From Gammaproteobacteria bacterium (lineage in GTDB: Bacteria; Pseudomonadota; Gammaproteobacteria; Ga0077536): a DNA stretch of 64,000 bases. How positions within the stretch are numbered: position 1 is the first letter of the stretch; the number at the start of each line of letters is the position of its first letter. Below the pieces are notes generated by a model, which was not told the origin of the DNA, made no database searches, and was given only the letters and a program-made list of their open reading frames with translations. The position numbers were made by a program, and so were the translations under genes. The stretch lies in assembly GCA_965278995.1 (NCBI GenBank), contig OZ257136.1, positions 2,874,497 to 2,938,496 of the forward strand, written 5' to 3'. Shown piece after piece: positions 1-64,000 of this stretch.

Positions 1-112
1 GTTCGGGTCGCGCTCCTCGCACAACACCTGGTGAATCACGCAGCGTCGAACCATGGTCGATCTCCTTCAGTACCGGTAGGTGAAAAGCAGCAGACGAGTA
101 ATTATTCTTAAT

Positions 113-133
113 GAGAATGATTATCATTATAAT
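113..133. promoter_or_regulatory. Fur-box-like operator. Reverse complement reads ATAATGATAATCATTCTC, which I count as 17 of 19 matches to GATAATGATAATCATTATC. It lies between a leftward partial gene (ATG at 54 on the minus strand) and the GST gene.
   Basis: Direct reading of an AT-rich dyad in the sequence; the consensus is from established Fur literature. Confidence 0.5.
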
Positions 134-272
134 TAACTACGAGTGTCAATCCTACTGAACGCCGGGTATCTGCCTGGTTCGACGTCAAGCACCGCCGCGA
201 CAGCACCAGCAAGCAGCTGTGATACGCTCATGCGCCCTTTCGCCACGACACGCTTATTTCGGAGTACGGAAC

Positions 273-1037
273 ATGATTGACGTTTATTACTGGCCCACGC
301 CTAACGGCTGGAAAGTGACCATCATGCTGGAGGAATGCGGCCTTCCGTATACCATCAAGGCCGTTGATATCGGTGGTGGCGACCAGTTCAAAGCCGATTT
401 CCTGCGCCTGTGCCCGAACAATCGGATGCCGGCCATCGTCGATCACGAACCGCTTGGTGGCGGTGCGCCGCTCGGCATATTCGAATCCGGCGCGATCCTC
501 GAATATCTCGGCGACAAAACGGGCATGTTCCTGCCGCGCGCCGGGGCCGAACGCTACAAAGTGCTGCAGTGGGCTTACTGGCAGATGGCCAATCTCGGCC
601 CCATGATGGGCAACGCCAACCACTTCAAGAACTACGCCAAGAACATTACCGACGATGCCACACAACTTGTCTACGGTACCAAGCGCTTCGTCGGTGAAGT
701 CGATCGTCTATGCGGCGTGATGGATGCGCAGCTCTCGGCCAATCGCTATCTCGCCGGCGCCGAGTACAGCATCGCCGACATTCTGAGCTGGTCGTGGGCA
801 ACCTTGCTCGGGCGCCTTATCGACGAGGCGGTGTGGGACAACTTCCCCAACCTGAAACGCTGGCACGATGACATCAACGAGCGACCGGCAGTGCAGCGCG
901 GCCGTTATGTCGCCAAGGAACTCGGTGAGCGCAAGTTGACGGAAGACGAAGAAAAAGCGCGCCGCGAATTGCTGTTCAATCAAACCAACGAGAAAGTTCG
1001 CAAGCTGCGCGAAGCAGCAGCGCGTTCAAATGCATAA
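273..1037 (+). CDS. Glutathione S-transferase, Nu-class (YfcG/YghU-like)
   Basis: The N-terminus MIDVYYWPTPNGWKV and the motifs NRMPAIVDH and FESGAILEYL closely parallel E. coli YfcG. A GGAG ribosome-binding site sits upstream of the ATG at 273. The ORF track starts at 219, but 273 fits the family N-terminus. Confidence 0.85.
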   Translation: MIDVYYWPTPNGWKVTIMLEECGLPYTIKAVDIGGGDQFKADFLRLCPNNRMPAIVDHEPLGGGAPLGIFESGAILEYLGDKTGMFLPRAGAERYKVLQWAYWQMANLGPMMGNANHFKNYAKNITDDATQLVYGTKRFVGEVDRLCGVMDAQLSANRYLAGAEYSIADILSWSWATLLGRLIDEAVWDNFPNLKRWHDDINERPAVQRGRYVAKELGERKLTEDEEKARRELLFNQTNEKVRKLREAAARSNA

Positions 1038-1039
1038 CA

Positions 1040-1125
1040 GACTGACAAAAAAACATAGCGAGTAAAGGCAGGACAAGGCCGCGCGCTCGCGTAACGCCGT
1101 CATTTCGAGCGGAGTCGTTTTTAAC
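1040..1125. repeat. MITE/REP-like palindromic element, copy A (diverged). It lies between the convergent ends of two genes.
   Basis: It shares the core GCGAGTAAAGGCAGGACAAGGC plus an inverted GAAAAA/TTTTTA end structure with the copies at 17684-17764 and 45821-45899. Confidence 0.45.
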
Positions 1126-1924
1126 GATTGTCGCCGTCGAGCACGCCACCGAGTACGCCAAGCAGCGAGCCCTCCTCGCGGGCGCTGCCGCCGGCGCGCG
1201 GCGCGTAAGCGAGTACGCGGCCGGCCAGACGGGAAATCGGCAAGGACTGCAGCCAGACTCGTCCAGGCCCGGTCAGGGTGGCGAAAAACAGTCCTTCGCC
1301 ACCGAATATCGCTGATTTGAGCTTGCCGACGAACTGGATATCGAAGGTGACCGAGGTCTGATATCCGACTACGCAGCCGGTGTCGACGCGCAGGATTTCC
1401 CCCGGTCCGAGCGTTCTTTCAGCGAGCGTCCCACCCGCGTGCACGAAAGCGAGGCCGTCGCCGTCGAGCCTCTGCATGATGAACCCTTCGCCGCCGAATA
1501 GCGCGGTGCCTAACTTGCGTTGAAATGCGATACCGAGAGCAACGCCGCGCGCCGCACACAGAAACGCATCTTTCTGGCAGATGAAGGTGCCACCGAGCTG
1601 TTTCAGATCGATGGCGACGATACGGCCCGGGTAGGGTGCGGCAAAGGCGACGCGTCGTTTCTGCTGCGTCTCGTTGTGATAGACCGTCGTGAAGAGCGAT
1701 TCGCCGGTAACCAGACGCTTGCCGGCGCCGAGCAGCTTGCCCATGAGTCCGCCCTGCTCGGCAGCGCGTGAACCGTCGCCGAACACAGTATCCATTTCGA
1801 TGCCGTCCTGCATCATCATCATGGCGCCTGCTTCGCCGATGGCAGCTTCGCCGGGATCGAGTTCGATTTCGACGAACTGCATATCGTCGCCATGGATTTC
1901 ATAATCGACCTGGTCCATCGACAT
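1121..1924 (-). CDS. AIM24/TIGR00266-family protein (DUF124)
   Basis: Gly-rich repeated beta motifs (GGEGxF, FGGEGLF) begin at [22 protein letters not shown]. The start is taken at an internal Met because the upstream 91 codons are not family-like. Confidence 0.65.
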
Positions 1925-2080
1925 AGGCTGGCTACTCCTGCTGACTGACTGAGGATTACCTTGGGAGGCAGCTCTATAGTGGAACGCCGACTTGCCGCTG
2001 GCAATGGCATGGCGACTGGCGAAATGCCGGCTGATGCACAACAATGCAGCAAGGCGGTCGCACAGCGGGGAGCTTGGCGC

Positions 2081-2944
2081 ATGGTCGAACAGTCGCGGGA
2101 AAATACGCCGACGTACAAGAGCCTGTCGCCGGCGGCGGTCTGGCAGTTCCAGCAGGAAGGCTACTTCGCGCCACTGCGCATCATGCCAAGCACGCATGCC
2201 GCAGCACTACGGGCACAGCTCGAACGTTACGAAAGTAGTGCGGGCGGCCCGCTATCCGGGCACCTGCGGCACAAGTCGCACCTATTGTTCACCTGGCTGT
2301 GGGATCTGGTGTTCGACCCTCGTATTCTCGATGCGGTGGAAGATCTGCTCGGGAAAGATCTGCTGTGCTGGTCGAGTTCGTTTTTCATCAAGGAGGCGCA
2401 CGACCCGGGCTTCGTTTCCTGGCATCAGGACGCCACCTATTGGGGTTTGAGCAGCCCGGACGTCGTAACCGTGTGGGTCGCGCTGTCGCCCAGCACGCTC
2501 GCCTCAGGCGCGATGCGCGTTTTACCTGGCTCACACCGCGAGCAATTTGCCCATCGCGATACGTTCGCCGAACACAATCTGCTGACGCGCGGTCAGGAAG
2601 TCGCTGTCGAAGTCGATGGCACGCGAGCGGTTCCGCTGCTGCTCAGTCCCGGCGAAGTTTCCCTGCATCACGTCCTGATCGTACACGGGTCTGAACCGAA
2701 CCGCGCCGACGACAGGCGCATCGGCTACGCCATTCGCTACGTTCCGACCCATGTGCGGCAGATTGCCGGTGCCTCCGATTCCGCCACGCTGGTGCGCGGC
2801 GAGGACCGCTATCGTCATTTTGCGCAGGAACAGCCACCTGAATACGATATGAGTCCGGCGGCCGTCGAGCGTCATGCCACGATTACCGCGGCGCAGGCAG
2901 CGACGCTCTATCGTGGCACCGGCAAGGCGCGCTTTCGCGCCTGA
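2081..2944 (+). CDS. Phytanoyl-CoA dioxygenase (PhyH) family Fe(II)/2OG oxygenase
   Basis: The HxD motif (SWHQDATYW) and a distal His ([12 protein letters not shown]) are present. The ORF track begins at 1961; the start is assigned to the Met at 2081. Confidence 0.7.
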
Positions 2945-2965
2945 ATACTCGCCGAAGCCGGGCTG

Positions 2966-3952
2966 CTATTGCATCGCTCCGGAGGCGGCAATCTGATCCT
3001 GCTTTGGCGTGAACAATTCGCCGACATCGACGGCATCGAAGCGGTATTGCTGGCCGCAAAAATCGCAACCGACCTCCACCACTTCTCGTTCGGCGATGAT
3101 GTCGTCGATTTCCGCACGACCTAGCGTCAGCAGCATATTGCCAACGCGCTCACGGCCGCAGCTGCAGCGGAAACGCGTCGACGATGGCGCAAACCTCAGC
3201 AGCGGCTCTTCCCAGAACAGGCGACGTAGTATGGTCTCGACGTCCTGTGTCAGCAGTTCATCGCGACCAAGCGTGGCGCCCAGTTGCGCGATGCGATTGA
3301 AGTCTTCGTTGCGGCCGATCTGGTCTTCGTCAAGGCCGCCGCCCAGCTTGCCGCCGGCAGGCATGCGCTGCAGCAACAGTCCCGCTGCGACGTCATCATT
3401 GGCGGCCAGTACGAGACGCGTGTCGAGTTGTTCGGATTGCAGCATGTAATGTTCGATGACCGCTGCCAGCACTGTCAGGGGTTCGCGCTGATCGCCGTGC
3501 AGCGGCACGATACCCTGGTAGGGTTGTGTTCCGGCGGGCCTGTCCGTTGCATCCAGCGTAATCGCGCAACGACCGTGGCCGCCGACATTGACCATTGCCT
3601 GCAGTCCAGCGTCGTCCGCTATCGGGCCGACCACGGTGGCGGTGGCCCGATAACTGAGATCAGAACGGACTTCGGCGACGGCAAGTTTGACCGGACCATC
3701 GCCATGCACCTGCAGCACCAGCGCGCCGTCGAATTTGATGTTGGATTGCATGAGAATCCCGGCCGCCGTCATTTCGCCAATCAGAGCGCGGACCGGCGCT
3801 GGAAACGCGCCGACCGTTGCACGCCTGGCCAGCGCTTCGCGCCAGCCATGCGTAAGGCGCACGAGCGCGCCACGCACCGGCAGGCCGTCAAATAAAAAAC
3901 GATGCAGATCGGGTGATTCCACGCGGGTCTCCAGCTTGGCGCAGTGACTCAA
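2966..3952 (-). CDS. hslO: Hsp33 redox-regulated chaperone
   Basis: The N-terminal region HRFLFDGLPVRGALVRL is Hsp33-like. The C-terminal zinc centre has CSCGRERV and CDFCGQQY (CxC...CxxC). Confidence 0.85.
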   Translation of the reverse strand: MSHCAKLETRVESPDLHRFLFDGLPVRGALVRLTHGWREALARRATVGAFPAPVRALIGEMTAAGILMQSNIKFDGALVLQVHGDGPVKLAVAEVRSDLSYRATATVVGPIADDAGLQAMVNVGGHGRCAITLDATDRPAGTQPYQGIVPLHGDQREPLTVLAAVIEHYMLQSEQLDTRLVLAANDDVAAGLLLQRMPAGGKLGGGLDEDQIGRNEDFNRIAQLGATLGRDELLTQDVETILRRLFWEEPLLRFAPSSTRFRCSCGRERVGNMLLTLGRAEIDDIIAEREVVEVGCDFCGQQYRFDAVDVGELFTPKQDQIAASGAMQ

Positions 3953-4030
3953 GCGAGCACGACCCGATTATCGCGCGAGATGGCGGTGCCCGCCATGCCG
4001 AGGGCGTAGCGAGCGATAGTCGTCAGGCGA

Positions 4031-4636
4031 TCAGACCGCCAACTTGCGGCGCGATGACCACAGGCCGACGATGGCAAGCGCCAGCAGACCAGCGGAGCCA
4101 GGCACCGGCACAACGCTGGTCTCGTTCAAACGCAGGTCGTCAACCAGAAAATGATTGCCGAAACCGAGCAGCAACTCGTCGATCGCGCCGCTCTGCGCCG
4201 CGAAGAATTTGAACGAACCGTTCAGCCCGGTGGCCACACTCCATACTTCCACGCCGTTATTGAAACCGCTCAACGTACCGAACAACTGATCCGGCCCACC
4301 CGACTCCGGTGGCAGGCTCCATACTTTCGCCCACAAGCCGTCAAACGTGAAGTCGGCACCGCCGTCGGCAGTGATGATGCCGATACCGCCATAGTTGTTC
4401 AGCAGCGTGAACTCGCCACTATGAGCGCCGAAAGGCCAGCTGGAGGAGCTGACCGTGTCAATCCAGTCGAGCCGGTTTTCGCCGCATGGACTGCAGGCGA
4501 AATTGAATCCGTAGTAGGAAGCCGGTATCGGCCCGACGGTGTTCGGACCTGATCCGGGAACGTCATCGAACGTGAGTATTGCAGCCTGCGTGTTGAGGGT
4601 CACGGCAGCAACTGCCAGCAGGAGTAAACGCTTCAT
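4031..4636 (-). CDS. Secreted protein with a PEP-CTERM-like (VPVP variant) C-terminal sorting domain
   Basis: There is a signal peptide MKRLLLLAVAAVTLNTQA. The C-terminus is VPVPGSAGLLALAIVGLWSSRRK, i.e. motif, transmembrane helix, then a basic cluster. Confidence 0.75.
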   Translation of the reverse strand: MKRLLLLAVAAVTLNTQAAILTFDDVPGSGPNTVGPIPASYYGFNFACSPCGENRLDWIDTVSSSSWPFGAHSGEFTLLNNYGGIGIITADGGADFTFDGLWAKVWSLPPESGGPDQLFGTLSGFNNGVEVWSVATGLNGSFKFFAAQSGAIDELLLGFGNHFLVDDLRLNETSVVPVPGSAGLLALAIVGLWSSRRKLAV

Positions 4637-4728
4637 CAGTGTCGGGCTCCATCAAAACTGCTTCCAGAAAAACTGGATGGGAGCAGTTTAGCGCAAGTAA
4701 AACCCGATAGAATTACAGGCCACAAACG

Positions 4729-7287
4729 TTAACACTCAGGCCCGCAAGCACTGTTCGCGGCGGTGGCGGATCGACAGCTGTCGCGCGCGCTGACACTGCG
4801 CGCCCCCCGCCGCCGAACCAACAGGCCGGCGGCGCTCAGCAACAGCCACGCAGCCCCTGGCAACGGCACTGCCTGCACACTCAAGCGCAGACTGGTACCG
4901 TCCTGATTGAGCAGAAAGTTCAAGCCGTCGATGTCGGGCAGTACGACGGCAGTGAAACTGCCGAGCAGACTACCCGCTTCGAACAACAGGAAATCCTGGC
5001 CCGACAACGCCGAAAAGCCGTCGATGAAGACGATGCTGAGTGTACCGCCCAGCGTCAGTTGTCCACCGACAGCCAAGCTGTCGTATTCGCTTCCGCGCGT
5101 AAGACCGGCGATCTCGAGGATGGTCTCATTGCTCGCCTCGAGCACGGCGTCCCCGGCTATCTCCAGCAAGACCGGACTGCTGCCTGGCGACAGTCCGCCT
5201 GCAAACAGACTCACACCGTTACCGTTGATACTGCCGTCGCCGGAATACTGACCGGCAAAGCGGATGTGGGCGGCGGCCTCGACCACGACCTCAGAACGAT
5301 TGACGAAGTTTCCGTTGACATCGAGCGCCTGCCCCGGCGTCACTTGCACCAGCCCATGGTTCTCGATATTGCCGGACAGCGTACCGCCACCTTCGAGGAG
5401 GCCGTTGTCGCCGACGTGCAGCCCTTCGATCGTGCCGAGGACGCCTGCGCCGAGCAGCAGGCGGACCTCGCCGTCACCGGTCCCAAGAGCCAGGGATTTC
5501 ACGGTCACATCCGCTGCCGGACCTCGGATGAGCGTATCGTTCAGAGGGCTCAGTGTGACGTCATGGACAGCGCCCGGGTCCAGCCCGAAACGCCAGTTGG
5601 CGTTGTCATTCCATTCGTGTTCGAGAGCAGGGTCCGGGATAGTCTCACGCCAGAACAATTCCGGTGACCACGCATTGATTGCATGAATACCGCTTTCGTA
5701 AGTCACTTCATAGGCGACGAGCCCGCTGTCGCTGAAACCGTTGGTTTGACCCTCCGGATCGTTGTTGAACGTAATATCGAAGACAATTTCGCCATTCAGA
5801 ATATCGCCTTCGCGGACGACCGTTGCGCGCTCGTTGCCGTCGGAGACCATCAGGATTTTTTGCAGCAGCGGGATCTCGCCTTCTTCCGTCTGTACGGTGC
5901 CGATATTGAGCTCGGCGATGAAAGCGGCCATGGCCGCATTGTTCAGCGCAGGATGCTCGAAAGACGCGAATATTCCGCTCTCGTAACTCTCACCGGTGCG
6001 GGCGACATGCTCGACGGAATCAGGCGAGGCGACAAAGATGCCGAATGGGTTCTCGTCGTCGGTATCGAACAGTTCGACGCGAAACGCGACCTGCTCGTTG
6101 TCGTTCAGTGCCGGGCGCGGCATGGCGCCGTTGTTGTTCTCGGCAAAGCGACCGTAGCGGGCGTCACCGGACGGGACCAGATCACCTTCGCGGACCAGCG
6201 CCATCAAATCGCCACCGGCACGCTTGAGAAAAATCGCGCTGTCATCGAGCGCGCTGCTGCCGGCGAGCGGGGTATCCGGCAGACCGTCCGTGTTACGGAG
6301 CAGTGCGCTGAACGCGACATCGCCATCGTTGTTGATGCGGAGCTGCGAAAACACGGCGAAATCTCCATCGCCGCCGGGGACATCATCGCCCTCCTCGGCC
6401 ACCTGCGAAATCGCGGTGCTGTTATCGGCAACACGATAGACCGCAGTATCCGACAGCGCCGGCGCACCGGCGAGCGTAGCGGAAAAGACCATGCCACCGT
6501 CGTTGTTCATATGCGGCGAGAACACGCCACTCAAGTTGCTGCCGTTGACATTATCTCCTTCGCGCACGATTTCGACCGTGCCGTTCTGACTATCGCGACG
6601 AAAGATGGCAGTGTCGTTTGCGGTACCGGCGGTGGTGTCGCTCAGCGCGGAAAAAAAGCCGACTTCGCCATGGGTCCCGACCCCGAACAGATTGATGCCA
6701 CCGAGATCGCGATATGCGCCGTCGCCGTTCGGCACGTCCTCGCCTTCGGCGCCAGCCAGATGGTAGTTATCGCCGGGCGCGCCGGCATCCTCTTCGACGA
6801 CAATCGCCGTGTTGCCACCGGCCAGCCCGCTGCGCACCGGGAGTTCGAAGGCGACGGTATTGAACGTTCCTGTGACACCCTGCACGACGTCGATCTGCGG
6901 ATCCTCGAGATAGACTGTCGTCAGAAACAAATCGCCGGCGGTCAATCCGGTGCCACTGGCATCGAGCTGGGAATCTTCACGCAGGATTTCCACAATCTGA
7001 TTGACTACCGCGCCAAACAGATCCGTCAGCTGAAAGCGATAGATGCCGCTGTTGTTCGTCGGCGCGACATTGGCACCGCTCTGCCGGGCATTGAACACGA
7101 CTGCGCCGGTGTTGTTGACACTTGGCTCGAGAAAATCGCTGAAGTCGACTCCCACCGACCCGGCAGAATCGCCGAAGCGCGCGATTTCGAACGTGTTGTC
7201 CTCAGCCAGTCCGAGTGCCGGAAGGCTGAGCAGGGCCAGTCCGCAGGCTACCCGACGGCCCCTGATCGAATGCTCGCGGTCGGCCAT
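4729..7287 (-). CDS. Large secreted repeat protein with a PEP-CTERM-like tail (VPLPGAAWLLLSAAGLLVRRRGAR). It contains recurring NN-D/N-G-x-V-AF-x-A-L units.
   Basis: The start is set at MADREHSIRGRRVACGLALLSLPALGLA, which has a signal peptide; the ORF track begins 92 codons upstream. At least nine NNDGxVAF-type repeats are visible. A sorting-domain-like C-terminus is followed by an unusual 22-aa tail. Confidence 0.7.
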   Translation of the reverse strand: MADREHSIRGRRVACGLALLSLPALGLAEDNTFEIARFGDSAGSVGVDFSDFLEPSVNNTGAVVFNARQSGANVAPTNNSGIYRFQLTDLFGAVVNQIVEILREDSQLDASGTGLTAGDLFLTTVYLEDPQIDVVQGVTGTFNTVAFELPVRSGLAGGNTAIVVEEDAGAPGDNYHLAGAEGEDVPNGDGAYRDLGGINLFGVGTHGEVGFFSALSDTTAGTANDTAIFRRDSQNGTVEIVREGDNVNGSNLSGVFSPHMNNDGGMVFSATLAGAPALSDTAVYRVADNSTAISQVAEEGDDVPGGDGDFAVFSQLRINNDGDVAFSALLRNTDGLPDTPLAGSSALDDSAIFLKRAGGDLMALVREGDLVPSGDARYGRFAENNNGAMPRPALNDNEQVAFRVELFDTDDENPFGIFVASPDSVEHVARTGESYESGIFASFEHPALNNAAMAAFIAELNIGTVQTEEGEIPLLQKILMVSDGNERATVVREGDILNGEIVFDITFNNDPEGQTNGFSDSGLVAYEVTYESGIHAINAWSPELFWRETIPDPALEHEWNDNANWRFGLDPGAVHDVTLSPLNDTLIRGPAADVTVKSLALGTGDGEVRLLLGAGVLGTIEGLHVGDNGLLEGGGTLSGNIENHGLVQVTPGQALDVNGNFVNRSEVVVEAAAHIRFAGQYSGDGSINGNGVSLFAGGLSPGSSPVLLEIAGDAVLEASNETILEIAGLTRGSEYDSLAVGGQLTLGGTLSIVFIDGFSALSGQDFLLFEAGSLLGSFTAVVLPDIDGLNFLLNQDGTSLRLSVQAVPLPGAAWLLLSAAGLLVRRRGARSVSARDSCRSATAANSACGPEC

Positions 7288-7501
7288 GGTGCATCCCCTC
7301 AACGCTGCTTTTGTGGTCGATAGCGTACGTCCTGAGGCCGCAACTGCGTAGTTGGAAATGCGGGCATAGCGCGCATTATCGCGCGCCGAAACCGAGGCAG
7401 GACACGGCTGCCAACCCGCCGCTGGCGCCGTTCCCGACAAGGCTCGCGCCCCCGGCCGGCATCGCGCACAATGCCGGTCATTCAGGGCGAGGGGAAAGCA
7501 C

Positions 7502-9139
7502 ATGGTGGCAACGCATTTCGGTGCGATATGGGAGTCGATCGCCAAGGCCGTTCCGGAGGCCATTGCCGTCGCGCAAGGCCAGCGCCGGGTGAACTGGCAC
7601 GATTACGAACAAAATGCCGCACGCATTGCGCAATGCCTGCTCGACGCCGGCCTTGCCCCTCACGCCCGCGTCGGGCTGTACCTCTACAACGGACCGGAGT
7701 ATTGCGAAGCGAATTTCGCGGCGTTGAAGATTCGCGGCGTGCCGATCAATATCAATTATCGTTATCTCGATCAGGAACTGGCTTACCTGCTCGACAACGC
7801 CGATGTCGCGGCGCTGATCTATCACACCTCGCTCAGCGATCGCGTTGCGCGTGTCCGCCATCTCGTACCAGGTATGACCGTCCTGATCGAAGTCGACGAT
7901 GGCCCGGCTGCTGATGGCACACTGCATGTCGACGGCGCGCTCGCCTATGCAACGATACAGACGACGGTCGCGCCGGCCGCACCTATCGCCCCACACGGCG
8001 ATGAGCTCTACATGTTCTACACCGGCGGCACCACTGGAATGCCCAAAGGCGTGACTTACAGCTTGCGTGATTTCACCCATTTCTTCCTCGAATCCTACCC
8101 CACGATGATCGGCCTGCAGCCTTTTGGCGGGCCAGCTGAGCTCGGCGCGAAAGCGCGCGAGATTGTCGATTCCGGCGTGGCCCTGGCGGCAATGTCGGCA
8201 CCACCGCTCATGCACGGCACCGGCAACTGGCTCGGTATGATGGCGCCGATGGCGCTCGGTGGCACCGCTGTATTGCTCGAGGGTCGTGGCCTGGACGCGG
8301 TCGAGCTATGGGATGCCGTTGAACGCGAACGCGTACAGCAGCTCATCATCGTCGGCGACGCTTTTGCGCGGCCGATGTTGCGCGCACTCGACGCCGCCCC
8401 CGGTCGCTGGGATCTCTCCTGTCTGCGCTTGATGTTGTCGTCGGGCGCAATGTGGTCGATGGAAGTGAAACAGGCGCTGCTTGCTCACCTGCCGACGATT
8501 GCGCTTGCCGATGTGCTCGGCTCGACTGAAGGGGGTATGGGCCAATCGATCATGACCCGCGATACACCGCCCGGTGAGACGGCAAAATTTGCTTTGCGAC
8601 CAACCACGCGCGTATTCACCGAGGACGGCCGCGAAGTGCAGCCAGGCTCGGGCGAAATCGGCATGGTCGCAAACGGCGGCCTGGTGCCGCTCTATTATCA
8701 CAAGGATGCGGAAAAATCGGCGCGCACATTTCGCACCGTCGGTGGCCAGCGTTACTCGTTCCCCGGTGACATGGCGACTGTCGAGACGGATGGCTCGATC
8801 ACGCTGCTTGGCCGCGGCTCGAACTGCATCAACACCGGCGGCGAGAAAGTCTTTCCGGAAGAAGTCGAAGAAATTCTGAAACAGCATCCTGCAGTCGAAG
8901 ATGCCCTGGTCTTCGGCGAACCCGACGAGCAGTTCGGCAACCGCGTCGTCGGCGTCGCCTCGCTGGCACCGGGCAGCGTGGCGACTGCCGATGAAGTCAT
9001 TCGATTGGCGCGCGAACGGTTGTCGAGTTACAAATTGCCAAAGCGACTCGCCATCGTCGATCACGTACCCCGCGCGCCGAACGGCAAGGCCGATTATACG
9101 CGGGCGAAACAGTTGTTTGCCGCTGCCCTGGGCGGCTGA
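7502..9139 (+). CDS. AMP-dependent acyl-CoA synthetase/ligase (FadD-like)
   Basis: The AMP-binding motif YTGGTTGMPKG is present, and the C-terminus has PRAPNGKADY. Confidence 0.85.
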   Translation: MVATHFGAIWESIAKAVPEAIAVAQGQRRVNWHDYEQNAARIAQCLLDAGLAPHARVGLYLYNGPEYCEANFAALKIRGVPININYRYLDQELAYLLDNADVAALIYHTSLSDRVARVRHLVPGMTVLIEVDDGPAADGTLHVDGALAYATIQTTVAPAAPIAPHGDELYMFYTGGTTGMPKGVTYSLRDFTHFFLESYPTMIGLQPFGGPAELGAKAREIVDSGVALAAMSAPPLMHGTGNWLGMMAPMALGGTAVLLEGRGLDAVELWDAVERERVQQLIIVGDAFARPMLRALDAAPGRWDLSCLRLMLSSGAMWSMEVKQALLAHLPTIALADVLGSTEGGMGQSIMTRDTPPGETAKFALRPTTRVFTEDGREVQPGSGEIGMVANGGLVPLYYHKDAEKSARTFRTVGGQRYSFPGDMATVETDGSITLLGRGSNCINTGGEKVFPEEVEEILKQHPAVEDALVFGEPDEQFGNRVVGVASLAPGSVATADEVIRLARERLSSYKLPKRLAIVDHVPRAPNGKADYTRAKQLFAAALGG

Positions 9140-9145
9140 GAGCGA

Positions 9146-10312
9146 ATGAAGAAGCAGCGCGCGCCAGCAGGCACGCCGGCATTCGATATACCGCGTTTTT
9201 TGCGTGCCGACTGGCAACGCCGGCCGCGTTTACTCAAGCAGGCCTGGCCGCGCTGGCGCAACCCGCTGACACCCGATGAGCTGGCCGGCCTGGCCTGCGA
9301 ATCCGAGGTCGAATCGCGACTGATCCTGCGCGAGCGTCGACGCTGGCAGCTCGAGCATGGTCCGTTCGCAGCGGCGCGTTTCGATACGCTACCGGCACGC
9401 CGCTGGACATTGCTGGTACAGGCGGTGGACCACTACGTACCCGCGGTTGCCGCGCTGCTCGAAACGTTTCGCTTCATCCCCGACTGGCGCCTCGATGACA
9501 TCATGGTGAGCTACGCCACCGATGGCGGCGGTGTCGGTCCGCATTTCGATCATTACGATGTCTTTCTGCTGCAGGGTCTCGGTCGGCGACGTTGGCGAGT
9601 TGGTCAGCGCTGCACCGGCGCAACGCCACTGCAGCCGCATGCCGATATCCGCCTGCTGGCCGAATTCCAACCTGCAGAGGAGTGGGTCCTCGATCCTGGC
9701 GACATGCTTTATCTGCCACCAGGGTGGGCACACGATGGCGTCGCCATTGGCGATGACTGCATGACGTACTCCATCGGCTTGCGGGCACCGAGTCGGGCCG
9801 AACTCATCGGCCACTGGTGCGACGAAGTCATTGCCGGCCTCGACGAGGATGACCGCTATACAGATGCCGCCGGCCAGGAACACGCACCCCCTGGCGAGCT
9901 GACGCCGGCAACGCTGGCGCGCTTGCGAACGCTGGCCATGTCTGCGCTGAACGATGAAGCACGATTTGCCGACTGGTTCGGGCGCTACACGAGCGAACGC
10001 AAGTATGCCGAAAGTGCCGAGCCTCCGACCCGCCGATTGAGCGCAACCCAGCTGGCGCGTGCATTGGTCCGCGGTGCGGTGCTGGCGCGTGTTGCATCAA
10101 GCCGCTATGCCTTCATTCGCCACGGCCGCGGCTTGGCGCTATACGTCGACGGCGAGCGCTACACCTGCGCCGGCCGGGCCGCCCAGCTTGCTTTGCGACT
10201 CTGCGGCCAGGGCGAGCGCGAGCTGCATGCGGCGGACGTTCCTGCCGGTCCGGCACTCGCGCTTGCCGCGACGCTTCATGCGCGAGGCGCATTGGCGCTG
10301 ATTCGACCCTAG
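9146..10312 (+). CDS. JmjC/cupin-4 family oxygenase (RoxA/YcfD-like ribosomal protein hydroxylase)
   Basis: The cupin core HFDHYDVFLLQGLGRRRWRVG...LPPGWAHDGVAI is present, with a typical length. Confidence 0.65.
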   Translation: MKKQRAPAGTPAFDIPRFLRADWQRRPRLLKQAWPRWRNPLTPDELAGLACESEVESRLILRERRRWQLEHGPFAAARFDTLPARRWTLLVQAVDHYVPAVAALLETFRFIPDWRLDDIMVSYATDGGGVGPHFDHYDVFLLQGLGRRRWRVGQRCTGATPLQPHADIRLLAEFQPAEEWVLDPGDMLYLPPGWAHDGVAIGDDCMTYSIGLRAPSRAELIGHWCDEVIAGLDEDDRYTDAAGQEHAPPGELTPATLARLRTLAMSALNDEARFADWFGRYTSERKYAESAEPPTRRLSATQLARALVRGAVLARVASSRYAFIRHGRGLALYVDGERYTCAGRAAQLALRLCGQGERELHAADVPAGPALALAATLHARGALALIRP

Positions 10313-10392
10313 CAACCTGACGACCGGTCGATTGCACGAGGGCGTCCTCGCATTAGACAATCCTAGTTACGCCATCGGCATAGGGTAATCCC

Positions 10393-10869
10393 ATGAACCA
10401 AGCAACCTCGCCTGTCGCATTCGCGTCCGGCTACAAGACCGACGCCATCCAGTGGCAACGGATTGTCGGTACACCACGCTTCGACTATCCCATCGACTAC
10501 TGGGTTGCCGTGCTAGGAGTACAACCGGAAATCGGCCGCATCGAGTTCCTGAGTAAATGGGAACCGAATTCCTATTGCCACTATCACCGCCATCTCGGCC
10601 CGACCACGGTGCTGGTTCTCGAGGGCGAACATCACGTCATCGAAACCTCGGCCAACGAAACCGTGCACAAAGTGCGTCAGCCGGGTTTCTTTGCCACCAA
10701 CCCGGGCGGCGACGTCCACATGGAATTCGGTGGTCCACAAGGCGCGGTCGTGTTTTTCAGCTGCCAGGCATTGGAAGGCGGCAAACTGTTCGATGTGCTG
10801 GCCAGTAATGGCAAGGTGCTGGTCACGGCGACCATCGACGACTTCGTCAGTGGCAAACTGAAAGGCTGA
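10393..10869 (+). CDS. Cupin-domain protein of unknown function
   Basis: The HYHRHLGPTTVLVLEGEHHV beta-barrel motif is present; there is no further assignment. Confidence 0.45.
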   Translation: MNQATSPVAFASGYKTDAIQWQRIVGTPRFDYPIDYWVAVLGVQPEIGRIEFLSKWEPNSYCHYHRHLGPTTVLVLEGEHHVIETSANETVHKVRQPGFFATNPGGDVHMEFGGPQGAVVFFSCQALEGGKLFDVLASNGKVLVTATIDDFVSGKLKG

Positions 10870-10944
10870 GTCCATCGTCGGCGGCATCGCCGGGGAGCTC
10901 GGTGAGGATAGTTGCGGGGAAATCGTGCGAGGGGAGTACAGCGC

Positions 10945-12096
10945 ATGTCTACCGAAGTCGATACCGCAGGCGCGATTGATGCCGATGGCCACATCCTCGA
11001 ACCACCGGATCTGTGGGAGAAATATCTCGAGCCACAGTATCGCAGTCGTGCCATCCGCATTCGAACGAATGCCGATGGCCTGGAATATCTGGAATACGAC
11101 GGCAAACCGTCGCGCTTGATGCCGCCCGGATTTCCGGGTTCGCTCGGCGGCATGGGCGCACCGGATATCATCCCGTCGGCCGAACGCAGCTATGTTCGTT
11201 CTGCACCTTTCGGCTCGATGGATCCGACTGAGCGCGTGCAGCGACTGGATCAGGAAGGACTGGCTAAAGCCGTGCTTTATCCGACACTCGGCATTCTGTG
11301 GGAGCCCGAAGTGCGCGACCCGGAAATCGCCGCCGCCTACACCCGCGCGTACAACCGCTGGATCATGGATTTCTGCAGCGATTCGGCCGGCCGTCTCGTG
11401 CCGATAGCGCATATTTCGCTGTCGGACCCGGAACTGGCAGCGACAGAAACCGAACGCGCGCTAACGGCCGGCGCAAAGGGAATTTTCTTTCATCCCTTCA
11501 CGTGGACGCGGAAATCCCCGGGCCATGGCGATTACGCGCGCATGTGGGCCATTGCGCAGGAACATGGCGTGCCGGTAGGCCTGCATCCGACCGTGGATCC
11601 GCCGTCACTGGATGTTCATCGACGATTCGATGCGCTGTCCCAGCGCGAGCCTTTCCAATTCACCTGGTATTTCGATGTCCTCGTCGCACAAGGCATGCAG
11701 CAGGCATTCGTGTCCTTGTTTCATTACCGCATTTTCGAGCGTTTCCCGACCATCAAAGTCGTAATACTCGAATCGCAGGCAGGCTGGGTCGGGCAGCTGA
11801 TGGATCGCATGGATGCCGTATCGCAGGGGCCTTTGATGCCGAAAGCGGGAATGAAAGAATTGCCAAGCGTCTATTTCAAGCGTCACTGTTATATATCGAT
11901 CGACCCGGACGAGCGCGCCATCGCCGGCGTGGTGCCGTTCATCGGCGACGACCGTTTTTTCTGGGCCTCGGATTTTCCGCATCCCGACCACACCGCGAAC
12001 TACATGCACGAACTGACCAATATGCTCGCGCCGTTGCCGGAAGTATCGCGCCGGCGAATTCTGTCGGAGAACGTGATCGAGGCATTCAGCCTGTAG
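10945..12096 (+). CDS. Amidohydrolase-2 family (ACMSD-like metal-dependent hydrolase/decarboxylase)
   Basis: Motifs GAIDADGHILEPPDLW and FFWASDFPHPDH are present. A GGGGAG ribosome-binding site precedes the ATG at 10945. Confidence 0.75.
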   Translation: MSTEVDTAGAIDADGHILEPPDLWEKYLEPQYRSRAIRIRTNADGLEYLEYDGKPSRLMPPGFPGSLGGMGAPDIIPSAERSYVRSAPFGSMDPTERVQRLDQEGLAKAVLYPTLGILWEPEVRDPEIAAAYTRAYNRWIMDFCSDSAGRLVPIAHISLSDPELAATETERALTAGAKGIFFHPFTWTRKSPGHGDYARMWAIAQEHGVPVGLHPTVDPPSLDVHRRFDALSQREPFQFTWYFDVLVAQGMQQAFVSLFHYRIFERFPTIKVVILESQAGWVGQLMDRMDAVSQGPLMPKAGMKELPSVYFKRHCYISIDPDERAIAGVVPFIGDDRFFWASDFPHPDHTANYMHELTNMLAPLPEVSRRRILSENVIEAFSL

Positions 12097-12114
12097 CGTC
12101 ACGAGCCGGATGAA

Positions 12115-12552
12115 TTGAACTTGAGCCAACAAAAGCCGATCGAAGTCCGCGCGGCACTGTGGCCGCGTGACGCGCCGGTACTGGCGCACATCCGCCGCGA
12201 GGTATTCGTCCTTGAGCAGGCCGTGCCAGAGGAACTCGAATGGGACGGTGAAGACGACACCGCCCGACACTGGCTCGCGCTGATCGACGGCGTCCCGGCA
12301 GGCACCGTGCGCATGCTGGCGGATGGCCATATCGGCCGCATGGCCGTACTCGCCGCTCACCGCCAACTGGGCATCGGCTCGCGTCTGCTCACTGCCGCGA
12401 TCGCCGATGCGCGGCAGCGTGCATTGATCGAGGTCTACCTGCACGCTCAAGTCCATGCGCTGCGTTTCTATTCTGCCCATGGTTTCGTTGCCGAGGGCGC
12501 CGAGTTCGTGGACGCCGGTATCCCGCATCGGGCGATGCGACTGCGATGCTGA
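12115..12552 (+). CDS. GNAT-family N-acetyltransferase
   Basis: Motif A RMAVLAAHRQLGIGSRLL is present. The ORF track gives a TTG start; the true start is uncertain. Confidence 0.65.
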   Translation: MNLSQQKPIEVRAALWPRDAPVLAHIRREVFVLEQAVPEELEWDGEDDTARHWLALIDGVPAGTVRMLADGHIGRMAVLAAHRQLGIGSRLLTAAIADARQRALIEVYLHAQVHALRFYSAHGFVAEGAEFVDAGIPHRAMRLRC

Positions 12553-12630
12553 AGTTCGCCTGAGCCGATAGCACGCGCGGCTCCTGCTCGCGCTGGTCAT
12601 GACGGCGGCCAGGCTGCTATCGTCGGCTGC

Positions 12631-14946
12631 GTGGAACTCACCGGCCATCAACCGCCCGCTGTCGACGACCCGGTCTTGCGCGATCCGGTCTGCGGCATGA
12701 GCGTGACGGATCAGTCGCCGCATCACCACGTGCATGAGACACGCGCGTTCAATTTCTGCAGTGCCGGCTGCAAAACGCGCTTTATCGCCGATCCATTGCG
12801 CTATCTCGCACCCGAAACGGTAGCGCGGGACGCTGCCGTGCAGCCGCCCGGCACGCGCTATACCTGCCCGATGCATCCGGAAATAATCACTGAGAAACCG
12901 GATGACTGCCCGCTCTGCGGCATGCGCCTCGAGCCGCTGCTGCCGGGTCTGGACGATGCCGCTGATCCCGAACTAGCCGACGTCGAGCGCCGCTTCCTGT
13001 GGAGTCTGCCGTTGACCTTGACCGTGGTCGCGCTGGCCATGTTCGGCCATCGATTCACAGGTATTGCGCCCGCACTGCAGTCCTGGCTCGAAGGACTGCT
13101 GGCTGCGCCGGTGGTGCTGTGGGCAGGTCAGCCGATCTTTACTCGCGCCTGGCGTTCGCTGCTCCAACGCAGCCCCAATATGTGGACCTTGATTGGTACC
13201 GGCACCAGCGCCGCATTCGTCTACAGCGTAGCTGCCACGTTGCGACCGGAGTGGTTCCCGGATATTTACGCCACGATGGGACGTATCGGTGTCTACTACG
13301 AGGCCGCCGCTGCCATCGTTTCGTTGACTCTGCTCGGGCAGATCCTTGAACTGCGCGCACGCGCGCGGACCGGCAGCGCATTGCGCAGCCTGTTAGGCCT
13401 CGCGCCTGAAACAGCAACACGTGTCACCGCCAGTGGAGATGAACTCGAAGTGCCGCTGGCTGAGGTGCAGCGCGGCGATCGATTGCGCGTCCGCCCCGGC
13501 GGCCGTGTGCCGGTCGATGGCCTGGTCATCGAAGGTCGCAGCGCGGTCGATGAATCGATGCTGACAGGCGAACCGCTGCCGGTCGTCAAATGCACCGGCG
13601 ATCGCGTCATTGGCGCGACCATGAACGTGGACGGCACGCTGATCATCGAAGCGACGAGTATCGGCATGGAAACGCTGCTCGCCCGCATCGTTGCCCAGGT
13701 CGCCGAGGCCCAGCGCTCGCGCGCGCCGTTGCAGCGCCTCGCCGATCAGGTCGCGCGTTACTTCGTGTTCGGCGTCGGCACTGTCGCTGTTGCCAGCTTG
13801 CTGGCGTGGGGTCTGTTTGGCCCGGAACCGGCCTGGACTCATGGCTATATCAATGCGATTGCGGTGCTGATCGTAGCCTGCCCCTGCGCTCTCGGTCTGG
13901 CAACGCCGATGTCAGTGATGGTCGCCACCGGGCGTGCGGCCAGCCATGGAATTCTGTTTCGCGATGCAGCGGCGCTCGAGCGTTTGCGCGACGTCGATAC
14001 GCTGGTCATCGACAAAACGGGGACCTTGACTGCGGGTCGCCCAAGCGTCGTACGAGTCGTGGCAATGGTGGGTACTTCAGAGAACGATGTGCTGCGACTC
14101 GCCGCCAGTCTCGAGCAGGGCAGCGAACACCCGCTAGCCGGTGCCATTGTCAACGCGGCGCGTGCGCGCGAACTCATCCTCAGTCGTCCGCTCACCTTCA
14201 CCGTCGAAGCTGGCGCAGGCGTCGAAGGTCGGGTTGGCAACCGGCGTTTGATGCTTGGCAGTCCGACCTACCTGGCTACCGCAGGCGTGGCTATCGATGT
14301 GGCCTCCCTCGATGCGACGACGCGCGTCGAGGGCAGCGAGAGCATCGTCTATCTGGCTGCCGACGGCGTGCTGCTTGGACGTATTGCGCTGGCCGACACT
14401 ATCAAATCCAGCACACCCGCTGCGCTGGCCTCCCTGAAGGCGGCGGGTCTGCGTGTGATTATGGCCAGTGGTGACGCCGAGGTCAGCGCGCAGGCTGTCG
14501 GCAGACAACTCGGTCTCGCCGAGATTCACGGCGGTATGTTGCCGCAACACAAGCGCACGCTCGTACAGCGACTGCAGAACGAAGGGCGCATCGTCGCTGT
14601 CGTCGGCGACGGCATCAACGATGCGCCCGCGCTCGCTCAAGCCGATGTCGGCATCGCCATGGGCACCGGCACCGATGTCGCCATGCACAGTGCTGCCATC
14701 ACCCTCGTTAAAGGCGACCTGCGCGGCATTGCGACCGCACGAGCACTGTCAGTTGCCGCCGTCACCAATATGCGCCAGAACCTCGCTTTCGCGCTGATCT
14801 ACAATGCTATCGGCATCCCTCTCGCCGCCGGCGTGTTGTATCCGTTCACCGGCTGGCTGCTGTCACCGATGTTTGCAGCGGCCGCGATGAGCCTCAGTTC
14901 GGCGTCAGTGATCACGAACGCACTGCGTTTGCGGACTGGACATTGA
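12631..14946 (+). CDS. copA: Copper-translocating P1B-type ATPase with an N-terminal TRASH/YHS-like domain plus a CxxC metal-binding domain
   Basis: Motifs present: [15 protein letters not shown]...CPLCGM, the TGEP actuator motif, the CPC transmembrane motif ([12 protein letters not shown]), DKTGTLT and GDGINDAP. The start codon is GTG. Confidence 0.9.
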
Positions 14947-14955
14947 TTGAGCGCC

Positions 14956-14990
14956 GGATACTGCGCGTTGCGTTTACAAGCGCAGTACCC
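14956..14990. other. Hairpin with a 10-bp stem (GGATACTGCGC / GCGCAGTACC) and a 13-nt loop, immediately after the copA stop. It is a possible terminator or operator but has no U-tract.
   Basis: Inverted repeat read directly in the sequence. Confidence 0.3.
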
Positions 14991-15035
14991 GGCAGTAGTC
15001 TCGGCTGAAGGTTACGGCTGGGGAGGCTCGCACCG

Positions 15036-16271
15036 ATGACCATCGACGACCGCTTGAACAGTCCGGCATTTTTCGCGACCGGAGGTCACTACGCCTTGTT
15101 CGACACGCTCCGTATCGAGGACCCCGTGCATTGGACGATGAGCCCGGACCGTCGTGGCTATTGGTCGATATTCCGTCATGCCGACGTCAAGACCATCTTG
15201 AACGAGCCAGTGCTGTTCAGTTCCGAACGCGAAGGCGTGGCACCTGTCATCGATGCCGAAATGGCGGCTGTCGTCGGCGAAGCCTGGGGTATCGGCGAAA
15301 ATGTCGCGATGATCGATCCGCCGCGTCATGCCGAGTTCCGCCGGGTCATGGCCGCACCGTTTCTACCCAAGGCACTGGCCGACGGCGAGGCACACACCAA
15401 AGCCATGATCGGCGCCATCTTCGATCAGCTGCCAGCACATGGCGAAATCGATCTGGTCAGCGATCTCGCCGTGCGCATTCCAATGGCCGTGATTTGCGAT
15501 ATCCTCAGATTGCCTGACGCCGATCGCGACGACATGTTGCTGTGGGGAAAGATGGCCATAGGCGGTACCGACCCCGAATACCAGCAGGGCAGCGTGGCAG
15601 AGACCGTCAGCCATGGATTCCGCAAGCTCTATGATTACAGCATGGACCGATCGATCGAGCGGCGCGGGTGCCCGTTTTCCGATCCGCTGAGTCTGCTGGT
15701 CAACGCCAAAGTCGACGACCAGGCGTTGACCCCTTCGCAGGTCGCACACAACGCCGTGCAACTGCTGCTGGCCGGATTCGAGACCACTCGCAACGCGTTT
15801 TCCGGCGGCGTGCTCGCGCTGCTCGAACATCCGGCGCAGATGGCGCTGCTGCGCGACGACCCCAAACGCCTGCGCCTGGCTGCAGAAGAATTCGTACGCT
15901 GGTCGGACCCGGTCATTTCACTGATGCGTGTGGCCACTGCCGAGACTGCGATTGGCGGCCAGCGGATCAGGGAAGGTGAGCGCGTGATGCTGTGGTTCCC
16001 GTCAGCCAACCGAGATCCGCAGGTCTTCGACCGGCCGTATGAGTTCGATATCACGCGCCATCCTAATCTGCATCTCGGTTTCGGCGCCGGTCCGCATTTC
16101 TGTCTGGGTGGTCCGCTCGCCAAACTCGAGATCCGTCTGGCCATGGAAGCACTGCTGGAACGTTACGATGGCATTGAGATCACCGGTCCGGTCGAGCGAG
16201 TGCAATCGACGTTTGTCGGCGGTCTCAAACATCTGCCGGTCAAATTGATCCCGCGCCGGTCTGGCACATAG
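15036..16271 (+). CDS. Cytochrome P450
   Basis: The heme-binding motif FGAGPHFCLGGPLA and the EXXR motif (EEFVRW) are present. Confidence 0.9.
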   Translation: MTIDDRLNSPAFFATGGHYALFDTLRIEDPVHWTMSPDRRGYWSIFRHADVKTILNEPVLFSSEREGVAPVIDAEMAAVVGEAWGIGENVAMIDPPRHAEFRRVMAAPFLPKALADGEAHTKAMIGAIFDQLPAHGEIDLVSDLAVRIPMAVICDILRLPDADRDDMLLWGKMAIGGTDPEYQQGSVAETVSHGFRKLYDYSMDRSIERRGCPFSDPLSLLVNAKVDDQALTPSQVAHNAVQLLLAGFETTRNAFSGGVLALLEHPAQMALLRDDPKRLRLAAEEFVRWSDPVISLMRVATAETAIGGQRIREGERVMLWFPSANRDPQVFDRPYEFDITRHPNLHLGFGAGPHFCLGGPLAKLEIRLAMEALLERYDGIEITGPVERVQSTFVGGLKHLPVKLIPRRSGT

Positions 16272-16317
16272 CTGTTCCAGATTCCGGCTCTCGGTGGCAA
16301 TGCTTAATTGCGCTGTC

Positions 16318-17514
16318 TCAAGTGCCGAAAGCACGGGCGAAACGTTCGGCGATATCGTGCAGGCGTGCCAGGGGTTCATTGGCGAATACCAGCCGCAGAT
16401 AATTGGCGGTCTCATCCAGGCCCCAGTTTTCCATCGAAGTCGCGGCGACACTCTCGGCCAGCAGGCGACGCGAAGCTTCAGCGCCGGTCAGTCCAAGACG
16501 GCGAAAATCGATCAGCACCGACCAGCCGCCCTGCGCCGGGATGATGTCGAATTGCATGCGCAGCGCGGCGACCAGGAAGTCGTGCCGTTCCTGCCAGGCC
16601 GCCGTACAATCAGCGATGCCGTCGTCCTGCGCCTCAATTGCGGCGGCAACCGCCTGCTGCGCAATACCCACCGGGCACACCACATTCGAGATGCTGACCC
16701 GGCCGATAACTTCTGCGGCCGACAGCGGGCACACCACCCAGCCAACGCGCCAACCGATCATGCGGTATTCCTTCGACGCGGCACCGACCGTGACCGTCCG
16801 TTCTGTCATGCCTGGAAAGTGCAGTGGATGATGTTGCGGCGTGCCTTGGAATAGCAAACGCTCCATCGCAGTGTCGACGATCATCCAGGCATTGGCTTCC
16901 GTGCAGGCCGCACAGACCGCTCGCCATTCGTCTTTAGTGAACACTGCGCCGCTCGGCATCGACGGACTCATGAGCAGAAACGCTCGCGTTTTTGCCGTGA
17001 CAGCCGAGCGCAGCGTGTCGAGATCCATGCGCCAGCCCTGTGGCCCTGGTGTCATGCGGATATAACGCGGTACACCACCAGCAAGCTTGACGCGATTGAT
17101 CAGCCCGACGTACGTCGGGCTCGTCAGCACCACTTCGTCACCCGGCTCGATCAAAGCGAGCAGGACATTCAATATCCCGTTCAAGCCACCCGCAGAAATA
17201 AAGCACTGCTTGCGCCAGTCATAGTGACCAGAGGCAAGTCCCCCATTGCGTTCGACAAGACCGACGGCGGCACAGCGCAAACGATCGTGGCCGAAGAACG
17301 GCAGATAACTGTTGGCGCTGTCTTCTCGGACCTGCGCTTCGGTCATCGCGAGCGCGACCGGCGGCGGCAGTAAGTCCGTATCGAGATTCTCCAGGCGCAG
17401 CACACGCGGATCGCGCAGCGTATCTGCAGCATCGCCCATACGTTCGACACCGATGGCCGTCATCGCGGCGGTGCGTTGTCCGATGGTTGGAACCGATGGG
17501 GATATCATAATCAC
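16318..17514 (-). CDS. PLP-dependent aminotransferase, class I/II
   Basis: The Schiff-base lysine context SKEYRMIGWRVGW is present, with a typical fold-I length. Confidence 0.8.
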   Translation of the reverse strand: MIMISPSVPTIGQRTAAMTAIGVERMGDAADTLRDPRVLRLENLDTDLLPPPVALAMTEAQVREDSANSYLPFFGHDRLRCAAVGLVERNGGLASGHYDWRKQCFISAGGLNGILNVLLALIEPGDEVVLTSPTYVGLINRVKLAGGVPRYIRMTPGPQGWRMDLDTLRSAVTAKTRAFLLMSPSMPSGAVFTKDEWRAVCAACTEANAWMIVDTAMERLLFQGTPQHHPLHFPGMTERTVTVGAASKEYRMIGWRVGWVVCPLSAAEVIGRVSISNVVCPVGIAQQAVAAAIEAQDDGIADCTAAWQERHDFLVAALRMQFDIIPAQGGWSVLIDFRRLGLTGAEASRRLLAESVAATSMENWGLDETANYLRLVFANEPLARLHDIAERFARAFGT

Positions 17515-17683
17515 CTCCGCGCCGTTATCTTCCCGAGCGGGCCAGTAGGGTGCAAGTCCAGAGCGCTACGGCGTGGAAGATCTGCACCTACATCCGATAG
17601 AACAACGTACTATTCAGAGCAACCTTGCGCATAATGCCTTCAGCTGGTGGCCGTCGAGGAGAATTTTCGATCCTGTTAGCAGG

Positions 17684-17764
17684 GTGGTGAAATAAGTAGG
17701 GAGCGAAGGCAGGACAAGGCGCGCTGGTGCAACGCAGTCATGTCGAGCGCAATAGTTTTTCACC
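17684..17764. repeat. MITE/REP-like palindromic element, copy B (GGTGAAATAAGTAG ... AATAGTTTTTCACC)
   Basis: About 85% identical to the reverse complement of 45821-45899. It has ~12-bp terminal inverted repeats and an internal GCGCTNG/CGAGCGC dyad. Spurious ORFs across copies B and C share the peptide LVKNYCARHD...ARLVLPSL. Confidence 0.6.
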
Positions 17765-17787
17765 AGCCCGTTGGAGCGTAACGACCC

Positions 17788-18075
17788 ATGAACGCTGTCA
17801 TAGTCTTCGTCGCCGCAACCGTCGTCGTCGCACTCTTGGCTTGGATGGCATTCTTGGCTGTACTCGCAGTTATGCGCGATGTGAGTCTTTCCAAGATCCA
17901 GAAAGCTGCCCAAGCCTCGCTGATTATTTTGGTTCCATTTTTCGGGGCATTAATCATTTTGCGGCTCACACATGTCATCTCTCCTGAAGCCATACCACGA
18001 GCATTGGTCCCGTGGCCATTTTCCAGAATAGTGTTCGGGTCGGAGGCCCGCGAAACAAGGACAGACAGAATTTAA
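17788..18075 (+). CDS. Small hypothetical membrane protein (two transmembrane helices) in a low-GC islet
   Basis: The ORF has hydrophobic segments and atypical composition. The call is weak. Confidence 0.3.
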   Translation: MNAVIVFVAATVVVALLAWMAFLAVLAVMRDVSLSKIQKAAQASLIILVPFFGALIILRLTHVISPEAIPRALVPWPFSRIVFGSEARETRTDRI

Positions 18076-18266
18076 TGGGAGAAATAGCTCTAAACGAATA
18101 CGTACAAGGACGCCACGAGCATCTTGACGGTGAGTAAGGTGTAAAGAAAGACCGGGCCAGCCGGGGATGTCCAACTCCGTAACCCAACTGTCGCTAGAAA
18201 ACGGCTAATACTCCTCTGTCCACTCGTAACGCGCCATACATTCGACGCCTACCGTGCTTCCGCCGC

Positions 18267-18584
18267 TCACGCCGCCTGAACTGTATTGATCTCAGCGATT
18301 ATGGCAGCGCATCGTCTCTCCGCGTGCCACAAGTCATAGCGCTGCTGAAGCTGCAGCCAATGATCCGGGCCGTTACCAAAAAGCTTGCCCAACCGCAATG
18401 CCATTTCCGGCGTTACCGGCTGACGCTCTGCAAGTACTGAATGTAGCGAGTGACGTGAGACACCGAGCGCGCGCGCAGCTGCAGACTCCGATAGGCTAAC
18501 GGATGGTAGCGCTTCGTCGCGCAAGACCTCTCCGGGGTGCGTAGGAGCCATCGATGGAACGCTTACCTTGAATGCCTTCACCAT
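18267..18584 (-). CDS. higA: HigA-family antitoxin (XRE-type helix-turn-helix)
   Basis: MAPTHPGEVLRDE...LGVSRHSLHSVLAERQPVTPEMALRLGKLFGNGPDHWLQLQQRYDLW matches the HigA signature. The start may be the Met at 18551. Confidence 0.6.
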   Translation of the reverse strand: MVKAFKVSVPSMAPTHPGEVLRDEALPSVSLSESAAARALGVSRHSLHSVLAERQPVTPEMALRLGKLFGNGPDHWLQLQQRYDLWHAERRCAAIIAEINTVQAA

Positions 18585-18781
18585 CGTTGAACCCTCGAAT
18601 CGGGAAACTGTGGATCGCGAACAATTGTAGATAGCGGCATCAGTCGTGTAAACCAAAAATCGACAGTTATCGACGACTGATCCGACCCTACCAAACTAAT
18701 CAACACGTTCTGTCGACATGTTCGAAGTTTACTTCGCATGCTGAACTGCACAAGGACTGGTCGAGAAAACGAAACGGCCAA
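18585..18781 (-). pseudogene. Putative frameshifted remnant of a higB (RelE/ParE-fold) toxin upstream of higA
   Basis: Two minus-strand frames give HigB-like C-terminal fragments: SITVDFWFTRL, then after a frameshift RFLVYTTDAAIYNC. Compare the WSIRVNDQWRLIFRW...DAYDVDYVDYH-type C-terminus. There is no intact toxin ORF. Confidence 0.3.
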
Positions 18782-18818
18782 TCTGACGTGTACCGATGCA
18801 GATGGCTACAGTCTGTGA

Positions 18819-21407
18819 TCAGTCATTGTCAGGCGCCTGCAGATTGATTTGCCTTAGTGCTTGCTCCGCTTCTGGGCGCGTCGGCTGAATGTGCACCAAT
18901 TCGGTCAACAGTGCGCGGCCACTGTGAGCATCAATGTGAGCAAGGCTCATTGCCATGCGTACAAGTGGGTCGTAAGCAGGGCGGAAATCCGGACTTATCC
19001 GTAACACGGCCAGCAGGGGTTCCCGTACTTGCGCCAGCATGTCCCGTACGTCCGATGACGGTTGCACATTGAGACCAGATTCGATGAATCGATATCGTGC
19101 CTCCCGATACGCAGCGAGGCGGCGATGCCAAGTGTCGCTGGATGAGGCAGTTACCATTTCGTGCGGCCCGATGGAGAATTCCTGCAGCAGCTCGAATAGC
19201 CGCTCGCGCGGGAGCGCATCGGGCACGTACGTAATGCGTGGCGCACGATACGCTACGATCGGACGGTCGTCGGTATTGGCAGGTGCATTGCCGGCGAAGT
19301 GTCTCAGCGCTTTAGGCCCAGCGACGAAACTGCCGAGCAGGGCAAATTCATCGTCTATTCCGAAGTCGGCCATTTCCTGCTGGCGCGCGCCAGCCAGGCG
19401 GGCACGCACTTGACCGACATCGAAGCGACCATCGTCACCGCGTGCAATGAGCCCCAATACCGGCGTCTCGAGGCTGTTACTCGCGAGCAGCGCCCCGCCG
19501 TACGGATACACCGCGATAAATGATTGGACGATGCTGCGCAGCGTATTCAGGTCGAGTTGATGCAGTGGCAACCATTGGCAGAAGAGCCCTTCCTGTGCCA
19601 GCCGCCCGCGAACGGCCGCAAAATGTTCCACGGTGTACAGAGAACCAGAACCGCTGCGCGCTGGATGGAAGTTGTCGGATACGATCACATCATAGAGATC
19701 CGTACTCGTTCGGGTAAATCGCCGGGCGTCTGCCGCAATCAAATGGAGCCGTGGATTAGGGACACCAGCAGAAAATGCGCGGGTGAAATAGCGGGATGCT
19801 TCGATCACTTCCGGTAACAGTTCGACGGCGTCTACTTGCAAGCTCAAGTCTTCTGCCGCCGCCGACGCTGTCATCCCTGTACCAAGGCCCAGAAACAGCG
19901 CCCGTCTGGGTCCGGGGTGCAATAGCAGCGGCAGCAACGCTTGCCGCCCATCGACTCGACGAGTCGCGCTGCTGCCTTCTTGCTGCCGATTATTGATACG
20001 CAAGCGCGCGACACCATCGCGATCTTCGACCACGCTTACCGCAGCCAGGATCCCTTCTTGATAGCTGACGACGTGACCGCCGCTGGGAATTTCGACGAAA
20101 GCCAAAGCCGGCGCCAAAATAGCCAGTGACAGCACCGCTACTGTGGGCATCCATACCATAGGTGTGTACCACGCGCGCGCTGAGGTCACTGCTAAATAAC
20201 TGGCGCTAATCAGCAATAGCGCCAACTTAGGTCCGAAGGCGGGAAACACCAGCAGACCGAAAAGAAGCGGAGCAGCAGTCGCTCCCAGCATGTTCACGCC
20301 GAGTGCACGTCCGAATGTGATGCCAGCCATGCTTGCCTGGGCGCTCAGGTGACTGAACACGGCGCCCATCACCAATGTAGGTAGCCCGAAGGCGAGCAGC
20401 GCCAATATCGCTTCAGCAGCGATGTCCGAGGTCATGCTGGCGCCGAACCCCTGAATCAGCAGCGATTTCACCTGTTCAGCCGCCCATAGACTTGTCGTTC
20501 CTACGAGGCAAGCTGCTGCCAACGCGCACAGCAGTCGATCCCCAAGTAAAGTTGCATCGACGTCTCGCACGTGCCATCGATGATACGCAGTAGCACCGAG
20601 CGCACTACCCACCAGATACACGGCGAGCAACATGGCGAACGTATAAACAGTGTCCTCTGTCACTTGACTCAGCACCCGCACTACGAGCACTTCGTAACCG
20701 ATCCCAAGCAGACCTGTAAGTGTCAGTTGAACAAGGACGCCCCGTCGGACCGTCGGGGACCGTGTCCCCTGGTTCAGTCCTGCGGGCGAACTCTCGCGGA
20801 AGAAAATCAGGCATGCCACAGCGCAAAATACGTTCAGACTTATACAAACGCCTGCGGTACGGGCAAGACCATGATCGGGTATCAACCAGAACGCAGTAGC
20901 GAGTACACCCATCACCGCACCGAATGTGTTGCTGGCATATAGCGCAGCAATAGACCGCGTTTCGATACGCCAATTCGTTGTTAAGCGCTCCATCGCCGGC
21001 AGTGTTGCCCCCATTGCAGCCGTGGCGGGCAGAAGCATGACGAAGGTCCCGCAAAATGCCACTACCCACTGCACCGCCGGCGTCGGTTGTGCGCCAGTGA
21101 TGCCCACCAACCAACCACTGAAGGACGCCATCCCAAACACCAGCACTAAACTCCAGAAGGCGATGATCAGTTCGCATCCCGCGTACCACCACACGGGCCG
21201 ACTGCTGCTTTCGATGCGCTGACCGAGCGCCGAGGCCCCGATAGCCAGGCCACCAAAAAACGCGGTAATCACCGCCAACACGGCCGCGGATTCGTGTCCC
21301 AGCCACAGGGCACACTGCTGCGTCCAGACAATCTGATAGCCAAGCCCGGCAAAGCCGGAGGCAGCCATTAAAAGCAGTGCCGCTCGCGGGCTCAACACAG
21401 GAACCAT
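18819..21407 (-). CDS. Fused polytopic membrane (MFS-like) and spermidine/spermine-synthase-fold protein
   Basis: The N-terminal ~480 aa has many transmembrane helices. The C-terminus has aminopropyltransferase-like motifs (ALFLGLGTGMTA, DVIVSDNFHP). The start is set at MVPVLSPRAALLLMAASG. Confidence 0.7.
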   Translation of the reverse strand: MVPVLSPRAALLLMAASGFAGLGYQIVWTQQCALWLGHESAAVLAVITAFFGGLAIGASALGQRIESSSRPVWWYAGCELIIAFWSLVLVFGMASFSGWLVGITGAQPTPAVQWVVAFCGTFVMLLPATAAMGATLPAMERLTTNWRIETRSIAALYASNTFGAVMGVLATAFWLIPDHGLARTAGVCISLNVFCAVACLIFFRESSPAGLNQGTRSPTVRRGVLVQLTLTGLLGIGYEVLVVRVLSQVTEDTVYTFAMLLAVYLVGSALGATAYHRWHVRDVDATLLGDRLLCALAAACLVGTTSLWAAEQVKSLLIQGFGASMTSDIAAEAILALLAFGLPTLVMGAVFSHLSAQASMAGITFGRALGVNMLGATAAPLLFGLLVFPAFGPKLALLLISASYLAVTSARAWYTPMVWMPTVAVLSLAILAPALAFVEIPSGGHVVSYQEGILAAVSVVEDRDGVARLRINNRQQEGSSATRRVDGRQALLPLLLHPGPRRALFLGLGTGMTASAAAEDLSLQVDAVELLPEVIEASRYFTRAFSAGVPNPRLHLIAADARRFTRTSTDLYDVIVSDNFHPARSGSGSLYTVEHFAAVRGRLAQEGLFCQWLPLHQLDLNTLRSIVQSFIAVYPYGGALLASNSLETPVLGLIARGDDGRFDVGQVRARLAGARQQEMADFGIDDEFALLGSFVAGPKALRHFAGNAPANTDDRPIVAYRAPRITYVPDALPRERLFELLQEFSIGPHEMVTASSSDTWHRRLAAYREARYRFIESGLNVQPSSDVRDMLAQVREPLLAVLRISPDFRPAYDPLVRMAMSLAHIDAHSGRALLTELVHIQPTRPEAEQALRQINLQAPDND

Positions 21408-21438
21408 GATGGAAGTCCGGTAGATAACCGGCCTGGCC

Positions 21439-22086
21439 TCAACCACTGAACTTGATCGTGTAACCCCACGAGTCCAGCTGGGCCGGAATGGCATTGAACG
21501 ACAGCGTGATGCGCTGCTTGCCTTGATTGGGCGGGACCGCGTGCATGAGAAAACTCGGAAACAGTGCAAGGTCGCCGGGGAAAGGCGCTGGACTGATCCA
21601 CTTATCGGCATTGAACTCGTTCGGCGTCATACGTCCGTGGTCATTTTTAAACAGGAAATCCGTGCCGCCTGGAGATTTCATGAAAACGGTCTGCGATCCG
21701 GGATGCGTTGCCGTCAAATACACCACGCCCGAGATGAAACTATTGGCGTGGTTGTGCATGGCCTGCCGACCGCCCGTCTCCAGTACATTGACCCACATCT
21801 CTTTCAGCGACCAACCCATGCGCTCGCCGAAGAGTAAAGCTCCGAAGTCGATAATCTTCGGGGTGATCAGCGCCGCAGCTTTGACGAACAGCGGATTATC
21901 GCTCGGGCGCAGTATCTCGGTGTGGGAAAGATTAGAGGATGAACTGTTGCCACGTGTTGCCAATGTGGAAAAGTGTTCAATCAACCCTTTCACCAGTGAA
22001 TGATCCAACACTGAGGGTGCCCGCATGAAGGGGATGGGGAAGAGCGGGATTACTTCATCCATCTTTTTTTTCATTGGACTTGCCAT
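21439..22086 (-). CDS. Fe(II)/2-oxoglutarate oxygenase-like protein (TIGR02466-like family)
   Basis: The motifs HNHANSFISGVVYL and SFLMHAVPPN give an HxD/H...H arrangement. The assignment is by family resemblance only. Confidence 0.55.
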   Translation of the reverse strand: MASPMKKKMDEVIPLFPIPFMRAPSVLDHSLVKGLIEHFSTLATRGNSSSSNLSHTEILRPSDNPLFVKAAALITPKIIDFGALLFGERMGWSLKEMWVNVLETGGRQAMHNHANSFISGVVYLTATHPGSQTVFMKSPGGTDFLFKNDHGRMTPNEFNADKWISPAPFPGDLALFPSFLMHAVPPNQGKQRITLSFNAIPAQLDSWGYTIKFSG

Positions 22087-22165
22087 TGTCTCTGAATATG
22101 CACCAGTGGCGGGAATAATCGGCAAAACGTTCGTCGATAGTGCAACCCGCAACAGCGTTTGCACG

Positions 22166-23113
22166 CTAGCTTAAAATTGCCGCAACTCGCAGCCACGACC
22201 AGTACGCCGCCAGAGAGCCGATACCGTATAACAACGGAAGGCGGCCGCGCTCGACCAGCGGCCACCGCCGAAGTGCGCGCCAGATTAGCCACGCTGTTGC
22301 TACTGCCAGCAGCTGCCCGATCTCGACACCGATGTTGAAGGTCAGCAATGCGGTTGGCAGATAGTTCTGCGGCAGGCCGACTTCCTTCAGTGCGCCAGCA
22401 AAGCCCAGACCATGCATCAGTCCGAAGAGGAACGCCACTGCGGCGGGCCAGCGTTTCGATAAAGACTGGCGCTGCTGCAAGGCCTCTGCGACGACCAGCA
22501 CTATCGAGAGCGCGATGGTGGCTTCCACCGGGGGCGACCGCAATGTCAGCCAGCCCAGAGCGGCACTTGCGAGCGTAAGGCTATGCGCCGCGGTGAACGC
22601 TGTGATGGTCCACACCAGTTGACGCCGGAAACCGACAAGTACCAACAGGCTGATGACAAACAGCAGGTGGTCGATTCCACCTAAGATATGTTCCACACCT
22701 AATACTGTGTACGCCGAAGCAATCTCACCTCTGCCGCGCCGATCGTCGGCAGAACCGTACAACCGTACCGTCGGCTGGCCCGCCGTCAACGTATAGACGT
22801 GTGATTTTCCGTCCAGCCAGAAGATTTTCACGAGTGCGGCAGAATAACGCTTGCCCACTCCTTTGATTGCCAGCATACCCTGCAGTCCGCCGTCGCCACA
22901 GCGCAGCACATTGGGCTCAGCGCGGCAGCCCTCGGGCCACATCGGCTTCAGATCCGCAATGGCTGCGCCTTTTTCGCTCGCCGTCCATTGCCACACGAAG
23001 GTGCCGTGCGACGTTTCGCGAAGCTGCATCTCGGCCATGCTCATTTCGTGCGCCGCCGCTACGCCGCTCAGCATGAATACCGCCAACAACGCGAAGCGGA
23101 GCAAACCGGTCAC
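22166..23113 (-). CDS. HupE/UreJ-family membrane protein with a ~140-aa N-terminal periplasmic domain
   Basis: There is a signal peptide. The motifs GIDHLLFVISLLVLVGF and LMHGLGFAGAL are typical of HupE/UreJ. Confidence 0.65.
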   Translation of the reverse strand: MTGLLRFALLAVFMLSGVAAAHEMSMAEMQLRETSHGTFVWQWTASEKGAAIADLKPMWPEGCRAEPNVLRCGDGGLQGMLAIKGVGKRYSAALVKIFWLDGKSHVYTLTAGQPTVRLYGSADDRRGRGEIASAYTVLGVEHILGGIDHLLFVISLLVLVGFRRQLVWTITAFTAAHSLTLASAALGWLTLRSPPVEATIALSIVLVVAEALQQRQSLSKRWPAAVAFLFGLMHGLGFAGALKEVGLPQNYLPTALLTFNIGVEIGQLLAVATAWLIWRALRRWPLVERGRLPLLYGIGSLAAYWSWLRVAAILS

Positions 23114-23982
23114 TTCGTGGCGGTCTCGGTTTTCACGTTGTACTTCTTAGCTAACGCGCGCACGGCAGCAGTGCGTTGTTCGGCCATAGTGGCGTCGGTC
23201 CAGTCCTGCAATACCACACCGCGCAGACGCTCGAATACTGCTGGCTTGGATGGAGTCATCAAATCAAGTCGGATCGCGCGCCACCCCTCACGCGTCGAAT
23301 ACGCTCGCCATTCGCCCGTCGGCGATTCTCCGAGCATCTTCGCGAATTCAAGGCCATAGCTCTCAGTGAGGTTCGCCTGCGGTCGCCCCTTGAAGACCCG
23401 CAACCCGGCCTCCGCCTCAGCCGGCGCTCCGGCATTCAGACTTTTGACAAAGGCGCGCACCGTCACTTCAGTGGCGTCGCCGGCGAGCACTGCCTCCTCG
23501 AAATCGTAGCGCGCTGGCTCGTCGTATTGAGTACGGCGTATTTCAAACCATTTGCGTAGGAGTTTGTCGTCGAATGGCGGCAGTTGGACATTCGCATCGA
23601 TGACACTGAGGGCCTTGAAGATTATCCGCTGCCGGATGGCATCATCGCCCTTGTCCACCTGCAGCGCCAACCCTTCACGATAAAGCACCTCATTGTCGAG
23701 CCAGACCTGCCGCAGCGCGTCCAATTCCGCCTTGGTGGGATCCCGGCCGCGCGAAGCCTTGAACACCTGCCTGGATTCCTTGTCGACGTCGGCGCCAATC
23801 ATGATCGTCTGCGGATCATCCACGCTTTCGAGCAAAAAGTGATCGAACGCGAACAGCAAGCCGCCCAGCACGATGAAATGGACGAGCGGCTCGCGCAGCC
23901 AGTTAGGCCAACGCATTTTGCGACGTACCACAGCGGTGTCGTTGAAGAGGGCAGTCGAGAGCGGAGTTGGCATGTTTGTCAT
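23110..23982 (-). CDS. Membrane-anchored hypothetical protein (single N-terminal transmembrane helix; SurA-N/PpiC-like region possible)
   Basis: It is translationally coupled to its neighbours: its stop overlaps the next start, and its start overlaps the upstream stop. The function is not established from sequence. Confidence 0.45.
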   Translation of the reverse strand: MTNMPTPLSTALFNDTAVVRRKMRWPNWLREPLVHFIVLGGLLFAFDHFLLESVDDPQTIMIGADVDKESRQVFKASRGRDPTKAELDALRQVWLDNEVLYREGLALQVDKGDDAIRQRIIFKALSVIDANVQLPPFDDKLLRKWFEIRRTQYDEPARYDFEEAVLAGDATEVTVRAFVKSLNAGAPAEAEAGLRVFKGRPQANLTESYGLEFAKMLGESPTGEWRAYSTREGWRAIRLDLMTPSKPAVFERLRGVVLQDWTDATMAEQRTAAVRALAKKYNVKTETATK

Positions 23983-24708
23983 TCACATCGTAAATGCGAG
24001 CTGGCAGGAAGTCCCGAAGCTGAAAATACCCGTGCGTCTATTCGGAGACGGCAGCAGGCGATCCCGGTCAGCGATCACCATCGCCAAACTGCGCATTCTC
24101 TCCTTGTGCAGCAATCTCAAACCAAAAACGATCAACATCGCCAGCAACGGTGCGGACGGTGCCAGCGGAATCTGACGCGTGCTTGCTCCACTTGCATCAG
24201 CAGTCACCACAAAATCCAGACCGTAGGAGGTCGGGCCGCCGGTCTCCTGCACCCACACGGAATACATACCGCTCGGATGCCCGGCGCCGAAGCCAATGGC
24301 AGGAAGAATGTCGGTACCGACATGCTCATAGCTGTAGTGAGCGAAACCCAGCAGATTCTCGACGCCTGCACCCGAGGGTGACACCGTAATCTGCGGGCCC
24401 GCTTGCAGGGCGATGAACGATGCGCCTCCCGATACGGTCGTGCTGCCCGCAAGAATGAGCGACGTCAGGCTCGATCCAGCAGGCACCGCGAACGTGAAAT
24501 AGTCGCGATCGACTCCCTGCCCGTTATTTCCCGTGGCACCGAGTACGCTATTCACGCCGGGCGTGACGACCAGCGCAGTGGGCGCCAGACCGTTATTGGA
24601 AAAATCACCGTCGCTGTCTTCGTTCCAGACGGTAACGCCGTGTGCCGCAAACGCTCCGCCCACGGCAAGCATCACTGCCAGAAGTTTCGTGCCAGGTCCC
24701 GGTTTCAT
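23983..24708 (-). CDS. Secreted PPC-like-domain protein with an internal PEP-CTERM-like segment (IPLAPSAPLLAMLIVFGLRLLHKER) followed by a ~40-aa extension
   Basis: There is a signal peptide MKPGPGTKLLAVMLAVGGAFAAHG. DRDYFTFAVPAGSSLTSLIL resembles a pre-peptidase C-terminal domain. The sorting-like segment is not at the extreme C-terminus. Confidence 0.5.
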   Translation of the reverse strand: MKPGPGTKLLAVMLAVGGAFAAHGVTVWNEDSDGDFSNNGLAPTALVVTPGVNSVLGATGNNGQGVDRDYFTFAVPAGSSLTSLILAGSTTVSGGASFIALQAGPQITVSPSGAGVENLLGFAHYSYEHVGTDILPAIGFGAGHPSGMYSVWVQETGGPTSYGLDFVVTADASGASTRQIPLAPSAPLLAMLIVFGLRLLHKERMRSLAMVIADRDRLLPSPNRRTGIFSFGTSCQLAFTM

Positions 24709-24780
24709 TGCAGATTGCTCCCAAGAGAAAGGCGCCGCGCGGATTCCGCGCGCCGCCTTTAGTAAGACGCGTGGGAGGGC

Positions 24781-27018
24781 TTACAACGCGCCGAGTATTA
24801 CCGTCCCACCCGTTACCTGGATGTAGATTGGGTTGCTGTAGAACCACAGATCAGCCCAGGCCGCCAGGTCGTTGGCCACATACTTCTGGCCACTGACGGT
24901 TGGCAAGTGTGCGGGGCAACCATCGATCGCTACGCCCGCGTACACCGTGCCGTTGGCGGGGACGGTGGTGCCGGTCACGGTACACGGGATCTTGAGGTTG
25001 GCCGTGTTGCTGGCGTTGGTATAGAGGTCCGGCAACGGGTTGCCGCTGGCATCGGTTTCGAACGGCACGGCAGCAGGCAGGTTAGTGCCGCGCAAGCGAA
25101 CGTACTGGGACGCCGAAACCGCAGGGATGCGGTAAGTCATCTTGAGGTACTGGGTGCCACCCGAACTAACTGCCACCCATGGCGTGGCGCCGTTACCGTT
25201 GAACGTCTTGATAACGGCGGCAGTCGTGTTCTTGGCCGCAGCCGGTACCGTCGCGATATTTGGATTGGCAAGCCAGGTGTTGGGCCAGGCGCCCGAATAA
25301 TCGGCCGTTCCCGGTGTCTTGTAGCCGGTTACCAGGCCCCGAATGACGTCGATGTGATCGAGTACAGGCGCGTTCACGGGCTGATTGACGCCGATTTGAG
25401 CCAACGACGGATTAGCGAAAACGTACGGTGAGTAGTTGGTCCCTGCCGGATCGCGTACGACGACCGACACCACGATTTCTGAACCTGCACGGACGGGGAG
25501 TTTCTCGCCCATCGTCGCGCAGCCGGCTTTATTGTCGATGCCCGTATTACCCGTCGCAGCGGCGATTGCCAGCGCTTCCACTGCCGCATTGGTACGGAAG
25601 GCTGCGCCCGGGTAGGACGCACAAGCAACGAATGCCAGGCGATCGATTAATTGTCCGTTGGCAGTGAAGCTGTTACCTGTGCGCAAGCCATCGACAATTG
25701 TTTGCGGTCTCAGCTTGTCGGCACCGTTGCGCACCATCGCGTAATCACGTTGATACTCACCGGGGTAGAAATCTTGCGTCGATCTGCGATCGTCGGGACT
25801 GAACACCCCGCGGTTGTGCCAGTCGGAACTTGCGAAGAACCAAAAGTTACGCCCTTCTCCGAGCAAGGCATCCCATACGCCACCGACGTAGGCGCCATAG
25901 ACACCGGTACCGCCATAGGTCGTGCCGCCAACGGAATCGACCAGGACGCCGCCTATGTTGTTCCGATTGGGCGAGTACTCGCCTCGATTATCTGAAGCGT
26001 GGTGACCCGGCTGCGTCTCCATGCCGAAAGCGACTTGCGGCGCGGCATTGTTGAAGTTGCGCAGATGCTCAATATTGAAGCCGTTGTTGCCGTCGGGATT
26101 GAACGGCCCGGCGCGTTCGAGGTGGGCAGGGACGTAGTAGCTTCCAGTCGGATGCTTCTCAACCATCCACTTCAATGCTTCGACTGTCTTGTTGTGTCCG
26201 CGCGTGCCGTTACCGGCGCCGCTGGCGGGTACAAGCTTCTTGGCGCTGTCGTTCCAGCTTGGATCGGCCACATTCAGGCTGCCAGTAACAGAGCAATCCC
26301 AGTTGTTGCCTTCACTCGTGCCGGTGGTGTTGCCACGGCTCGTGTCCGTGTCATTGCGGTCGAAGCAGTACTCCCACTGGGCCAATGCCGTAGCATTACC
26401 AAGACCGGTATAGCGAGAGCCGCTCGCGTTCGGTTCGGTCGGCAGAACAGCAGTATCCAGGGCCATCGGAATCTGGCCTGTAATGACAGCCATCGACGTG
26501 TGTTCATGCCCTGGCACAACCGTTTCGACACCGATGAACATCGGCTCGTTCTTCAGTGCGGCCAGATACTCGACGACGGGATACTGGAATTCCTGCACCG
26601 ACTGCCAGCGCCACATATTACGATTCACGCCGCTGCCAGAAACATTGCCCTTGACCGTAACGCCGCTGTTGACCCAGGTCGTTGTCGGCCCTGACCCGGC
26701 GATTAACGGATACGCCGGTGTGTCGAGCGTGGCGTCCTCGGTCAGTGTGCAGTTGCGATTGCCGCTGCCGCCGTGGCCCGCTTGCACGAACCAATCCAGG
26801 CCCCACGGGGTGTCCAACTGGTCGGTCGATTTTTTTATCAGCTTCTGCATCGAAATCGAGCCGTCCGAGCAGGTCGTATGGTTATGAAAGTCGCCCGCTA
26901 CGTATTTGCCTGGCGTCTTACCTGCTGCCTTCGTAACGGTAGGCGCGGTAGCCAGAGCGGTGGTGCCGATAGCCGCGACCGCCGCGAGGGCGATGTGGCG
27001 CTTGAATCCAGTTTTCAT
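24781..27018 (-). CDS. Large secreted PHP-domain metal-dependent phosphoesterase-like protein (745 aa)
   Basis: There is a signal peptide. PHP motifs present: GDFHNHTTCSDGS, PGHEHTS, QPGHHASD and SSDWHNRG. Confidence 0.65.
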   Translation of the reverse strand: MKTGFKRHIALAAVAAIGTTALATAPTVTKAAGKTPGKYVAGDFHNHTTCSDGSISMQKLIKKSTDQLDTPWGLDWFVQAGHGGSGNRNCTLTEDATLDTPAYPLIAGSGPTTTWVNSGVTVKGNVSGSGVNRNMWRWQSVQEFQYPVVEYLAALKNEPMFIGVETVVPGHEHTSMAVITGQIPMALDTAVLPTEPNASGSRYTGLGNATALAQWEYCFDRNDTDTSRGNTTGTSEGNNWDCSVTGSLNVADPSWNDSAKKLVPASGAGNGTRGHNKTVEALKWMVEKHPTGSYYVPAHLERAGPFNPDGNNGFNIEHLRNFNNAAPQVAFGMETQPGHHASDNRGEYSPNRNNIGGVLVDSVGGTTYGGTGVYGAYVGGVWDALLGEGRNFWFFASSDWHNRGVFSPDDRRSTQDFYPGEYQRDYAMVRNGADKLRPQTIVDGLRTGNSFTANGQLIDRLAFVACASYPGAAFRTNAAVEALAIAAATGNTGIDNKAGCATMGEKLPVRAGSEIVVSVVVRDPAGTNYSPYVFANPSLAQIGVNQPVNAPVLDHIDVIRGLVTGYKTPGTADYSGAWPNTWLANPNIATVPAAAKNTTAAVIKTFNGNGATPWVAVSSGGTQYLKMTYRIPAVSASQYVRLRGTNLPAAVPFETDASGNPLPDLYTNASNTANLKIPCTVTGTTVPANGTVYAGVAIDGCPAHLPTVSGQKYVANDLAAWADLWFYSNPIYIQVTGGTVILGAL

Positions 27019-27077
27019 CGAGCCTGCTCCTGTGTGGGTGTTGAGATTGAGAGCGACGAAGAGCCTATCGATTCACG

Positions 27078-27104
27078 GTGACATCGATATGACATATCGG
27101 TGAC
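27078..27104. promoter_or_regulatory. Three direct TGACA repeats spaced 10-12 bp apart (TGACAtcgatATGACAtatcggTGACA), upstream of divergent secreted-protein genes. This is a candidate regulator binding site.
   Basis: Read directly in the sequence; the repeats are phased by about one helical turn. Confidence 0.3.
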
Positions 27105-27260
27105 ACGGCGAGACTGTTTGGCTGGCGACTATCCGATGCAATGGAAGGCCGATGTGTTTCATCGGCTTGTAATACACACGAGAGAATATCCACTCGCACA
27201 CTCGGGCGTCGCGCGTGCGGAATACAAATTATCAATCAGCACTCTGACAGGATACTCACT

Positions 27261-27893
27261 ATGAAACTCAGCCGACTCTTTGCAGTGGCCACTTTGAGCG
27301 CTATGGCTGCCAGCCCAACTTTCGCCGCACAGTTCACTGTTGATTTCGAGAAGAACTGGGACTATCTCGACGGCGACATCAACGGCTACTACAATGGCGG
27401 TACCGCGGCTGACGGAACAACCGGTGCCAATCTCGGCGTTTCATTCGTGGGCGTATCAGGCTTATCCAACGATCTCGACTTCACTTACTACACCGGGGCT
27501 CCATCGCCGCAGGGCACAGCATATGCCCACACGTTCGCGCCTGAAGACCTTGCATTCATGAACGTCGCAGCCGGTGTCGACAACGCGCTCTCGTTCTATT
27601 ATTCGAGCCCGGGCGATGCGCTCGGCGCAGTGAAAGCCTACTCCGGCTTGAATGGCACAGGCACACTGTTGGGCACGCTAGATCTGGCGGCAAATACCAC
27701 TGGTGGCTACGACGTATGGACACTCGTGACGTTCGCGTTCACCGGCACCGCCCTGTCGTTTGATCTCACTGGCAGTGCCAATCTGGTCGGCCTGGACGAT
27801 ATCAGCGCGGTCCCGGTGCCGCCGGCACTGGTCCTGCTGGCTTCTGCCCTGCTCGGCATTCCGGCAGTACGCCAACGGATCAACCGGACGTAG
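27261..27893 (+). CDS. Secreted PEP-CTERM-like (VPVP variant) protein
   Basis: There is a signal peptide MKLSRLFAVATLSAMAASPTFA. The C-terminus is AVPVPPALVLLASALLGIPAVRQRINRT. Confidence 0.75.
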   Translation: MKLSRLFAVATLSAMAASPTFAAQFTVDFEKNWDYLDGDINGYYNGGTAADGTTGANLGVSFVGVSGLSNDLDFTYYTGAPSPQGTAYAHTFAPEDLAFMNVAAGVDNALSFYYSSPGDALGAVKAYSGLNGTGTLLGTLDLAANTTGGYDVWTLVTFAFTGTALSFDLTGSANLVGLDDISAVPVPPALVLLASALLGIPAVRQRINRT

Positions 27894-28016
27894 CCCACCT
27901 ACTCTCAGGCCATGAGAACACCGGCGGAACTGCGGACTGCGTCACCTGCACGTGACGTAGTCCGCAAGTAGCTGCAATTCGGATATTGAATCGGGTGGTA
28001 AATGACGGCGGATGTT

Positions 28017-28982
28017 CTAAACAAACTGCAGCATGACTTCAGCAAGGTGATGAAGCGCGTCGCCCATGACAACAATCTGAATCAGCAAAGCGACCGCAAG
28101 CACGCTCATTGCATGGCTGGTTTTCCAGCTTCGCCATTCCGGTCGTTGCAGGGCGCAGGTTCGCGCGCCAGCATTCAGTGCGTCGAATGTCGCCGAGCCA
28201 ACATTACCTTGAGCCAGCCGCCAACGCGTCATCGCCTCAATCGTAGACACAACCATCCCCACGTCCCCAGTTGCGCGCGAGACCGCATAGTCACACGACT
28301 GTTCGGCGGCAAGGTGCAGTTCGGCGAGCAAGCGCCCACGTCCTGCTGCTGGCCACGTGAGGCTCGCGGTGCTTGCCAGCAGGTTACGTAAATTGTCACC
28401 GCGATAGCAATGCGCGCGTTCATGTAACAGGATGACCTCAACCTGAGCGGGAGTGGCGTGTTCCAGTAACCCGCGCGACAGCAGGATGGTCGGCTTCAAC
28501 ACGCCGATACAGCAAGCGAGCAGGGTATCACTGTCGAGTACCCTGAACGATTTTCCCGTTACAGGTCGCGCCATCCACGTCAGCATGCTGGCGCTACGCG
28601 CACTGCGCCAGATCGCAGCGCTGGTGATTGCAATCGCGGCAAGCAGTAGTGTTGCAACTATCCATGGGATTGCATGCGCCACCGATTCGGAGACTTCCAA
28701 TATCGGCACGTGTCCGCCGCAGGCCTTGCCATGACAATGACTATCGACGATCAGCGTACTCAAGCCCGGCGCAAATACGATGAGCGTAATAACGACAGCA
28801 AGCGTCATTGGATACAGCGCGTAGCAGAACAGATAGAACGACCGTTGAGCAGGGACCAAAGGTCGCATTTTCCTCACGATCCAAGGCACCGCCAGCGCCG
28901 CCAAGCCGCTCAACAGGTACCACAAAGCGAAGAACGCCAGCACGGGTAGTACTACGGGTTCAGCGATCAGCGAGGCGTGCAT
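28017..28982 (-). CDS. BlaR1/MecR1-family M56 peptidase signal transducer (anti-repressor)
   Basis: It has multiple transmembrane helices and the zinc motif HERAHCYRGD (HExxH). Confidence 0.8.
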   Translation of the reverse strand: MHASLIAEPVVLPVLAFFALWYLLSGLAALAVPWIVRKMRPLVPAQRSFYLFCYALYPMTLAVVITLIVFAPGLSTLIVDSHCHGKACGGHVPILEVSESVAHAIPWIVATLLLAAIAITSAAIWRSARSASMLTWMARPVTGKSFRVLDSDTLLACCIGVLKPTILLSRGLLEHATPAQVEVILLHERAHCYRGDNLRNLLASTASLTWPAAGRGRLLAELHLAAEQSCDYAVSRATGDVGMVVSTIEAMTRWRLAQGNVGSATFDALNAGARTCALQRPEWRSWKTSHAMSVLAVALLIQIVVMGDALHHLAEVMLQFV

Positions 28983-28983
28983 A

Positions 28984-29388
28984 TCATTTGACCTCGAGAT
29001 GCGCGCGCAGTGTGTCCAGCATGGCCCGCGCTTTATCGGGTTCGAGTTCGTCGACGAGATTCAGGAACCCGCTGAGCAGCGGCTCGATTCGCCCAGTCGC
29101 AAGGTCCTGCGAAAGATCGTTCATCAAGAGGGTAATTAACGCGGTCCGGTCGAGTTTCGTTACGTACTCAAATGCGCGCCTCTGCTTTTGTCGAGTGAGC
29201 AAATTCTTGCGCGTCAACCGTTCTAACGTCGATTGCACGGTGCTGAGCGTTATATCGCGCGGGTGCAGTGCGTCGAGTACCTCACGCGCAGTCAGTCGTT
29301 CATGGCGCCACGCCAGCTCCATTACCTCGATCTCGAGTTGTCCAAGGCGCGGCGCCCGACTCCGCCGTCGCATCCCTATGAAGTTCAT
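28984..29388 (-). CDS. BlaI/MecI/CopY-family transcriptional repressor
   Basis: It has a winged-helix N-terminus (LGQLEIEVMELAWRHERLTAREVLDAL) and is coupled to the downstream BlaR1-like gene. Confidence 0.8.
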   Translation of the reverse strand: MNFIGMRRRSRAPRLGQLEIEVMELAWRHERLTAREVLDALHPRDITLSTVQSTLERLTRKNLLTRQKQRRAFEYVTKLDRTALITLLMNDLSQDLATGRIEPLLSGFLNLVDELEPDKARAMLDTLRAHLEVK

Positions 29389-29526
29389 GAATTACCGTCT
29401 CGTTACAGTGGCGTTCAAAGTTCGAGGATTAATCGGTTTTCAGGAACGATGCTAAAACAGCACTGTTACAGCAATTACCGCAAGGACCCTGCATGCCTAT
29501 CGCCAACATCATTCGACCGTGTCGCC

Positions 29527-31653
29527 GCATTGCAGTCGCAACTCATGACTAAGGTACGGAAAATCCCGATGCCTGGTACCCAGCATAGAATACATCTGTA
29601 TTTGCAGACTATCCTCTTTGCAGCCGCGTCACCATTGGCGCTGGCCCACGATGCGAGCGATGACGAGATCGTCGTGACCGGGCGCGCGCAGGCTCTGACC
29701 GGCATCGCGAGCAGTGCGGCACAAGGCCTCATCGGTGCGCGCGATCTGGCATCGCGTCCTATCCTGCGCTCGGGCGAGTTGCTTGAAGTGGTGCCCGGTG
29801 CGGCAGTGACTCAACACTCCGGCACCGGCAAGGCAAATCAATATTTTTTGCGCGGCTTCAATCTCGACCATGGTACCGATTTCGCCGGCTTTCTCGATGG
29901 CGTGCCGCTCAACATGCCGACGCATGGCCATGGCCAGGGTTATCTCGATCTGAATCCCATCATTCCCGAGCTGGTCGACGGTATCGCCTATGGCAAAGGA
30001 CCCTACTACGCGGATGTCGGCGATTTCTCCTCGGCCGGTTATGCGCGCTACAGCCTCGCCACACATCTGCATGATCGGCTGCTCGAAGTCGGCGTCGGCG
30101 AGGACGGCTACTATCGCGGAGTCACGGCAGGTTCCAACGCCGTCGCTGCCGGCGAAGTACTGTACGGCTTCGAAGCACAACATTATGACGGGCCGTGGAC
30201 GAAGGAAGAAAATGCGCACAAGCTGAACGGGCTGCTCAAATACGCTCAGGCGTTCGAGGGGCACCTGCTCGACTTGACTCTGATGGCCTACGACGCCAAC
30301 TGGGACGCCACGGATCAGGTGCCCTCGCGCGCGATAGCCGATAAGCGGATTTCCCGTCTCGGCAACATCGACCCGACTCTGGGCGGCAGCAGCACGCGGT
30401 ACAGCGCGAACCTGAGTCTGGCCGGCGGCGACGACGTGCTCGGTTACAAGGCCAATGCCTACGCCGTGTATAGCGACTTCAGCCTGTTCTCGAACTTCAC
30501 GTATTTTCTCGATGATCCGATCAACGGCGATCAGATCACGCAGGCCGATCGGCGCTGGATCACCGGTCTCAATACGGCCTGGACCGGCAGTCACGACATC
30601 CTCGGACTGGCCTCGCGGACAACACTCGGTGCGCAGCTTCGCCACGACCGTATCCTCGATGTCGCGCTGGGTCGGAGCCAGGACCGCCGATTGCTCTCGA
30701 CCGTACGCGACGATCAGGCATCTGAGACCGGCCTCGGCTTTTATCTCTCGAACGAGACCCACCTGACCGATTGGCTGCGCAGCATCGTCGGCCTGCGCGG
30801 CGACCACTACTGGTTCGATGTCACCAGCAGCGCCGCGCAGAATTCAGGCACGGCGACCGACACGCTGGTCAGCCCGAAAGTCAGCGTGGTGCTTGGGCCC
30901 TGGGCCGCCAATGAATTTTATCTCAACTTCGGCCGCGGCTTTCACAGCAACGATGCGCGCGGCACGGTCACGCGCGTCGATCCCGTGACCGGCGATCCGG
31001 CATTACCGGTCTCGCCGCTGGTCCGTTCCGATGGTGCCGAGATCGGCTGGCGCTCGACCGCCATCGCCGGTCTGCAGACGACAGTCGGCGTGTGGTATCT
31101 CGAACTCGATTCGGAGCTTCTGTTCGTCGGTGATGCCGGCAGTACCGAACCTTCGGGTTCGTCGCGCCGCTACGGTGTGGAGTGGAGCAATTTCTATCGC
31201 GCGACCGACTGGCTGACGCTCGATCTGGACGTTGCCTTGACGCAGTCGAAATACCGCAAGGTCGAGGAACACGAAATCCCGAATTCGGTTGGTCGCGTGA
31301 TCACCGCGGGTGCCGTGGTCGATTGGCCGCTGGGATTCTTCGGCTCATTGCGCCTGCGCCATTTCGGCGACAGCCCGCTGATCGAAGACAGTCGCGCCCA
31401 CGCCGAACCGACGACCGTGGTCAATTTACGCGGCGGTTGGCATTGGACGCGGCAGATGGATATCGCGCTCGAAGTGTTCAACCTCTTCGATTCGCACGAT
31501 GCCGATATCAGCTATTTCTTTGCGTCCTGTCTACCGAGCGATCCGGCCGCACAATGTGGCGCCGGCCTGCCGGAACGCGAGGGCGTGGAAGATCTTCACC
31601 TGCATCCCGTCGAACCACGAACTATCCGCGCGACCTTGAGCCTGCGCTTCTGA
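29527..31653 (+). CDS. TonB-dependent outer-membrane receptor
   Basis: It has a signal peptide, a plug domain (DEIVVTGRAQ), barrel motifs and a C-terminal aromatic residue. The start is set at MTKVRKIPMPG. Confidence 0.85.
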   Translation, partial: ALQSQLMTKVRKIPMPGTQHRIHLYLQTILFAAASPLALAHDASDDEIVVTGRAQALTGIASSAAQGLIGARDLASRPILRSGELLEVVPGAAVTQHSGTGKANQYFLRGFNLDHGTDFAGFLDGVPLNMPTHGHGQGYLDLNPIIPELVDGIAYGKGPYYADVGDFSSAGYARYSLATHLHDRLLEVGVGEDGYYRGVTAGSNAVAAGEVLYGFEAQHYDGPWTKEENAHKLNGLLKYAQAFEGHLLDLTLMAYDANWDATDQVPSRAIADKRISRLGNIDPTLGGSSTRYSANLSLAGGDDVLGYKANAYAVYSDFSLFSNFTYFLDDPINGDQITQADRRWITGLNTAWTGSHDILGLASRTTLGAQLRHDRILDVALGRSQDRRLLSTVRDDQASETGLGFYLSNETHLTDWLRSIVGLRGDHYWFDVTSSAAQNSGTATDTLVSPKVSVVLGPWAANEFYLNFGRGFHSNDARGTVTRVDPVTGDPALPVSPLVRSDGAEIGWRSTAIAGLQTTVGVWYLELDSELLFVGDAGSTEPSGSSRRYGVEWSNFYRATDWLTLDLDVALTQSKYRKVEEHEIPNSVGRVITAGAVVDWPLGFFGSLRLRHFGDSPLIEDSRAHAEPTTVVNLRGGWHWTRQMDIALEVFNLFDSHDADISYFFASCLPSDPAAQCGAGLPEREGVEDLHLHPVEPRTIRATLSLRF

Positions 31654-32299
31654 ACGGGCACTGACACAGCGCAGCGAATCCAGTCAGCAACAGGAACCAG
31701 CCACCGGGCACGGGCACGCTCGAAACCGCTTCGTCGACGACAATGTTGTCGAACTGAAGGGCCGCCGACCAGTTCGGCTGAAAGACATCGAGATTGAGTG
31801 CCTGAAAACTGAACGACAACAGACCGACGCGATCAAAGAGCAGGGTTTCCAGCCCCGGCGCACCGTCGGTCAGGGTGACAATCTGCTGCGTTGAACCGCC
31901 GCCGGTGTTGAACGTGAATCGATAACTTGGAAAGATGGGATAACTGAGCCCCTGGTAGTACACCGGTGTGCTGTTCAACACATCAGCTGCATCGAGGCTG
32001 TTCAAGGTGAACGTTCCACCGCCGACTTTGGCAACCGTCGTAATCGCCCCGTTCAATCCCTGTGCGAGCGTATTGTTGCCGGGACCGCCGGCGTTTTCCG
32101 GGTTGTCGTTGGCCCAGATGATATAGAAGCTGCCGGGCTGACCGACGTCAGTGAAGGTGAATCCGCCGTAAGTGAATGGTGACGGACGACTGCCGGTAAA
32201 CGCTGGCAGATGCGGCAGATTTTCGAAATCGATGACGCTCGCGTTAACAGGCGTCACCGCGCAGATTCCGAGTAGCGCCACGAGAGTTGTCAGTCGCAT
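31622..32299 (-). CDS. Secreted PEP-CTERM-like (VPVP variant) protein
   Basis: There is a signal peptide MRLTTLVALLGICAVTPVNA. The C-terminus is SSVPVPGGWFLLLTGFAALCQCPFRSAGSRSRG. Confidence 0.6.
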   Translation of the reverse strand: MRLTTLVALLGICAVTPVNASVIDFENLPHLPAFTGSRPSPFTYGGFTFTDVGQPGSFYIIWANDNPENAGGPGNNTLAQGLNGAITTVAKVGGGTFTLNSLDAADVLNSTPVYYQGLSYPIFPSYRFTFNTGGGSTQQIVTLTDGAPGLETLLFDRVGLLSFSFQALNLDVFQPNWSAALQFDNIVVDEAVSSVPVPGGWFLLLTGFAALCQCPFRSAGSRSRG

Positions 32300-32485
32300 A
32301 TCGTGCACCTGCTGGTTTTCGGATGACCCGAATCGGCACGAACAGTGTAGAGCGCCTGATACAACAGCGCCTACGCCCGAATTGAAAAGTTTTGTGACCA
32401 GCTCGTCCGACGAGTCACTGTTCCGGGTCGCCCTGCAGTGCCCAGGTTGCGGTGTGAGAGCCGCGCTTCGCGACCTTGAAAATAT

Positions 32486-33079
32486 TCAACCTCCGCTCAT
32501 AGCCAACCGATGACTCAGGTGTGCACTGACGGCCGGCCATTCTGACGCGATGATCGAGTACACACAGGTGTCGCGCAAGGTGCCGTTGGCATAGCGCTGG
32601 TGGCTGCGCAATATGCCATCGAGTTTGGCGCCGAGACGTTCGATGGCCCGCCGGCTCTGATGATTGAAAAACGACGTGCGGAATTCGACGGCGATGCACT
32701 CGAGACGCTCGAATGCATCCCGCAGCAACATCCATTTGCATTCCGTATTGAGCGGCGTGCGCTGCACAGCGCCGCGCAGCCAGGTCGATCCGATCTCGAC
32801 GCGCTTATGGTCGGAGTCGATGTTCATATAGGTCGTCATGCCGGCACACCGGCCACCGGCATCGAACACTGTGAACGGCAGCATCCGCCCCTGCGCCTGG
32901 AGGTCCAATCGGCGCGCAATCTCCTGGCTCATCCGCTCCGGCGCCGGCACGCTCGTATACCACAATCGCCACAGCTCGCCGTCTCTCACAGCGTCGATGA
33001 GCCCATCGAGGTGATCGTGAGACAGCGGCTCGAGCCGCGCATGGGTACCACGCAGGTTGATAGATTCAGGCCACGGCAT
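32486..33079 (-). CDS. GNAT-family N-acetyltransferase (RimJ/RimL-like)
   Basis: It has an acetyltransferase fold, with the CoA-binding region around RRAIERLGA. Confidence 0.6.
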   Translation of the reverse strand: MPWPESINLRGTHARLEPLSHDHLDGLIDAVRDGELWRLWYTSVPAPERMSQEIARRLDLQAQGRMLPFTVFDAGGRCAGMTTYMNIDSDHKRVEIGSTWLRGAVQRTPLNTECKWMLLRDAFERLECIAVEFRTSFFNHQSRRAIERLGAKLDGILRSHQRYANGTLRDTCVYSIIASEWPAVSAHLSHRLAMSGG

Positions 33080-33142
33080 ATGGGCGCCTCCCATACTGGC
33101 GCCGAACAATGGCACCACGACCAAACCCAGCAGAAAAATAAT

Positions 33143-33991
33143 TCACTGCATCAACTTGGCATAGCTGTCGAGCAGCGGCAGCACCGTATCGGCTCCTTCG
33201 GACGGCAATGGCAGGATACCGCGCATGGCGCCTTTGTCAGCATGTGCCTTGATCATGTCAGGCTTTACTTCGCGCGCGTAGAACATGCCGAGCGTCAGCG
33301 TCTTCGGGTCGCGACCGATATCGGCGCAGGCTTTGTGGATCGCTTTCAGACCACCGTCGAGATCGTAGGCGCCGCCTATCGGCATCCAGCCATCGCAGAA
33401 TTCAGCGACGTGTTGTGCGGTTTTCGGTCCGGCTGCGCCACCCATCAGTATCGGCGGATGCGGTCGCTGTACCGGCTTCGGCCATGCCCAGCTTTTCTCG
33501 AGTTTGACGAATTCTCCATCGAAACTCGCCTCATCCTTGGTCCACAGTTCCTTCATGACAAGGATGTTCTCGCGCAGGATCTCACGGCGCTTGCTGTAGT
33601 CGAGACCGTGGTTGCGCATTTCCTCGACGCACCAGCCATAGCCGATCCCGAGTTCGAAACGACCGCCTGAAATCATGTCAAGACTGGCAACTTCCTTGGC
33701 CAGCCACAGCGGGTCGCGCTGCGCAACCAGCGTAATGCCGGTGCCTAGACGCAGTTTCGTCGTCACCGCAGCACAGGCCGCGAAAGCGACGAACTGATCG
33801 TGCGAACGCCAGTACTGCTCCGGCAGCGGTGGCGCGCCAGCGCGACCACCCCACGGTGTTTCGCGACTTACTGGAATATGACTGTGCTCGGGAAACCACA
33901 GTGACTCGAATCCACGTGCCTCTACTTCCTTGGCGAGCTCGATGGGCTGGATGGATTTGTCGGTCGGAAAAATCATGACACCGATTTTCAT
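33143..33991 (-). CDS. LLM-class (luciferase-like) flavin/F420-dependent oxidoreductase
   Basis: The TIM-barrel motifs MKIGVMIFPTD and RFELGIGYGW are present. Confidence 0.75.
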   Translation of the reverse strand: MKIGVMIFPTDKSIQPIELAKEVEARGFESLWFPEHSHIPVSRETPWGGRAGAPPLPEQYWRSHDQFVAFAACAAVTTKLRLGTGITLVAQRDPLWLAKEVASLDMISGGRFELGIGYGWCVEEMRNHGLDYSKRREILRENILVMKELWTKDEASFDGEFVKLEKSWAWPKPVQRPHPPILMGGAAGPKTAQHVAEFCDGWMPIGGAYDLDGGLKAIHKACADIGRDPKTLTLGMFYAREVKPDMIKAHADKGAMRGILPLPSEGADTVLPLLDSYAKLMQ

Positions 33992-34075
33992 GGGTTCGCT
34001 CCTGGTTGCGTTCACGTACTTCTCTTCAGGCGAGAAGAGACTCGCCCGTTGCCGCGCCGGCTAGGACCCTGGTCC

Positions 34076-35647
34076 TTAGCGTTTCAAATCCGGCATGACC
34101 TGTTGCGCCAGCATGACTTCGATCAGTTGCGGCCCGCGGTTGGCCATCGCGGCGCCGAACTGGGATTGGAACTCGGCGACCGTCGTTGCGCGAGTCGCCG
34201 GCACATTCATGCCCTTGGCGATACTGCACCAGTCGATGACCGGATTCGAGAGATCGAGCATCGAGAGTGTCTTGGCATTCGGCTCACCGGCTTTCAGGCG
34301 CATCAACTCGACATTCAAAATCGCATAGCTGCTGTTGTTCAACAGCACCACGGTCACGTCAGTCTGTTCGCGCGCCATGCTCCACAGCGCCTGCACGGTA
34401 TACATCGCGCTGCCGTCGGCCTGGAAAGCGACGACTTTGCGCTCCGGGCAGGCGATGCTCGCGCCGAAACTGACCGGCAACCCCTGCCCGATGGAACCGC
34501 CCGTGATCGCGACCCAGTCGTGCGCTGGCGCGCCCTGCGTACGCAGGAAAAGTTCGAGACCGCAGGTGATCCCTTCGTCGGAAATGATGGCGTTTTCGGG
34601 CAGCAGGCTTGCGATGACATCGCCAATCACACCCGGCGTAAGTTCGTTGCCGGAGACCTGCGTTACTATCGGCAACTGTACTGTCGTTTCCGCTGTCGCC
34701 CGCAGGCGATCGGCGACTTCGCCGACAGCCGGCGCAATGTCGTCGTCGATACCGGCCAGTGTCAGCATCGCGCAACTCGGCGGGGCGAGCAGACTGGCGA
34801 CACCCGGATAGGCAAAGAACGCGACCGGCTGCTGCGCGCCGATCAAGATCATCTGTTCGAAATCTTTAAGGAATTCGATGGCCTGTTCGGCAAAGTACGG
34901 AATGCGTGCCAGCGGCACGCGTCCAGCGCCGCGTTCGACCCTGGCGGGGAACGTCTCGCAGAGCAACGTTGCACCGGTTGCACGGGCGATGCGCCCGGCG
35001 CTTTTCAACGCCGCACCGCGCAGCGCGCGTCCACCGAGCAGGATGGCGGTGCGCCGGCCATTGCTGAGCGCGCTGACGACCTGAGCGATTGTCTCCGGTG
35101 CGACGGCATCGAGGCCGATCGGCGTGAGTTTGTCGAAACTCTGATGGGCCGGCTCCCAGGCATGATTGGCCGGTACGATCAGGGTCGCAATCTTGCCGGC
35201 ACCACTGCGTGCCGCCTGCACCGCTTCGGCGCCGGCAGCAGCGAGATCTTCGGCCGATTCCGACGTTCTGATCCAGTTCGACTGCAGTCGCGCGTGACCG
35301 GGTACATCCGACGTCAACGGCGCATTGTACTGATGATGCCAGGTCGCATGATCGCCGACGATGTTGACAACAGCTGAATGCGCCTTGCTCGCGTTATGCA
35401 GGTTGGCCATGCCGTTGGCGTAGCCCGGGCCGAGATGCAGCAGGGTGATGGCCGGTTTGTCGCTCATGCGAGCGTAGCCATCGGCGGCTCCGGTGACGAC
35501 GCCTTCGAACAAGCACAGTATCGGGCGCACTGTGGCGCTCTTGCCGATGGCCGTGACAAGGTGCATTTCGGACGTACCGGGGTTCGCGAAGCAGACTTCG
35601 ATGCCGGCCTCGACCAGCGTATCGAGCAGGGTATGCGCACCGTTCAT
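34076..35647 (-). CDS. Thiamine-diphosphate-dependent enzyme (acetolactate synthase / benzoylformate decarboxylase family)
   Basis: It has an N-terminal pyrimidine-binding domain and a C-terminal GDGS-type motif (FQADGSAMYTVQALW). Confidence 0.85.
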   Translation of the reverse strand: MNGAHTLLDTLVEAGIEVCFANPGTSEMHLVTAIGKSATVRPILCLFEGVVTGAADGYARMSDKPAITLLHLGPGYANGMANLHNASKAHSAVVNIVGDHATWHHQYNAPLTSDVPGHARLQSNWIRTSESAEDLAAAGAEAVQAARSGAGKIATLIVPANHAWEPAHQSFDKLTPIGLDAVAPETIAQVVSALSNGRRTAILLGGRALRGAALKSAGRIARATGATLLCETFPARVERGAGRVPLARIPYFAEQAIEFLKDFEQMILIGAQQPVAFFAYPGVASLLAPPSCAMLTLAGIDDDIAPAVGEVADRLRATAETTVQLPIVTQVSGNELTPGVIGDVIASLLPENAIISDEGITCGLELFLRTQGAPAHDWVAITGGSIGQGLPVSFGASIACPERKVVAFQADGSAMYTVQALWSMAREQTDVTVVLLNNSSYAILNVELMRLKAGEPNAKTLSMLDLSNPVIDWCSIAKGMNVPATRATTVAEFQSQFGAAMANRGPQLIEVMLAQQVMPDLKR

Positions 35648-35658
35648 ATCATTCCTTC

Positions 35659-37644
35659 TCAGCCGCGCAGCTTCTGCGTTGCCACCTCGTCGACAATCAG
35701 GCCCTCGGGATCGAATACCGGATCACCGCTGATGACCACGCCATAGACGTCGCGCGCCGCCGCGAGACTCACGTAACCATCGCGTACGTCCGACACCACG
35801 CGCTCCACCGGTCGCAGCAGCGGGTCGCCCCAGCCACCACCGCCATTGGTGATATAGCGCGAAGTCGCTCCGGCCTGCGTCTTCCATACGGCTTGGCGCG
35901 CAAAGTAGAAATACTCACCGGCGTCGTCGACTGCCAGGGTGGCCGGATCAAGTACGCCGGCTATCGGCGTCGAGCGCGCGTAGACGCTGTCGTCCAGCCC
36001 CAGCAGCGCGTCGGCGCCGCGGACGGCCTCGCCCGAAGGTTCGAACAACCAGGCTGCGCCGGTGCGGCCAGTCTTCCCGCCGTAGACGCCATTACCGGTT
36101 GCCTGCTTGACCCGCAGCAACATGCTGTAGTGTTCGGCGTCGGTTCGCCAGTAGGCATCCTTGATTACGCCCGCGCCGCCGCGATGCAGGCCGGCGCCAC
36201 CGGAATCGATGGCGTATTCCTTGCGCATCATCAGTACCGGCGAATCCTGTTCCATGGCCTCGGTTGCCGGGTCGAGACCGTTGACCATGTAAGTAACGGT
36301 ATAACTGTCGCCGTCGCGTCGCTTGTCGGCGCCCCACGGCCCATGTTCGCCACCGACGGTTGCCACGTTCGCCCAGGCCGATCCATCTGCGCGCCGACCA
36401 TGCGCGTTGTGCACGGCAAGCGAGCCGAAATCGCCGCCGAAAGCGTCTTCGCCGAGCGCACGCCCGAGTTCGCGCAGCATCGCCGAGAGCAGCGTCTGCG
36501 TCGCTTCCCAATACAGCATGATCGCGCCATCCGGCGGCATCGCACTCAAAATGGTGCCAGGCGGTACAACGATATCGATATCGCGGTAAGAGCCAGAACT
36601 GAATGGCGTCTCACGATCGAGCATCAGCTTGAAAGCGGCCCCGATGGCGGTCTTGGCATCCAGCGGTCCTGCGTTGATACAGGTCCGCGCCTGGCGCGAG
36701 GAGCCACTCAGATCGACTTCGACGCGGCTGCCAGCCTTGGTGATGGTGGCGCGCACGACGATGTCTTCATCGTCGCCGATACCGTCGGCGTCGAGTCTGT
36801 CCTCGGCGTGATAGATCCCGTCCGGCAGTCGGGTCAGCGCATCTCGCATCGCTTCGGCCGATACGTCGCAGCAGTAGCGCACCGTGCCGCGAAACGCGGC
36901 TTCCCCATAGCGTTCGATGCTCTCGAGCAGCAAGCGCTCACCGAGCTGAAGCTGCTGGAACATGGTCATGAAATCAGGCTGCAGGACCGACGCGAATCGC
37001 GTGTTGTCGAAGACCAGGCTGAACGTCGACCGGACCGGCTTGTTGTGCTCGAACAGCAGCATCGGCCCGAGCACCAGGCCATTCTCGTAGACATTGGCCT
37101 TGGTGCCGCTGAAACCACCGGGGGCGATGCCACCCATGTCGAGCTGATGTGCACGCACGTTGACGAACGCTATCGGCCGACCATCAAAAAATACCGGGCG
37201 GATGAAACAGACATCGTTGACGTGCGTACCGACCCGATAAGGGTCGTTGCACATCAGGACATCACCCGGCTTCAGGTTCTCGACGCCATATTCCTCGATA
37301 GTGTTGCGAACGGCGTCTTCCATGGTGCCGAGAAAAACGACCAGCGAACTGCTGACCGCGGGCATTGGATAGCCCATATCGGCCGGCCCCGACACCGTGA
37401 TCGCGAAATCGTACCAATCGCGGATGATTGGCGAGAATGCGCTGAACATGAGACCGGTGCTCATGTGGTCGACGGTGTAACGCAGGCGATTGCTGAACAC
37501 CATGGCGGTGAATCGATCGCAGTTGTAGATCGCGCGGAACTGATCTTCAGTCCAGTCGCGCAATCGCGCCGGGCCGCCAGTCGGGGTTTCGCTGAGACGT
37601 TCGGCTGATGTCGTCATGGCTGATCTCGTCGTTTGGGCCGACAA
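35659..37644 (-). CDS. Hydantoinase B / oxoprolinase family protein (acetone-carboxylase alpha-like)
   Basis: It shows a PF02538-type sequence throughout. Its start abuts the stop of the upstream hydantoinase A gene. Confidence 0.85.
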   Translation of the reverse strand: MSAQTTRSAMTTSAERLSETPTGGPARLRDWTEDQFRAIYNCDRFTAMVFSNRLRYTVDHMSTGLMFSAFSPIIRDWYDFAITVSGPADMGYPMPAVSSSLVVFLGTMEDAVRNTIEEYGVENLKPGDVLMCNDPYRVGTHVNDVCFIRPVFFDGRPIAFVNVRAHQLDMGGIAPGGFSGTKANVYENGLVLGPMLLFEHNKPVRSTFSLVFDNTRFASVLQPDFMTMFQQLQLGERLLLESIERYGEAAFRGTVRYCCDVSAEAMRDALTRLPDGIYHAEDRLDADGIGDDEDIVVRATITKAGSRVEVDLSGSSRQARTCINAGPLDAKTAIGAAFKLMLDRETPFSSGSYRDIDIVVPPGTILSAMPPDGAIMLYWEATQTLLSAMLRELGRALGEDAFGGDFGSLAVHNAHGRRADGSAWANVATVGGEHGPWGADKRRDGDSYTVTYMVNGLDPATEAMEQDSPVLMMRKEYAIDSGGAGLHRGGAGVIKDAYWRTDAEHYSMLLRVKQATGNGVYGGKTGRTGAAWLFEPSGEAVRGADALLGLDDSVYARSTPIAGVLDPATLAVDDAGEYFYFARQAVWKTQAGATSRYITNGGGGWGDPLLRPVERVVSDVRDGYVSLAAARDVYGVVISGDPVFDPEGLIVDEVATQKLRG

Positions 37645-39672
37645 TTACTGCTGGCTGCGTTCAATGCTGATTTCACCATAGCGGCCGATGCGGCCGGTCT
37701 GGTGCTGCGTGATGTAGGTCGTCGACAGCGCCTCACGGACGATGGCTGGCCCGACTATTGTGTCGCCGGCGCGGAGATCATTCCGCGCATAGACCTGCAC
37801 TATCTGCTCGGCGTCGCTGACATAGCGCAGCACGCTGGTACCGACGCTGCGCAGGGGTGCGCCCTCACGCGGGGCCAGTTCCGCGTAACGCACCTTGTCG
37901 GTCTTGACCACGGCGCGCACACGGTACGTTACGCCCTGTACGGGAATCGACTCGAAGCGATTACCGTTGCGCTCGAAATAAGCGTCGTGAAAATTCGCGA
38001 TCATGGCCGCAATCACCTGCGCATCGATGCGGCCTTGCGGTACGGCGATGAACGGCGTTTCCCAAGTCTGCCCGACGAGCTGGCCGTCAAACGAGCGGAC
38101 GAACTCGATGCCAGGCTTGTCACCGACACGCTGACGGAGTTTGTCCTCGAGACTGTCGAAGACTTCGCTGATCGCGGCAGCCGAGTCCACGCTCAGTACC
38201 GTGTAGGCGCTCTGGCTGATGGAATAAGCTTGATCGGCGCTCAACAGACCAAGCGCTGAGAACAGCCCCGGATGCGGCGGTACGATCACGCGACGAACAT
38301 GGATCAGGTCAGCGATGGCCGGCAGCAGCAACGGCCCTGCAGCACCGTAAGCGACCAGCGTGTAGTCACGCGGATCGATGCCGTTCCTGATCGCGATGTT
38401 GAAGATGCCTTCGGCAATGTTGTTCAAGCCGATGTCATAGGCATACCGCACGCGCTGTTCGAAAGTCAGCGGCGTATCGAGGCGCTCGAAAGCGCGGCGA
38501 GCCAGTTCGACGTCAAGGGCCATGCGGCCGCCCGCGAAACCGGCCGGGTCGATGATGCCGGCCAGCACACAGACATCTGACATCGTTGGCTGCAGTCCGC
38601 CGCGACCATAGCAGGCCGGGCCTGGATCGGCACCGGCGCTTTGCGGGCCGACGGTGATGTCGCCGCTGGGCGCAATCGCAATGATGCTGCCACCACCGGC
38701 ACCGATGCTCGAAATATCATTGGACAGCGCGTTGACGACGAGATCGTGCTCGAGTTCGAAAGTCGTGTTGACGAACGGTTTACCGTCAGTGACGAGGCTG
38801 ATATCGCACGACGTTCCGCCGATATCCGCACACAGCAGATTACCCTCGTCGATCATGGCGCCAAAGTGCGCGCAACCGACAGTACCGGCAGCCGGCCCGG
38901 CAAACACGATGCGGAACGGTGCCGCCATTGCATCCGCGGCCGGCACCAGGTTGGCGGTGCAATCGGCGAAATTGAGCTGGCCGGCAAAACCGAGATCGCG
39001 CAGACCGGCATCAAGTCGATGCGAGTAGTCGTCGTAGATGATCTTCATGAAGACATCGACCAGGCTGGTCGACGCGCGAGCATATTCCTTCGCCAACGGA
39101 GAAATTTCGCTCGAAACCGAGCACGGAATATCGCCGAGCTCTTCGCGTACGAGTTCGCGCAGGCGCCGCTCGTGGCTGTCGTTGATATAGGCGTTCAACA
39201 GACAGATGGCGACGCCTTGGACCTGGCAGCGACCGAGCACGCGGATCTCGGCGCGCGCCTGCGCTTCATCAAGCGGCGTAAAGACATCGCCCTCGGTGGT
39301 CATGCGTTCGAGCACCCCACGACGCAGGTAGCGCGGCACCAGCGGCCGCGCGGCATCGCCGAAAGAACGGCGCCAGCTCGGGTCGGTCAGCGCCGCGGCC
39401 GGTCGCCAGGTACGCCCGATATCGGGAATATCCCGATGACCAATGGTGGTCAGAAATCCGATCTTCGGTAATTTGCGCGTGATGATCGCATTCAAGCCGT
39501 GGGTGCTTGCATGGTTGAACACGCGCGCGCTGTGCACACCGAGTTCGGCTGCCCCTTCGATGACGCTGCGATCGACTTCGCGCACATTGGTCGAGACTTT
39601 GGCAGTGCGAATCTCGCCGTTCTGGAACGACACCACGTCGGTGAACGTGCCACCTACATCGACTGCCATCAT
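37645..39672 (-). CDS. Hydantoinase A / oxoprolinase family protein (acetone-carboxylase beta-like)
   Basis: The N-terminus MMAVDVGGTFTDVV has an ASKHA-fold ATPase motif, and the length is typical. Confidence 0.85.
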   Translation of the reverse strand: MMAVDVGGTFTDVVSFQNGEIRTAKVSTNVREVDRSVIEGAAELGVHSARVFNHASTHGLNAIITRKLPKIGFLTTIGHRDIPDIGRTWRPAAALTDPSWRRSFGDAARPLVPRYLRRGVLERMTTEGDVFTPLDEAQARAEIRVLGRCQVQGVAICLLNAYINDSHERRLRELVREELGDIPCSVSSEISPLAKEYARASTSLVDVFMKIIYDDYSHRLDAGLRDLGFAGQLNFADCTANLVPAADAMAAPFRIVFAGPAAGTVGCAHFGAMIDEGNLLCADIGGTSCDISLVTDGKPFVNTTFELEHDLVVNALSNDISSIGAGGGSIIAIAPSGDITVGPQSAGADPGPACYGRGGLQPTMSDVCVLAGIIDPAGFAGGRMALDVELARRAFERLDTPLTFEQRVRYAYDIGLNNIAEGIFNIAIRNGIDPRDYTLVAYGAAGPLLLPAIADLIHVRRVIVPPHPGLFSALGLLSADQAYSISQSAYTVLSVDSAAAISEVFDSLEDKLRQRVGDKPGIEFVRSFDGQLVGQTWETPFIAVPQGRIDAQVIAAMIANFHDAYFERNGNRFESIPVQGVTYRVRAVVKTDKVRYAELAPREGAPLRSVGTSVLRYVSDAEQIVQVYARNDLRAGDTIVGPAIVREALSTTYITQHQTGRIGRYGEISIERSQQ

Positions 39673-39697
39673 GCTCGTACTGCTCCTGGTGCAGGAT

Positions 39698-39928
39698 TCA
39701 TCGGATGGAATCAGTCATCAGACGGACGTGCCCCAATCGATGCCACTTCTCACGGCTCATCGAGTGCAGACACTTGCCGCATTTGACGACCATGTACCAG
39801 CCGCCTTCGGACAACACCGGATAGCGCTGGAGGGCCTCTGCGCCGCAGGCCGCACAGGGGCCCGCAATCGCTTCGCGCGTCTGCACCGGCGCCAGTTCCA
39901 CAGGCCGGGGAAACGAAAAATTGCTCAT
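39698..39928 (-). CDS. Small zinc-ribbon protein (CxxC...CxxC). It may be a small subunit of the hydantoinase-type complex, reminiscent of acetone carboxylase gamma.
   Basis: MSNFSF...GPCAACGAEAL...VVKCGKCLHSM gives two CxxC pairs. An AGGAG ribosome-binding site is present, and the gene sits 25 bp upstream of hydantoinase A. It is too short (76 aa) for the ORF track threshold from its true start. Confidence 0.45.
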   Translation of the reverse strand: MSNFSFPRPVELAPVQTREAIAGPCAACGAEALQRYPVLSEGGWYMVVKCGKCLHSMSREKWHRLGHVRLMTDSIR

Positions 39929-40216
39929 CGATGAAACTCCTGAAGCGCGGCGCGAGAAGCCTGGAGCGCCACACAATCGAACGGAACCGAGCGGACTCTG
40001 CGCCCCGACGGCTATGCCGGGTGATATCGACAGGCATTCTTGCATATGCCTTCGCGGGCCGACAACCTGCAGCACCACGCAGGAGCCCGCGCTGCAGCGA
40101 CCGCTGACCGGTGGAAATAAACGTGCTGAGCAGGGACAATTGACCGTGTCCCCGTGAGTGTCGCCACGACGTCTGCGCCGGGTTCATCGAAGACTACATA
40201 GGGGGAGCCTGCATTC

Positions 40217-41503
40217 ATGAAGTTTCATTGGTTCAATCTGATGCCGTGGCCGCATCTGCCGGACGATTTCACCGCCAAGCATCGCAGCGTCTGGGTCGAT
40301 GTCGATTCGCGCCTGTTCGATCCGGTCAAAGCGAATCGCATCTACAACGATTACCTCGACCTGCTCGAACTGGCCGAGGATGTCGGCTTCGACGGCCTCG
40401 GCATCAACGAACATCATCAGAATGCCTACGGCCTGATGCCCTCGCCGCAGCTCATGGCGGCGACTCTGTCGCGCCGCACCAGCAGGGCCGCCATCCTGCT
40501 GCTGGGGCAGTCACTGGCGCTTTACGATCCGCCGACGCGCGTCGCCGAAGAAATGGCGATGATCGACTGCATGTCCGGTGGTCGGTTGATCTCCGGCTTT
40601 CCGGTCGGCAGCTCGATGGACGACAACTACGCCTGCGGCGTCAATCCCGCCACGTTGCGCGAGAAATATCACGAAGCGCACGACCTCGTGCGTCGCGCGT
40701 GGTCCGATCCGGATGTCTTCGCCTGGAACGGTAAACATTACAAGCTGCGCTACGTGAATCTGTGGCCACGACCGATACAGAGTCCACCGCCGATCTGGAT
40801 CCCCGGCGGCGGTTCGCTCGAGACGTTCGATTTCTGCGCAGCCAATCACTATAACTACAGCTACCTGTCGTTCTCCGGTTATATCCGCGGCGCCCAGTTG
40901 ATGGACGGCTTCTGGCAACGCATGGAACAACTCGGTGCCGAATTTAATCCTTTCCAGGGAGCTTTCGCCCAGCAGATCTGCGTCGCCGAAACCGATGCCG
41001 AAGCGCAGCGGTTATATGAAAAACACGCGCGCTACTTTTTCTCACGTTGTCTGCATGTGCATCCGGGTTTCGCCGATGCGCCCGGCTATCGCACCGAGCC
41101 GACCATCCGCGCCGGCCTCGCGTCGCAAATGGCCGGCCAGTCGTCCGCGTTGAATCAGGCGGCGTCGCTGTCATGGCGCGAAATGATCGACAAAGGCTAT
41201 ATCGTCGCCGGCAGTCCGGACAGCGTGACCGAACAGCTCGACAAGCTGGTGACGACCTTGAAAGTGGGACATCTGGTCTGTCTGCTGCACTTCGGCGACA
41301 TGCCAAATGATCTCTGCCGTCACTCGACTGAAATGTTCGCAGCCCGCGTCATGCCGTCAATGAAATCACGCTGGAGCGAGTACACCGATCACTGGTATCC
41401 GAAACCGATGCCGGCCGCCGACAGGGCGGTGCCGCGCACCGTCACGTCACCGGCGACAGCACTTCAGGGCGCGCGCACGCCACGCATCGCGGAGGCCGGC
41501 TGA
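40217..41503 (+). CDS. LLM-class flavin-dependent oxidoreductase (luciferase-like monooxygenase)
   Basis: It has the bacterial luciferase fold. It is divergent from the hydantoinase operon. Confidence 0.8.
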   Translation: MKFHWFNLMPWPHLPDDFTAKHRSVWVDVDSRLFDPVKANRIYNDYLDLLELAEDVGFDGLGINEHHQNAYGLMPSPQLMAATLSRRTSRAAILLLGQSLALYDPPTRVAEEMAMIDCMSGGRLISGFPVGSSMDDNYACGVNPATLREKYHEAHDLVRRAWSDPDVFAWNGKHYKLRYVNLWPRPIQSPPPIWIPGGGSLETFDFCAANHYNYSYLSFSGYIRGAQLMDGFWQRMEQLGAEFNPFQGAFAQQICVAETDAEAQRLYEKHARYFFSRCLHVHPGFADAPGYRTEPTIRAGLASQMAGQSSALNQAASLSWREMIDKGYIVAGSPDSVTEQLDKLVTTLKVGHLVCLLHFGDMPNDLCRHSTEMFAARVMPSMKSRWSEYTDHWYPKPMPAADRAVPRTVTSPATALQGARTPRIAEAG

Positions 41504-42300
41504 TGGAACTCGAGACTCTGCAGGCCGGCCCGCAGCGGCACACGGTCTGGTATTACCGTGCCGGTACTGGCAAACCGCTGCTGTATCTGCATCATCTGCT
41601 CGGCATCGCGGGCTACGAACCCGCGCTGGCGCGGCTGGCCAGCCAGTTCGACGTGATTGCCCCGATACTTCCGGGCTGGGGACCCGCCAAGGATCAACTG
41701 CCCGATTTCGATGACGGCCCGCTCGACCTGACGCTTCATCTCAGCGACGTTCTCACAGCACTCGCACTGCCTTCGGCGAATGTGGTCGGCATCAGTATCG
41801 GCGCCTGGCTGGCGGCAGAACTGGCAGCCATCATGCCCGGCCGCGTTCAGCGCCTCGTCCTGGTCAACCCGCTGGGACTGTGGCTGGATGGCGTCGGTGG
41901 CGAGGATCCCTTTGCTCAGCATCCCGGCTTCCCGTCGCAGGTCCTGTTTTCCGAGCCGGACATGCGCAAACGTTTTCTGATCGACGGTCGCGACAAGATG
42001 GATGCGCACGTCGATGAGCTGCTCGCACTGCGCGCCAGCGCCAGATTCCTGTGGCCGATACCGGATACCGGCGTCAACCGCCGGCTGGCGCGCATTCAGG
42101 CGCCAACGCTGGTGGTCACCAGCGGCAAGGATCCGATAGTTCCGCCGGCCTATGGTCCGGCCTGGCGCGATGCCATCGCCGGTGCACGCTTGACGACACT
42201 GCCAGGCGCAGGGCACCTTGCCGAACTTGAGCAACCCGAGGCCTTTGCAGCATTGGTGAGCGATTTCGTTTACAACGAAAGCGTCGCTGCAGTGGCCTGA
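41503..42300 (+). CDS. Alpha/beta-fold hydrolase
   Basis: The nucleophile elbow GISIGAW and oxyanion HHLLG are present. Its start overlaps the upstream stop. Confidence 0.8.
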   Translation: MELETLQAGPQRHTVWYYRAGTGKPLLYLHHLLGIAGYEPALARLASQFDVIAPILPGWGPAKDQLPDFDDGPLDLTLHLSDVLTALALPSANVVGISIGAWLAAELAAIMPGRVQRLVLVNPLGLWLDGVGGEDPFAQHPGFPSQVLFSEPDMRKRFLIDGRDKMDAHVDELLALRASARFLWPIPDTGVNRRLARIQAPTLVVTSGKDPIVPPAYGPAWRDAIAGARLTTLPGAGHLAELEQPEAFAALVSDFVYNESVAAVA

Positions 42301-42326
42301 ATACTGTCAATCCGAGGGGAAATGAG

Positions 42327-42755
42327 ATGAGTGAGACCTACAAGGGCAGCTGCTTTTGCGGCGCCGTACAGATTGAAGTCACGGGCGCGCCGGCGGCCAT
42401 GGGCTATTGCCATTGCGAATCGTGCCGGCACTGGTCGGCAGGCCCGATCAATGCGTTTTCGCTGTGGGCCCCGGAGGGCGTCAAGGTAACCCAGGGCGCG
42501 GACCAGATTGGCACTTATGCGAAAACCGACACCAGCCATCGCCAGTGGTGCAAAGCCTGTGGGGGTCACTTGATGACCAAGCATCCGGGCATGGGTCTGA
42601 TTGACGTCTATGCGGCCATTTTGCCGAGCTTGAAATTCGAGCCGATGGTGCATGTGTTCTACGGCGAAAAAGTCGTCAGCATCAAGGATGGTCTGCCCAA
42701 AATGGCCGATGTCCCGGCTGAGATGGGCGGCTCGGGCAACACTTTGCCGGAGTGA
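42327..42755 (+). CDS. GFA-family (glutathione-dependent formaldehyde-activating / CENP-V-like) zinc protein
   Basis: CFCGAV...CHCESCRHWS...CKACGGHL gives the Cys pattern of the GFA family. Confidence 0.75.
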   Translation: MSETYKGSCFCGAVQIEVTGAPAAMGYCHCESCRHWSAGPINAFSLWAPEGVKVTQGADQIGTYAKTDTSHRQWCKACGGHLMTKHPGMGLIDVYAAILPSLKFEPMVHVFYGEKVVSIKDGLPKMADVPAEMGGSGNTLPE

Positions 42756-42780
42756 TCGCAACAGGTGGCGCGCAGAGTTC

Positions 42781-44859
42781 TCAGGCCACCTGGCGCGTGC
42801 CGACATTGGCGCGTACGCCGTAGCCGCCGGTAACGGTTGCTGCGGCCATCTGTGGCAGCTCGGCGAGCGGGCGTGGGCGCCCGACGCCGTAGCCTTGTGC
42901 GAAATCGACGCCGACTTCGGCCAGACGACGGAGGATGGCGTCGTTTTCGACGAATTCTCCGATAGTCAGCATGCCCATGGCGTGACCGACCTCATTGATC
43001 GAGCGCACGATGGCCAGATCCATCGCGTCGTCCAACATATCGCGCACGAAAATGCCGTCGATCTTCAGGTAATCGACCGGCAGATTTTTCAGGTACGCGA
43101 AGGATGACAACCCGCTGCCAAAATCATCCAGTGCAAATCGACAACCGAGCGCTTTCAGCGCATGGATGAACACGGTTGCCCGCTCGAGATTGGCGATCGC
43201 GGCCGTTTCTGTCACTTCAAAACAGATTTTGGACGGCGGCACACCGGATTGCATGAACTGCTCGATGATGTAGTCGCGACTGTCGTCATCACACAAGGTC
43301 AAGGCAGAGAGATTGATGCAGCACATGTTGAGTTCAGCGAGGCTGGCGGGATGGCTGGCCAGCCACGCGAAAGCCGTTCGCATCACCCAGCGGTCGATCT
43401 GAGGTGAAAGATTGTAGCGTTCCGCCGCCGGCAGGAACGCACCCGGCGCAACAATACTGCCATCGGCTTCGCGCAGACGGATCAGGATTTCATAGTGAAC
43501 GCCATGCCCACCGCTGGCACCGGTGCTGACGATAGGCTGGGCATAGAGTTCGAATTCGTTCCGCTCCAGCGCCTGCGTGATGCGCGATACCCATTGCATC
43601 TCGCCGCGCCGGCGGGCGAGATCGGCGTCCCCTTCGTGATAACAATGGATGCGATTGCGACCGGCATCCTTGGCCGCGTAACAGGCCGCGTCGGCGCGCC
43701 GGAATACTTCGGAAATATCATTCACATCGGCGCCCACAGGAACGAGCCCGATGCTGATCCCGAGCTTGAAGGTTTTGTCTTCCCACGCGTAACGAAACTC
43801 GGCGACCCGCTGGCGAAGCCGTTCCATGACGACCTGCGCCTGCGGCATCGAACAGCGTTCCATGAGAATACCGAACTCGTCACCGCCCAGGCGCGCCAGG
43901 GTGTCGCTGCGCCGCAGCTGTGTTTCGATCAACCGCGCGAGCTGACGCAATAACTCATCGCCGGCAATGTGTCCGCAGGTGTCGTTGATGACTTTGAACT
44001 GATCGAGGTCGACATAGGCGAGCACATGCTCGGCGTCCATCGTAGAGCCAGTCGCCAGTACCTCGGCAACGCGCTGCTCGAAATCGCGACGGTTGAACAG
44101 GCCGGTCAGATGATCATGACGGGCCTGGTGTTCGAGCGCGGTTTCTGCCATTACCCTTTCGGTCACATCGACAATCAAGCCGTTGAAACGCAGCGTGCCG
44201 TCGCCAGCCTGCGGCTCGGGCGCCGAACGCCCGCTCAGCCATTTTTGATTGCCGGATTGTGTCGCGACTCGGAACTCATGCGACCATTCGCTACGCGTCG
44301 AAACAGCCATCGCAATACTGCGCTGCAGTTCAGGCAGGTCTTCCGGCACCACGTGTCCGAGCAGATATTCAAGACTGACATTGCCGTAATCCGGATCACC
44401 ATCGACCAGCGCCATGACGCCGCGACTGACGAACGTGAACCCCGCAGTGCCATCGGCTGCACTCTCGTACTGGAACACTGCGCCCGGAACGGCATCGGTT
44501 ATCGATTGCAGATTCGCTTCGCGCCCTCGCAGCGCCAACGTCGTACGCATATGACCGAGAAAATACCAGCTGACCAGTGCAATGGCGGACCAAGTCGCGA
44601 AAAGTCCGAGCAGGCCGGATGCCGAACCCGAACCAGCCGGTGCCAGGGCGACACCGAGTAGCGCGAGCGCACTGACCCCGGCGCCAACGCGCAGGATCAA
44701 TCTGCGGGAATCGGAGCGGGCAACCAGGCACAGTGGCACGAGGTATAGCGGTGCCAGCGCTGCCTCCTGGCCGGTGGCGAGCGCGAGCACGAACACCGCG
44801 GCGCCGGTGGCTGTGGCCCACCGCGCCTCACCAGATAGACCGGCCAGGATGGCCCGCAT
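42781..44859 (-). CDS. Membrane-anchored PAS-GGDEF-EAL cyclic-di-GMP signalling protein
   Basis: The GGDEF motif is RLGGDEFGILM. The EAL motifs are EVTETAAIAN and FALDDFGSGLSSFAYL. There are N-terminal transmembrane helices. Confidence 0.85.
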   Translation of the reverse strand: MRAILAGLSGEARWATATGAAVFVLALATGQEAALAPLYLVPLCLVARSDSRRLILRVGAGVSALALLGVALAPAGSGSASGLLGLFATWSAIALVSWYFLGHMRTTLALRGREANLQSITDAVPGAVFQYESAADGTAGFTFVSRGVMALVDGDPDYGNVSLEYLLGHVVPEDLPELQRSIAMAVSTRSEWSHEFRVATQSGNQKWLSGRSAPEPQAGDGTLRFNGLIVDVTERVMAETALEHQARHDHLTGLFNRRDFEQRVAEVLATGSTMDAEHVLAYVDLDQFKVINDTCGHIAGDELLRQLARLIETQLRRSDTLARLGGDEFGILMERCSMPQAQVVMERLRQRVAEFRYAWEDKTFKLGISIGLVPVGADVNDISEVFRRADAACYAAKDAGRNRIHCYHEGDADLARRRGEMQWVSRITQALERNEFELYAQPIVSTGASGGHGVHYEILIRLREADGSIVAPGAFLPAAERYNLSPQIDRWVMRTAFAWLASHPASLAELNMCCINLSALTLCDDDSRDYIIEQFMQSGVPPSKICFEVTETAAIANLERATVFIHALKALGCRFALDDFGSGLSSFAYLKNLPVDYLKIDGIFVRDMLDDAMDLAIVRSINEVGHAMGMLTIGEFVENDAILRRLAEVGVDFAQGYGVGRPRPLAELPQMAAATVTGGYGVRANVGTRQVA

Positions 44860-45009
44860 GATTCTTCGCCCCGCCTATCGCTGATGATGCATCGGCGCCG
44901 ACCATTGTGCGTCCGATGTCCCCTTGCTCATCGATAGCGACTTGAGCGCTCCAATCTTGAGCAGACCTCACGCACGACAATCACGCGGCCGCACGATTGT
45001 GGCCCGGAT

Positions 45010-45786
45010 TCAGCTTCCTCCGAACAACCCGCCGTCTACCGGGAGGACAACGCCGGTGACATAGGCTGCTGCGCGCGAAGCGAGAAAAATCGCCGGGCCG
45101 GCCGCGTCATCCTGGCCGCCCATGCGCTTCAGAGGCACATTCGAGACTACGGTGTCCTGACCCATGGATGACACCATCGGTTTCATCATGTCGGTCAGAA
45201 ATGGTCCCGGCGCAATTGCATTGACAGCAATATGCCGAGCGGCGAGACGCGCGGCGAGCATGCGGGTCAAGTGATGCAGAGCGGCTTTCGACGCCGCATA
45301 GGAGAAGTTTTCGAATAATGGCGTATGCAGACCATCGACCGAGCCGATGTTGATCACGCGAGCCGGATCCTCAGCGCTGGCCGCACGCTCCATCGCCGGC
45401 AACAATTTCTGCAGTAGAAAGAAAGGGGATTTGAGGTTAAGCGCCATGACCTTGTCCCAGCCTGATTCCGGAAACGCATCAACAGTCGCACCCCACGTGG
45501 TGCCTGCGTTGTTGACCAGCACATGCAGGCGCTCCTCGCGCCCCAGCAACGTTGCTGCCAAGCGCTCGACTTCGCTCATCTGGGCGAGATCCGCAGGCAG
45601 TGAAATACAGTCGCCGAAAGCGGCGAGCTCTACCGCAGCAGCGTCGCAGGCCGCGGCTTTTCGCGAACTGATATATACCCGCGCACCGGCCTCGAGATAA
45701 CCGCGCGCAATCATGTAACCGATGCCGCGCGAGCCGCCGGTGATCAGCGCCACTTTACCGGCCAGTGAAAATAGTGCCGTACTCAT
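45010..45786 (-). CDS. SDR-family oxidoreductase (3-oxoacyl-ACP-reductase-like)
   Basis: The motifs TGGSRGIG, NAG and YAASKAAL (YxxxK) are present. Confidence 0.85.
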   Translation of the reverse strand: MSTALFSLAGKVALITGGSRGIGYMIARGYLEAGARVYISSRKAAACDAAAVELAAFGDCISLPADLAQMSEVERLAATLLGREERLHVLVNNAGTTWGATVDAFPESGWDKVMALNLKSPFFLLQKLLPAMERAASAEDPARVINIGSVDGLHTPLFENFSYAASKAALHHLTRMLAARLAARHIAVNAIAPGPFLTDMMKPMVSSMGQDTVVSNVPLKRMGGQDDAAGPAIFLASRAAAYVTGVVLPVDGGLFGGS

Positions 45787-45820
45787 ATCGCGAGATCCTC
45801 AATCAATCGAAAAGCAGGTT

Positions 45821-45899
45821 GGTGAAAAACTACTGCGCTCGGCATGACGGCATTGCACGAGCGCGCCTTGTCCTGCCTTCGCTCGCTACGTTTTTCACC
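45821..45899. repeat. MITE/REP-like palindromic element, copy C (GGTGAAAAACTAC ... TACGTTTTTCACC), directly abutting the terminal attC of the cassette array
   Basis: Its reverse complement is ~85% identical to copy B, and the core CCTTGTCCTGCC is shared with copy A. Confidence 0.6.
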
Positions 45900-45902
45900 A
45901 GC

Positions 45903-45972
45903 CTGCTAACGCGTCGAAGAGCGGCGTTGGAGCGCGCAGCGCGGAAGCGGCCGCTCGATTGGCGGGTTAAGT
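45903..45972. other. Integron attC site 1. It is the most diverged member of the attC family, with an inverse core TAAC and a core GTTAAG.
   Basis: It runs from GCCTGCTAAC to CCGCTCGATTGGCGGGTTAAG and is aligned to four other copies. Confidence 0.6.
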
Positions 45973-46612
45973 GCCGCGGTCTGCCAAACTAAGTGCAACA
46001 CCCTCATCGATCGCGGGTGGAGAACCGGCGTTACTGTCGGCTTCCTCGTCCGCCAAGACGGGGTTGTAAACATGACATACCACCAGCTCTCCGATAATGA
46101 ACAATACGTCATCGGCAGGCTTTGCCGCCAGCGGCGCAGCCTACGCTAAATCGCCTTTGCAGCGGGCCGTGCATCATCAGCCGCATACTCAAGCGGAACG
46201 CCACCCAGCACGACGGCCACTACCGGCCTGAAAAGGCCCACCAATATGCTGTCGCCAGGCGTCGTCGCAGCCGCCGTAATCGACACCATGGTCCATGTGA
46301 CTGGAAGCCCCATGGCCCGCGCGCTGCCCAGCCAATCGCGGCAGATTGCTCGGCAAGCGCCATATCAGCGAGCGTTCTAAACGCGTCGAGCGCGTGACCG
46401 GCTTCCTCGTCATCAAAAAGCGCAAAGCCCGCACCATGGCGCAAGCGGCCCGCGCCCTCACTCGCGCTATCCCACAACTCGATGCACGCTTCACGACCGT
46501 CACGCTCGACAACTTGACAACCGACCGCGCGAGCGGCTCGGATTTAAAACACCCGCCGAAGTATTCTTCGGCCCGTCCTAACGGTGCTGCACTTCAAAGT
46601 GGAATTCAAGCC

Positions 46613-46819
46613 TCAGTGCGAGGCCAGTTCTTCACGGACAATTTTGCGCACCAATTCTGGGGAGAGAACCTCTTCGCCCGAGCTGACGTGCGCTTTAAGT
46701 GCCTCGTTGATCAATGTCTGGTAGCCCTTACCAGACTTCTCCGACCGCAGTTTGAACTGTTGGAGAATTTCGTCATCAAGATAAATTGTGATACGAGTCT
46801 TTCCAAGCGGCGAGATCAC
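46613..46819 (-). CDS. BrnA-like ribbon-helix-helix antitoxin (COG3514 type) in a gene cassette
   Basis: It is a small protein (KGYQTLINEALKAHV) encoded downstream of a BrnT-like toxin, in the toxin-first order typical of BrnTA. Confidence 0.55.
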   Translation of the reverse strand: MISPLGKTRITIYLDDEILQQFKLRSEKSGKGYQTLINEALKAHVSSGEEVLSPELVRKIVREELASH

Positions 46820-46889
46820 TGCACCACGCTTGGCCTTCGAAAAGTCATATTCCTTTTTTTTAGTTCCGTCGCTCTTTCGGCTCGGCCAT

Positions 46890-47117
46890 TCAAACGGAGA
46901 TCAATCTGATATTTGCGCCACGGGGCGCCCATTTCACGACCATTAACGAATTAAAGAAGTTCATTCCTAAACTAACGAAACGCCGCTCGCCTTCGACGAA
47001 GGCGTCTTCCATTGTCAGGGCGTGGGGATCAATTAACACTCCGTCTCGTTTCGCGAGAGAAACCCCATGCTTCTGACGATTCGCTTCGTCCTTGGTCGGG
47101 TCATACTCGACGCTCAT
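46890..47117 (-). CDS. BrnT-like (DUF497/COG2929) ribonuclease toxin in a gene cassette
   Basis: MSVEYDPTKDEANRQKHGVSL...ERRFVSLG matches the BrnT family pattern. The start is internal to a longer ORF in the track. Confidence 0.55.
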   Translation of the reverse strand: MSVEYDPTKDEANRQKHGVSLAKRDGVLIDPHALTMEDAFVEGERRFVSLGMNFFNSLMVVKWAPRGANIRLISV

Positions 47118-47175
47118 TGAGTATGCACATTGTGCATATGGCGGAACAGAGGAGACGTTGAGAGGGTCAGTCTGA

Positions 47176-47244
47176 GGCCTAACGCGCCGATGATTGGCGG
47201 AGGAGTGCGCAGCACGAAGGCGTCCGCTCCATGGCTGGTTAGCC
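47176..47244. other. Integron attC site 2 (GGCCTAAC ... CGTCCGCTCCATGGCTGGTTAGC)
   Basis: It belongs to the same ~68-bp family as attC sites 3-5, with an imperfect internal dyad and unpaired bases. Confidence 0.7.
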
Positions 47245-47248
47245 ATCG

Positions 47249-48034
47249 CTACGGGAGTAGACCCAGGGATTGCAGACATGACCGACTGAGCTTCTCTCGC
47301 GTTGGACCCATTTCTGCATTCTTCATGTCCATGTTCAGGGCGAAGGGATAATTTATCCCACCGGAATTTACCCACCCGACCCACCAGCCGACACCTTCGT
47401 TCGGATAGTTCTGCCACCCAGACTTCGCCCAAAGGCCCCAGCCTTTGCCCTTGTCTTTGAGAAGGATTTCCTGGGTTTGAGTTTGCACCGTTTCGCTCAC
47501 CGGGAGACGATGAGCTACAAGCTTCGCAATGAAGCTGACCTGTTCGATTGCGCTGATCTGCAGTGGACCATCTAACCAGAATCGGTCTACTGCTTGGCCA
47601 ATCGTTTTATTCCCATAGTCGAAATACTCTAGCGCTTCGGCCATCCGGTTCAATCCGATTCGTCGGGCAAGCGTTTGGTATATCGCTACATTGGATAACA
47701 CGATTGCTTCGCGGAGGCTCATGTTCCGCTCCCATTCCTTGACTGGTTGCGGTTGCCCTCCGTATTCGAGAACCTCGTCAACGTCTTTGACGGCACCTAC
47801 GGTGAGTCCTATAAGCGTATTCGCGATCTTGAAGGTCGAGGCTGGGACGAACTGAGTGGTTGCGCGCTCTTGGTTGTAGCCAGTCATCTCTCCGGTTCGT
47901 GGGTCGAGGACAACAAAGGTGCCTGCTACGTTCGCTAGCCGAAACTGCTCGGCGAGATCGAGGTTCTCGGTCCACTGCGCCAAACACCGCAGCGGCACCA
48001 AGACCAACAAGAGAGCGGAAAGTGCTCTAATCAT
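47249..48034 (-). CDS. Class D (OXA-type) beta-lactamase gene cassette
   Basis: Motifs present: STFK, YGN, a KSG element, WWVGW and the omega-loop element QISAIEQVSF. A signal peptide is present. The stop lies 5 bp from attC site 2, and the start is 12 bp from the split attC site 3. Confidence 0.8.
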   Translation of the reverse strand: MIRALSALLLVLVPLRCLAQWTENLDLAEQFRLANVAGTFVVLDPRTGEMTGYNQERATTQFVPASTFKIANTLIGLTVGAVKDVDEVLEYGGQPQPVKEWERNMSLREAIVLSNVAIYQTLARRIGLNRMAEALEYFDYGNKTIGQAVDRFWLDGPLQISAIEQVSFIAKLVAHRLPVSETVQTQTQEILLKDKGKGWGLWAKSGWQNYPNEGVGWWVGWVNSGGINYPFALNMDMKNAEMGPTREKLSRSCLQSLGLLP

Positions 48035-48045
48035 TTTGATTGCGA

Positions 48046-48104
48046 TGCTTAACGTGCCGATGAGCGGCGTTGGAGTGCGAAGCACGGAAACGTCCGCTCG
48101 ATTG
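48046..48104. other. Integron attC site 3, left portion, interrupted by the IS insertion
   Basis: GCTTAACGTGCCGATGAGCGGCGTTGGAGTGCGAAGCACGGAAACGTCCGCTCGATTG matches the family, then diverges abruptly at about 48105. Confidence 0.65.
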
Positions 48105-49483
48105 ATGAAATGGACTCCTCCCGCACTTTTTGCGCCGGCATCAGTGTGCCAAAGTAGGGTTGTAACACGTCTACTTGCTCAGCTCAGGAGGAGTCCACCC
48201 ATGAAGTCTAAGATTATTGCTGTCGACCTGGCAAAGGATGTCTTCGAAGTCGCCGTCGCCGATCTCGATCACCACATCGTCGAGCGTCAGCGCTTGTCGC
48301 GCACGGCCTTCAGTCGCTTCATCTCGACACAACCGGCCGCGTTGGTGCTGGTCGAGTCGTGCGGCACCGCCCACTACTGGGCACGCCATGCCCAGGCCGC
48401 CGGACATCAGACCAAAATTATCCCGGCCCACTATGTCAAACCGTATCGCCGTCGCGGCAAGACCGACCGCGCTGACACCGAAGCCCTGCTTGAAGCCCAC
48501 CGTTGCCAAGGCATCAAGCCGGTCCCGCTGCGCTCCGTCGAGCAACAACAAATTCAACAACTCCACCGGGTGCGTGAGCAATGGAAGCGCACGCGCACCC
48601 AGCGTCTCAACGGACTGCGTGGGTTCTTACGTGAACTCGGCTTGGTTATTCCCGAAGGCGCCAAGCTCGCGCAACGGCGAGCTCATGCGTTCCTCAACGA
48701 CGACGCCATTCCGCCGCCCTTGAAGAGTGTCTTCACGCGCCTGCTCGAAGAAATCAAAACCCTCGAGAGCGACATCGCCGCCGTCGAACGACAGCTCAAG
48801 GCCCTGACCCAAGCCAATGCCGGCGTACAACGGTTACAGACCGTCGCCGGTGTCGGTCTGTTGACCAGTACCGCCATGGTCGCCGCCGCTGGCTCACCGC
48901 ATCATTTCCCCGACGGGCGTCATTTTGCCAGTTGGCTTGGCCTGACCCCACGCGAGTACAGCTCTGGTAATCAGCCGGTCCTCGGGCGGATCTCCAAGCA
49001 GGGCGACTGGGATCTGCGCATGCTGCTCACCCATGGCGCGCGCTCAGTGCTCACCAGGGCCAAGCAACTGCAACGCGTCGGAAAGACCCTGACCCGTCTG
49101 CAACAATGGGCCTGCACGCTCGAACGGCGGGTCGGTCATAACAAGGCGACCTGCGCCATCGCCAACAAGCTCGCTCGGATCTGTTGGGCCGTATGGAAAT
49201 CTGAAACCGACTTCGACGCTAACCGCGCCGCCGCTTAACCCCTCAACCCGTTTGCGTAGAGACTATCGCGTTCATGACATTTTGGTTGGACCAGTACCGA
49301 TGAAAGCCGATAACCAGCTTGCTCAGCCAAGAGCATTTCGATCGATTGGCACTCGGTGCGCGGATCTTCATGATGGCCCGGCCTCGACCAACGAGAGCCA
49401 CAGCGAGGCCGGATACACGACTGCAAACGACACCAACCGTCAGCAACGCACCTTCGTCTCTACTTGTGGGAGGAGTCCATACA
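48105..49483 (+). mobile_element. IS110-family insertion sequence of the attC-targeting IS1111 group (about 1.38 kb), inserted in attC site 3
   Basis: It carries a DEDD transposase ORF. Subterminal repeats CTACTTG-N-GGAGGAGTCCA lie near both ends (48171-48200 and 49457-49480). The flanks reconstitute an attC site. Confidence 0.65.
48201..49238 (+). CDS. IS110-family (DEDD) transposase
   Basis: The N-terminus MKSKIIAVDLAKDVFEVAV is present. The C-terminal Transposase_20-like region has VAGVGLLTSTAMVAAAG. An AGGAGG ribosome-binding site is present. Confidence 0.85.
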   Translation: MKSKIIAVDLAKDVFEVAVADLDHHIVERQRLSRTAFSRFISTQPAALVLVESCGTAHYWARHAQAAGHQTKIIPAHYVKPYRRRGKTDRADTEALLEAHRCQGIKPVPLRSVEQQQIQQLHRVREQWKRTRTQRLNGLRGFLRELGLVIPEGAKLAQRRAHAFLNDDAIPPPLKSVFTRLLEEIKTLESDIAAVERQLKALTQANAGVQRLQTVAGVGLLTSTAMVAAAGSPHHFPDGRHFASWLGLTPREYSSGNQPVLGRISKQGDWDLRMLLTHGARSVLTRAKQLQRVGKTLTRLQQWACTLERRVGHNKATCAIANKLARICWAVWKSETDFDANRAAA

Positions 49484-49510
49484 GGCTGGTTAGGCATCGC
49501 GTAGGTTAGC
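49484..49510. other. Integron attC site 3, right portion (GGCTGGTTAGG, with a second GTTAGCC copy)
   Basis: It matches the 3-prime ends of the other attC copies immediately after the IS right end. Confidence 0.5.
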
Positions 49511-49955
49511 CCCGGCGTACGGCCAAGAACGCCCCGGCCGACATTAAAACCAGGCCGACAAGTCTTTGTAAAGATAGCGTGTGCACCTGTGCGCCCAGTA
49601 GCCCAAATTGGTCTATGGCGGCCATTGAGATGAGCTGTCCGAGCAGGACAAATGCCACAGCATTGCCGACACCGAATTGTGGAGCTACCCAGGTAACGCT
49701 TAAAACGTAGAAGGCGACGAAGACACCCCCTAAATAGAAATAGAACGGGATTGATGCTTTGGGCGAAAGTCTCAGGCCACCTCCTACGGTGAACAGGAAA
49801 GCGAGCGAAACGCATAATGCCACCAGAAACAATACGGAGGCGGCGAAAGACGGGCTACCGTACGTAGAACCTAATTTGGAACTAAGCGCGGCCATAACAG
49901 GAATGCCTATACCCGTAGTAACCATAAGACAAGCAAAGAATAGTTGGTTTGCCAT
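49506..49955 (-). CDS. Small DMT-superfamily (EamA/DUF606-like) membrane protein cassette
   Basis: It is 149 aa with 4-5 transmembrane helices. Its stop lies within the attC core. Confidence 0.55.
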   Translation of the reverse strand: MANQLFFACLMVTTGIGIPVMAALSSKLGSTYGSPSFAASVLFLVALCVSLAFLFTVGGGLRLSPKASIPFYFYLGGVFVAFYVLSVTWVAPQFGVGNAVAFVLLGQLISMAAIDQFGLLGAQVHTLSLQRLVGLVLMSAGAFLAVRRG

Positions 49956-50080
49956 AGGTCGAACTCATCTAGTTATTCAAGGTGTAGGACGACAAGTTGA
50001 GGCGCGCGGACATTCAATGCAGCTCTTTGTAAATCTACTCGCGCCTTGAGAATGCGGCAACACCAACTATGCAGCGCGAT

Positions 50081-50150
50081 GCCTCAACGCGCCGATGAGC
50101 GGCGTTGGAGCGCGAAGCACGGAGGCGTCCGCTCGATTGGCTGGTTAGCT
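50081..50150. other. Integron attC site 4 (GCCTCAACGCGCCGATGAGCGGCGTTGGAGCGCGAAGCACGGAGGCGTCCGCTCGATTGGCTGGTTAGC)
   Basis: Family alignment. Confidence 0.7.
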
Positions 50151-50474
50151 GTCACTTCGTATTGCAACTTCGATATAGCTGCCGTTCGTGGCCGACGCAA
50201 TTGCGTCAACTACTGAGGCGATGGACGTTTGGATCCGCGGCCAGCTTGTCGTAGTTAACACGACGATCGAGATTTGGCGGGTATCGAGGTTCTGCTGGTA
50301 CTTCAGGTTCTGGTCTGTTGTTACCAACACATCGAATCCGTTCGCTTCGGCTTGACTCAAAAGGTCGCCATTCTGCAGAGAACCCCAGCCTCGCTCATAG
50401 GCCGTTTCAATTTCATGGGAACCGAGGTGCTTGCGAAGAGGAACTGGTGTTCCCTGATCAAACAGGATCCGCAC
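50145..50474 (-). CDS. DUF5615-type PIN-like putative toxin
   Basis: MRILFDQGTPVPL...DVLVTTDQNL matches the family. It is coupled to an upstream DUF433 partner. Confidence 0.5.
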   Translation of the reverse strand: MRILFDQGTPVPLRKHLGSHEIETAYERGWGSLQNGDLLSQAEANGFDVLVTTDQNLKYQQNLDTRQISIVVLTTTSWPRIQTSIASVVDAIASATNGSYIEVAIRSDS

Positions 50475-50693
50475 TCACGCGACTTCCAGGGATCGAGCTG
50501 CGTGTTCAAGGACTTTTCGAGCTTGGTCTAGGGTAACTCCGGGAAACCACTCCAGAAATTCTGAGATCTGGGCGCCGTCCTCAAGGTTTTCGAATAGCGC
50601 AGATACCGGAACCCGTGTGCCCCGAAACACCCACGCGCCGCTCACCATGTCTGGATCGCGATGGACAGCAGCGCATGTGGACCAATCAATCAT
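50475..50693 (-). CDS. DUF433 (COG2442) putative antitoxin
   Basis: GAWVFRGTRVPVSALFENLEDG is the DUF433 signature. Its stop overlaps the DUF5615 start. Confidence 0.5.
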   Translation of the reverse strand: MIDWSTCAAVHRDPDMVSGAWVFRGTRVPVSALFENLEDGAQISEFLEWFPGVTLDQARKVLEHAARSLEVA

Positions 50694-50733
50694 GAGTTGA
50701 TGCTACGCCAGGTCTGCACGGGGTTCAACGTGA

Positions 50734-50803
50734 CAGCTAACGTGCCGATGAGCGGCCTTGGAGCGCGAAGCGCGGAAACGTCCGCTCGATTGGCTGGTTA
50801 GAG
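50734..50803. other. Integron attC site 5 (AGCTAACGTGCCGATGAGCGGCCTTGGAGCGCGAAGCGCGGAAACGTCCGCTCGATTGGCTGGTTAGAG)
   Basis: Family alignment. The BrnA-like gene stop lies in its core. Confidence 0.7.
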
Positions 50804-51076
50804 CGAGGCTTCTTTGAACGCACGAAGCACCGCATTGATGCGAGTCTGATAGCCTGGACCTTGAGATCTAAACCACTCAAGAACATCCGCGTCTACGCGC
50901 AGCGCGATTGATGCCTTTGGCGGGATTGGCTTTAGACCCCTGCGGACTATACCGCCGACGATATGCTTGACCTTCGCCTCGGGATGCTCAGGAGATAGCT
51001 TAATGTCGCGGCCGCTTTGCGCACGTACCCGCGCCCAATCAGTTTTGGAGGTTTTCGAAGAGGATGCTTTCTTCAT
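50798..51076 (-). CDS. BrnA-like antitoxin, second copy
   Basis: GPGYQTRINAVLRAFKEA is present. It overlaps the upstream BrnT-like gene. Confidence 0.5.
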   Translation of the reverse strand: MKKASSSKTSKTDWARVRAQSGRDIKLSPEHPEAKVKHIVGGIVRRGLKPIPPKASIALRVDADVLEWFRSQGPGYQTRINAVLRAFKEASL

Positions 51077-51314
51077 TTCGGGTAGCCTTACGGGATGAGA
51101 TGACGTGGATTTCGGTTGAAGTCTCGGTATGAATTATTGATGTTGTTACCCCACCGAGGAAGCCAAGCGTTACAAAACGCTGCTCTCGGTACACAAAGCG
51201 ATTATCTTCGAAGGTAAACGTTGGCCCTTCAAAAACCCGCGGGGTGTCAACGAAATCAAAGCCATGTTCTTTAAGGTTAGTGCGGCGCTTTGGTTCGTCC
51301 CATGTGAATCGCAT
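51039..51314 (-). CDS. BrnT-like (DUF497) toxin, second copy
   Basis: MRFTWDEPKRRTNLKEHGFDF...QRFVTLG is present. Confidence 0.55.
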   Translation of the reverse strand: MRFTWDEPKRRTNLKEHGFDFVDTPRVFEGPTFTFEDNRFVYREQRFVTLGFLGGVTTSIIHTETSTEIHVISSRKATRNEESILFENLQN

Positions 51315-51365
51315 GCATCTAATGTATATACACTATGTAGATTCGTCAATCCACGACTGCGCCTC

Positions 51366-51452
51366 GCTCTAACATTCAGTAGCCATCATCCCAACCTTAT
51401 TACGCTCGTCAATCTGACGTTGAATTCCAGGTCGGAGTTAAGGCTACAGTCG
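51366..51452. other. Possible degenerate sixth attC site (CTCTAAC ... GGAGTTAAGG)
   Basis: It has an inverse-core-like TAAC and a core-like GTTAAG about 80 bp apart, with short internal inverted repeats. The call is weak. Confidence 0.25.
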
Positions 51453-52020
51453 AGTGCGAATCGGTGCGAGTGAGATGTTCAATTTTTACATCAGCAATTT
51501 GTAGTATGAGGTTGCCAGCGCCGCCAGTCATTGGCGGGAGTAGAACGCGATGATATACGTCAAACTGAAGTGATCGAAGCTACGTCCGGCCTTGCTGGAG
51601 CGCAGGTTGGCGTTCGTTGCCCGGCACGATTGTGATCGCGTATCCGGTGAATGGTTCGGAGCTACCAGGAGCTGGCTTTTTGGTTGCCTTCTATCGATCG
51701 TGTGGGTTCGGCTGTCCGAGTGCGTTAGTACCGCATTCGCACGGAGCGGGCTTACCTGTATTGGAACTGCGGCCGCGACTACGAACACCAGGAGGTGCCG
51801 CTTTACGGCATTTCAATGGCAGTGAACAGCGCCAGTACTATTATCCATATGACAGCACTGACCAGGAGGGGAGTTCTTCCGACACCCACCGCCATGCGCC
51901 ATTACTGCCGCACTGATGATCAGGAATATCGTTACGGCGAATAGAAACTTGATCACACTGTGATTGAGGATATGGTCGTGCAGGGTACGCAGAATCAAGC
52001 GTTGTATGCGCCGCACTATC

Positions 52021-52992
52021 TCATGTCCCGCCGTCGCTGAATTCAGGCTCCATCGGCACCACACAAGGTGCGGGCTGCTGATTGAACATCAGTCGCAGCA
52101 CGTCGGGGCGCGAATAATGGCCAACGGGGTCGGCCGCAGCTTTGGCAAACATGATAGCGCCCAAGTCGATGTCAGCGATGACGAGGCCTTCGACATCCGG
52201 CGCGAGTGGTGCGCACAAAGGGGCGCCATCCGGCCCGAACAGCCGTGAATGGCCACCGCCGACTCGCAACAGTTCACGCTTCGGCTGCGTATCGCATAGC
52301 AATTCGACTATCGCCGGCGATACCACGGCGCACGCGGCCAGCACGAAACATTGCCCTTCGGCAGCATAGATCTGGCTGGCAGCGACATTGAGTTCCGGGC
52401 CGAGCGCGTAAGCGGCGCCGACATACAGACTGAAGCTCGGCCAGCAGGCGATGTGAATTTGTTCGTGCTGCGCATACATCGCGTACTTGGTCAGCGGCTG
52501 CAGATGTTCCCAGCAGCACAATTGACCGATGCGCCCGAGCGGCGTGGCGCAGACTTTGAGATGGCTGCCATCGCTCTCGCCGAACAGCGTCCGTTCGACA
52601 TGTGTAGGCTTCAGCTTGCGTCGACGGATAATCAATTCGCCGTCCGCGCCATACAGCCACTGCCCCATGTACAGACTCCCGCCATCGCGTTCAGCGACGC
52701 CGACCGAGACCGTCATGCCGTTGCGCCTCGCTGCAGCGCCGAGTGCGAGGTCGTGCCGACTGCCCGCTACGATCGAATTGGCGTGATAACGCCCGACCAG
52801 CGGCATCGTCCAGGCCGGTGCATCCAGCCACAGAAAGAACGGGTAGCCTGGTATCCACGTTTCCGGAAATGCGAGCAGTTCGACACCGGCCCGCCCAGCT
52901 TCGTCGATCAGTGCGATGGTCTTCTCGACACTTGCTTCAAGATCGAGATACGCCGGCGCTGCCTGCACTGCGGCGACCTTGATGGTGCTCAT
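52021..52992 (-). CDS. Nitrilase / carbon-nitrogen hydrolase family
   Basis: The catalytic motifs FPETWIPGY and GQLCCWEH give the Glu-Lys-Cys triad context. Confidence 0.85.
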   Translation of the reverse strand: MSTIKVAAVQAAPAYLDLEASVEKTIALIDEAGRAGVELLAFPETWIPGYPFFLWLDAPAWTMPLVGRYHANSIVAGSRHDLALGAAARRNGMTVSVGVAERDGGSLYMGQWLYGADGELIIRRRKLKPTHVERTLFGESDGSHLKVCATPLGRIGQLCCWEHLQPLTKYAMYAQHEQIHIACWPSFSLYVGAAYALGPELNVAASQIYAAEGQCFVLAACAVVSPAIVELLCDTQPKRELLRVGGGHSRLFGPDGAPLCAPLAPDVEGLVIADIDLGAIMFAKAAADPVGHYSRPDVLRLMFNQQPAPCVVPMEPEFSDGGT

Positions 52993-53026
52993 TGTCTGCT
53001 CCCCGTGCGTGCGCGAGCGGCGGCGA

Positions 53027-53821
53027 TCAACCGCACTGTCCGGCGCAGAATGTATCGAGTACCGGATCGGATTGCATGCGCATCACGGCCTGGGAATAGA
53101 TGGGTATGCCGAAACGATAGTGGCCCGCAGGCAGCCGATCAGGCAGTTCCGGTGCGCAGGCTGCACCGAAGGACGCGGCCGGTTTACCGACAGAAGCGAA
53201 AGTCGTGATGATGCGATTGACGAACGGCACCACGAGTTCGTAGCAGATACCGACATGAACCTTGATCAGATTGGCATCCTGTACCGATTGCTGAGAAGTC
53301 GGATCGGTCGCCGAACTGCGATACATGAGGTTGTCGTTGGGGATACGCGTGGTACCGGCGACAGTGACGCCGTGCTGTCCGAGAAAAGATTCCTCACGCG
53401 GGTTGATCAGCAGAATGCGTGCGTAGCCGTCGCTCAACATATCGCGGACGCGCTGCCGCGCGCATTTAACATCATCGAGATCCGGTTCGCCGTCGTGGCC
53501 GGTAATGTCGTCGAGGCTCGCAGGCCCGGTGCAGACTTCGCCGGCCATGGTGACGTAAGGCGTCGTATAGAGCGGCGCGAGCGAACGCGCAAACGCGAGC
53601 TCCATGGCCCACATGCGTGCATTGTTCAGTGCACCGGCGCGTGCAGTTTCGAATGCGGCGTAGTTCAGCGTCGTCTTCGCCTGGTAGATCAGCCCGAACT
53701 GAACCGCCCCAAGGATCAGCATCAACAGTACCGGCATGACGTAGATAAACTCGACCATCGCCTGCCCACCAGCATGACCCCGTGCCTGGGCGCCGCCCCG
53801 ATTGCGGGCAACGCTAGCCAT
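53027..53821 (-). CDS. TadE/TadG-like pilus assembly protein
   Basis: The N-terminus has AMVEFIYVMPVLLMLILGAVQFG (TadE-like domain). The true start may be internal. Confidence 0.55.
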   Translation of the reverse strand: MASVARNRGGAQARGHAGGQAMVEFIYVMPVLLMLILGAVQFGLIYQAKTTLNYAAFETARAGALNNARMWAMELAFARSLAPLYTTPYVTMAGEVCTGPASLDDITGHDGEPDLDDVKCARQRVRDMLSDGYARILLINPREESFLGQHGVTVAGTTRIPNDNLMYRSSATDPTSQQSVQDANLIKVHVGICYELVVPFVNRIITTFASVGKPAASFGAACAPELPDRLPAGHYRFGIPIYSQAVMRMQSDPVLDTFCAGQCG

Positions 53822-54431
53822 CTTCCGGGACTACCGCTGGCACAGCAGCCGGCGCGGATGCTTTGGGCACGGCGGGTACCGGCGCCACCGCAGGACCAGC
53901 GACCTGCCCTTTGCCATCGTCGTCGAGGATTTCCAGGATGGCGGCATAAGCATCCGCAGCTTGGCGACGCGTCGGATCGTCACCAGTCACGTGCACTTCC
54001 ATCTTGTGAAAGCTGTTCGCTGCCTGGCGCAATTGCACGATGCCCATGTTGAACCAGGCTTTCGCAAGCTCGGGTTCGCGCACCAGCGCTTCGCGGTAGG
54101 AAGCGACCGCGAGATCGGGACGGTCGGTACGCGCGTAGATATTACCGAGCTTGAACCAGTGATCGGCTTCCTGCGGGATCTCGCGGACCAGCGCGACATA
54201 ATGCGTTTCTGCCGCCGCCCAATCGCCCGCCGTATAGCTCTGCTGGGCGCGTTCGCGGATGACCTTGATATCGACTGCCGTGTCGTCCACCACGGGATCC
54301 GACGCGTTTCGCTGCGGCGCGTTCTGACAGGCGGCCAGCAGCAGCGTAAGTATGGCTGCGGCAACTCGCGCGCTTACGCTCTGCACCACGCGCCTGCGCT
54401 CGTCCGGGCCATGCAGATTCTCGCTGGCCAT
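53814..54431 (-). CDS. TPR-repeat lipoprotein (TadD-like)
   Basis: It has a lipobox LLLAACQ and TPR-like helices (WFKLGNIYARTDRPDLAVASYREAL). Confidence 0.5.
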   Translation of the reverse strand: MASENLHGPDERRRVVQSVSARVAAAILTLLLAACQNAPQRNASDPVVDDTAVDIKVIRERAQQSYTAGDWAAAETHYVALVREIPQEADHWFKLGNIYARTDRPDLAVASYREALVREPELAKAWFNMGIVQLRQAANSFHKMEVHVTGDDPTRRQAADAYAAILEILDDDGKGQVAGPAVAPVPAVPKASAPAAVPAVVPEDG

Positions 54432-54434
54432 ACT

Positions 54435-55322
54435 TCAGCTCTGGGCCAGGAACTTCATCACTATCGGGAACGCGAGCACGATGAAGGTGACAGGGAAAAT
54501 GAACAGGATGAGCGGGCCGACGAGCTTGATCGGCGCTTCCATGGCCAGTTTTTCGGCGCGCTGGAAACGTTCGTTGCGCCGCTGCTCGGCTTGAACGCGG
54601 AGCACGGTGGCTAGACTGGCGCCCATCTTTTCCGCCTGCACGACCGCGCTGACGAAGCTGGTGACTTCAGTGATATCGAGCCTGTCGGCCATGCGGCGCA
54701 ATGCGTCGGCGCGCGTCAGTCCAGAACGCAGGTCGCGCAGCACGATGGCGAATTCGTTCCGCAACGGTCCGGGCGGGGCCTTTTCCATCGACTGCGCCAG
54801 CGCACCCGACAGGTTGAGGCCCGCTTCGACGCACATCGTGATGAAATCAAGGTAGATAGGCATGCTGCGGATGACAGCAAGTTCGCGGCGTTTGCGCGTG
54901 TCCGCCAGCCATACGTTGGGAAACAGAAATCCGAGCAGCGGCGCAAGCAGGATGGCAAGCGGGAACGACTTGCCCATCACCATCAGACAGACCCAGATGA
55001 TCGGCGGCAAAATGAGCGCCATGAAGAATTGCAGCGCAACGAATTGTTCGGCGGTCAGCAGATAACTGACGCCGGTACGTTGCAGCCGCTTCTCGGTATG
55101 TTCCATGTAATCGTAGGGCAGGAACGGGCAGACGAAATTGGCGATGATGCGGATGAACGGCCAGATCAGTTTCAGCAGCGGCGGCAGCGGATCCATGTAG
55201 GACCGATCTTCCTCCTCGACCAGTGTATTGATCCACGACACCAGCAACCAGAAACAGACTGCCGACAGCGCCCACCCGCTGATACTGAGCCAGGGCAGGG
55301 TTCCATCGAGTGATTGATCCAT
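54435..55322 (-). CDS. tadC: Type II secretion system F-domain pilus platform protein (TadC-like)
   Basis: It has GspF-like helices and a position within the tad-like locus. Confidence 0.7.
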   Translation of the reverse strand: MDQSLDGTLPWLSISGWALSAVCFWLLVSWINTLVEEEDRSYMDPLPPLLKLIWPFIRIIANFVCPFLPYDYMEHTEKRLQRTGVSYLLTAEQFVALQFFMALILPPIIWVCLMVMGKSFPLAILLAPLLGFLFPNVWLADTRKRRELAVIRSMPIYLDFITMCVEAGLNLSGALAQSMEKAPPGPLRNEFAIVLRDLRSGLTRADALRRMADRLDITEVTSFVSAVVQAEKMGASLATVLRVQAEQRRNERFQRAEKLAMEAPIKLVGPLILFIFPVTFIVLAFPIVMKFLAQS

Positions 55323-55334
55323 CGTGAAGCCTGC

Positions 55335-56215
55335 TCAGACGTCAATCGAAGTGATTTTCGTGATCATCAGGTAGCCGAGTATTTCCATCACCACGATGAT
55401 GGACAGTACAGCCCAGCCGATACCCGTCGTCCACAGTTTGCTCATCGCTTCGGGTTCGAGGAAATTGAGCAGTACACCGAGCAGCACGGGCAACCCGGTC
55501 ATGACGATACCCTGCAGCTTGCCCTGCGCGGTTAAACTGCGGATCTTGCCTTCCATCGTCGACTTGCGACGCAATGTATCGGCCAGCGATTCGACCGTCT
55601 CGGCCAGGTTACCGCCGACTTCGCGGTTGATGCGGAGTGCTGTCGTCAGCATTCGGAAATCCTGCATCGGGATACGCTTTTCCATGTTCTTCAGCGAGAC
55701 ATCGAATTCGACGCCGAGGCGCTGTTCCTGAGTCAGGATCTCGAACTCCTGACTAATCGGCACCGGCTGCTCATTGACCAGATTGTCGAGCGCTATCGAC
55801 AGACTGGCGCCGGCCCTCAAGGCACCTGAGACCATCGCCAGCGCATCGGGTAACTGGGCTTCGATGCGGGCCAGCCGCTTGTTACGCATCGAGCGATAGA
55901 CATACGTTGGCAGCACCAGAATCAGCACGAACACAGCGAGCGTCGAGACCAGGTCGCCGAGCAGTATCCACACCAGCAGCGGAAGCACGCCGAGCGCAAT
56001 CAGGTTCATGCGGAACAAGCGGTTGGGATCGACGAACATGAACATGTCAGCCATGTTCGACGAGGCCGAAGCGGTGAAATCTTCGCGATACTTGACCATC
56101 TTGGACTGCGCTTTCACGCCGAGAATGATCCAGGCGGTGGTGGCGCACAGAAACATCGCGGCCAGCGCCGCGGGAAACGCGAACGTCGCGACCAGTCTGT
56201 AGAAACTCTCAGCCA

Positions 56216-56216
<1 letters not shown>
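55335..56216 (-). CDS. tadB: Type II secretion system F-domain pilus platform protein (TadB-like)
   Basis: It has a GspF-like domain and is coupled to the cpaF stop. Confidence 0.7.
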
Positions 56217-57961
<1,745 letters not shown>

Positions 57962-57973
57962 ACTGAATCCGCC

Positions 57974-59512
57974 TCAATCAAGCAACTTGAATGCATTACC
58001 GCGCATCGATTCGACGAATTCGCCGAGCTGCTTCTGCTCACGCTGGACGGCATCGACGTTCTCCTGATGTGCGGCGTCGTAGACCTGCGGCGTGACGAAT
58101 ATCACGAGATCGGTCTTGGAATCGCGAAACGCCCGCGACTTGAACAGGTGGCCGATGATCGGGATCGCGCTCAACCCTTTTAGTCCAGTCGTGTCGCGGC
58201 CGAGTTCGCGGTCGACCAGCCCCGACATGACCAATGTCTCGCCGGACTGGATCAGGATGTCGGCGTTCGTACGGCGGGTCAGGAAGCCAGGCGTATTGCC
58301 GACTGCGACGGACTGATCGACGGCGCTGATCTCGGTCTCGACCTTGGCCCGAATGTTGTCCTGCTTGTCGACCTCGGGCTTGATGTTGAGCAGGATACCG
58401 AACTGCTTGAACTCGATGGCAGCGCTGGTCGGCGTGACAATCTCGATCGGCACTTCGCCGCCGGCGAGGAAGCTCGCCTCACCGCCGCTCCGGGCGACCA
58501 GGCGCGGTTCGGCCAGGATCAGGGCATCGCCGGAACTGACCGCCAGATTGATCCGCGACGTGATTTCGGTGGCGATACCGAAATAGCCGAAGCTGGTGTC
58601 GGTTACTGCCGGATCGAGCACGGACAGCGAGTCCGGCGCATTGGCCCCGCCCAGCACGGTCACACCGTTGGTCCGCGAGCCACCGAAACCGGTTTCCGAT
58701 GACAGCGCCGCTGCCGGTCCGGCAAAACTGTTGCTCCAGTTGATGCCGAGATTGTCTGCCGCGCTTTTGTTGAATTCAGTGATCTTGATATGCATCAGGA
58801 CCATCTTGTCGTCGGGCAGATCGACGATGTCCTTACGGGTCAAATCCATCACTTCCTGATAGGCGCCCATGATCGTCGTGATGTTGTCGGCATAGGTGTT
58901 ATCGATAGTGCCAGTCAGCACGATACGGCTGCCGACAAGACGCACTTCAATGCCCTGGATATGCTGGACGAGCTGCTGGACCTCTGAAAGCTTCGTCGAC
59001 AATGACAGATCGAGAATTTCCGCATAGCCCGCTTTGACCTGCGCGACCAGCGCGCTGTAGCGTCCGTCGTACTGACCGGAAACGACTATCTTGTCACCGA
59101 CCACTGCGAGATCGATGCCGGGCACATGGCCAAGCAGTTTCTGCACCTGAGCGAATTTCTGCTGCAGTACCGCGCTGTTGACGGCCAGCGCATAGTCGGT
59201 CGGCTCGACGGTGAACTCGAGTTCACTCTCCTGACCGTTCTTCAACCATAGATGCAATTCGGTGACACCCGGTGCCTCGCCGAAAACCAGCAGCTGGCCG
59301 TTTTTCAGCAGCGATGTACTGATGACGGCGGCATTGCCGACAGCAACCCGATCGACATCGCCAGGTTGCAGGATGCGGATCTCGCCGACTTTCAAATTGG
59401 CCGCCAGGGCGTTCGCCCCGCACACCAGCAATATCGTTGCCCAGAGTATGGTCCGCAGCAGCGCGTTTCGCGTGCGATGACGCAAGTTCAGAGTATCCCT
59501 GGTGACCGCCAT
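57974..59512 (-). CDS. cpaC: Secretin (CpaC/RcpA family) with N-terminal BON-like repeats
   Basis: The secretin C-domain has AEPRLVARSGGEASFLAGGEVPI and GLSAIPIIGHLFKS. There is a signal peptide. Confidence 0.8.
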   Translation of the reverse strand: MAVTRDTLNLRHRTRNALLRTILWATILLVCGANALAANLKVGEIRILQPGDVDRVAVGNAAVISTSLLKNGQLLVFGEAPGVTELHLWLKNGQESELEFTVEPTDYALAVNSAVLQQKFAQVQKLLGHVPGIDLAVVGDKIVVSGQYDGRYSALVAQVKAGYAEILDLSLSTKLSEVQQLVQHIQGIEVRLVGSRIVLTGTIDNTYADNITTIMGAYQEVMDLTRKDIVDLPDDKMVLMHIKITEFNKSAADNLGINWSNSFAGPAAALSSETGFGGSRTNGVTVLGGANAPDSLSVLDPAVTDTSFGYFGIATEITSRINLAVSSGDALILAEPRLVARSGGEASFLAGGEVPIEIVTPTSAAIEFKQFGILLNIKPEVDKQDNIRAKVETEISAVDQSVAVGNTPGFLTRRTNADILIQSGETLVMSGLVDRELGRDTTGLKGLSAIPIIGHLFKSRAFRDSKTDLVIFVTPQVYDAAHQENVDAVQREQKQLGEFVESMRGNAFKLLD

Positions 59513-59547
59513 GTACTGATCCCCTCGCGTGCCGTGTTGTTTGTTGT

Positions 59548-59874
59548 TCATTGCAGTATCGGCAGACGGCCAACTTTGGCCGCACCATCCGCGCTGTTCC
59601 CGCCGGTAATCATCTCGATTGACGGTCCGGCCCGTACCCGCGGTGCCGGCGCAGTGCCGTCCGTCGGTGTGATGATGGCACCGCCGCTCGCAGACTCAGT
59701 GCCCGTGTCGGTGGCCGGCGACTGCGGCAGTTCCGCCGGGCTGGCCGCCGGTGCTTCATCGACTTTTCCGGCCGCCCCTGCGGACAACGCCATCGACCAG
59801 ACGCAGCCAAGCACAGCCCAGCGACACAGCGTCGATATCCGCCGCCGTGATCGATGAATTGCCATCGACTGCAT
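59548..59874 (-). CDS. Small secreted Pro/Ala-rich hypothetical protein between the cpaB-like and cpaC genes
   Basis: It is an ORF with a signal-peptide-like N-terminus; the call is weak. Confidence 0.3.
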   Translation of the reverse strand: MQSMAIHRSRRRISTLCRWAVLGCVWSMALSAGAAGKVDEAPAASPAELPQSPATDTGTESASGGAIITPTDGTAPAPRVRAGPSIEMITGGNSADGAAKVGRLPILQ

Positions 59875-59876
59875 CT

Positions 59877-61826
59877 TCAGTCGCTCGTCTTCAACGTCGT
59901 CGACTTGGCAACGCCATCGGTTGGCGAACCGCCGATGATGAGGTCAATCTTGCGCGCGCCGCCACCTATCGGCGTGCTAGCGGCGACGCTTGCAACCTGC
60001 GCTGCCGTCAGCGTGTGACCACTGCTGTCGACGACATTGCCGGCGGCATCGACTTTCAGTCCGGCCGAGGCGAGCTGTGCTTCACTCAGTACACCGTTCT
60101 TGGTCATGACCAGCGTTGCCGGGTTGACCACATTGCCGGCTTCGTCGACGACTTCACCATTGGCGTTCAAGGTCAAGCCCGCCGCCGCGAGCTGCTCCGC
60201 GTTGATCACTTTGCCGCTGGCATCGGTGACCAGAGTGGTGGGGTCGACGACCTTACCGCTGGCATCGACCAGTTCGCCTTTTTCGTTCATCGTCAGCCCG
60301 GCAGCCGCCAGCTGCGCGGGTGTCAGCAGTTCTCCGTTGGCAGTGACGACCAGCTTGTCGGGGTCGACGACATTGCCGGCTGCATCGACTATCTCGCCCT
60401 TGTCGTTGACGGTGAGGCCCGCTGCAGCGAGCTGTTCAGCCGTCAACAATCGGCCGTCGGCCGTCTTGATGAGCTTCGCCGTGTCGATGACCCTGCCGCT
60501 GGCATCGACGACTTCGCCGCGTTCGTTCACGCTCAATCCCGCCGCAGCCAGTTGCTGGCGAGTGACGATGTCGCCGTTTGCCGTCACGATGACATCTTCG
60601 GCCGAGACGATGTTGCCGTCCTTGTCGACGATTTGTCCGCTGGCATTGACGGTAAGGCCGGCTTTGGCCAGTTGTGCGCGATCGAGCACGCGACCATCGG
60701 CGGCGATGACGAGATTGGCCGGGTCGACAACCTTGCCATCCTTGTCGACAAGTTGCCCTTTGTCGTTGACCGTGAGGCCGGCTTTGGCCAGCTGCTCGCG
60801 GCTCATGATGCGATTGCCGTCGGCGTCGACGAGATTGCCGGCCTGGTCGACGCCGCTCGCAACGGCGACCCGGGTGCGGCGTTCGCCCTCGGCCTGGGCC
60901 ATGGTGAACGCATTACTGAAAAGATCCTGCGCAGACAGCGTCGAAAAGTCAGACAAGCCTTCGTCATTGCGATTGCGCAATAGTGCCAGCAAGTCGCCTT
61001 TGTCGAGTGCTGCGGTAACGAGTGCAGCCTCGCGCGGGCTGACGTCGAGTGTGATGGTGTTGTAGTTGCGTTCGGCACGCGGCTGCGGATAGTTCAGCGC
61101 ATCGAGTTCCTCGCGGTAAGGGTCACGCCCGGTGGCCAGCACACGCACACTCTGAAGCACCGGCAGAATGACATCCTTCGGCAGGGCATTCGCGACGAGC
61201 TGCTGGATCTCGGTATCGCCGGTATTGGCCCCGCGCGCCGCATCGAGCAGTGCACGTGGAATGGCATCACGTAGCTGGCTCGGGATCGCATCGACGAGAT
61301 CGGCGGTGATGAAGCCGGCCGAGAAGCCGGAGAAACCTGAGGGAATATTGACGAACAGATCGATGCGATTGCCGGGACGAATGAAGCCGGCGACGGAATT
61401 GATGTCATCGACCTGGACTGTCATCGCGCGTCGCCCGACCGGCACCGTATCGGAGAAATCGACCGGGAACCCGGTATCGAGATAGCTCTTCAGTATCGGT
61501 TTGCCCGCGCTGACATCAGCCTCGATGACCCGGCCGAGGTACTTTTCGAAATCGCCGGCAGGAACTGCATCGTTGGAGACGAATCCAGCCGGGATCTTGC
61601 GCTGAGACAGGACTTCGCGGCGCAACACGCTGCCTTTCGGGAGGTCGGTGCCGGCAACCAGTACGGTGACCTGCTTGCGGTCGGCACCGGCATATTTTTC
61701 GATCAACGCCGCTTTTTCGCTCTTCAAATAGACATACGAGAGCGCGGCCGCAACCAGCCCGAAAACGATAGCGCCAATCAGTAGCGGAATACCCAGTACG
61801 CTGCTGTTGTCTCGCGGCTCGGCCAT
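59877..61826 (-). CDS. cpaB: CpaB/RcpC-like pilus assembly protein (SAF domain) fused to about seven C-terminal ~40-aa tandem repeats
   Basis: The N-terminus has a transmembrane helix plus a CpaB-like region (RKQVTVLVAGTDLPKGSVL). The C-terminus has repeats of the form AEQLAAAGLTVNDKGEIVDAAGNVVDPDKLVVTANGELLT. Confidence 0.75.
   Translation of the reverse strand: MAEPRDNSSVLGIPLLIGAIVFGLVAAALSYVYLKSEKAALIEKYAGADRKQVTVLVAGTDLPKGSVLRREVLSQRKIPAGFVSNDAVPAGDFEKYLGRVIEADVSAGKPILKSYLDTGFPVDFSDTVPVGRRAMTVQVDDINSVAGFIRPGNRIDLFVNIPSGFSGFSAGFITADLVDAIPSQLRDAIPRALLDAARGANTGDTEIQQLVANALPKDVILPVLQSVRVLATGRDPYREELDALNYPQPRAERNYNTITLDVSPREAALVTAALDKGDLLALLRNRNDEGLSDFSTLSAQDLFSNAFTMAQAEGERRTRVAVASGVDQAGNLVDADGNRIMSREQLAKAGLTVNDKGQLVDKDGKVVDPANLVIAADGRVLDRAQLAKAGLTVNASGQIVDKDGNIVSAEDVIVTANGDIVTRQQLAAAGLSVNERGEVVDASGRVIDTAKLIKTADGRLLTAEQLAAAGLTVNDKGEIVDAAGNVVDPDKLVVTANGELLTPAQLAAAGLTMNEKGELVDASGKVVDPTTLVTDASGKVINAEQLAAAGLTLNANGEVVDEAGNVVNPATLVMTKNGVLSEAQLASAGLKVDAAGNVVDSSGHTLTAAQVASVAASTPIGGGARKIDLIIGGSPTDGVAKSTTLKTSD
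59990..60850. repeat. Imperfect 120-bp tandem repeat (about 7 units) inside the cpaB-like gene
   Basis: The motifs GGGTCGACGAC and GCCGCCAGCTG recur with a 120-bp period (e.g. 60121, 60241, 60361, 60481, 60601, 60721). Confidence 0.7.
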
Positions 61827-61914
61827 GCGTGATGCCCCCTGTCTAGCTGCATTTGTCTTTATTCATCATGGCGGTTATTCACACCGCCGGCGGCTCGTGC
61901 CGCACTATCCCTAT

Positions 61915-62313
61915 TCAGAATGGCGAGATTGCGTCCTGCGCCATCTGTGCGGCGATGTCCCCAAGATCTTCGAAACCGCCGAGCAATGAATCGATATCGC
62001 TGAATGCACTTTGCGCTGAAGTCAGCGGACTCAGCGCAGACGTCACCGCTTCCTGTACCGGGTCGACCGTCAGTCGCGCGAGAGTCTCCTCGTCGACTTC
62101 CGGATCGAGCGCGACATCGTTGATGTATTCGCGCAGTTCGGGCCCGGTATCGAAATCAGGCAGCGGCGACATCGAGAGCGAGTAGGAATAGCTGCGGTAA
62201 TTGTTCTTCAGGACGTCGGCCAGGGCCGCGATGACATCGCCACCCGGACCGAGCAGCGTCATCAGCCCGAAAGCGAGAATGACGGTGTACTCGACCATGG
62301 CCTGGCCGCGCAT
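61915..62313 (-). CDS. TadE-like/pilin-like protein
   Basis: The N-terminus AMVEYTVILAFGLMTLLG is TadE-like. Confidence 0.45.
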   Translation of the reverse strand: MRGQAMVEYTVILAFGLMTLLGPGGDVIAALADVLKNNYRSYSYSLSMSPLPDFDTGPELREYINDVALDPEVDEETLARLTVDPVQEAVTSALSPLTSAQSAFSDIDSLLGGFEDLGDIAAQMAQDAISPF

Positions 62314-62363
62314 GTTGCGCGCTCGATTGCTGTCAGCTGTAGCTCGTGTGGCCGTCACTTTGA

Positions 62364-63083
62364 TCACAGCAGGTCGTGTTCGATGGAGTTTACCACTATC
62401 TGCGAGCCACCACGATCCATCGATTGGATGGTGATGATGACCTGCTCGCGACCACGCGTAAAACTCAACGCGTGCAACTTCCCGTGGCCCATCGCCTGAT
62501 CGATATCTTTACGCCAGGCGGCATAGTGATTGCGATAGAACGTCACGTTGCTGTCGATCGAATTCGCATTGCTGAGCATCGCGGTGCTGGCCGACTTGCC
62601 CGGATCTTCACTCAGGACATTCGATTCGACAGTGGTATCACCCATCGATGGTGGTACCGGCGGTGTGGCCGGAGGCTCGCCCGGTTCAGGTAATCGGCCG
62701 AGCGCAAGATAACCGAAGCTGCCGCTACCTTTCGCAGGCTGCACCTGCACGGTCATCACGTAAGCGTCTTCGACACGCGTCAGCAGATGCCAGGGCGCAA
62801 TCGCGTCAGGTTCATAAGCGACACCGGGCGCACCGGGCACCGGCGGGTCTTTCCAGAGATCCTGATAGAACTGCACGACGTCATCGACGGAATCCTCGGT
62901 CACGAAACCGCGCACTGCCATCTGCCGGCCGAGGATGGTCATCGAATCGGAGATCTGACTCACAGTCGCGCCGTCCGGTGCCGGAAATTCAGGCGGACGT
63001 GCCTCGCTGCCGCCAGCAAAACAGCTTGCCAGCAGACTGAGAAACACGCCGGCGCGGCGACCACGTCGACGGCGTAACGGCAT
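62364..63083 (-). CDS. Hypothetical lipoprotein (lipobox LLASCFAG)
   Basis: It is an ORF with a signal peptide and a lipobox; the function is not assignable. Confidence 0.4.
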   Translation of the reverse strand: MPLRRRRGRRAGVFLSLLASCFAGGSEARPPEFPAPDGATVSQISDSMTILGRQMAVRGFVTEDSVDDVVQFYQDLWKDPPVPGAPGVAYEPDAIAPWHLLTRVEDAYVMTVQVQPAKGSGSFGYLALGRLPEPGEPPATPPVPPSMGDTTVESNVLSEDPGKSASTAMLSNANSIDSNVTFYRNHYAAWRKDIDQAMGHGKLHALSFTRGREQVIITIQSMDRGGSQIVVNSIEHDLL

Positions 63084-63088
63084 TGCGG

Positions 63089-64000
63089 TCACAGCGTACA
63101 CGGCGAATGCGACATCGGCGGGTCGAGTTCCTGCACGGCTTCTTCCCACACGCAGCGTCCGCTGTCATCGCAGACATGGTTGCCGAGGCGCGCTTCGGGA
63201 TCTTCGCCTTCGACCGAGAGCCGGTCGGGATGCACGACGTCGCCGTCGACATATCCCAGCCACAGATGACCTTCCGGTGCCGCCAGCGGCGATTTGACCA
63301 GCGGATCGGGTGGACCAGGCGGATCGCAGCGCGAAAGTTCCGGCGCGATGAAGCTGATCAGATCCCAGATCTCGCTCAAACCCGGCAGATTGAGCAGTTC
63401 GTTGACCAGGGTCGACGGCGTCGTGCCACCGACCTGCAAATAGGTATGCGCGGTGCCGCCAGCGTTCCAGCCGTCGGCGACGACGCCGGCCTTGGCGCCG
63501 AAAGCGAGCAGACTCTCGGTGGTATCGGGGCGCGTTGCCAGTGCATCGCGCAGCACCACGCCACCTTTGTAGACCGTTGCCATGGCGTCGAAATCGACGT
63601 GACTGTAGCCGTCGGTGTTCATCGCGCTGAACCCGGCACTGCCGGCGAACGGGTCGCCCGCGCCAGGCAGCGTCGAGCCGTCTGACTGGTTATTGCGCGA
63701 GAACGAATCGAGCAGATTGATGATGGCGCCGACTGCGTCGAAACCGATCTGCACGATATCGACAATCGTATTCAACCACGACCCGACATCGACGCCGAAA
63801 ATGGTGATGGTCGGCGTGTCGTCGTCGGTTTCGACGACCGTCATATCGAGCGAACCATCGAAAAACGGCAGACCACGATGATCGACCCAGCTTGCCCGCG
63901 GAACGTAAGGCGTGCCGGCATCCGTGGCCAGCAACACCGGGATCGCCGACGGCGAGCCGCTGCCGTCGTCGACTTCATTGCCGACATCGGACATCAAACG
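63089..64000 (-). CDS. Hypothetical protein, partial (it continues beyond the window end)
   Basis: The ORF runs off the window; it is Gly/Asp-rich with no recognised domain. Confidence 0.35.
   Translation of the reverse strand, partial: RLMSDVGNEVDDGSGSPSAIPVLLATDAGTPYVPRASWVDHRGLPFFDGSLDMTVVETDDDTPTITIFGVDVGSWLNTIVDIVQIGFDAVGAIINLLDSFSRNNQSDGSTLPGAGDPFAGSAGFSAMNTDGYSHVDFDAMATVYKGGVVLRDALATRPDTTESLLAFGAKAGVVADGWNAGGTAHTYLQVGGTTPSTLVNELLNLPGLSEIWDLISFIAPELSRCDPPGPPDPLVKSPLAAPEGHLWLGYVDGDVVHPDRLSVEGEDPEARLGNHVCDDSGRCVWEEAVQELDPPMSHSPCTL

Follow-up and report, generated by a model that had tools for sequence, protein, structure and literature searches.

A TadZ-less Tad/Flp pilus operon with a degenerate FHA domain on its CpaF ATPase

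[quoted passage not shown] It lies at the end of a stretch of 64,000 nucleotides (the window) as a tightly packed operon on the minus strand (53027-64000). A CpaF/TadA-type ATPase, TadB and TadC beside the ATPase, a secretin, CpaB and TadE-type pseudopilins are all encoded, and the region is a real Tad/Flp (type IVc) pilus operon of which the distal three quarters are inside the window.

Annotation with Pfam and NCBIfam bore out the predicted gene order and domains, with some corrections. The operon does not end at 63083, as had been assumed, but runs off the window at 64000. At this edge a tadE-like pseudopilin gene is cut, with 303 codons of its 3' part inside the window (63089..64000 (-)). 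The encoded sequence is a 100% match to P0121 (full length, 400 aa), a protein with the prepilin-type motif GQAMSEFVIAATFVLL at its N-terminus; homologues are found at this position in 20 FHA-type loci. The gene that had been called TadE-like in the prediction, 62364..63083 (-), encodes a conserved lipoprotein-like protein, p261 (the ORF reaches 63149, with a probable start ATG at 63083). Its N-terminus (MPLRRRR...LLASC) comprises a signal peptide and an LLASC lipobox; no match was found in Pfam or NCBIfam, and 19 FHA-type loci have a homologue at this position. The predicted gene list had missed 61915..62367 (-), encoding a prepilin-like protein of 150 aa (minor pilin or pseudopilin) in which a hydrophobic helix comes after a G/QAMVEY motif. 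This protein weakly matches a home-made Flp HMM (E=2e-4), and its gene position is conserved in 16 loci.

Next is a CpaB/RcpC homologue (59877..61826 (-); TIGR03177, 125 bits with a cut-off of 71; SAF and RcpC), the C-terminus of which is an array of ~40-aa repeats (DUF3659, five times), with DNA repeats of 120 bp at 60108-60841 inside the gene. It is followed by a small ORF of 108 aa (59548..59874 (-)) with a signal-peptide-like N-terminus and no family match in Pfam or NCBIfam, which is conserved in the closest relatives only (75-95 aa homologues in the same position in loci L001-L003 and L087). The RcpA/CpaC-type secretin of 525 aa (57974..59551 (-)) contains PF13629 (T2SS-T3SS_pil_N, 51.7 bits) and PF00263 (Secretin, 121 bits), and the CpaF/TadA ATPase of 581 residues (56216..57961 (-)) combines the N-terminal FHA domain with T2SSE. 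The TadB-like (55335..56216 (-)) and TadC-like (54435..55322 (-)) platform proteins each have one PF00482 T2SSF domain, with 57 and 71 bits, respectively. A TPR lipoprotein (53814..54431 (-); TPR_16, TPR_2, TPR_14; LLAAC lipobox), a TadD-like candidate pilotin found in the same position in 16 loci, precedes a TadE-family pseudopilin (53027..53821 (-); PF07811, 56.8 bits; G/QAMVEF motif) as the last gene of the conserved cluster. Within the window, only the 264-aa and 150-aa proteins have prepilin motifs, and a small flp gene is absent.

That flp and tadG are missing is an effect of the window edge, which cuts the operon, rather than a feature of the system itself. Relatives have a tadG-like gene and flp upstream of the position corresponding to the window end, with a gene of 80-93 aa containing GQGMTEYIIIVALIA opening the operon ~3 kb beyond that position (Pfam Flp_Fap, 18 bits, below the GA of 32). 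The locus belongs to a widespread beta/gamma-proteobacterial subtype with the gene order flp, tadG-like, tadE-like, lipoprotein, prepilin-like, cpaB, cpaC, FHA-cpaF, tadB, tadC, (DUF192), TPR lipoprotein and tadE; a six-frame scan found no DUF192 protein in the window. This synteny is conserved in ~25 beta/gamma loci, including those of Acidithiobacillus, Piscinibacter, Thauera, Hydrogenophaga, Polaromonas, Oleiphilus and a Moraxella bovis plasmid.

As predicted, TadZ and a prepilin peptidase are absent from the window: a six-frame HMM scan of the whole 64 kb found no TadZ-like protein, and six-frame HMM and motif scans found no A24-like peptidase (TadV/CpaA). Pfam searches of ~40 further window ORFs returned no Pkinase, PP2C, Peptidase_A24 or ParA-like family. 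TadZ and A24 proteins were searched for with home-made HMMs, of which the TadZ model recovers the TadZ of Burkholderia at 4e-106 and TadZ domains fused to CpaF at 1e-33 to 1e-57. Relatives point the same way: no ParA-type Pfam family was found in their loci, and no A24 peptidase in any of 25 beta/gamma FHA-type loci. A tadZ gene just beyond the window is not suggested by three close relatives either, in which the operon starts with flp and no ParA-like or A24 gene lies within 10 kb upstream of the window-end point.

The FHA domain of the ATPase, the only one detected in the entire window by six-frame scan, could be confirmed at both the sequence and the structural level. Pfam FHA (PF00498) matches residues 25-87 with 29.8-32.7 bits (GA cut-off 20.7), the AF2 model has a pLDDT >90 for residues 1-97 (57671..57961 (-)), and a Foldseek search of the PDB with this model gave FHA domains as all top matches (TM 0.75-0.84), including Ki67, FhaA and GarA. 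T3SS SctD/YscD/PscD structures (PDB 4a0e, 4d9v, 6uid) are also among the structural matches, and in sequence comparison the closest protein of solved structure is the FHA domain of KIF13B. Residues ~98-142 (57536..57670 (-)) form a disordered linker with a poly-Asp patch (pLDDT 30-35 in the full-length model). The CpaF/TadA core, residues 143-581 (56216..57535 (-); PF00437, 216 bits), is modelled as a helical bundle (helices at 143-240) followed by an alpha/beta core of N-terminal domain and ATPase domain. The best NCBIfam model is TIGR03819, the TadA family, whose equivalog cut-off of 373 bits is not reached (342 bits); compared to canonical TadA/CpaF, the protein has 140 extra N-terminal residues.

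With this architecture, the ATPase is a class III CpaF. According to the relevant passages of PMC12019362, class III proteins are organised as FHA-IDR-3HB-NTD-CAD, e.g. Achromobacter xylosoxidans E3HIW0, and occur mainly in betaproteobacteria; the domain order is the same in the window ATPase, and the betaproteobacterial bias fits the clade found here. The FHA-CpaF architecture is not new, being known already from this class and from Myxococcus xanthus KilF, the single ATPase of the Kil Tad-like killing apparatus, which has an N-terminal FHA domain (PMC8460266). The class III paper defines its classes by architecture alone, and its relevant passages do not treat TadZ/CpaE or the state of the phosphothreonine (pThr) pocket.

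The relation between FHA and TadZ was surveyed within ±10 kb around each cpaF in 83 CpaF loci. These come from the best 80 of >597 matches, so the sample is biased towards relatives of the query and hardly includes any classical proteobacterial Tad loci. FHA is present in 42 of the 83 loci, none with a TadZ-like gene within ±10 kb (E<1e-20); weaker TadZ-HMM matches in these loci are response regulators only. Another 30 loci have a short CpaF, with tadZ immediately upstream of cpaF in 30/30, while in 10 loci a ParA-like TadZ domain is fused to the CpaF N-terminus, none of them also having FHA. Separate or fused, TadZ is found in 0/42 FHA-CpaF loci versus 40/40 evaluable other loci, taking loci as they stand without phylogenetic correction; in a rough NJ tree, the FHA-type CpaFs fall in at least 4-5 separate lineages. 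Since FHA and TadZ never occur together in these 83 loci (±10 kb), the survey supports an evolutionary pattern of FHA in place of TadZ, with the FHA domain at the position that TadZ otherwise takes.

The two modules might still be unrelated in function, if TadZ is encoded elsewhere or dispensable and FHA is an autoregulatory module for ATPase activity or a switch between extension and retraction. In the relevant passages of PMC12019362, class I CpaFs work without an N-terminal extension and the class II IDR (Caulobacter CpaF) is proposed to modulate direction. Furthermore, the linker of 45 residues, disordered and partly poly-Asp, might be able to fold back onto the hexamer, and the absence of TadZ refers to ±10 kb around cpaF. 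However, tadZ, where present in the surveyed loci, is always immediately upstream of cpaF or, in the 10 further loci, an N-terminal fusion, and never stands beside an FHA-CpaF. Such a perfect three-way partition of one position is hard to explain for unrelated modules, and the poly-Asp patch is conserved only within the closest family. This reading as a whole is improbable.

Whether the FHA domain could read phosphorylation depends on its pocket. In canonical FHA domains, an Arg (GR), a Ser (SxxH) and an Asn (NG) contact the pThr peptide, and the His is structural. The domain of the window ATPase is non-canonical (Lys28, Trp39, Ala42, His45, Ala64): the Arg, Ser and Asn positions are taken by Lys28, Ala42 and Ala64, and His45 is kept. 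Lys, which can still contact phosphate, is at the Arg position in 118/118 close homologues; their Ser position is Ala in 111 and Ser in 6. Across the 25 loci of the beta/gamma clade, the Ser position is Ala/Gly in 22 (Ala/Gly/Gln in 23), the pThr-binding Asn is lost in 22 and kept in 3, the Arg position is Lys in 17, and a clade-specific Trp is present in all 25. In contrast, FHA-CpaFs from Myxococcota, PVC and Halofilum (17 loci) have the Ser in 17/17, the Arg in 14 and the Asn in 13, and no Trp. As the Myxococcota and PVC proteins keep Arg/Ser/Asn, reading pThr was probably the ancestral function of the domain.

According to the kinase model, FHA binds pThr made by a Hanks-type Ser/Thr kinase, and signalling by kinase and phosphatase takes over from TadZ in recruiting or activating the ATPase, with T6SS Fha1/PpkA as a parallel. 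The genuine FHA fold, the canonical pocket of the Myxococcota and PVC proteins, Lys28 as a conservative substitute for Arg, and Thr135, invariant in the family and just past the acidic linker, are in line with this, as are the Pkinase genes adjoining flp in L010 and L014 (within 10 kb) and near flp in L088. However, with the pThr-reading residues lost from the FHA domain, in the window ATPase (Ala42 and Ala64) as in most of its clade, kinase control is unlikely. In addition, a six-frame motif scan of the 64 kb window found no Ser/Thr kinase motif, L001-L005 and L087 have neither kinase nor PP2C, and a kinase motif is found within 10 kb in just 2/43 FHA-type loci. The L088 kinase was apparently inserted, because it is surrounded by phage-like DUF551 genes between two flp copies. 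Of the predicted replacement of TadZ through kinase control, the replacement stands as an evolutionary pattern, while the kinase part is not supported.

The overall best explanation, to which we give a probability of roughly 0.6, is a TadZ-less beta/gamma Tad subtype with a class III CpaF, in which FHA would do TadZ's job via phosphorylation-independent docking. The FHA fold, tethered by the flexible linker, would recruit, position or gate the ATPase at the inner-membrane platform; for such a functional substitution the odds are about even. Given the loss of Ser and Asn in this clade, the usual replacement of Arg by Lys and the invariant Trp beside the former pocket, docking is most likely a phosphorylation-independent protein-protein contact, a point held with somewhat greater confidence. 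The FHA domains of T3SS SctD/YscD/PscD are phosphorylation-independent, and the kinesin-3 FHA is another degenerate-FHA precedent for such a contact. Likewise, the FHA domains of T7SSb EssC have no pThr site, and their binding to EssB is independent of phosphorylation (PMC11217815). The proposed comparison with other FHA-containing secretion machines yielded EssC and SctD/YscD/PscD as cases of an FHA fold without the pThr-binding consensus, although these belong with other ATPase families and other partners than CpaF.

Compared with canonical Tad/Cpa systems (Aggregatibacter tad, Caulobacter cpa, Burkholderia L006), the locus shares RcpC/CpaB, RcpA/CpaC, TadA/CpaF, TadB and TadC as well as the TPR lipoprotein, TadE-family pseudopilins and a Flp-type pilin (here in relatives). 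Canonical loci, however, have tadZ/cpaE immediately upstream of tadA (L006 6686-7894) and usually tadV/cpaA, both missing here. Kil has an FHA fused to a CpaF-type ATPase as well, and the sampled Myxococcaceae loci L023, L032 and L033 are also without TadZ (±10 kb). Kil differs in having two clusters, several extra FHA proteins, an in-locus prepilin peptidase, a short secretin without N0, and no TadG or TadD (PMC8460266), whereas the window locus is a single operon with one FHA, a normal-size secretin with the pilus N-terminal domain, no peptidase, and tadG-like (seen in relatives) and TPR lipoprotein genes; the pocket is canonical in myxococcal FHA-CpaFs and degenerate here. In Bdellovibrio bacteriovorus TadZA, a ParA/MinD-like TadZ is fused to the ATPase and binds the polar hub RomR, while PilD processes Flp, there being no in-locus TadV (bioRxiv 10.64898/2026.07.08.737194). 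Both ATPases bear an N-terminal accessory module on a linker, a TadZ domain in TadZA versus an FHA fold here, and both loci are without TadV; as in Bdellovibrio, a PilD-type peptidase might possibly be encoded elsewhere in the genome.

Genes next to related loci suggest that the machine might not be, or not only be, an adhesive pilus. In five of them, the last tad gene is directly followed, in the same orientation, by a Sec-signal toxin gene: a DUF6531-RHS-Tle1-like toxin gene (~1850 aa) in L017 and L019, an RHS gene in L005, where a second, RHS-Tle1-like gene homologous to the L017 toxin (E=2e-93) lies upstream, a PT-HINT and RNase-A-like CdiA-CT toxin gene in L022, and a pesticin-like lysozyme gene in L015. 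RHS homologues at E<1e-11 are absent from 33 TadZ-type loci, and Kil, which also bears an FHA, is a system for contact-dependent killing of prey in Myxococcus (PMC8460266). The locus could then encode a Kil-/T2SS-like exporter whose short pilus pushes Sec-exported toxins through the secretin, with FHA as the trigger. This is very unlikely, however, as the window has no toxin; a cytosolic nitrilase gene (52021-52992) follows tadE, and the closest relatives have housekeeping genes there. Toxins are found at only 5 of ~20 loci with downstream coverage (L017 and L019 being sister taxa), toxin islands often adjoin surface-structure loci by chance, and a normal Flp pilin is retained along with several minor pilins. 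For the beta/gamma TadZ-less FHA-CpaF subtype as a whole, a role as a route by which Sec-dependent polymorphic toxins are exported or delivered in contact killing, with the window locus as a toxin-less or toxin-in-trans member, is a speculative and rather unlikely idea. If true, it would mean a previously unrecognised route for Rhs-Tle1-like phospholipases, PT-HINT nucleases and pesticin-like lysozymes, in which a short Tad filament works in the manner of a T2SS pseudopilus or of Kil, and firing is coupled through the degenerate FHA to a cytoplasmic partner instead of to TadZ-based polar placement.

What this locus adds to the class III description is that the FHA domain of such a CpaF is degenerate here, and that it excludes TadZ among the loci sampled.

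Based on the ORF listing and Pfam/NCBIfam annotation, the minus strand from 64000 down to 53027 carries about 11 packed genes and one truncated gene. The gaps between them are mostly a few to ~12 nt, with a widest gap of ~90 nt, and several start and stop codons overlap. The truncated tadE-like gene at the window end (63089 to 64000 and beyond), which matches the 400-aa database protein P0121, is followed by a lipoprotein-like protein with an LLASC lipobox and no family match (62364-63083), a 150-aa prepilin-like protein with a G/QAMVEY motif (61915-62367), a CpaB (59877-61826; TIGR03177, 125 bits against a cut-off of 71; DUF3659), a small ORF (59548-59874), an RcpA/CpaC-type secretin (57974-59551), the CpaF/TadA-type ATPase (56216-57961; FHA and T2SSE, the latter with 216 bits), two T2SSF platform proteins (55335-56216 and 54435-55322), a TPR lipoprotein (53814-54431) and a TadE-family pseudopilin (53027-53821). 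Across the window, prepilin-type motifs were found only twice. The gene order and domains of the original prediction are borne out, except that the gene called TadE-like is the lipoprotein and the 150-aa prepilin-like gene had been skipped.

The C-terminal half of CpaB (59877-60850) carries about seven 40-aa repeats (Pfam DUF3659) with a DNA period of 120 bp. This extension, presumably periplasmic, is of variable length in close relatives (488-649 aa), and most other related beta/gamma-proteobacterial loci lack it. A terminator and promoter scan 3' of the last operon gene gave nothing above chance, and the next gene encodes a cytosolic nitrilase. Past the nitrilase, the region 46890-52000 includes a stretch of reduced GC content (0.535 at 50-52 kb) with only short ORFs, besides an IS110-family transposase (47919-49238) and the gene of a BrnT-like toxin (46890-47432). 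These features point to a border that is mobile or prone to recombination. A PAS-GGDEF-EAL protein (42781-44859, minus strand) lies 8 kb from the operon and could feed c-di-GMP signals into surface behaviour; this neighbourhood is not kept in relatives.

The ATPase matches the Pfam FHA family over residues 25-87 with 29.8 bits (gathering score 20.7). An AF2 model of residues 1-110 is all-beta, with a pLDDT above 90 over residues 1-97, and its top Foldseek matches in the PDB are exclusively FHA domains (TM 0.75-0.84), namely those of Ki67, FhaA, GarA/OdhI, KIF13A/B and the T3SS proteins YscD/PscD. Because of these three results, the predicted N-terminal FHA domain, and with it the observation as a whole apart from the two gene corrections, is correct. 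In the full-length model, the FHA domain (1-97) is followed by a disordered stretch (99-142), helices (143-240) and the alpha/beta core. A search with the FHA domain alone against 1.84 billion representatives returned 237 matches, mostly N-terminal gene fragments, which shows that an FHA domain of this kind nearly always sits at residue 1.

The window was also predicted to lack TadZ and a prepilin peptidase, and neither could be retrieved. None of ~40 further window ORFs matched a Pfam family for protein kinases, PP2C, A24 peptidases or ParA/MinD-type proteins. All six frames of the 64-kb window were also scanned with home-made HMMs (TadZ, A24 peptidase, DUF192, Flp and FHA) and with kinase and Walker-A motifs, and a single FHA domain was the only match. 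The operon is cut by the window end: the truncated ORF matches the last 302 residues of P0121 at 100% identity, and the N-terminus of P0121 bears GQAMSEF. What lies further upstream was read from the relatives L001-L004, L087 and L088, whose proteins are 70-81% identical to those of the window. There, the tadE-like gene is preceded by a tadG-like gene of 600-700 aa and flp of 80-86 aa (GQGMTEYIIIVALIA), and then by a divergent DUF192 gene, an adjoining M61-like peptidase gene and housekeeping genes. No ParA-like or A24 family is present in the 10 kb upstream in these relatives, so that tadZ does not follow just past the window end in any readable relative. The window shows a class III CpaF (FHA-IDR-3HB-NTD-CAD architecture, PMC12019362) within a TadZ-less and TadV-less Tad operon. 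By analogy with Bdellovibrio, in which Flp is processed by PilD (bioRxiv 10.64898/2026.07.08.737194), its prepilin peptidase must presumably be supplied from elsewhere.

Next, CpaF loci were compared. One genome per GTDB species was scanned with an FHA-CpaF alignment and the best 80 of more than 597 matches were kept; adding relatives, a locus on a Moraxella bovis plasmid and a canonical one from Burkholderia gave 83 usable cpaF genes (hereafter, the best 80 plus additions), a sample biased by similarity to the query. For each gene, ±10 kb were examined with home-made HMMs for A24 peptidases and for TadZ, the latter built from 28 ORFs directly upstream of cpaF. FHA was found by Pfam in 41/53 long CpaF N-termini and CbiA/AAA_31/ParA in 10/53 (best 80 plus additions), and home-made HMMs confirmed both. 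Among the 83 loci of this same sample, 42 encode a CpaF with an N-terminal FHA domain, 30 a CpaF with a short N-terminus and tadZ immediately upstream, and ten a CpaF with a fused ParA-like TadZ domain; one, with cpaF at a contig edge, is undecidable. As predicted, FHA stands where TadZ is missing: a TadZ-like gene is found within ±10 kb in none of the 42 FHA-type loci. At this position, FHA and TadZ exclude each other (uncorrected Fisher p = 2e-24 over these 83 loci, which overstates the evidence, given the relatedness of the loci and the bias of the sample towards the query). Weak TadZ-HMM matches in three loci (L009, L010 and L011) were ruled out, being response regulators or a hybrid kinase. 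In a rough, quick neighbour-joining tree of the ATPase cores (best 80 plus additions), FHA types fall into at least four to five lineages: the beta/gamma-proteobacteria, Myxococcota, Halofilum and two or three PVC groups.

The ten fusions in the sample (L036-L038, L042, L049, L059, L063, L066, L076 and L078) have no receiver-like domain and come mainly from Bdellovibrionota. Their arrangement is that of Bdellovibrio bacteriovorus TadZA (bioRxiv 10.64898/2026.07.08.737194).

The original prediction further suggested that Ser/Thr-kinase-dependent control or localisation of the ATPase replaces TadZ. The 42 FHA domains of the best 80 plus additions were aligned to one HMM and the key columns tabulated. 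In Myxococcota, PVC and Halofilum, the Arg of the GR motif is kept in 14/17 domains, the Ser of SxxH in 17/17 and the Asn of NG in 13/17. In the beta/gamma clade, the first position is Lys in 17/25, Arg in 6/25 and Ser in 2/25; the second is Ala in 14/25, Gly in 8/25, Gln in 1/25 and Ser in 2/25; and Asn remains in 3/25. A Trp three residues before the Ser position is present in 25/25 beta/gamma domains and in 0/17 of the others. Judged from these columns, the phosphothreonine pocket is degenerate in the beta/gamma clade, with a new invariant Trp. The corresponding residues in the window protein are Lys28, Trp39, Ala42, His45 and Ala64, and across 118 close homologues Lys28 is invariant and Ala42 nearly so. 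The solved protein nearest in sequence is the FHA domain of KIF13B, a phosphorylation-independent binder.

Kinase genes are also rare nearby. A kinase motif lies within 10 kb in only 2/43 FHA-type loci (best 80 plus additions), both being Pkinase matches (L010 and L014). Hanks-type Ser/Thr kinase genes next to or near flp are found at L010:288-1796 (minus), L014:1659-2999 (plus) and L088:5751-6674 (minus), too few to argue for kinase control in general. One of these three kinases has a cNMP-binding domain and lies immediately 5' of flp in the same orientation, and the L088 gene sits among phage-like DUF551 genes. With a degenerate pocket and few kinases, kinase dependence is unlikely for the beta/gamma clade. 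The poly-Asp linker was considered as an intramolecular phosphomimetic ligand and set aside, the acidic patch being confined to the closest family. The split between degenerate and canonical FHA domains in CpaF mirrors that in T7SS ATPases, where the FHA domains of EssC have no phosphothreonine site and contact EssB independently of phosphorylation, whereas other subtypes retain the site and encode kinases and phosphatases alongside (PMC11217815). Since this clade has a degenerate pocket, and Myxococcota/PVC a canonical one, an annotated "FHA" does not equal "kinase-regulated".

The beta/gamma clade (~25 loci among the best 80 plus additions) has a fixed gene order: flp, tadG-like, tadE-like, lipoprotein, prepilin-like, cpaB, cpaC, FHA-cpaF, tadB, tadC, DUF192, TPR lipoprotein and tadE. 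None of these ~25 loci contains an A24 peptidase. Members of this subtype include Acidithiobacillus ferrianus, A. sulfurivorans, Piscinibacter, Thauera, Hydrogenophaga, Polaromonas, Variovorax, Quisquiliibacterium, Oleiphilus and Moraxella bovis (plasmids), along with many uncultured Gammaproteobacteria. The window's locus fits this order except for the missing DUF192 between tadC and the TPR gene.

DUF192 (COG1430) is small, has no signal peptide and appears to be cytoplasmic. In the best 80 plus additions, it occurs in 44/87 loci, including 21/43 FHA-type and 21/33 TadZ-type loci (e.g., L003:6964-7326, minus; L087:6942-7304, minus; L005:15511-15834). In the closest relatives it is the divergent gene upstream of flp, missing from the window. 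A role as TadV substitute was ruled out: DUF192 co-occurs with A24 peptidases in seven TadZ-type loci of this sample, showing no anti-correlation, and the locus copies lack a signal peptide as well.

Close relatives are repeatedly broken by insertion sequences (L002:4635-5882, L004:16837-17706 and L088:12854-13720), among them a Transposase_mut element inside the 150-aa gene, an IS1595 in the cpaF linker which splits the FHA part from the ATPase part, and a further IS1595 in a locus without cpaB through tadE. The subtype may often be decaying. Some of its loci are flanked by two-component systems (L011:7960-10937, and genes downstream in L009 and L010), in which either a PilS-like kinase is paired with an NtrC-type regulator or a hybrid histidine kinase with a LuxR-type one. 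Such systems are the likely transcriptional controllers of those loci; none adjoins the window's locus.

In five related loci, a toxin gene with a Sec signal peptide directly follows the last tad gene on the same strand. DUF6531-RHS-Tle1-like proteins of ~1850 aa are encoded in Piscinibacter (L017:14756-20317) and Thauera (L019:5807-11362). The Moraxella bovis plasmid has an RHS gene downstream (L005:16868-21418) and a homologous RHS-Tle1-like gene upstream (L005:672-6026, minus; E=2e-93 to the L017 toxin). Hydrogenophaga encodes a PT-HINT protein with an RNase-A-like CdiA-CT (L022:14602-16089) and Acidithiobacillus ferrianus a pesticin-like lysozyme (L015:12524-13804). Moraxella, Piscinibacter and Thauera share homologous RHS-Tle1-like proteins (E ~1e-90), and small ORFs 3' of the toxin genes could encode immunity proteins. 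Large downstream ORFs in L018, L040 and L043 were discarded, having no Pfam match; those of L040 and L043 look like spurious high-GC frames. The window contains no toxin gene of this kind, and a search of the available literature retrieved no paper linking Rhs or polymorphic toxins to the Tad systems of these bacteria. The recurring toxin genes suggest a function beyond adhesion that is worth testing; this hypothesis concerns the subtype rather than the window itself.

TadZ/CpaE counts as a hallmark of Tad pili and as the hub that positions the machine in the cell. Most subtype-specific genes code for proteins that are exported or anchored in the membrane and bear prepilin motifs or lipoprotein signals, and DUF192 also occurs in TadZ-type loci; this leaves the FHA domain as the only new cytoplasmic feature that tracks TadZ loss. 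The favoured explanation, of moderate confidence, is that the FHA fold tethers the motor through the flexible linker to some cytoplasmic element, either of the machine or of the cell. Such docking would take over the recruiting and positioning role of TadZ and would most likely work without phosphorylation.

FHA-CpaF proteins as such are already known: the available part of PMC12019362 describes them as "class III CpaF", mostly from betaproteobacteria, and that of PMC8460266 includes KilF of the Myxococcus Kil apparatus. The available parts of these two papers and of the TFF survey PMC6668835 nowhere say that absence of TadZ is the rule for FHA-CpaF systems, nor that the proteobacterial FHA domain is degenerate; a search of the available literature found no statement of either kind. 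The window's locus is an ordinary member of a large uncharacterised subtype, and what is new is a modest comparative rule. The subtype forms a large syntenic family which, without TadZ, always has an FHA fold on its motor (best 80 plus additions), and detection models requiring tadZ would under-call its systems. The partition into separate TadZ, fused TadZ and FHA provides a testable rule for Tad motor recruitment.

Follow-up and report, generated by a model that had tools for sequence, protein, structure and literature searches.

What is a CpaB protein doing with some 300 residues of tandem repeats? In the window that we analyzed (a stretch of 64,000 nucleotides of gammaproteobacterial DNA), an ORF at 59877..61826 on the minus strand encodes 649 amino acids from an ATG start. 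An earlier note, made from the sequence alone, had claimed this ORF and its length, and the ORF list contains it. The note also took canonical CpaB proteins to be 270-300 amino acids long, which agrees with three plasmid-borne CpaBs (282, 281, and 305 amino acids) and with RcpC (303 amino acids; PMC12307814). We ask here whether the long protein is a CpaB, whether its repeats are genuine, and what they might be for.

A long CpaB in a Tad operon

The 649-aa protein belongs to a Tad (type IVc) pilus machine, as the CpaB/RcpC component of its alignment complex. Amino acids 15-326 match TIGR03177 ('pilus_cpaB') at 125.1 bits (the cutoff is 71), over model positions 3-257 of 262. Pfam places SAF at aa 54-116 (29 bits, threshold 21) and RcpC from aa 124 onwards (70.8 bits, threshold 28.8). 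The AlphaFold2 (AF2) model matches the cryo-EM structure of RcpC (9gzr_B; Foldseek E = 7.6e-12, TM-score 0.51 when normalized by target length), and phmmer matches the protein to 9gzr_A with E = 5.5e-5.

The domain layout also follows RcpC. There is a single N-terminal transmembrane helix at aa 12-46 (61689..61793, minus strand), with the hydrophobic sequence LGIPLLIGAIVFGLVAAALSYVYL: the hydrophobic stretch is 24 residues long (aa 12-35) and the AF2 helix covers aa 12-46. RcpC has an N-terminal inner-membrane anchor as well (PMC12307814). The core, D1 (SAF) and D2, occupies aa 50-298 (60933..61679, minus strand), as placed by Pfam and by the Foldseek match to 9gzr. A helix and linker follow at aa 299-325 (60852..60932, minus strand); AF2 predicts the helix at aa 299-317, and the TIGR03177 match stops at aa 326. 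This segment is the positional equivalent of linker L3 of RcpC.

The gene lies in one operon with a pilin-like gene, a small ORF, and genes for a secretin, TadA, TadB, TadC, a TPR protein, and a TadE-like protein, all on the minus strand, and this Tad gene order is syntenic in 78 loci. The upstream members (61915..63997) are a 150-aa pilin-like protein and conserved proteins of 261 and 302 amino acids. None of the three has a Pfam match, but the 150-aa protein is Flp-like, with a G/QAMVEY class III signal motif, and the upstream genes are syntenic in 69-74 of 79 loci. The secretin (57974..59551, 525 aa) matches Pfam Secretin at 121 bits and T2SS-T3SS_pil_N at 51.7 bits (aa 52-108), and is syntenic in 72 of the 79 loci. 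The TadA/CpaF-type ATPase (56216..57961; T2SSE, 216 bits) carries an N-terminal FHA domain (29.8 bits) that is conserved in 64 loci. TadB, TadC, the TadD-like TPR protein, and the TadE-like pseudopilin (53027..56216; Pfam T2SSF twice, TPR, and TadE) form a block that is syntenic in 52-56 loci. There is no TadZ/CpaE gene between the TadA and secretin genes: this is a Tad operon without TadZ.

The repeat array

The array occupies aa 326-621 (59964..60851, minus strand). It consists of a half-unit (aa 326-342), six 40-aa units that start at aa 343, 383, 423, 463, 503, and 543 (the last is 39 residues long), and a degenerate seventh unit (aa 582-621). The earlier note had described about seven C-terminal 40-residue tandem repeats with a 120-bp period, and this description stands far above chance in a permutation test: the self-identity of the array at lag 40 is 0.465, while the maximum across all lags in 2000 shuffles was 0.189. 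Tandem Repeats Finder gives the 120-bp period at 60108-60434 (69% matches) and at 60613-60841 (75% matches). The consensus that we derived, REQLAAAGLTVNxKGExVDAxGNVVDPAxLVxTANGxLLT, is essentially the one already proposed. The identity of 70-75% proposed for the units at the DNA level applies only to comparison with the Tandem Repeats Finder consensus; pairwise, the units are 53-72% identical in DNA and 40-69% identical in protein.

The proposed division of each unit into two halves of about 20 residues was not borne out, as identity at lag 20 is at background (0.087). The true sub-period is 7 residues (0.208 at lag 7 versus 0.091 +/- 0.016). Each unit has a helix segment of 12 residues, followed by four 7-residue [DN]xxG motifs, in whose turns about five acidic or amide positions are conserved. 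In canonical CpaBs (the three plasmid-borne proteins were compared), the slot held by the array contains about 40 Pro/Ala-rich linker residues.

AF2 models the array with pLDDT of 84-91, and each unit is predicted to form a short helix and the hairpin turns of a motif like that of DUF3659. A model of the array by itself has a pTM of 0.60, with high pLDDT across the unit junctions, which suggests that the predicted geometry between units is fixed. We found no solved structural relative of the array in sequence searches of the PDB or with Foldseek. One PDB entry, 9lx4 ('ZZ4'), was considered and set aside (E = 6e-4): the match is weak, its alignment resembles low-complexity sequence, and the molecule is undescribed.

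The array is old and under selection

Repeats in assemblies carry a generic risk of artefact, so the array could in principle be a misassembled or recently slipped repeat or a non-functional expansion. Only that generic risk speaks for this explanation, and it is already refuted. The units are too diverged in DNA, given the pairwise range above, to be collapsed or expanded in assembly, and many assemblies made independently contain orthologues that have seven units and the identical length of 649 amino acids. The frame is unbroken, and the array itself is conserved. The units are also positionally orthologous. When we compared them one by one with those of orthologues at 62-82% overall identity, unit i of the window's protein was 0.62-0.75 identical to unit i of the orthologue, and 0.47-0.50 identical to the other units. 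Among 29 orthologues, identity is 66% in the array and 74% in the D1-D2 core. Because orthology holds unit by unit, and conservation of the units falls only a little short of that of the core, we consider the array to be old and under selection, as the earlier note had proposed in preference to recent slippage. (The closest relative with DNA, in a GTDB scan that gave nothing above this level, is only 71% identical in protein, so synonymous sites are saturated.)

The combination of core, array, and tail is found in more than 300 protein clusters and 122 GTDB species, almost all of them uncultured Gammaproteobacteria, and the sources are mostly marine or sediment MAGs. Across this family the array ranges from 172 to 512 amino acids, while the core and tail stay fixed. 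A comparison of repeat number among relatives, which the note had suggested, gives 6-11 units in one homologue set, varying between lineages. Judged by these sequences, array length changes in evolution by gain or loss of units. The module also occurs outside of CpaB. In one related locus (L082), cpaB and the secretin gene flank the gene for a protein (P0127) with a pil_N domain (PF13629, 59 bits), an array, and the hairpin tail; another protein (P0163) has DUF937, then the repeats, and then an OmpA peptidoglycan-binding domain. As the layouts of these two proteins indicate, the repeat module appears to be portable as a periplasmic connector.

Relation to DUF3659

The note had allowed that the repeats might prove to be a common annotated domain, and this is half true. 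DUF3659 (PF12396) matches the array at 90.1 bits, over five stretches (the gathering threshold is 24.8), and it matches 120 of the 120 homologues listed. However, no function is known for DUF3659 in any organism (the literature that we found deals with a lipid-droplet protein from a fungus), and the 40-aa unit is seldom seen: a profile of it matches 210 of 1.84 billion representatives and is nearly confined to CpaB-type proteins. Nor is the array a typical DUF3659. No match covers all 61 positions of the model, and the best stretch covers profile positions 5-59 over about 1.6 units of 40 aa. The archetypes of the family, which are fungal (such as LdrD of Aspergillus oryzae), score 300-700 bits over the full 61 positions, whereas here we see partial matches, a 40-aa period, and an added EQLAAAGL helix. 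The short hairpin motif GxxVDxxGxVV is common to both. Four fungal-type proteins (P0128, P0144, P0138, and P0134) have 5-11 full matches to positions 1-61 of DUF3659 (315-726 bits), and our 40-aa unit profile matches them at positions 8-26 only.

Two other families were rejected as relatives. FlgE/F/G D1 (PF22692) reaches 38.9 bits without any individually significant stretch, and GmtX reaches 36.8 bits, which is under its cutoff of 40; both share only the xDxxGxV hairpin motif.

The C-terminal tail and a second protein with its motif

The array ends at a conserved tail, KIDLIIGGSPTDGVAKSTTLK (aa 622-649; 59880..59963, minus strand), which is predicted to form a beta-hairpin and is a putative secretin-docking element. 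Virtually every full-length homologue, even at 33% identity, carries the motif hxhIIGGxSxDGVAK, and no other conserved element is as diagnostic as the tail. AF2 places its strands at aa 626-631 and 641-646 in the full-length model and at aa 625-634 and 638-647 in the array-only model, and the predicted hairpin (aa 626-646) has a pLDDT of about 60-70 in the monomer. The tail peptide has no match among PDB chains, and it is unrelated in sequence to the hairpins of canonical CpaBs. We call it the RcpC hairpin because of its position, predicted structure, and conservation; sequence homology is no part of that assignment. The array lies exactly between the RcpC core (transmembrane helix, D1, and D2) and the conserved predicted terminal hairpin, so that the earlier description of an extension on the protein that couples the inner membrane to the secretin holds in outline.

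In known systems, this hairpin is the point of contact with the outer-membrane half. [quoted passage not shown] The Caulobacter machine has an intermediary, CpaI: the CpaB hairpin packs against it, and it donates strands to the secretin (PMC13170226). The secretin in the window has a receptor-type domain (PF13629), and its N-domain is the probable receptor for the hairpin or hairpins.

There may be more than one hairpin because a small ORF between cpaB and the secretin gene (59548..59874, minus strand, 108 aa) encodes a Sec signal peptide, a disordered region rich in Pro, Ala, and Thr, and, at the C terminus, the hairpin motif again (IEMITGGNSADGAAKVGRLPIL). It has no Pfam or NCBIfam match. 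In 43-47 related loci, a corresponding ORF occupies this position and carries the motif, and all 43 of 43 orthologues have a Sec-type signal peptide. An HMM built from CpaB tails alone matched 47 such ORFs among 3111 ORFs, 29 of them at E < 1e-3; its match to the window's own ORF is weak (E = 0.064). About 50 low-complexity residues separate the signal peptide from the hairpin, and the protein has no acceptor domain of the beta-sandwich type seen in secretin N-domains. It is probably a pared-down equivalent of CpaI, the bridge protein of Caulobacter, and probably either occupies the docking sites of the CpaB hairpin or regulates them.

As a separate observation, the counts for an LPV motif after the hairpin, set against the presence or absence of the small ORF, were 33/13 versus 7/14. 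This is suggestive, and it is confounded by phylogeny.

What does the array do?

In the models, a folded array of about 300 residues takes the place of the short Pro/Ala-rich tether from the D2 ring to the predicted hairpin. On balance, we favor the view that this is the CpaB of a distinct gammaproteobacterial Tad machine, in which the array is a structured connector of defined length and a small protein supplies a second hairpin. As in RcpC, about twelve copies of CpaB would form a ring above the inner membrane. Given such a ring, the arrays would be no floppy linker: they would make up a structured connector, or cage, whose length is defined and which joins the inner- and outer-membrane halves. 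One point against a connector is that the modelled RcpA-RcpC complex spans 21 nm of the 24-nm periplasm without any array (PMC12307814). Distance alone may not need the array, and, as the secretin is not shortened, there is nothing obvious for the array to compensate.

A more specific and more tentative version, which we regard as possible though doubtful, is that twelve rod-like arrays form a rigid cage whose height is set by the number of units (3 to more than 11) and which fixes the distance from the platform to the secretin. The hairpin-only protein would then fill or regulate the secretin sites that are left over in a 12:13-14 mismatch, and unit number would track the width of the periplasm or the thickness of the sacculus. 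If this were true, these lineages would offer a naturally titratable system in which to ask how machines that cross the envelope measure the periplasm.

The opposite of a rigid connector is a flexible tether of loosely coupled mini-domains, which would give the hairpin a wide volume to explore until it captured a secretin that had assembled some way off, or would accommodate a periplasm of varying width. The hairpin and L3 of RcpC are mobile and were not resolved by cryo-EM (PMC12307814), the full-length AF2 model of our CpaB has a pTM of just 0.44, and repeat number varies freely between lineages, all of which would fit a tether. We nevertheless consider it rather unlikely, as the array-only model has a better pTM and uniformly high pLDDT across the unit junctions, and as the 66% identity and positional orthology exceed what an entropic linker needs; canonical CpaBs make do with low-complexity Pro/Ala linkers. 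Less likely again is that the hairpin repeats bind peptidoglycan, or a glycan of the periplasm or capsule, in the way that choline- or glucan-binding hairpin solenoids do, and anchor the alignment complex to the sacculus. The top Foldseek matches, which are not significant, include the CROPs of TcdB, the glucan-binding repeats of dextransucrase, and C-LytA; density for CpaI in Caulobacter is associated with peptidoglycan (PMC13170226); and Evans et al. raise the speculative possibility that enzymes acting on peptidoglycan are recruited by RcpC (PMC12307814). But the array has no sequence or fold match to the hairpin repeats that bind cell wall, choline, or glucan (the CW_binding_1 type), which leaves the note's suggestion of cell-wall or polysaccharide binding without support.

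The conserved acidic or amide residues in the turns raise another idea, to which we give little credence: the Asp/Asn-rich turns (NxxGE, DxxGN, DPxD) could bind Ca2+ or Mg2+, so that the array would fold or stiffen only in a marine periplasm, or else twelve arrays with their hairpins could form a lid that gates the pilus. The marine or sediment origin of most of the MAGs would suit the former, and a closed lid on the RcpC channel, formed by the hairpin region, is a possibility put forward by Evans et al. (PMC12307814). However, none of the calcium-binding families in Pfam, such as EF-hand, RTX, or dockerin, matches the protein, and by inspection the spacing of the acidic residues is unlike that of EF-hands or DxDxDG, so the idea is purely speculative.

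Comparison with other Tad machines

Recent structures of RcpC (2025) and in situ maps from Caulobacter (2025-26) indicate that connectors differ between lineages (PMC12307814, PMC13170226). RcpC of Pseudomonas aeruginosa (9gzr; PMC12307814) is the nearest comparison: its gene also adjoins the Tad secretin gene, the fold match is the one given above, and the job is presumably the same, that of a periplasmic alignment ring coupled to the N-domain of the secretin through a hairpin. RcpC has a short and partly disordered L3 before the hairpin where our protein has about 300 folded repeat residues. The operon in the window also differs in that it lacks TadZ, has an FHA-bearing TadA, and encodes a second hairpin-bearing protein next door.

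In Caulobacter crescentus, in situ cryo-ET of CpaB and CpaI shows the inner- and outer-membrane halves joined by beta-strand donation (PMC13170226). That locus resembles ours in encoding an extra small periplasmic component. However, CpaI has a secretin-N-like beta-sandwich as well as a donor sheet, while the 108-aa protein consists of just a signal peptide, a disordered segment, and a donor hairpin; and the Caulobacter CpaB has no repeat array. A layout like that of CpaI (here a pil_N domain, array, and hairpin) is seen in only some relatives, such as P0127. The Tad-like Kil system of Myxococcus xanthus (PMC8460266) also has a hexameric ATPase with an N-terminal FHA domain, and it is missing some canonical Tad accessories. 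But its genes lie in two clusters and its KilC secretin lacks N0, whereas the operon in the window is contiguous and its secretin keeps the pil_N domain; no repeat-bearing CpaB has been reported for Kil.

Most likely, then, the array-bearing CpaB is a conserved means, not described before, by which a Tad machine couples its inner- and outer-membrane halves. It would be a third solution to the connector, with a long folded array inside CpaB and a hairpin-only partner protein, that is kept in over 100 species of Gammaproteobacteria from marine and sediment sources, mostly uncultured. It would also give DUF3659, an orphan in Pfam, its first bacterial structural and functional context, as a periplasmic connector module. 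If the array is rigid, then its variation in length across the family would be a natural series of rulers for asking how envelope-spanning machines cope with periplasmic distance.

The CpaB protein and its repeats

The gene at 59877..61826 (minus strand) encodes a 649-aa protein that is a genuine member of the CpaB/RcpC family. Its N-terminal half clearly matches TIGR03177 (125.1 bits, cutoff of 71, aa 15-326), and it also matches the Pfam families RcpC (70.8 bits) and SAF (29 bits). In an AF2 model (115 homologues in the build, mean pLDDT 78.8), a transmembrane helix (12-46) is followed by the D1/D2 core, a helix (299-317), the repeats (pLDDT 84-89), and a terminal hairpin (626-631/641-646). 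The modelled core matches RcpC, the alignment protein of P. aeruginosa (PDB 9gzr; Foldseek E = 7.6e-12).

The 40-residue repeat consensus described in an earlier note is correct. Units start at aa 343, 383, 423, 463, 503, and 543, with a degenerate seventh unit at aa 582-621 and a half-unit at aa 326-342, and Tandem Repeats Finder (TRF) detects a period of 120 bp in two stretches (60108-60434 and 60613-60841). Self-identity at a lag of 40 is 0.465, versus a maximum over all lags of 0.189 in 2000 shuffles. The note had also divided each unit into two 20-residue halves, which we do not see, as identity at lag 20 is at background (0.087). Instead, the true sub-period is 7 residues (lag-7 identity of 0.208 versus 0.091 ± 0.016), so each unit is a 12-residue helix segment (xEQLAAAGLxVN) and then four [DN]xxG turn motifs. 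Between units, identity is 40-69% for protein and 53-72% for DNA; the DNA identity of 70-75% that had been claimed holds only against the TRF consensus.

In three canonical CpaBs (281-305 aa), the core leads into a linker of about 40 Pro/Ala-rich residues, after which comes a short terminal strand-turn-strand segment. The hairpin of RcpC completes the beta-sheet of the N-domain of the secretin RcpA, and its removal abolishes Tad function (PMC12307814). Essentially all full-length homologues have the tail motif hxhIIGGxSxDGVAK, even at 33-40% identity, where the repeats themselves have diverged into different types of unit. Given its position and the conserved tail, the array has either been inserted into or has replaced the tether that joins the ring-forming core to the putative docking hairpin. 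As a connector between the inner and outer membranes, this is a new architecture.

Conservation of the array

A search of 5.8 billion proteins (8000 candidates scored) matched at least 328 clusters. Among the matches listed, all 120 clusters share the RcpC plus PF12396 (DUF3659) architecture, with lengths of 499-814 aa, and those that are named are plain "Flp pilus assembly protein CpaB". In GTDB, scanned with one genome for each species, there were 122 relatives, nearly all of them from metagenome-assembled genomes of uncultured Gammaproteobacteria (including Thiotrichaceae, Oceanospirillales, Nitrincola, and Thiohalobacter). When repeat number is compared across relatives, as the note had suggested, homologues have 6-11 units. 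Over 67 loci, array length ranges from 172 to 512 aa (median 304), with a constant core and a constant tail. Exactly 649 aa with seven units recurs in many independent assemblies.

Between orthologues of 62-82% identity, units at the same position are more similar (0.62-0.75) than other units are (0.47-0.50). Because each unit best matches its positional counterpart, the array must be older than these lineages and has not been homogenised. Among 29 orthologues, identity is 66% in the array, as compared to 74% in D1-D2 and 70% in the tail, which implies that the array's sequence is under purifying selection. Thus, the proposal of an ancient, selected array without recent slippage holds up.

Relationship to DUF3659

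Is the repeat a common annotated domain? Only in part: the window's repeats pass the Pfam threshold for DUF3659 (90.1 versus 24.8 bits), but the 40-aa unit is rare. A profile search with this unit, which had also been suggested, gave 210 matches at E ≤ 1e-3 among 1.84 billion representatives. Full-length matches are nearly confined to proteins with the CpaB N-domain or fragments of such proteins; outside of CpaB-type proteins, only the half-motif GLxVNxxGxIVDxxGxVV is matched. The archetypes of DUF3659 are fungal, and proteins of the fungal type match all 61 positions, at 315-726 bits; the literature that we found on this family concerns a fungal lipid-droplet protein. The long CpaB family supplies DUF3659 with a bacterial context.

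An AF2 model of the array alone is confident (pLDDT 85.4, pTM 0.60). Neither phmmer nor Foldseek identified a solved structural relative of the array (best Foldseek match E = 0.026, probability 0.08). With phmmer against PDB, the array had a weak match to 9lx4 alone (aa 390-507, or about 60306..60659, to chain A "ZZ4", E = 6e-4); the entry does not describe this molecule, which could be a designed protein or a repeat protein. Separately, P0163, a 654-aa protein from the database searches, starts with DUF937, continues with DUF3659-like repeats, and ends in an OmpA peptidoglycan-binding domain. In this unrelated periplasmic protein, repeats of the same type seem to serve as a spacer.

A small, probably secreted protein with a similar tail

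Between cpaB and the secretin gene lies a 108-aa ORF (59548..59874, minus strand) with a Sec signal peptide, a disordered Pro/Ala/Thr-rich stretch, and, at its C-terminus, IEMITGGNSADGAAKVGRLPIL, which resembles the CpaB tail KIDLIIGGSPTDGVAKSTTLK and would be a second hairpin encoded in the operon. It matched no Pfam or NCBIfam family. Small ORFs with the same position and layout are found in 43-47 related loci, with DUF3659-like half-units in a few of them as well. An HMM made from CpaB tails alone, searched against 3111 locus ORFs, retrieves 47 small ORFs (29 at E < 1e-3) and, besides these and the CpaBs, one noise match only; the window's own ORF is a weak match by itself (E = 0.064). In the more divergent subfamily, which has no small ORF, cpaB abuts the secretin gene.

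At a metagenomic relative locus (L082), the same slot is occupied by P0127 (8001-9563, plus strand), a 520-aa protein in which a secretin-type pil_N domain (PF13629) precedes a repeat array and a tail like the hairpin. In Caulobacter, the CpaB hairpin docks on the secretin-N-like beta-sandwich of CpaI, and CpaI in turn contributes its C-terminal strands to the secretin (PMC13170226). P0127 follows this logic, as a CpaI-like bridge with its own array. The 108-aa protein could act as a minimal partner of the CpaI type, or it could compete for docking sites on the secretin.

Operon context

The Tad operon (53027..63997) encodes, in order, orf302, orf261, a 150-aa pilin-like protein, the long CpaB, the 108-aa ORF, the secretin, FHA-TadA (56216..57961, minus strand), TadB, TadC, a TPR protein, and a TadE-like protein. 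This order is syntenic in nearly all of 78 related loci, and TadZ/CpaE was found in none of the 78. Given this shared gene order without TadZ/CpaE, the long CpaB marks a distinct Tad subtype. The Kil system of Myxococcus also has an FHA-fused ATPase but is otherwise unlike this operon (PMC8460266).

The secretin next door carries a receptor-type pil_N domain. The pilin-like protein (61915..62367, minus strand; class III signal motif RGQAMVEYTVILAF) is far larger than a typical Flp pilin, and its position upstream of cpaB is conserved across 71 loci. From about 50 to 64 kb of the window, we saw no gene for a prepilin peptidase. The 261-aa (62364..63149) and 302-aa (63089..63997) proteins, both on the minus strand, have no Pfam or NCBIfam match; their genes are syntenic with the rest of the operon in 69-74 of 79 loci. 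Both are probably uncharacterised parts of the machine in this subtype. A PAS-GGDEF-EAL protein (42781..44859, minus strand; cyclic-di-GMP turnover), about 8 kb from the end of the operon, might be a regulator of adhesion.

Possible roles of the array

By extension from RcpC and CpaB, about 12 copies of the long CpaB would assemble into a ring above the inner membrane, and their hairpins would dock on the N-domains of the secretin by strand complementation. We lean towards the view that, instead of a floppy tether, the periplasm is crossed by arrays that act as a structured connector or cage with a defined length. P0163, in which the repeats join DUF937 to the peptidoglycan-binding domain, is an analogy in its favor. 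The small protein would dock at the same sites as the hairpins (for instance, those left spare by the 12:13-14 symmetry mismatch reported for RcpC:RcpA, PMC12307814) or might be regulatory.

Since the model of RcpA with RcpC already covers 21 nm of a 24-nm periplasm (PMC12307814) and the window's secretin is not shortened, bridging a distance may not be all that the array does. It could be a flexible capture tether, although we consider this rather unlikely; an anchor to the cell wall or to glycans seems less likely still, and a cation-dependent or gating element is improbable. That the array is an artefact or a one-off was rejected and is hardly credible: besides the hundreds of clusters, its units are just 53-72% identical in DNA and match by position, and 649-aa versions occur in independent assemblies.

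We found no description of a repeat-bearing CpaB in the literature, and databases name these proteins plain "CpaB". The long CpaB does not represent a categorically new kind of protein, and the mechanism that we give for it is inferred. It is relevant to specialists in Tad and type IV pili, since the structure of the connector was defined only recently and the connector is known to vary between lineages.
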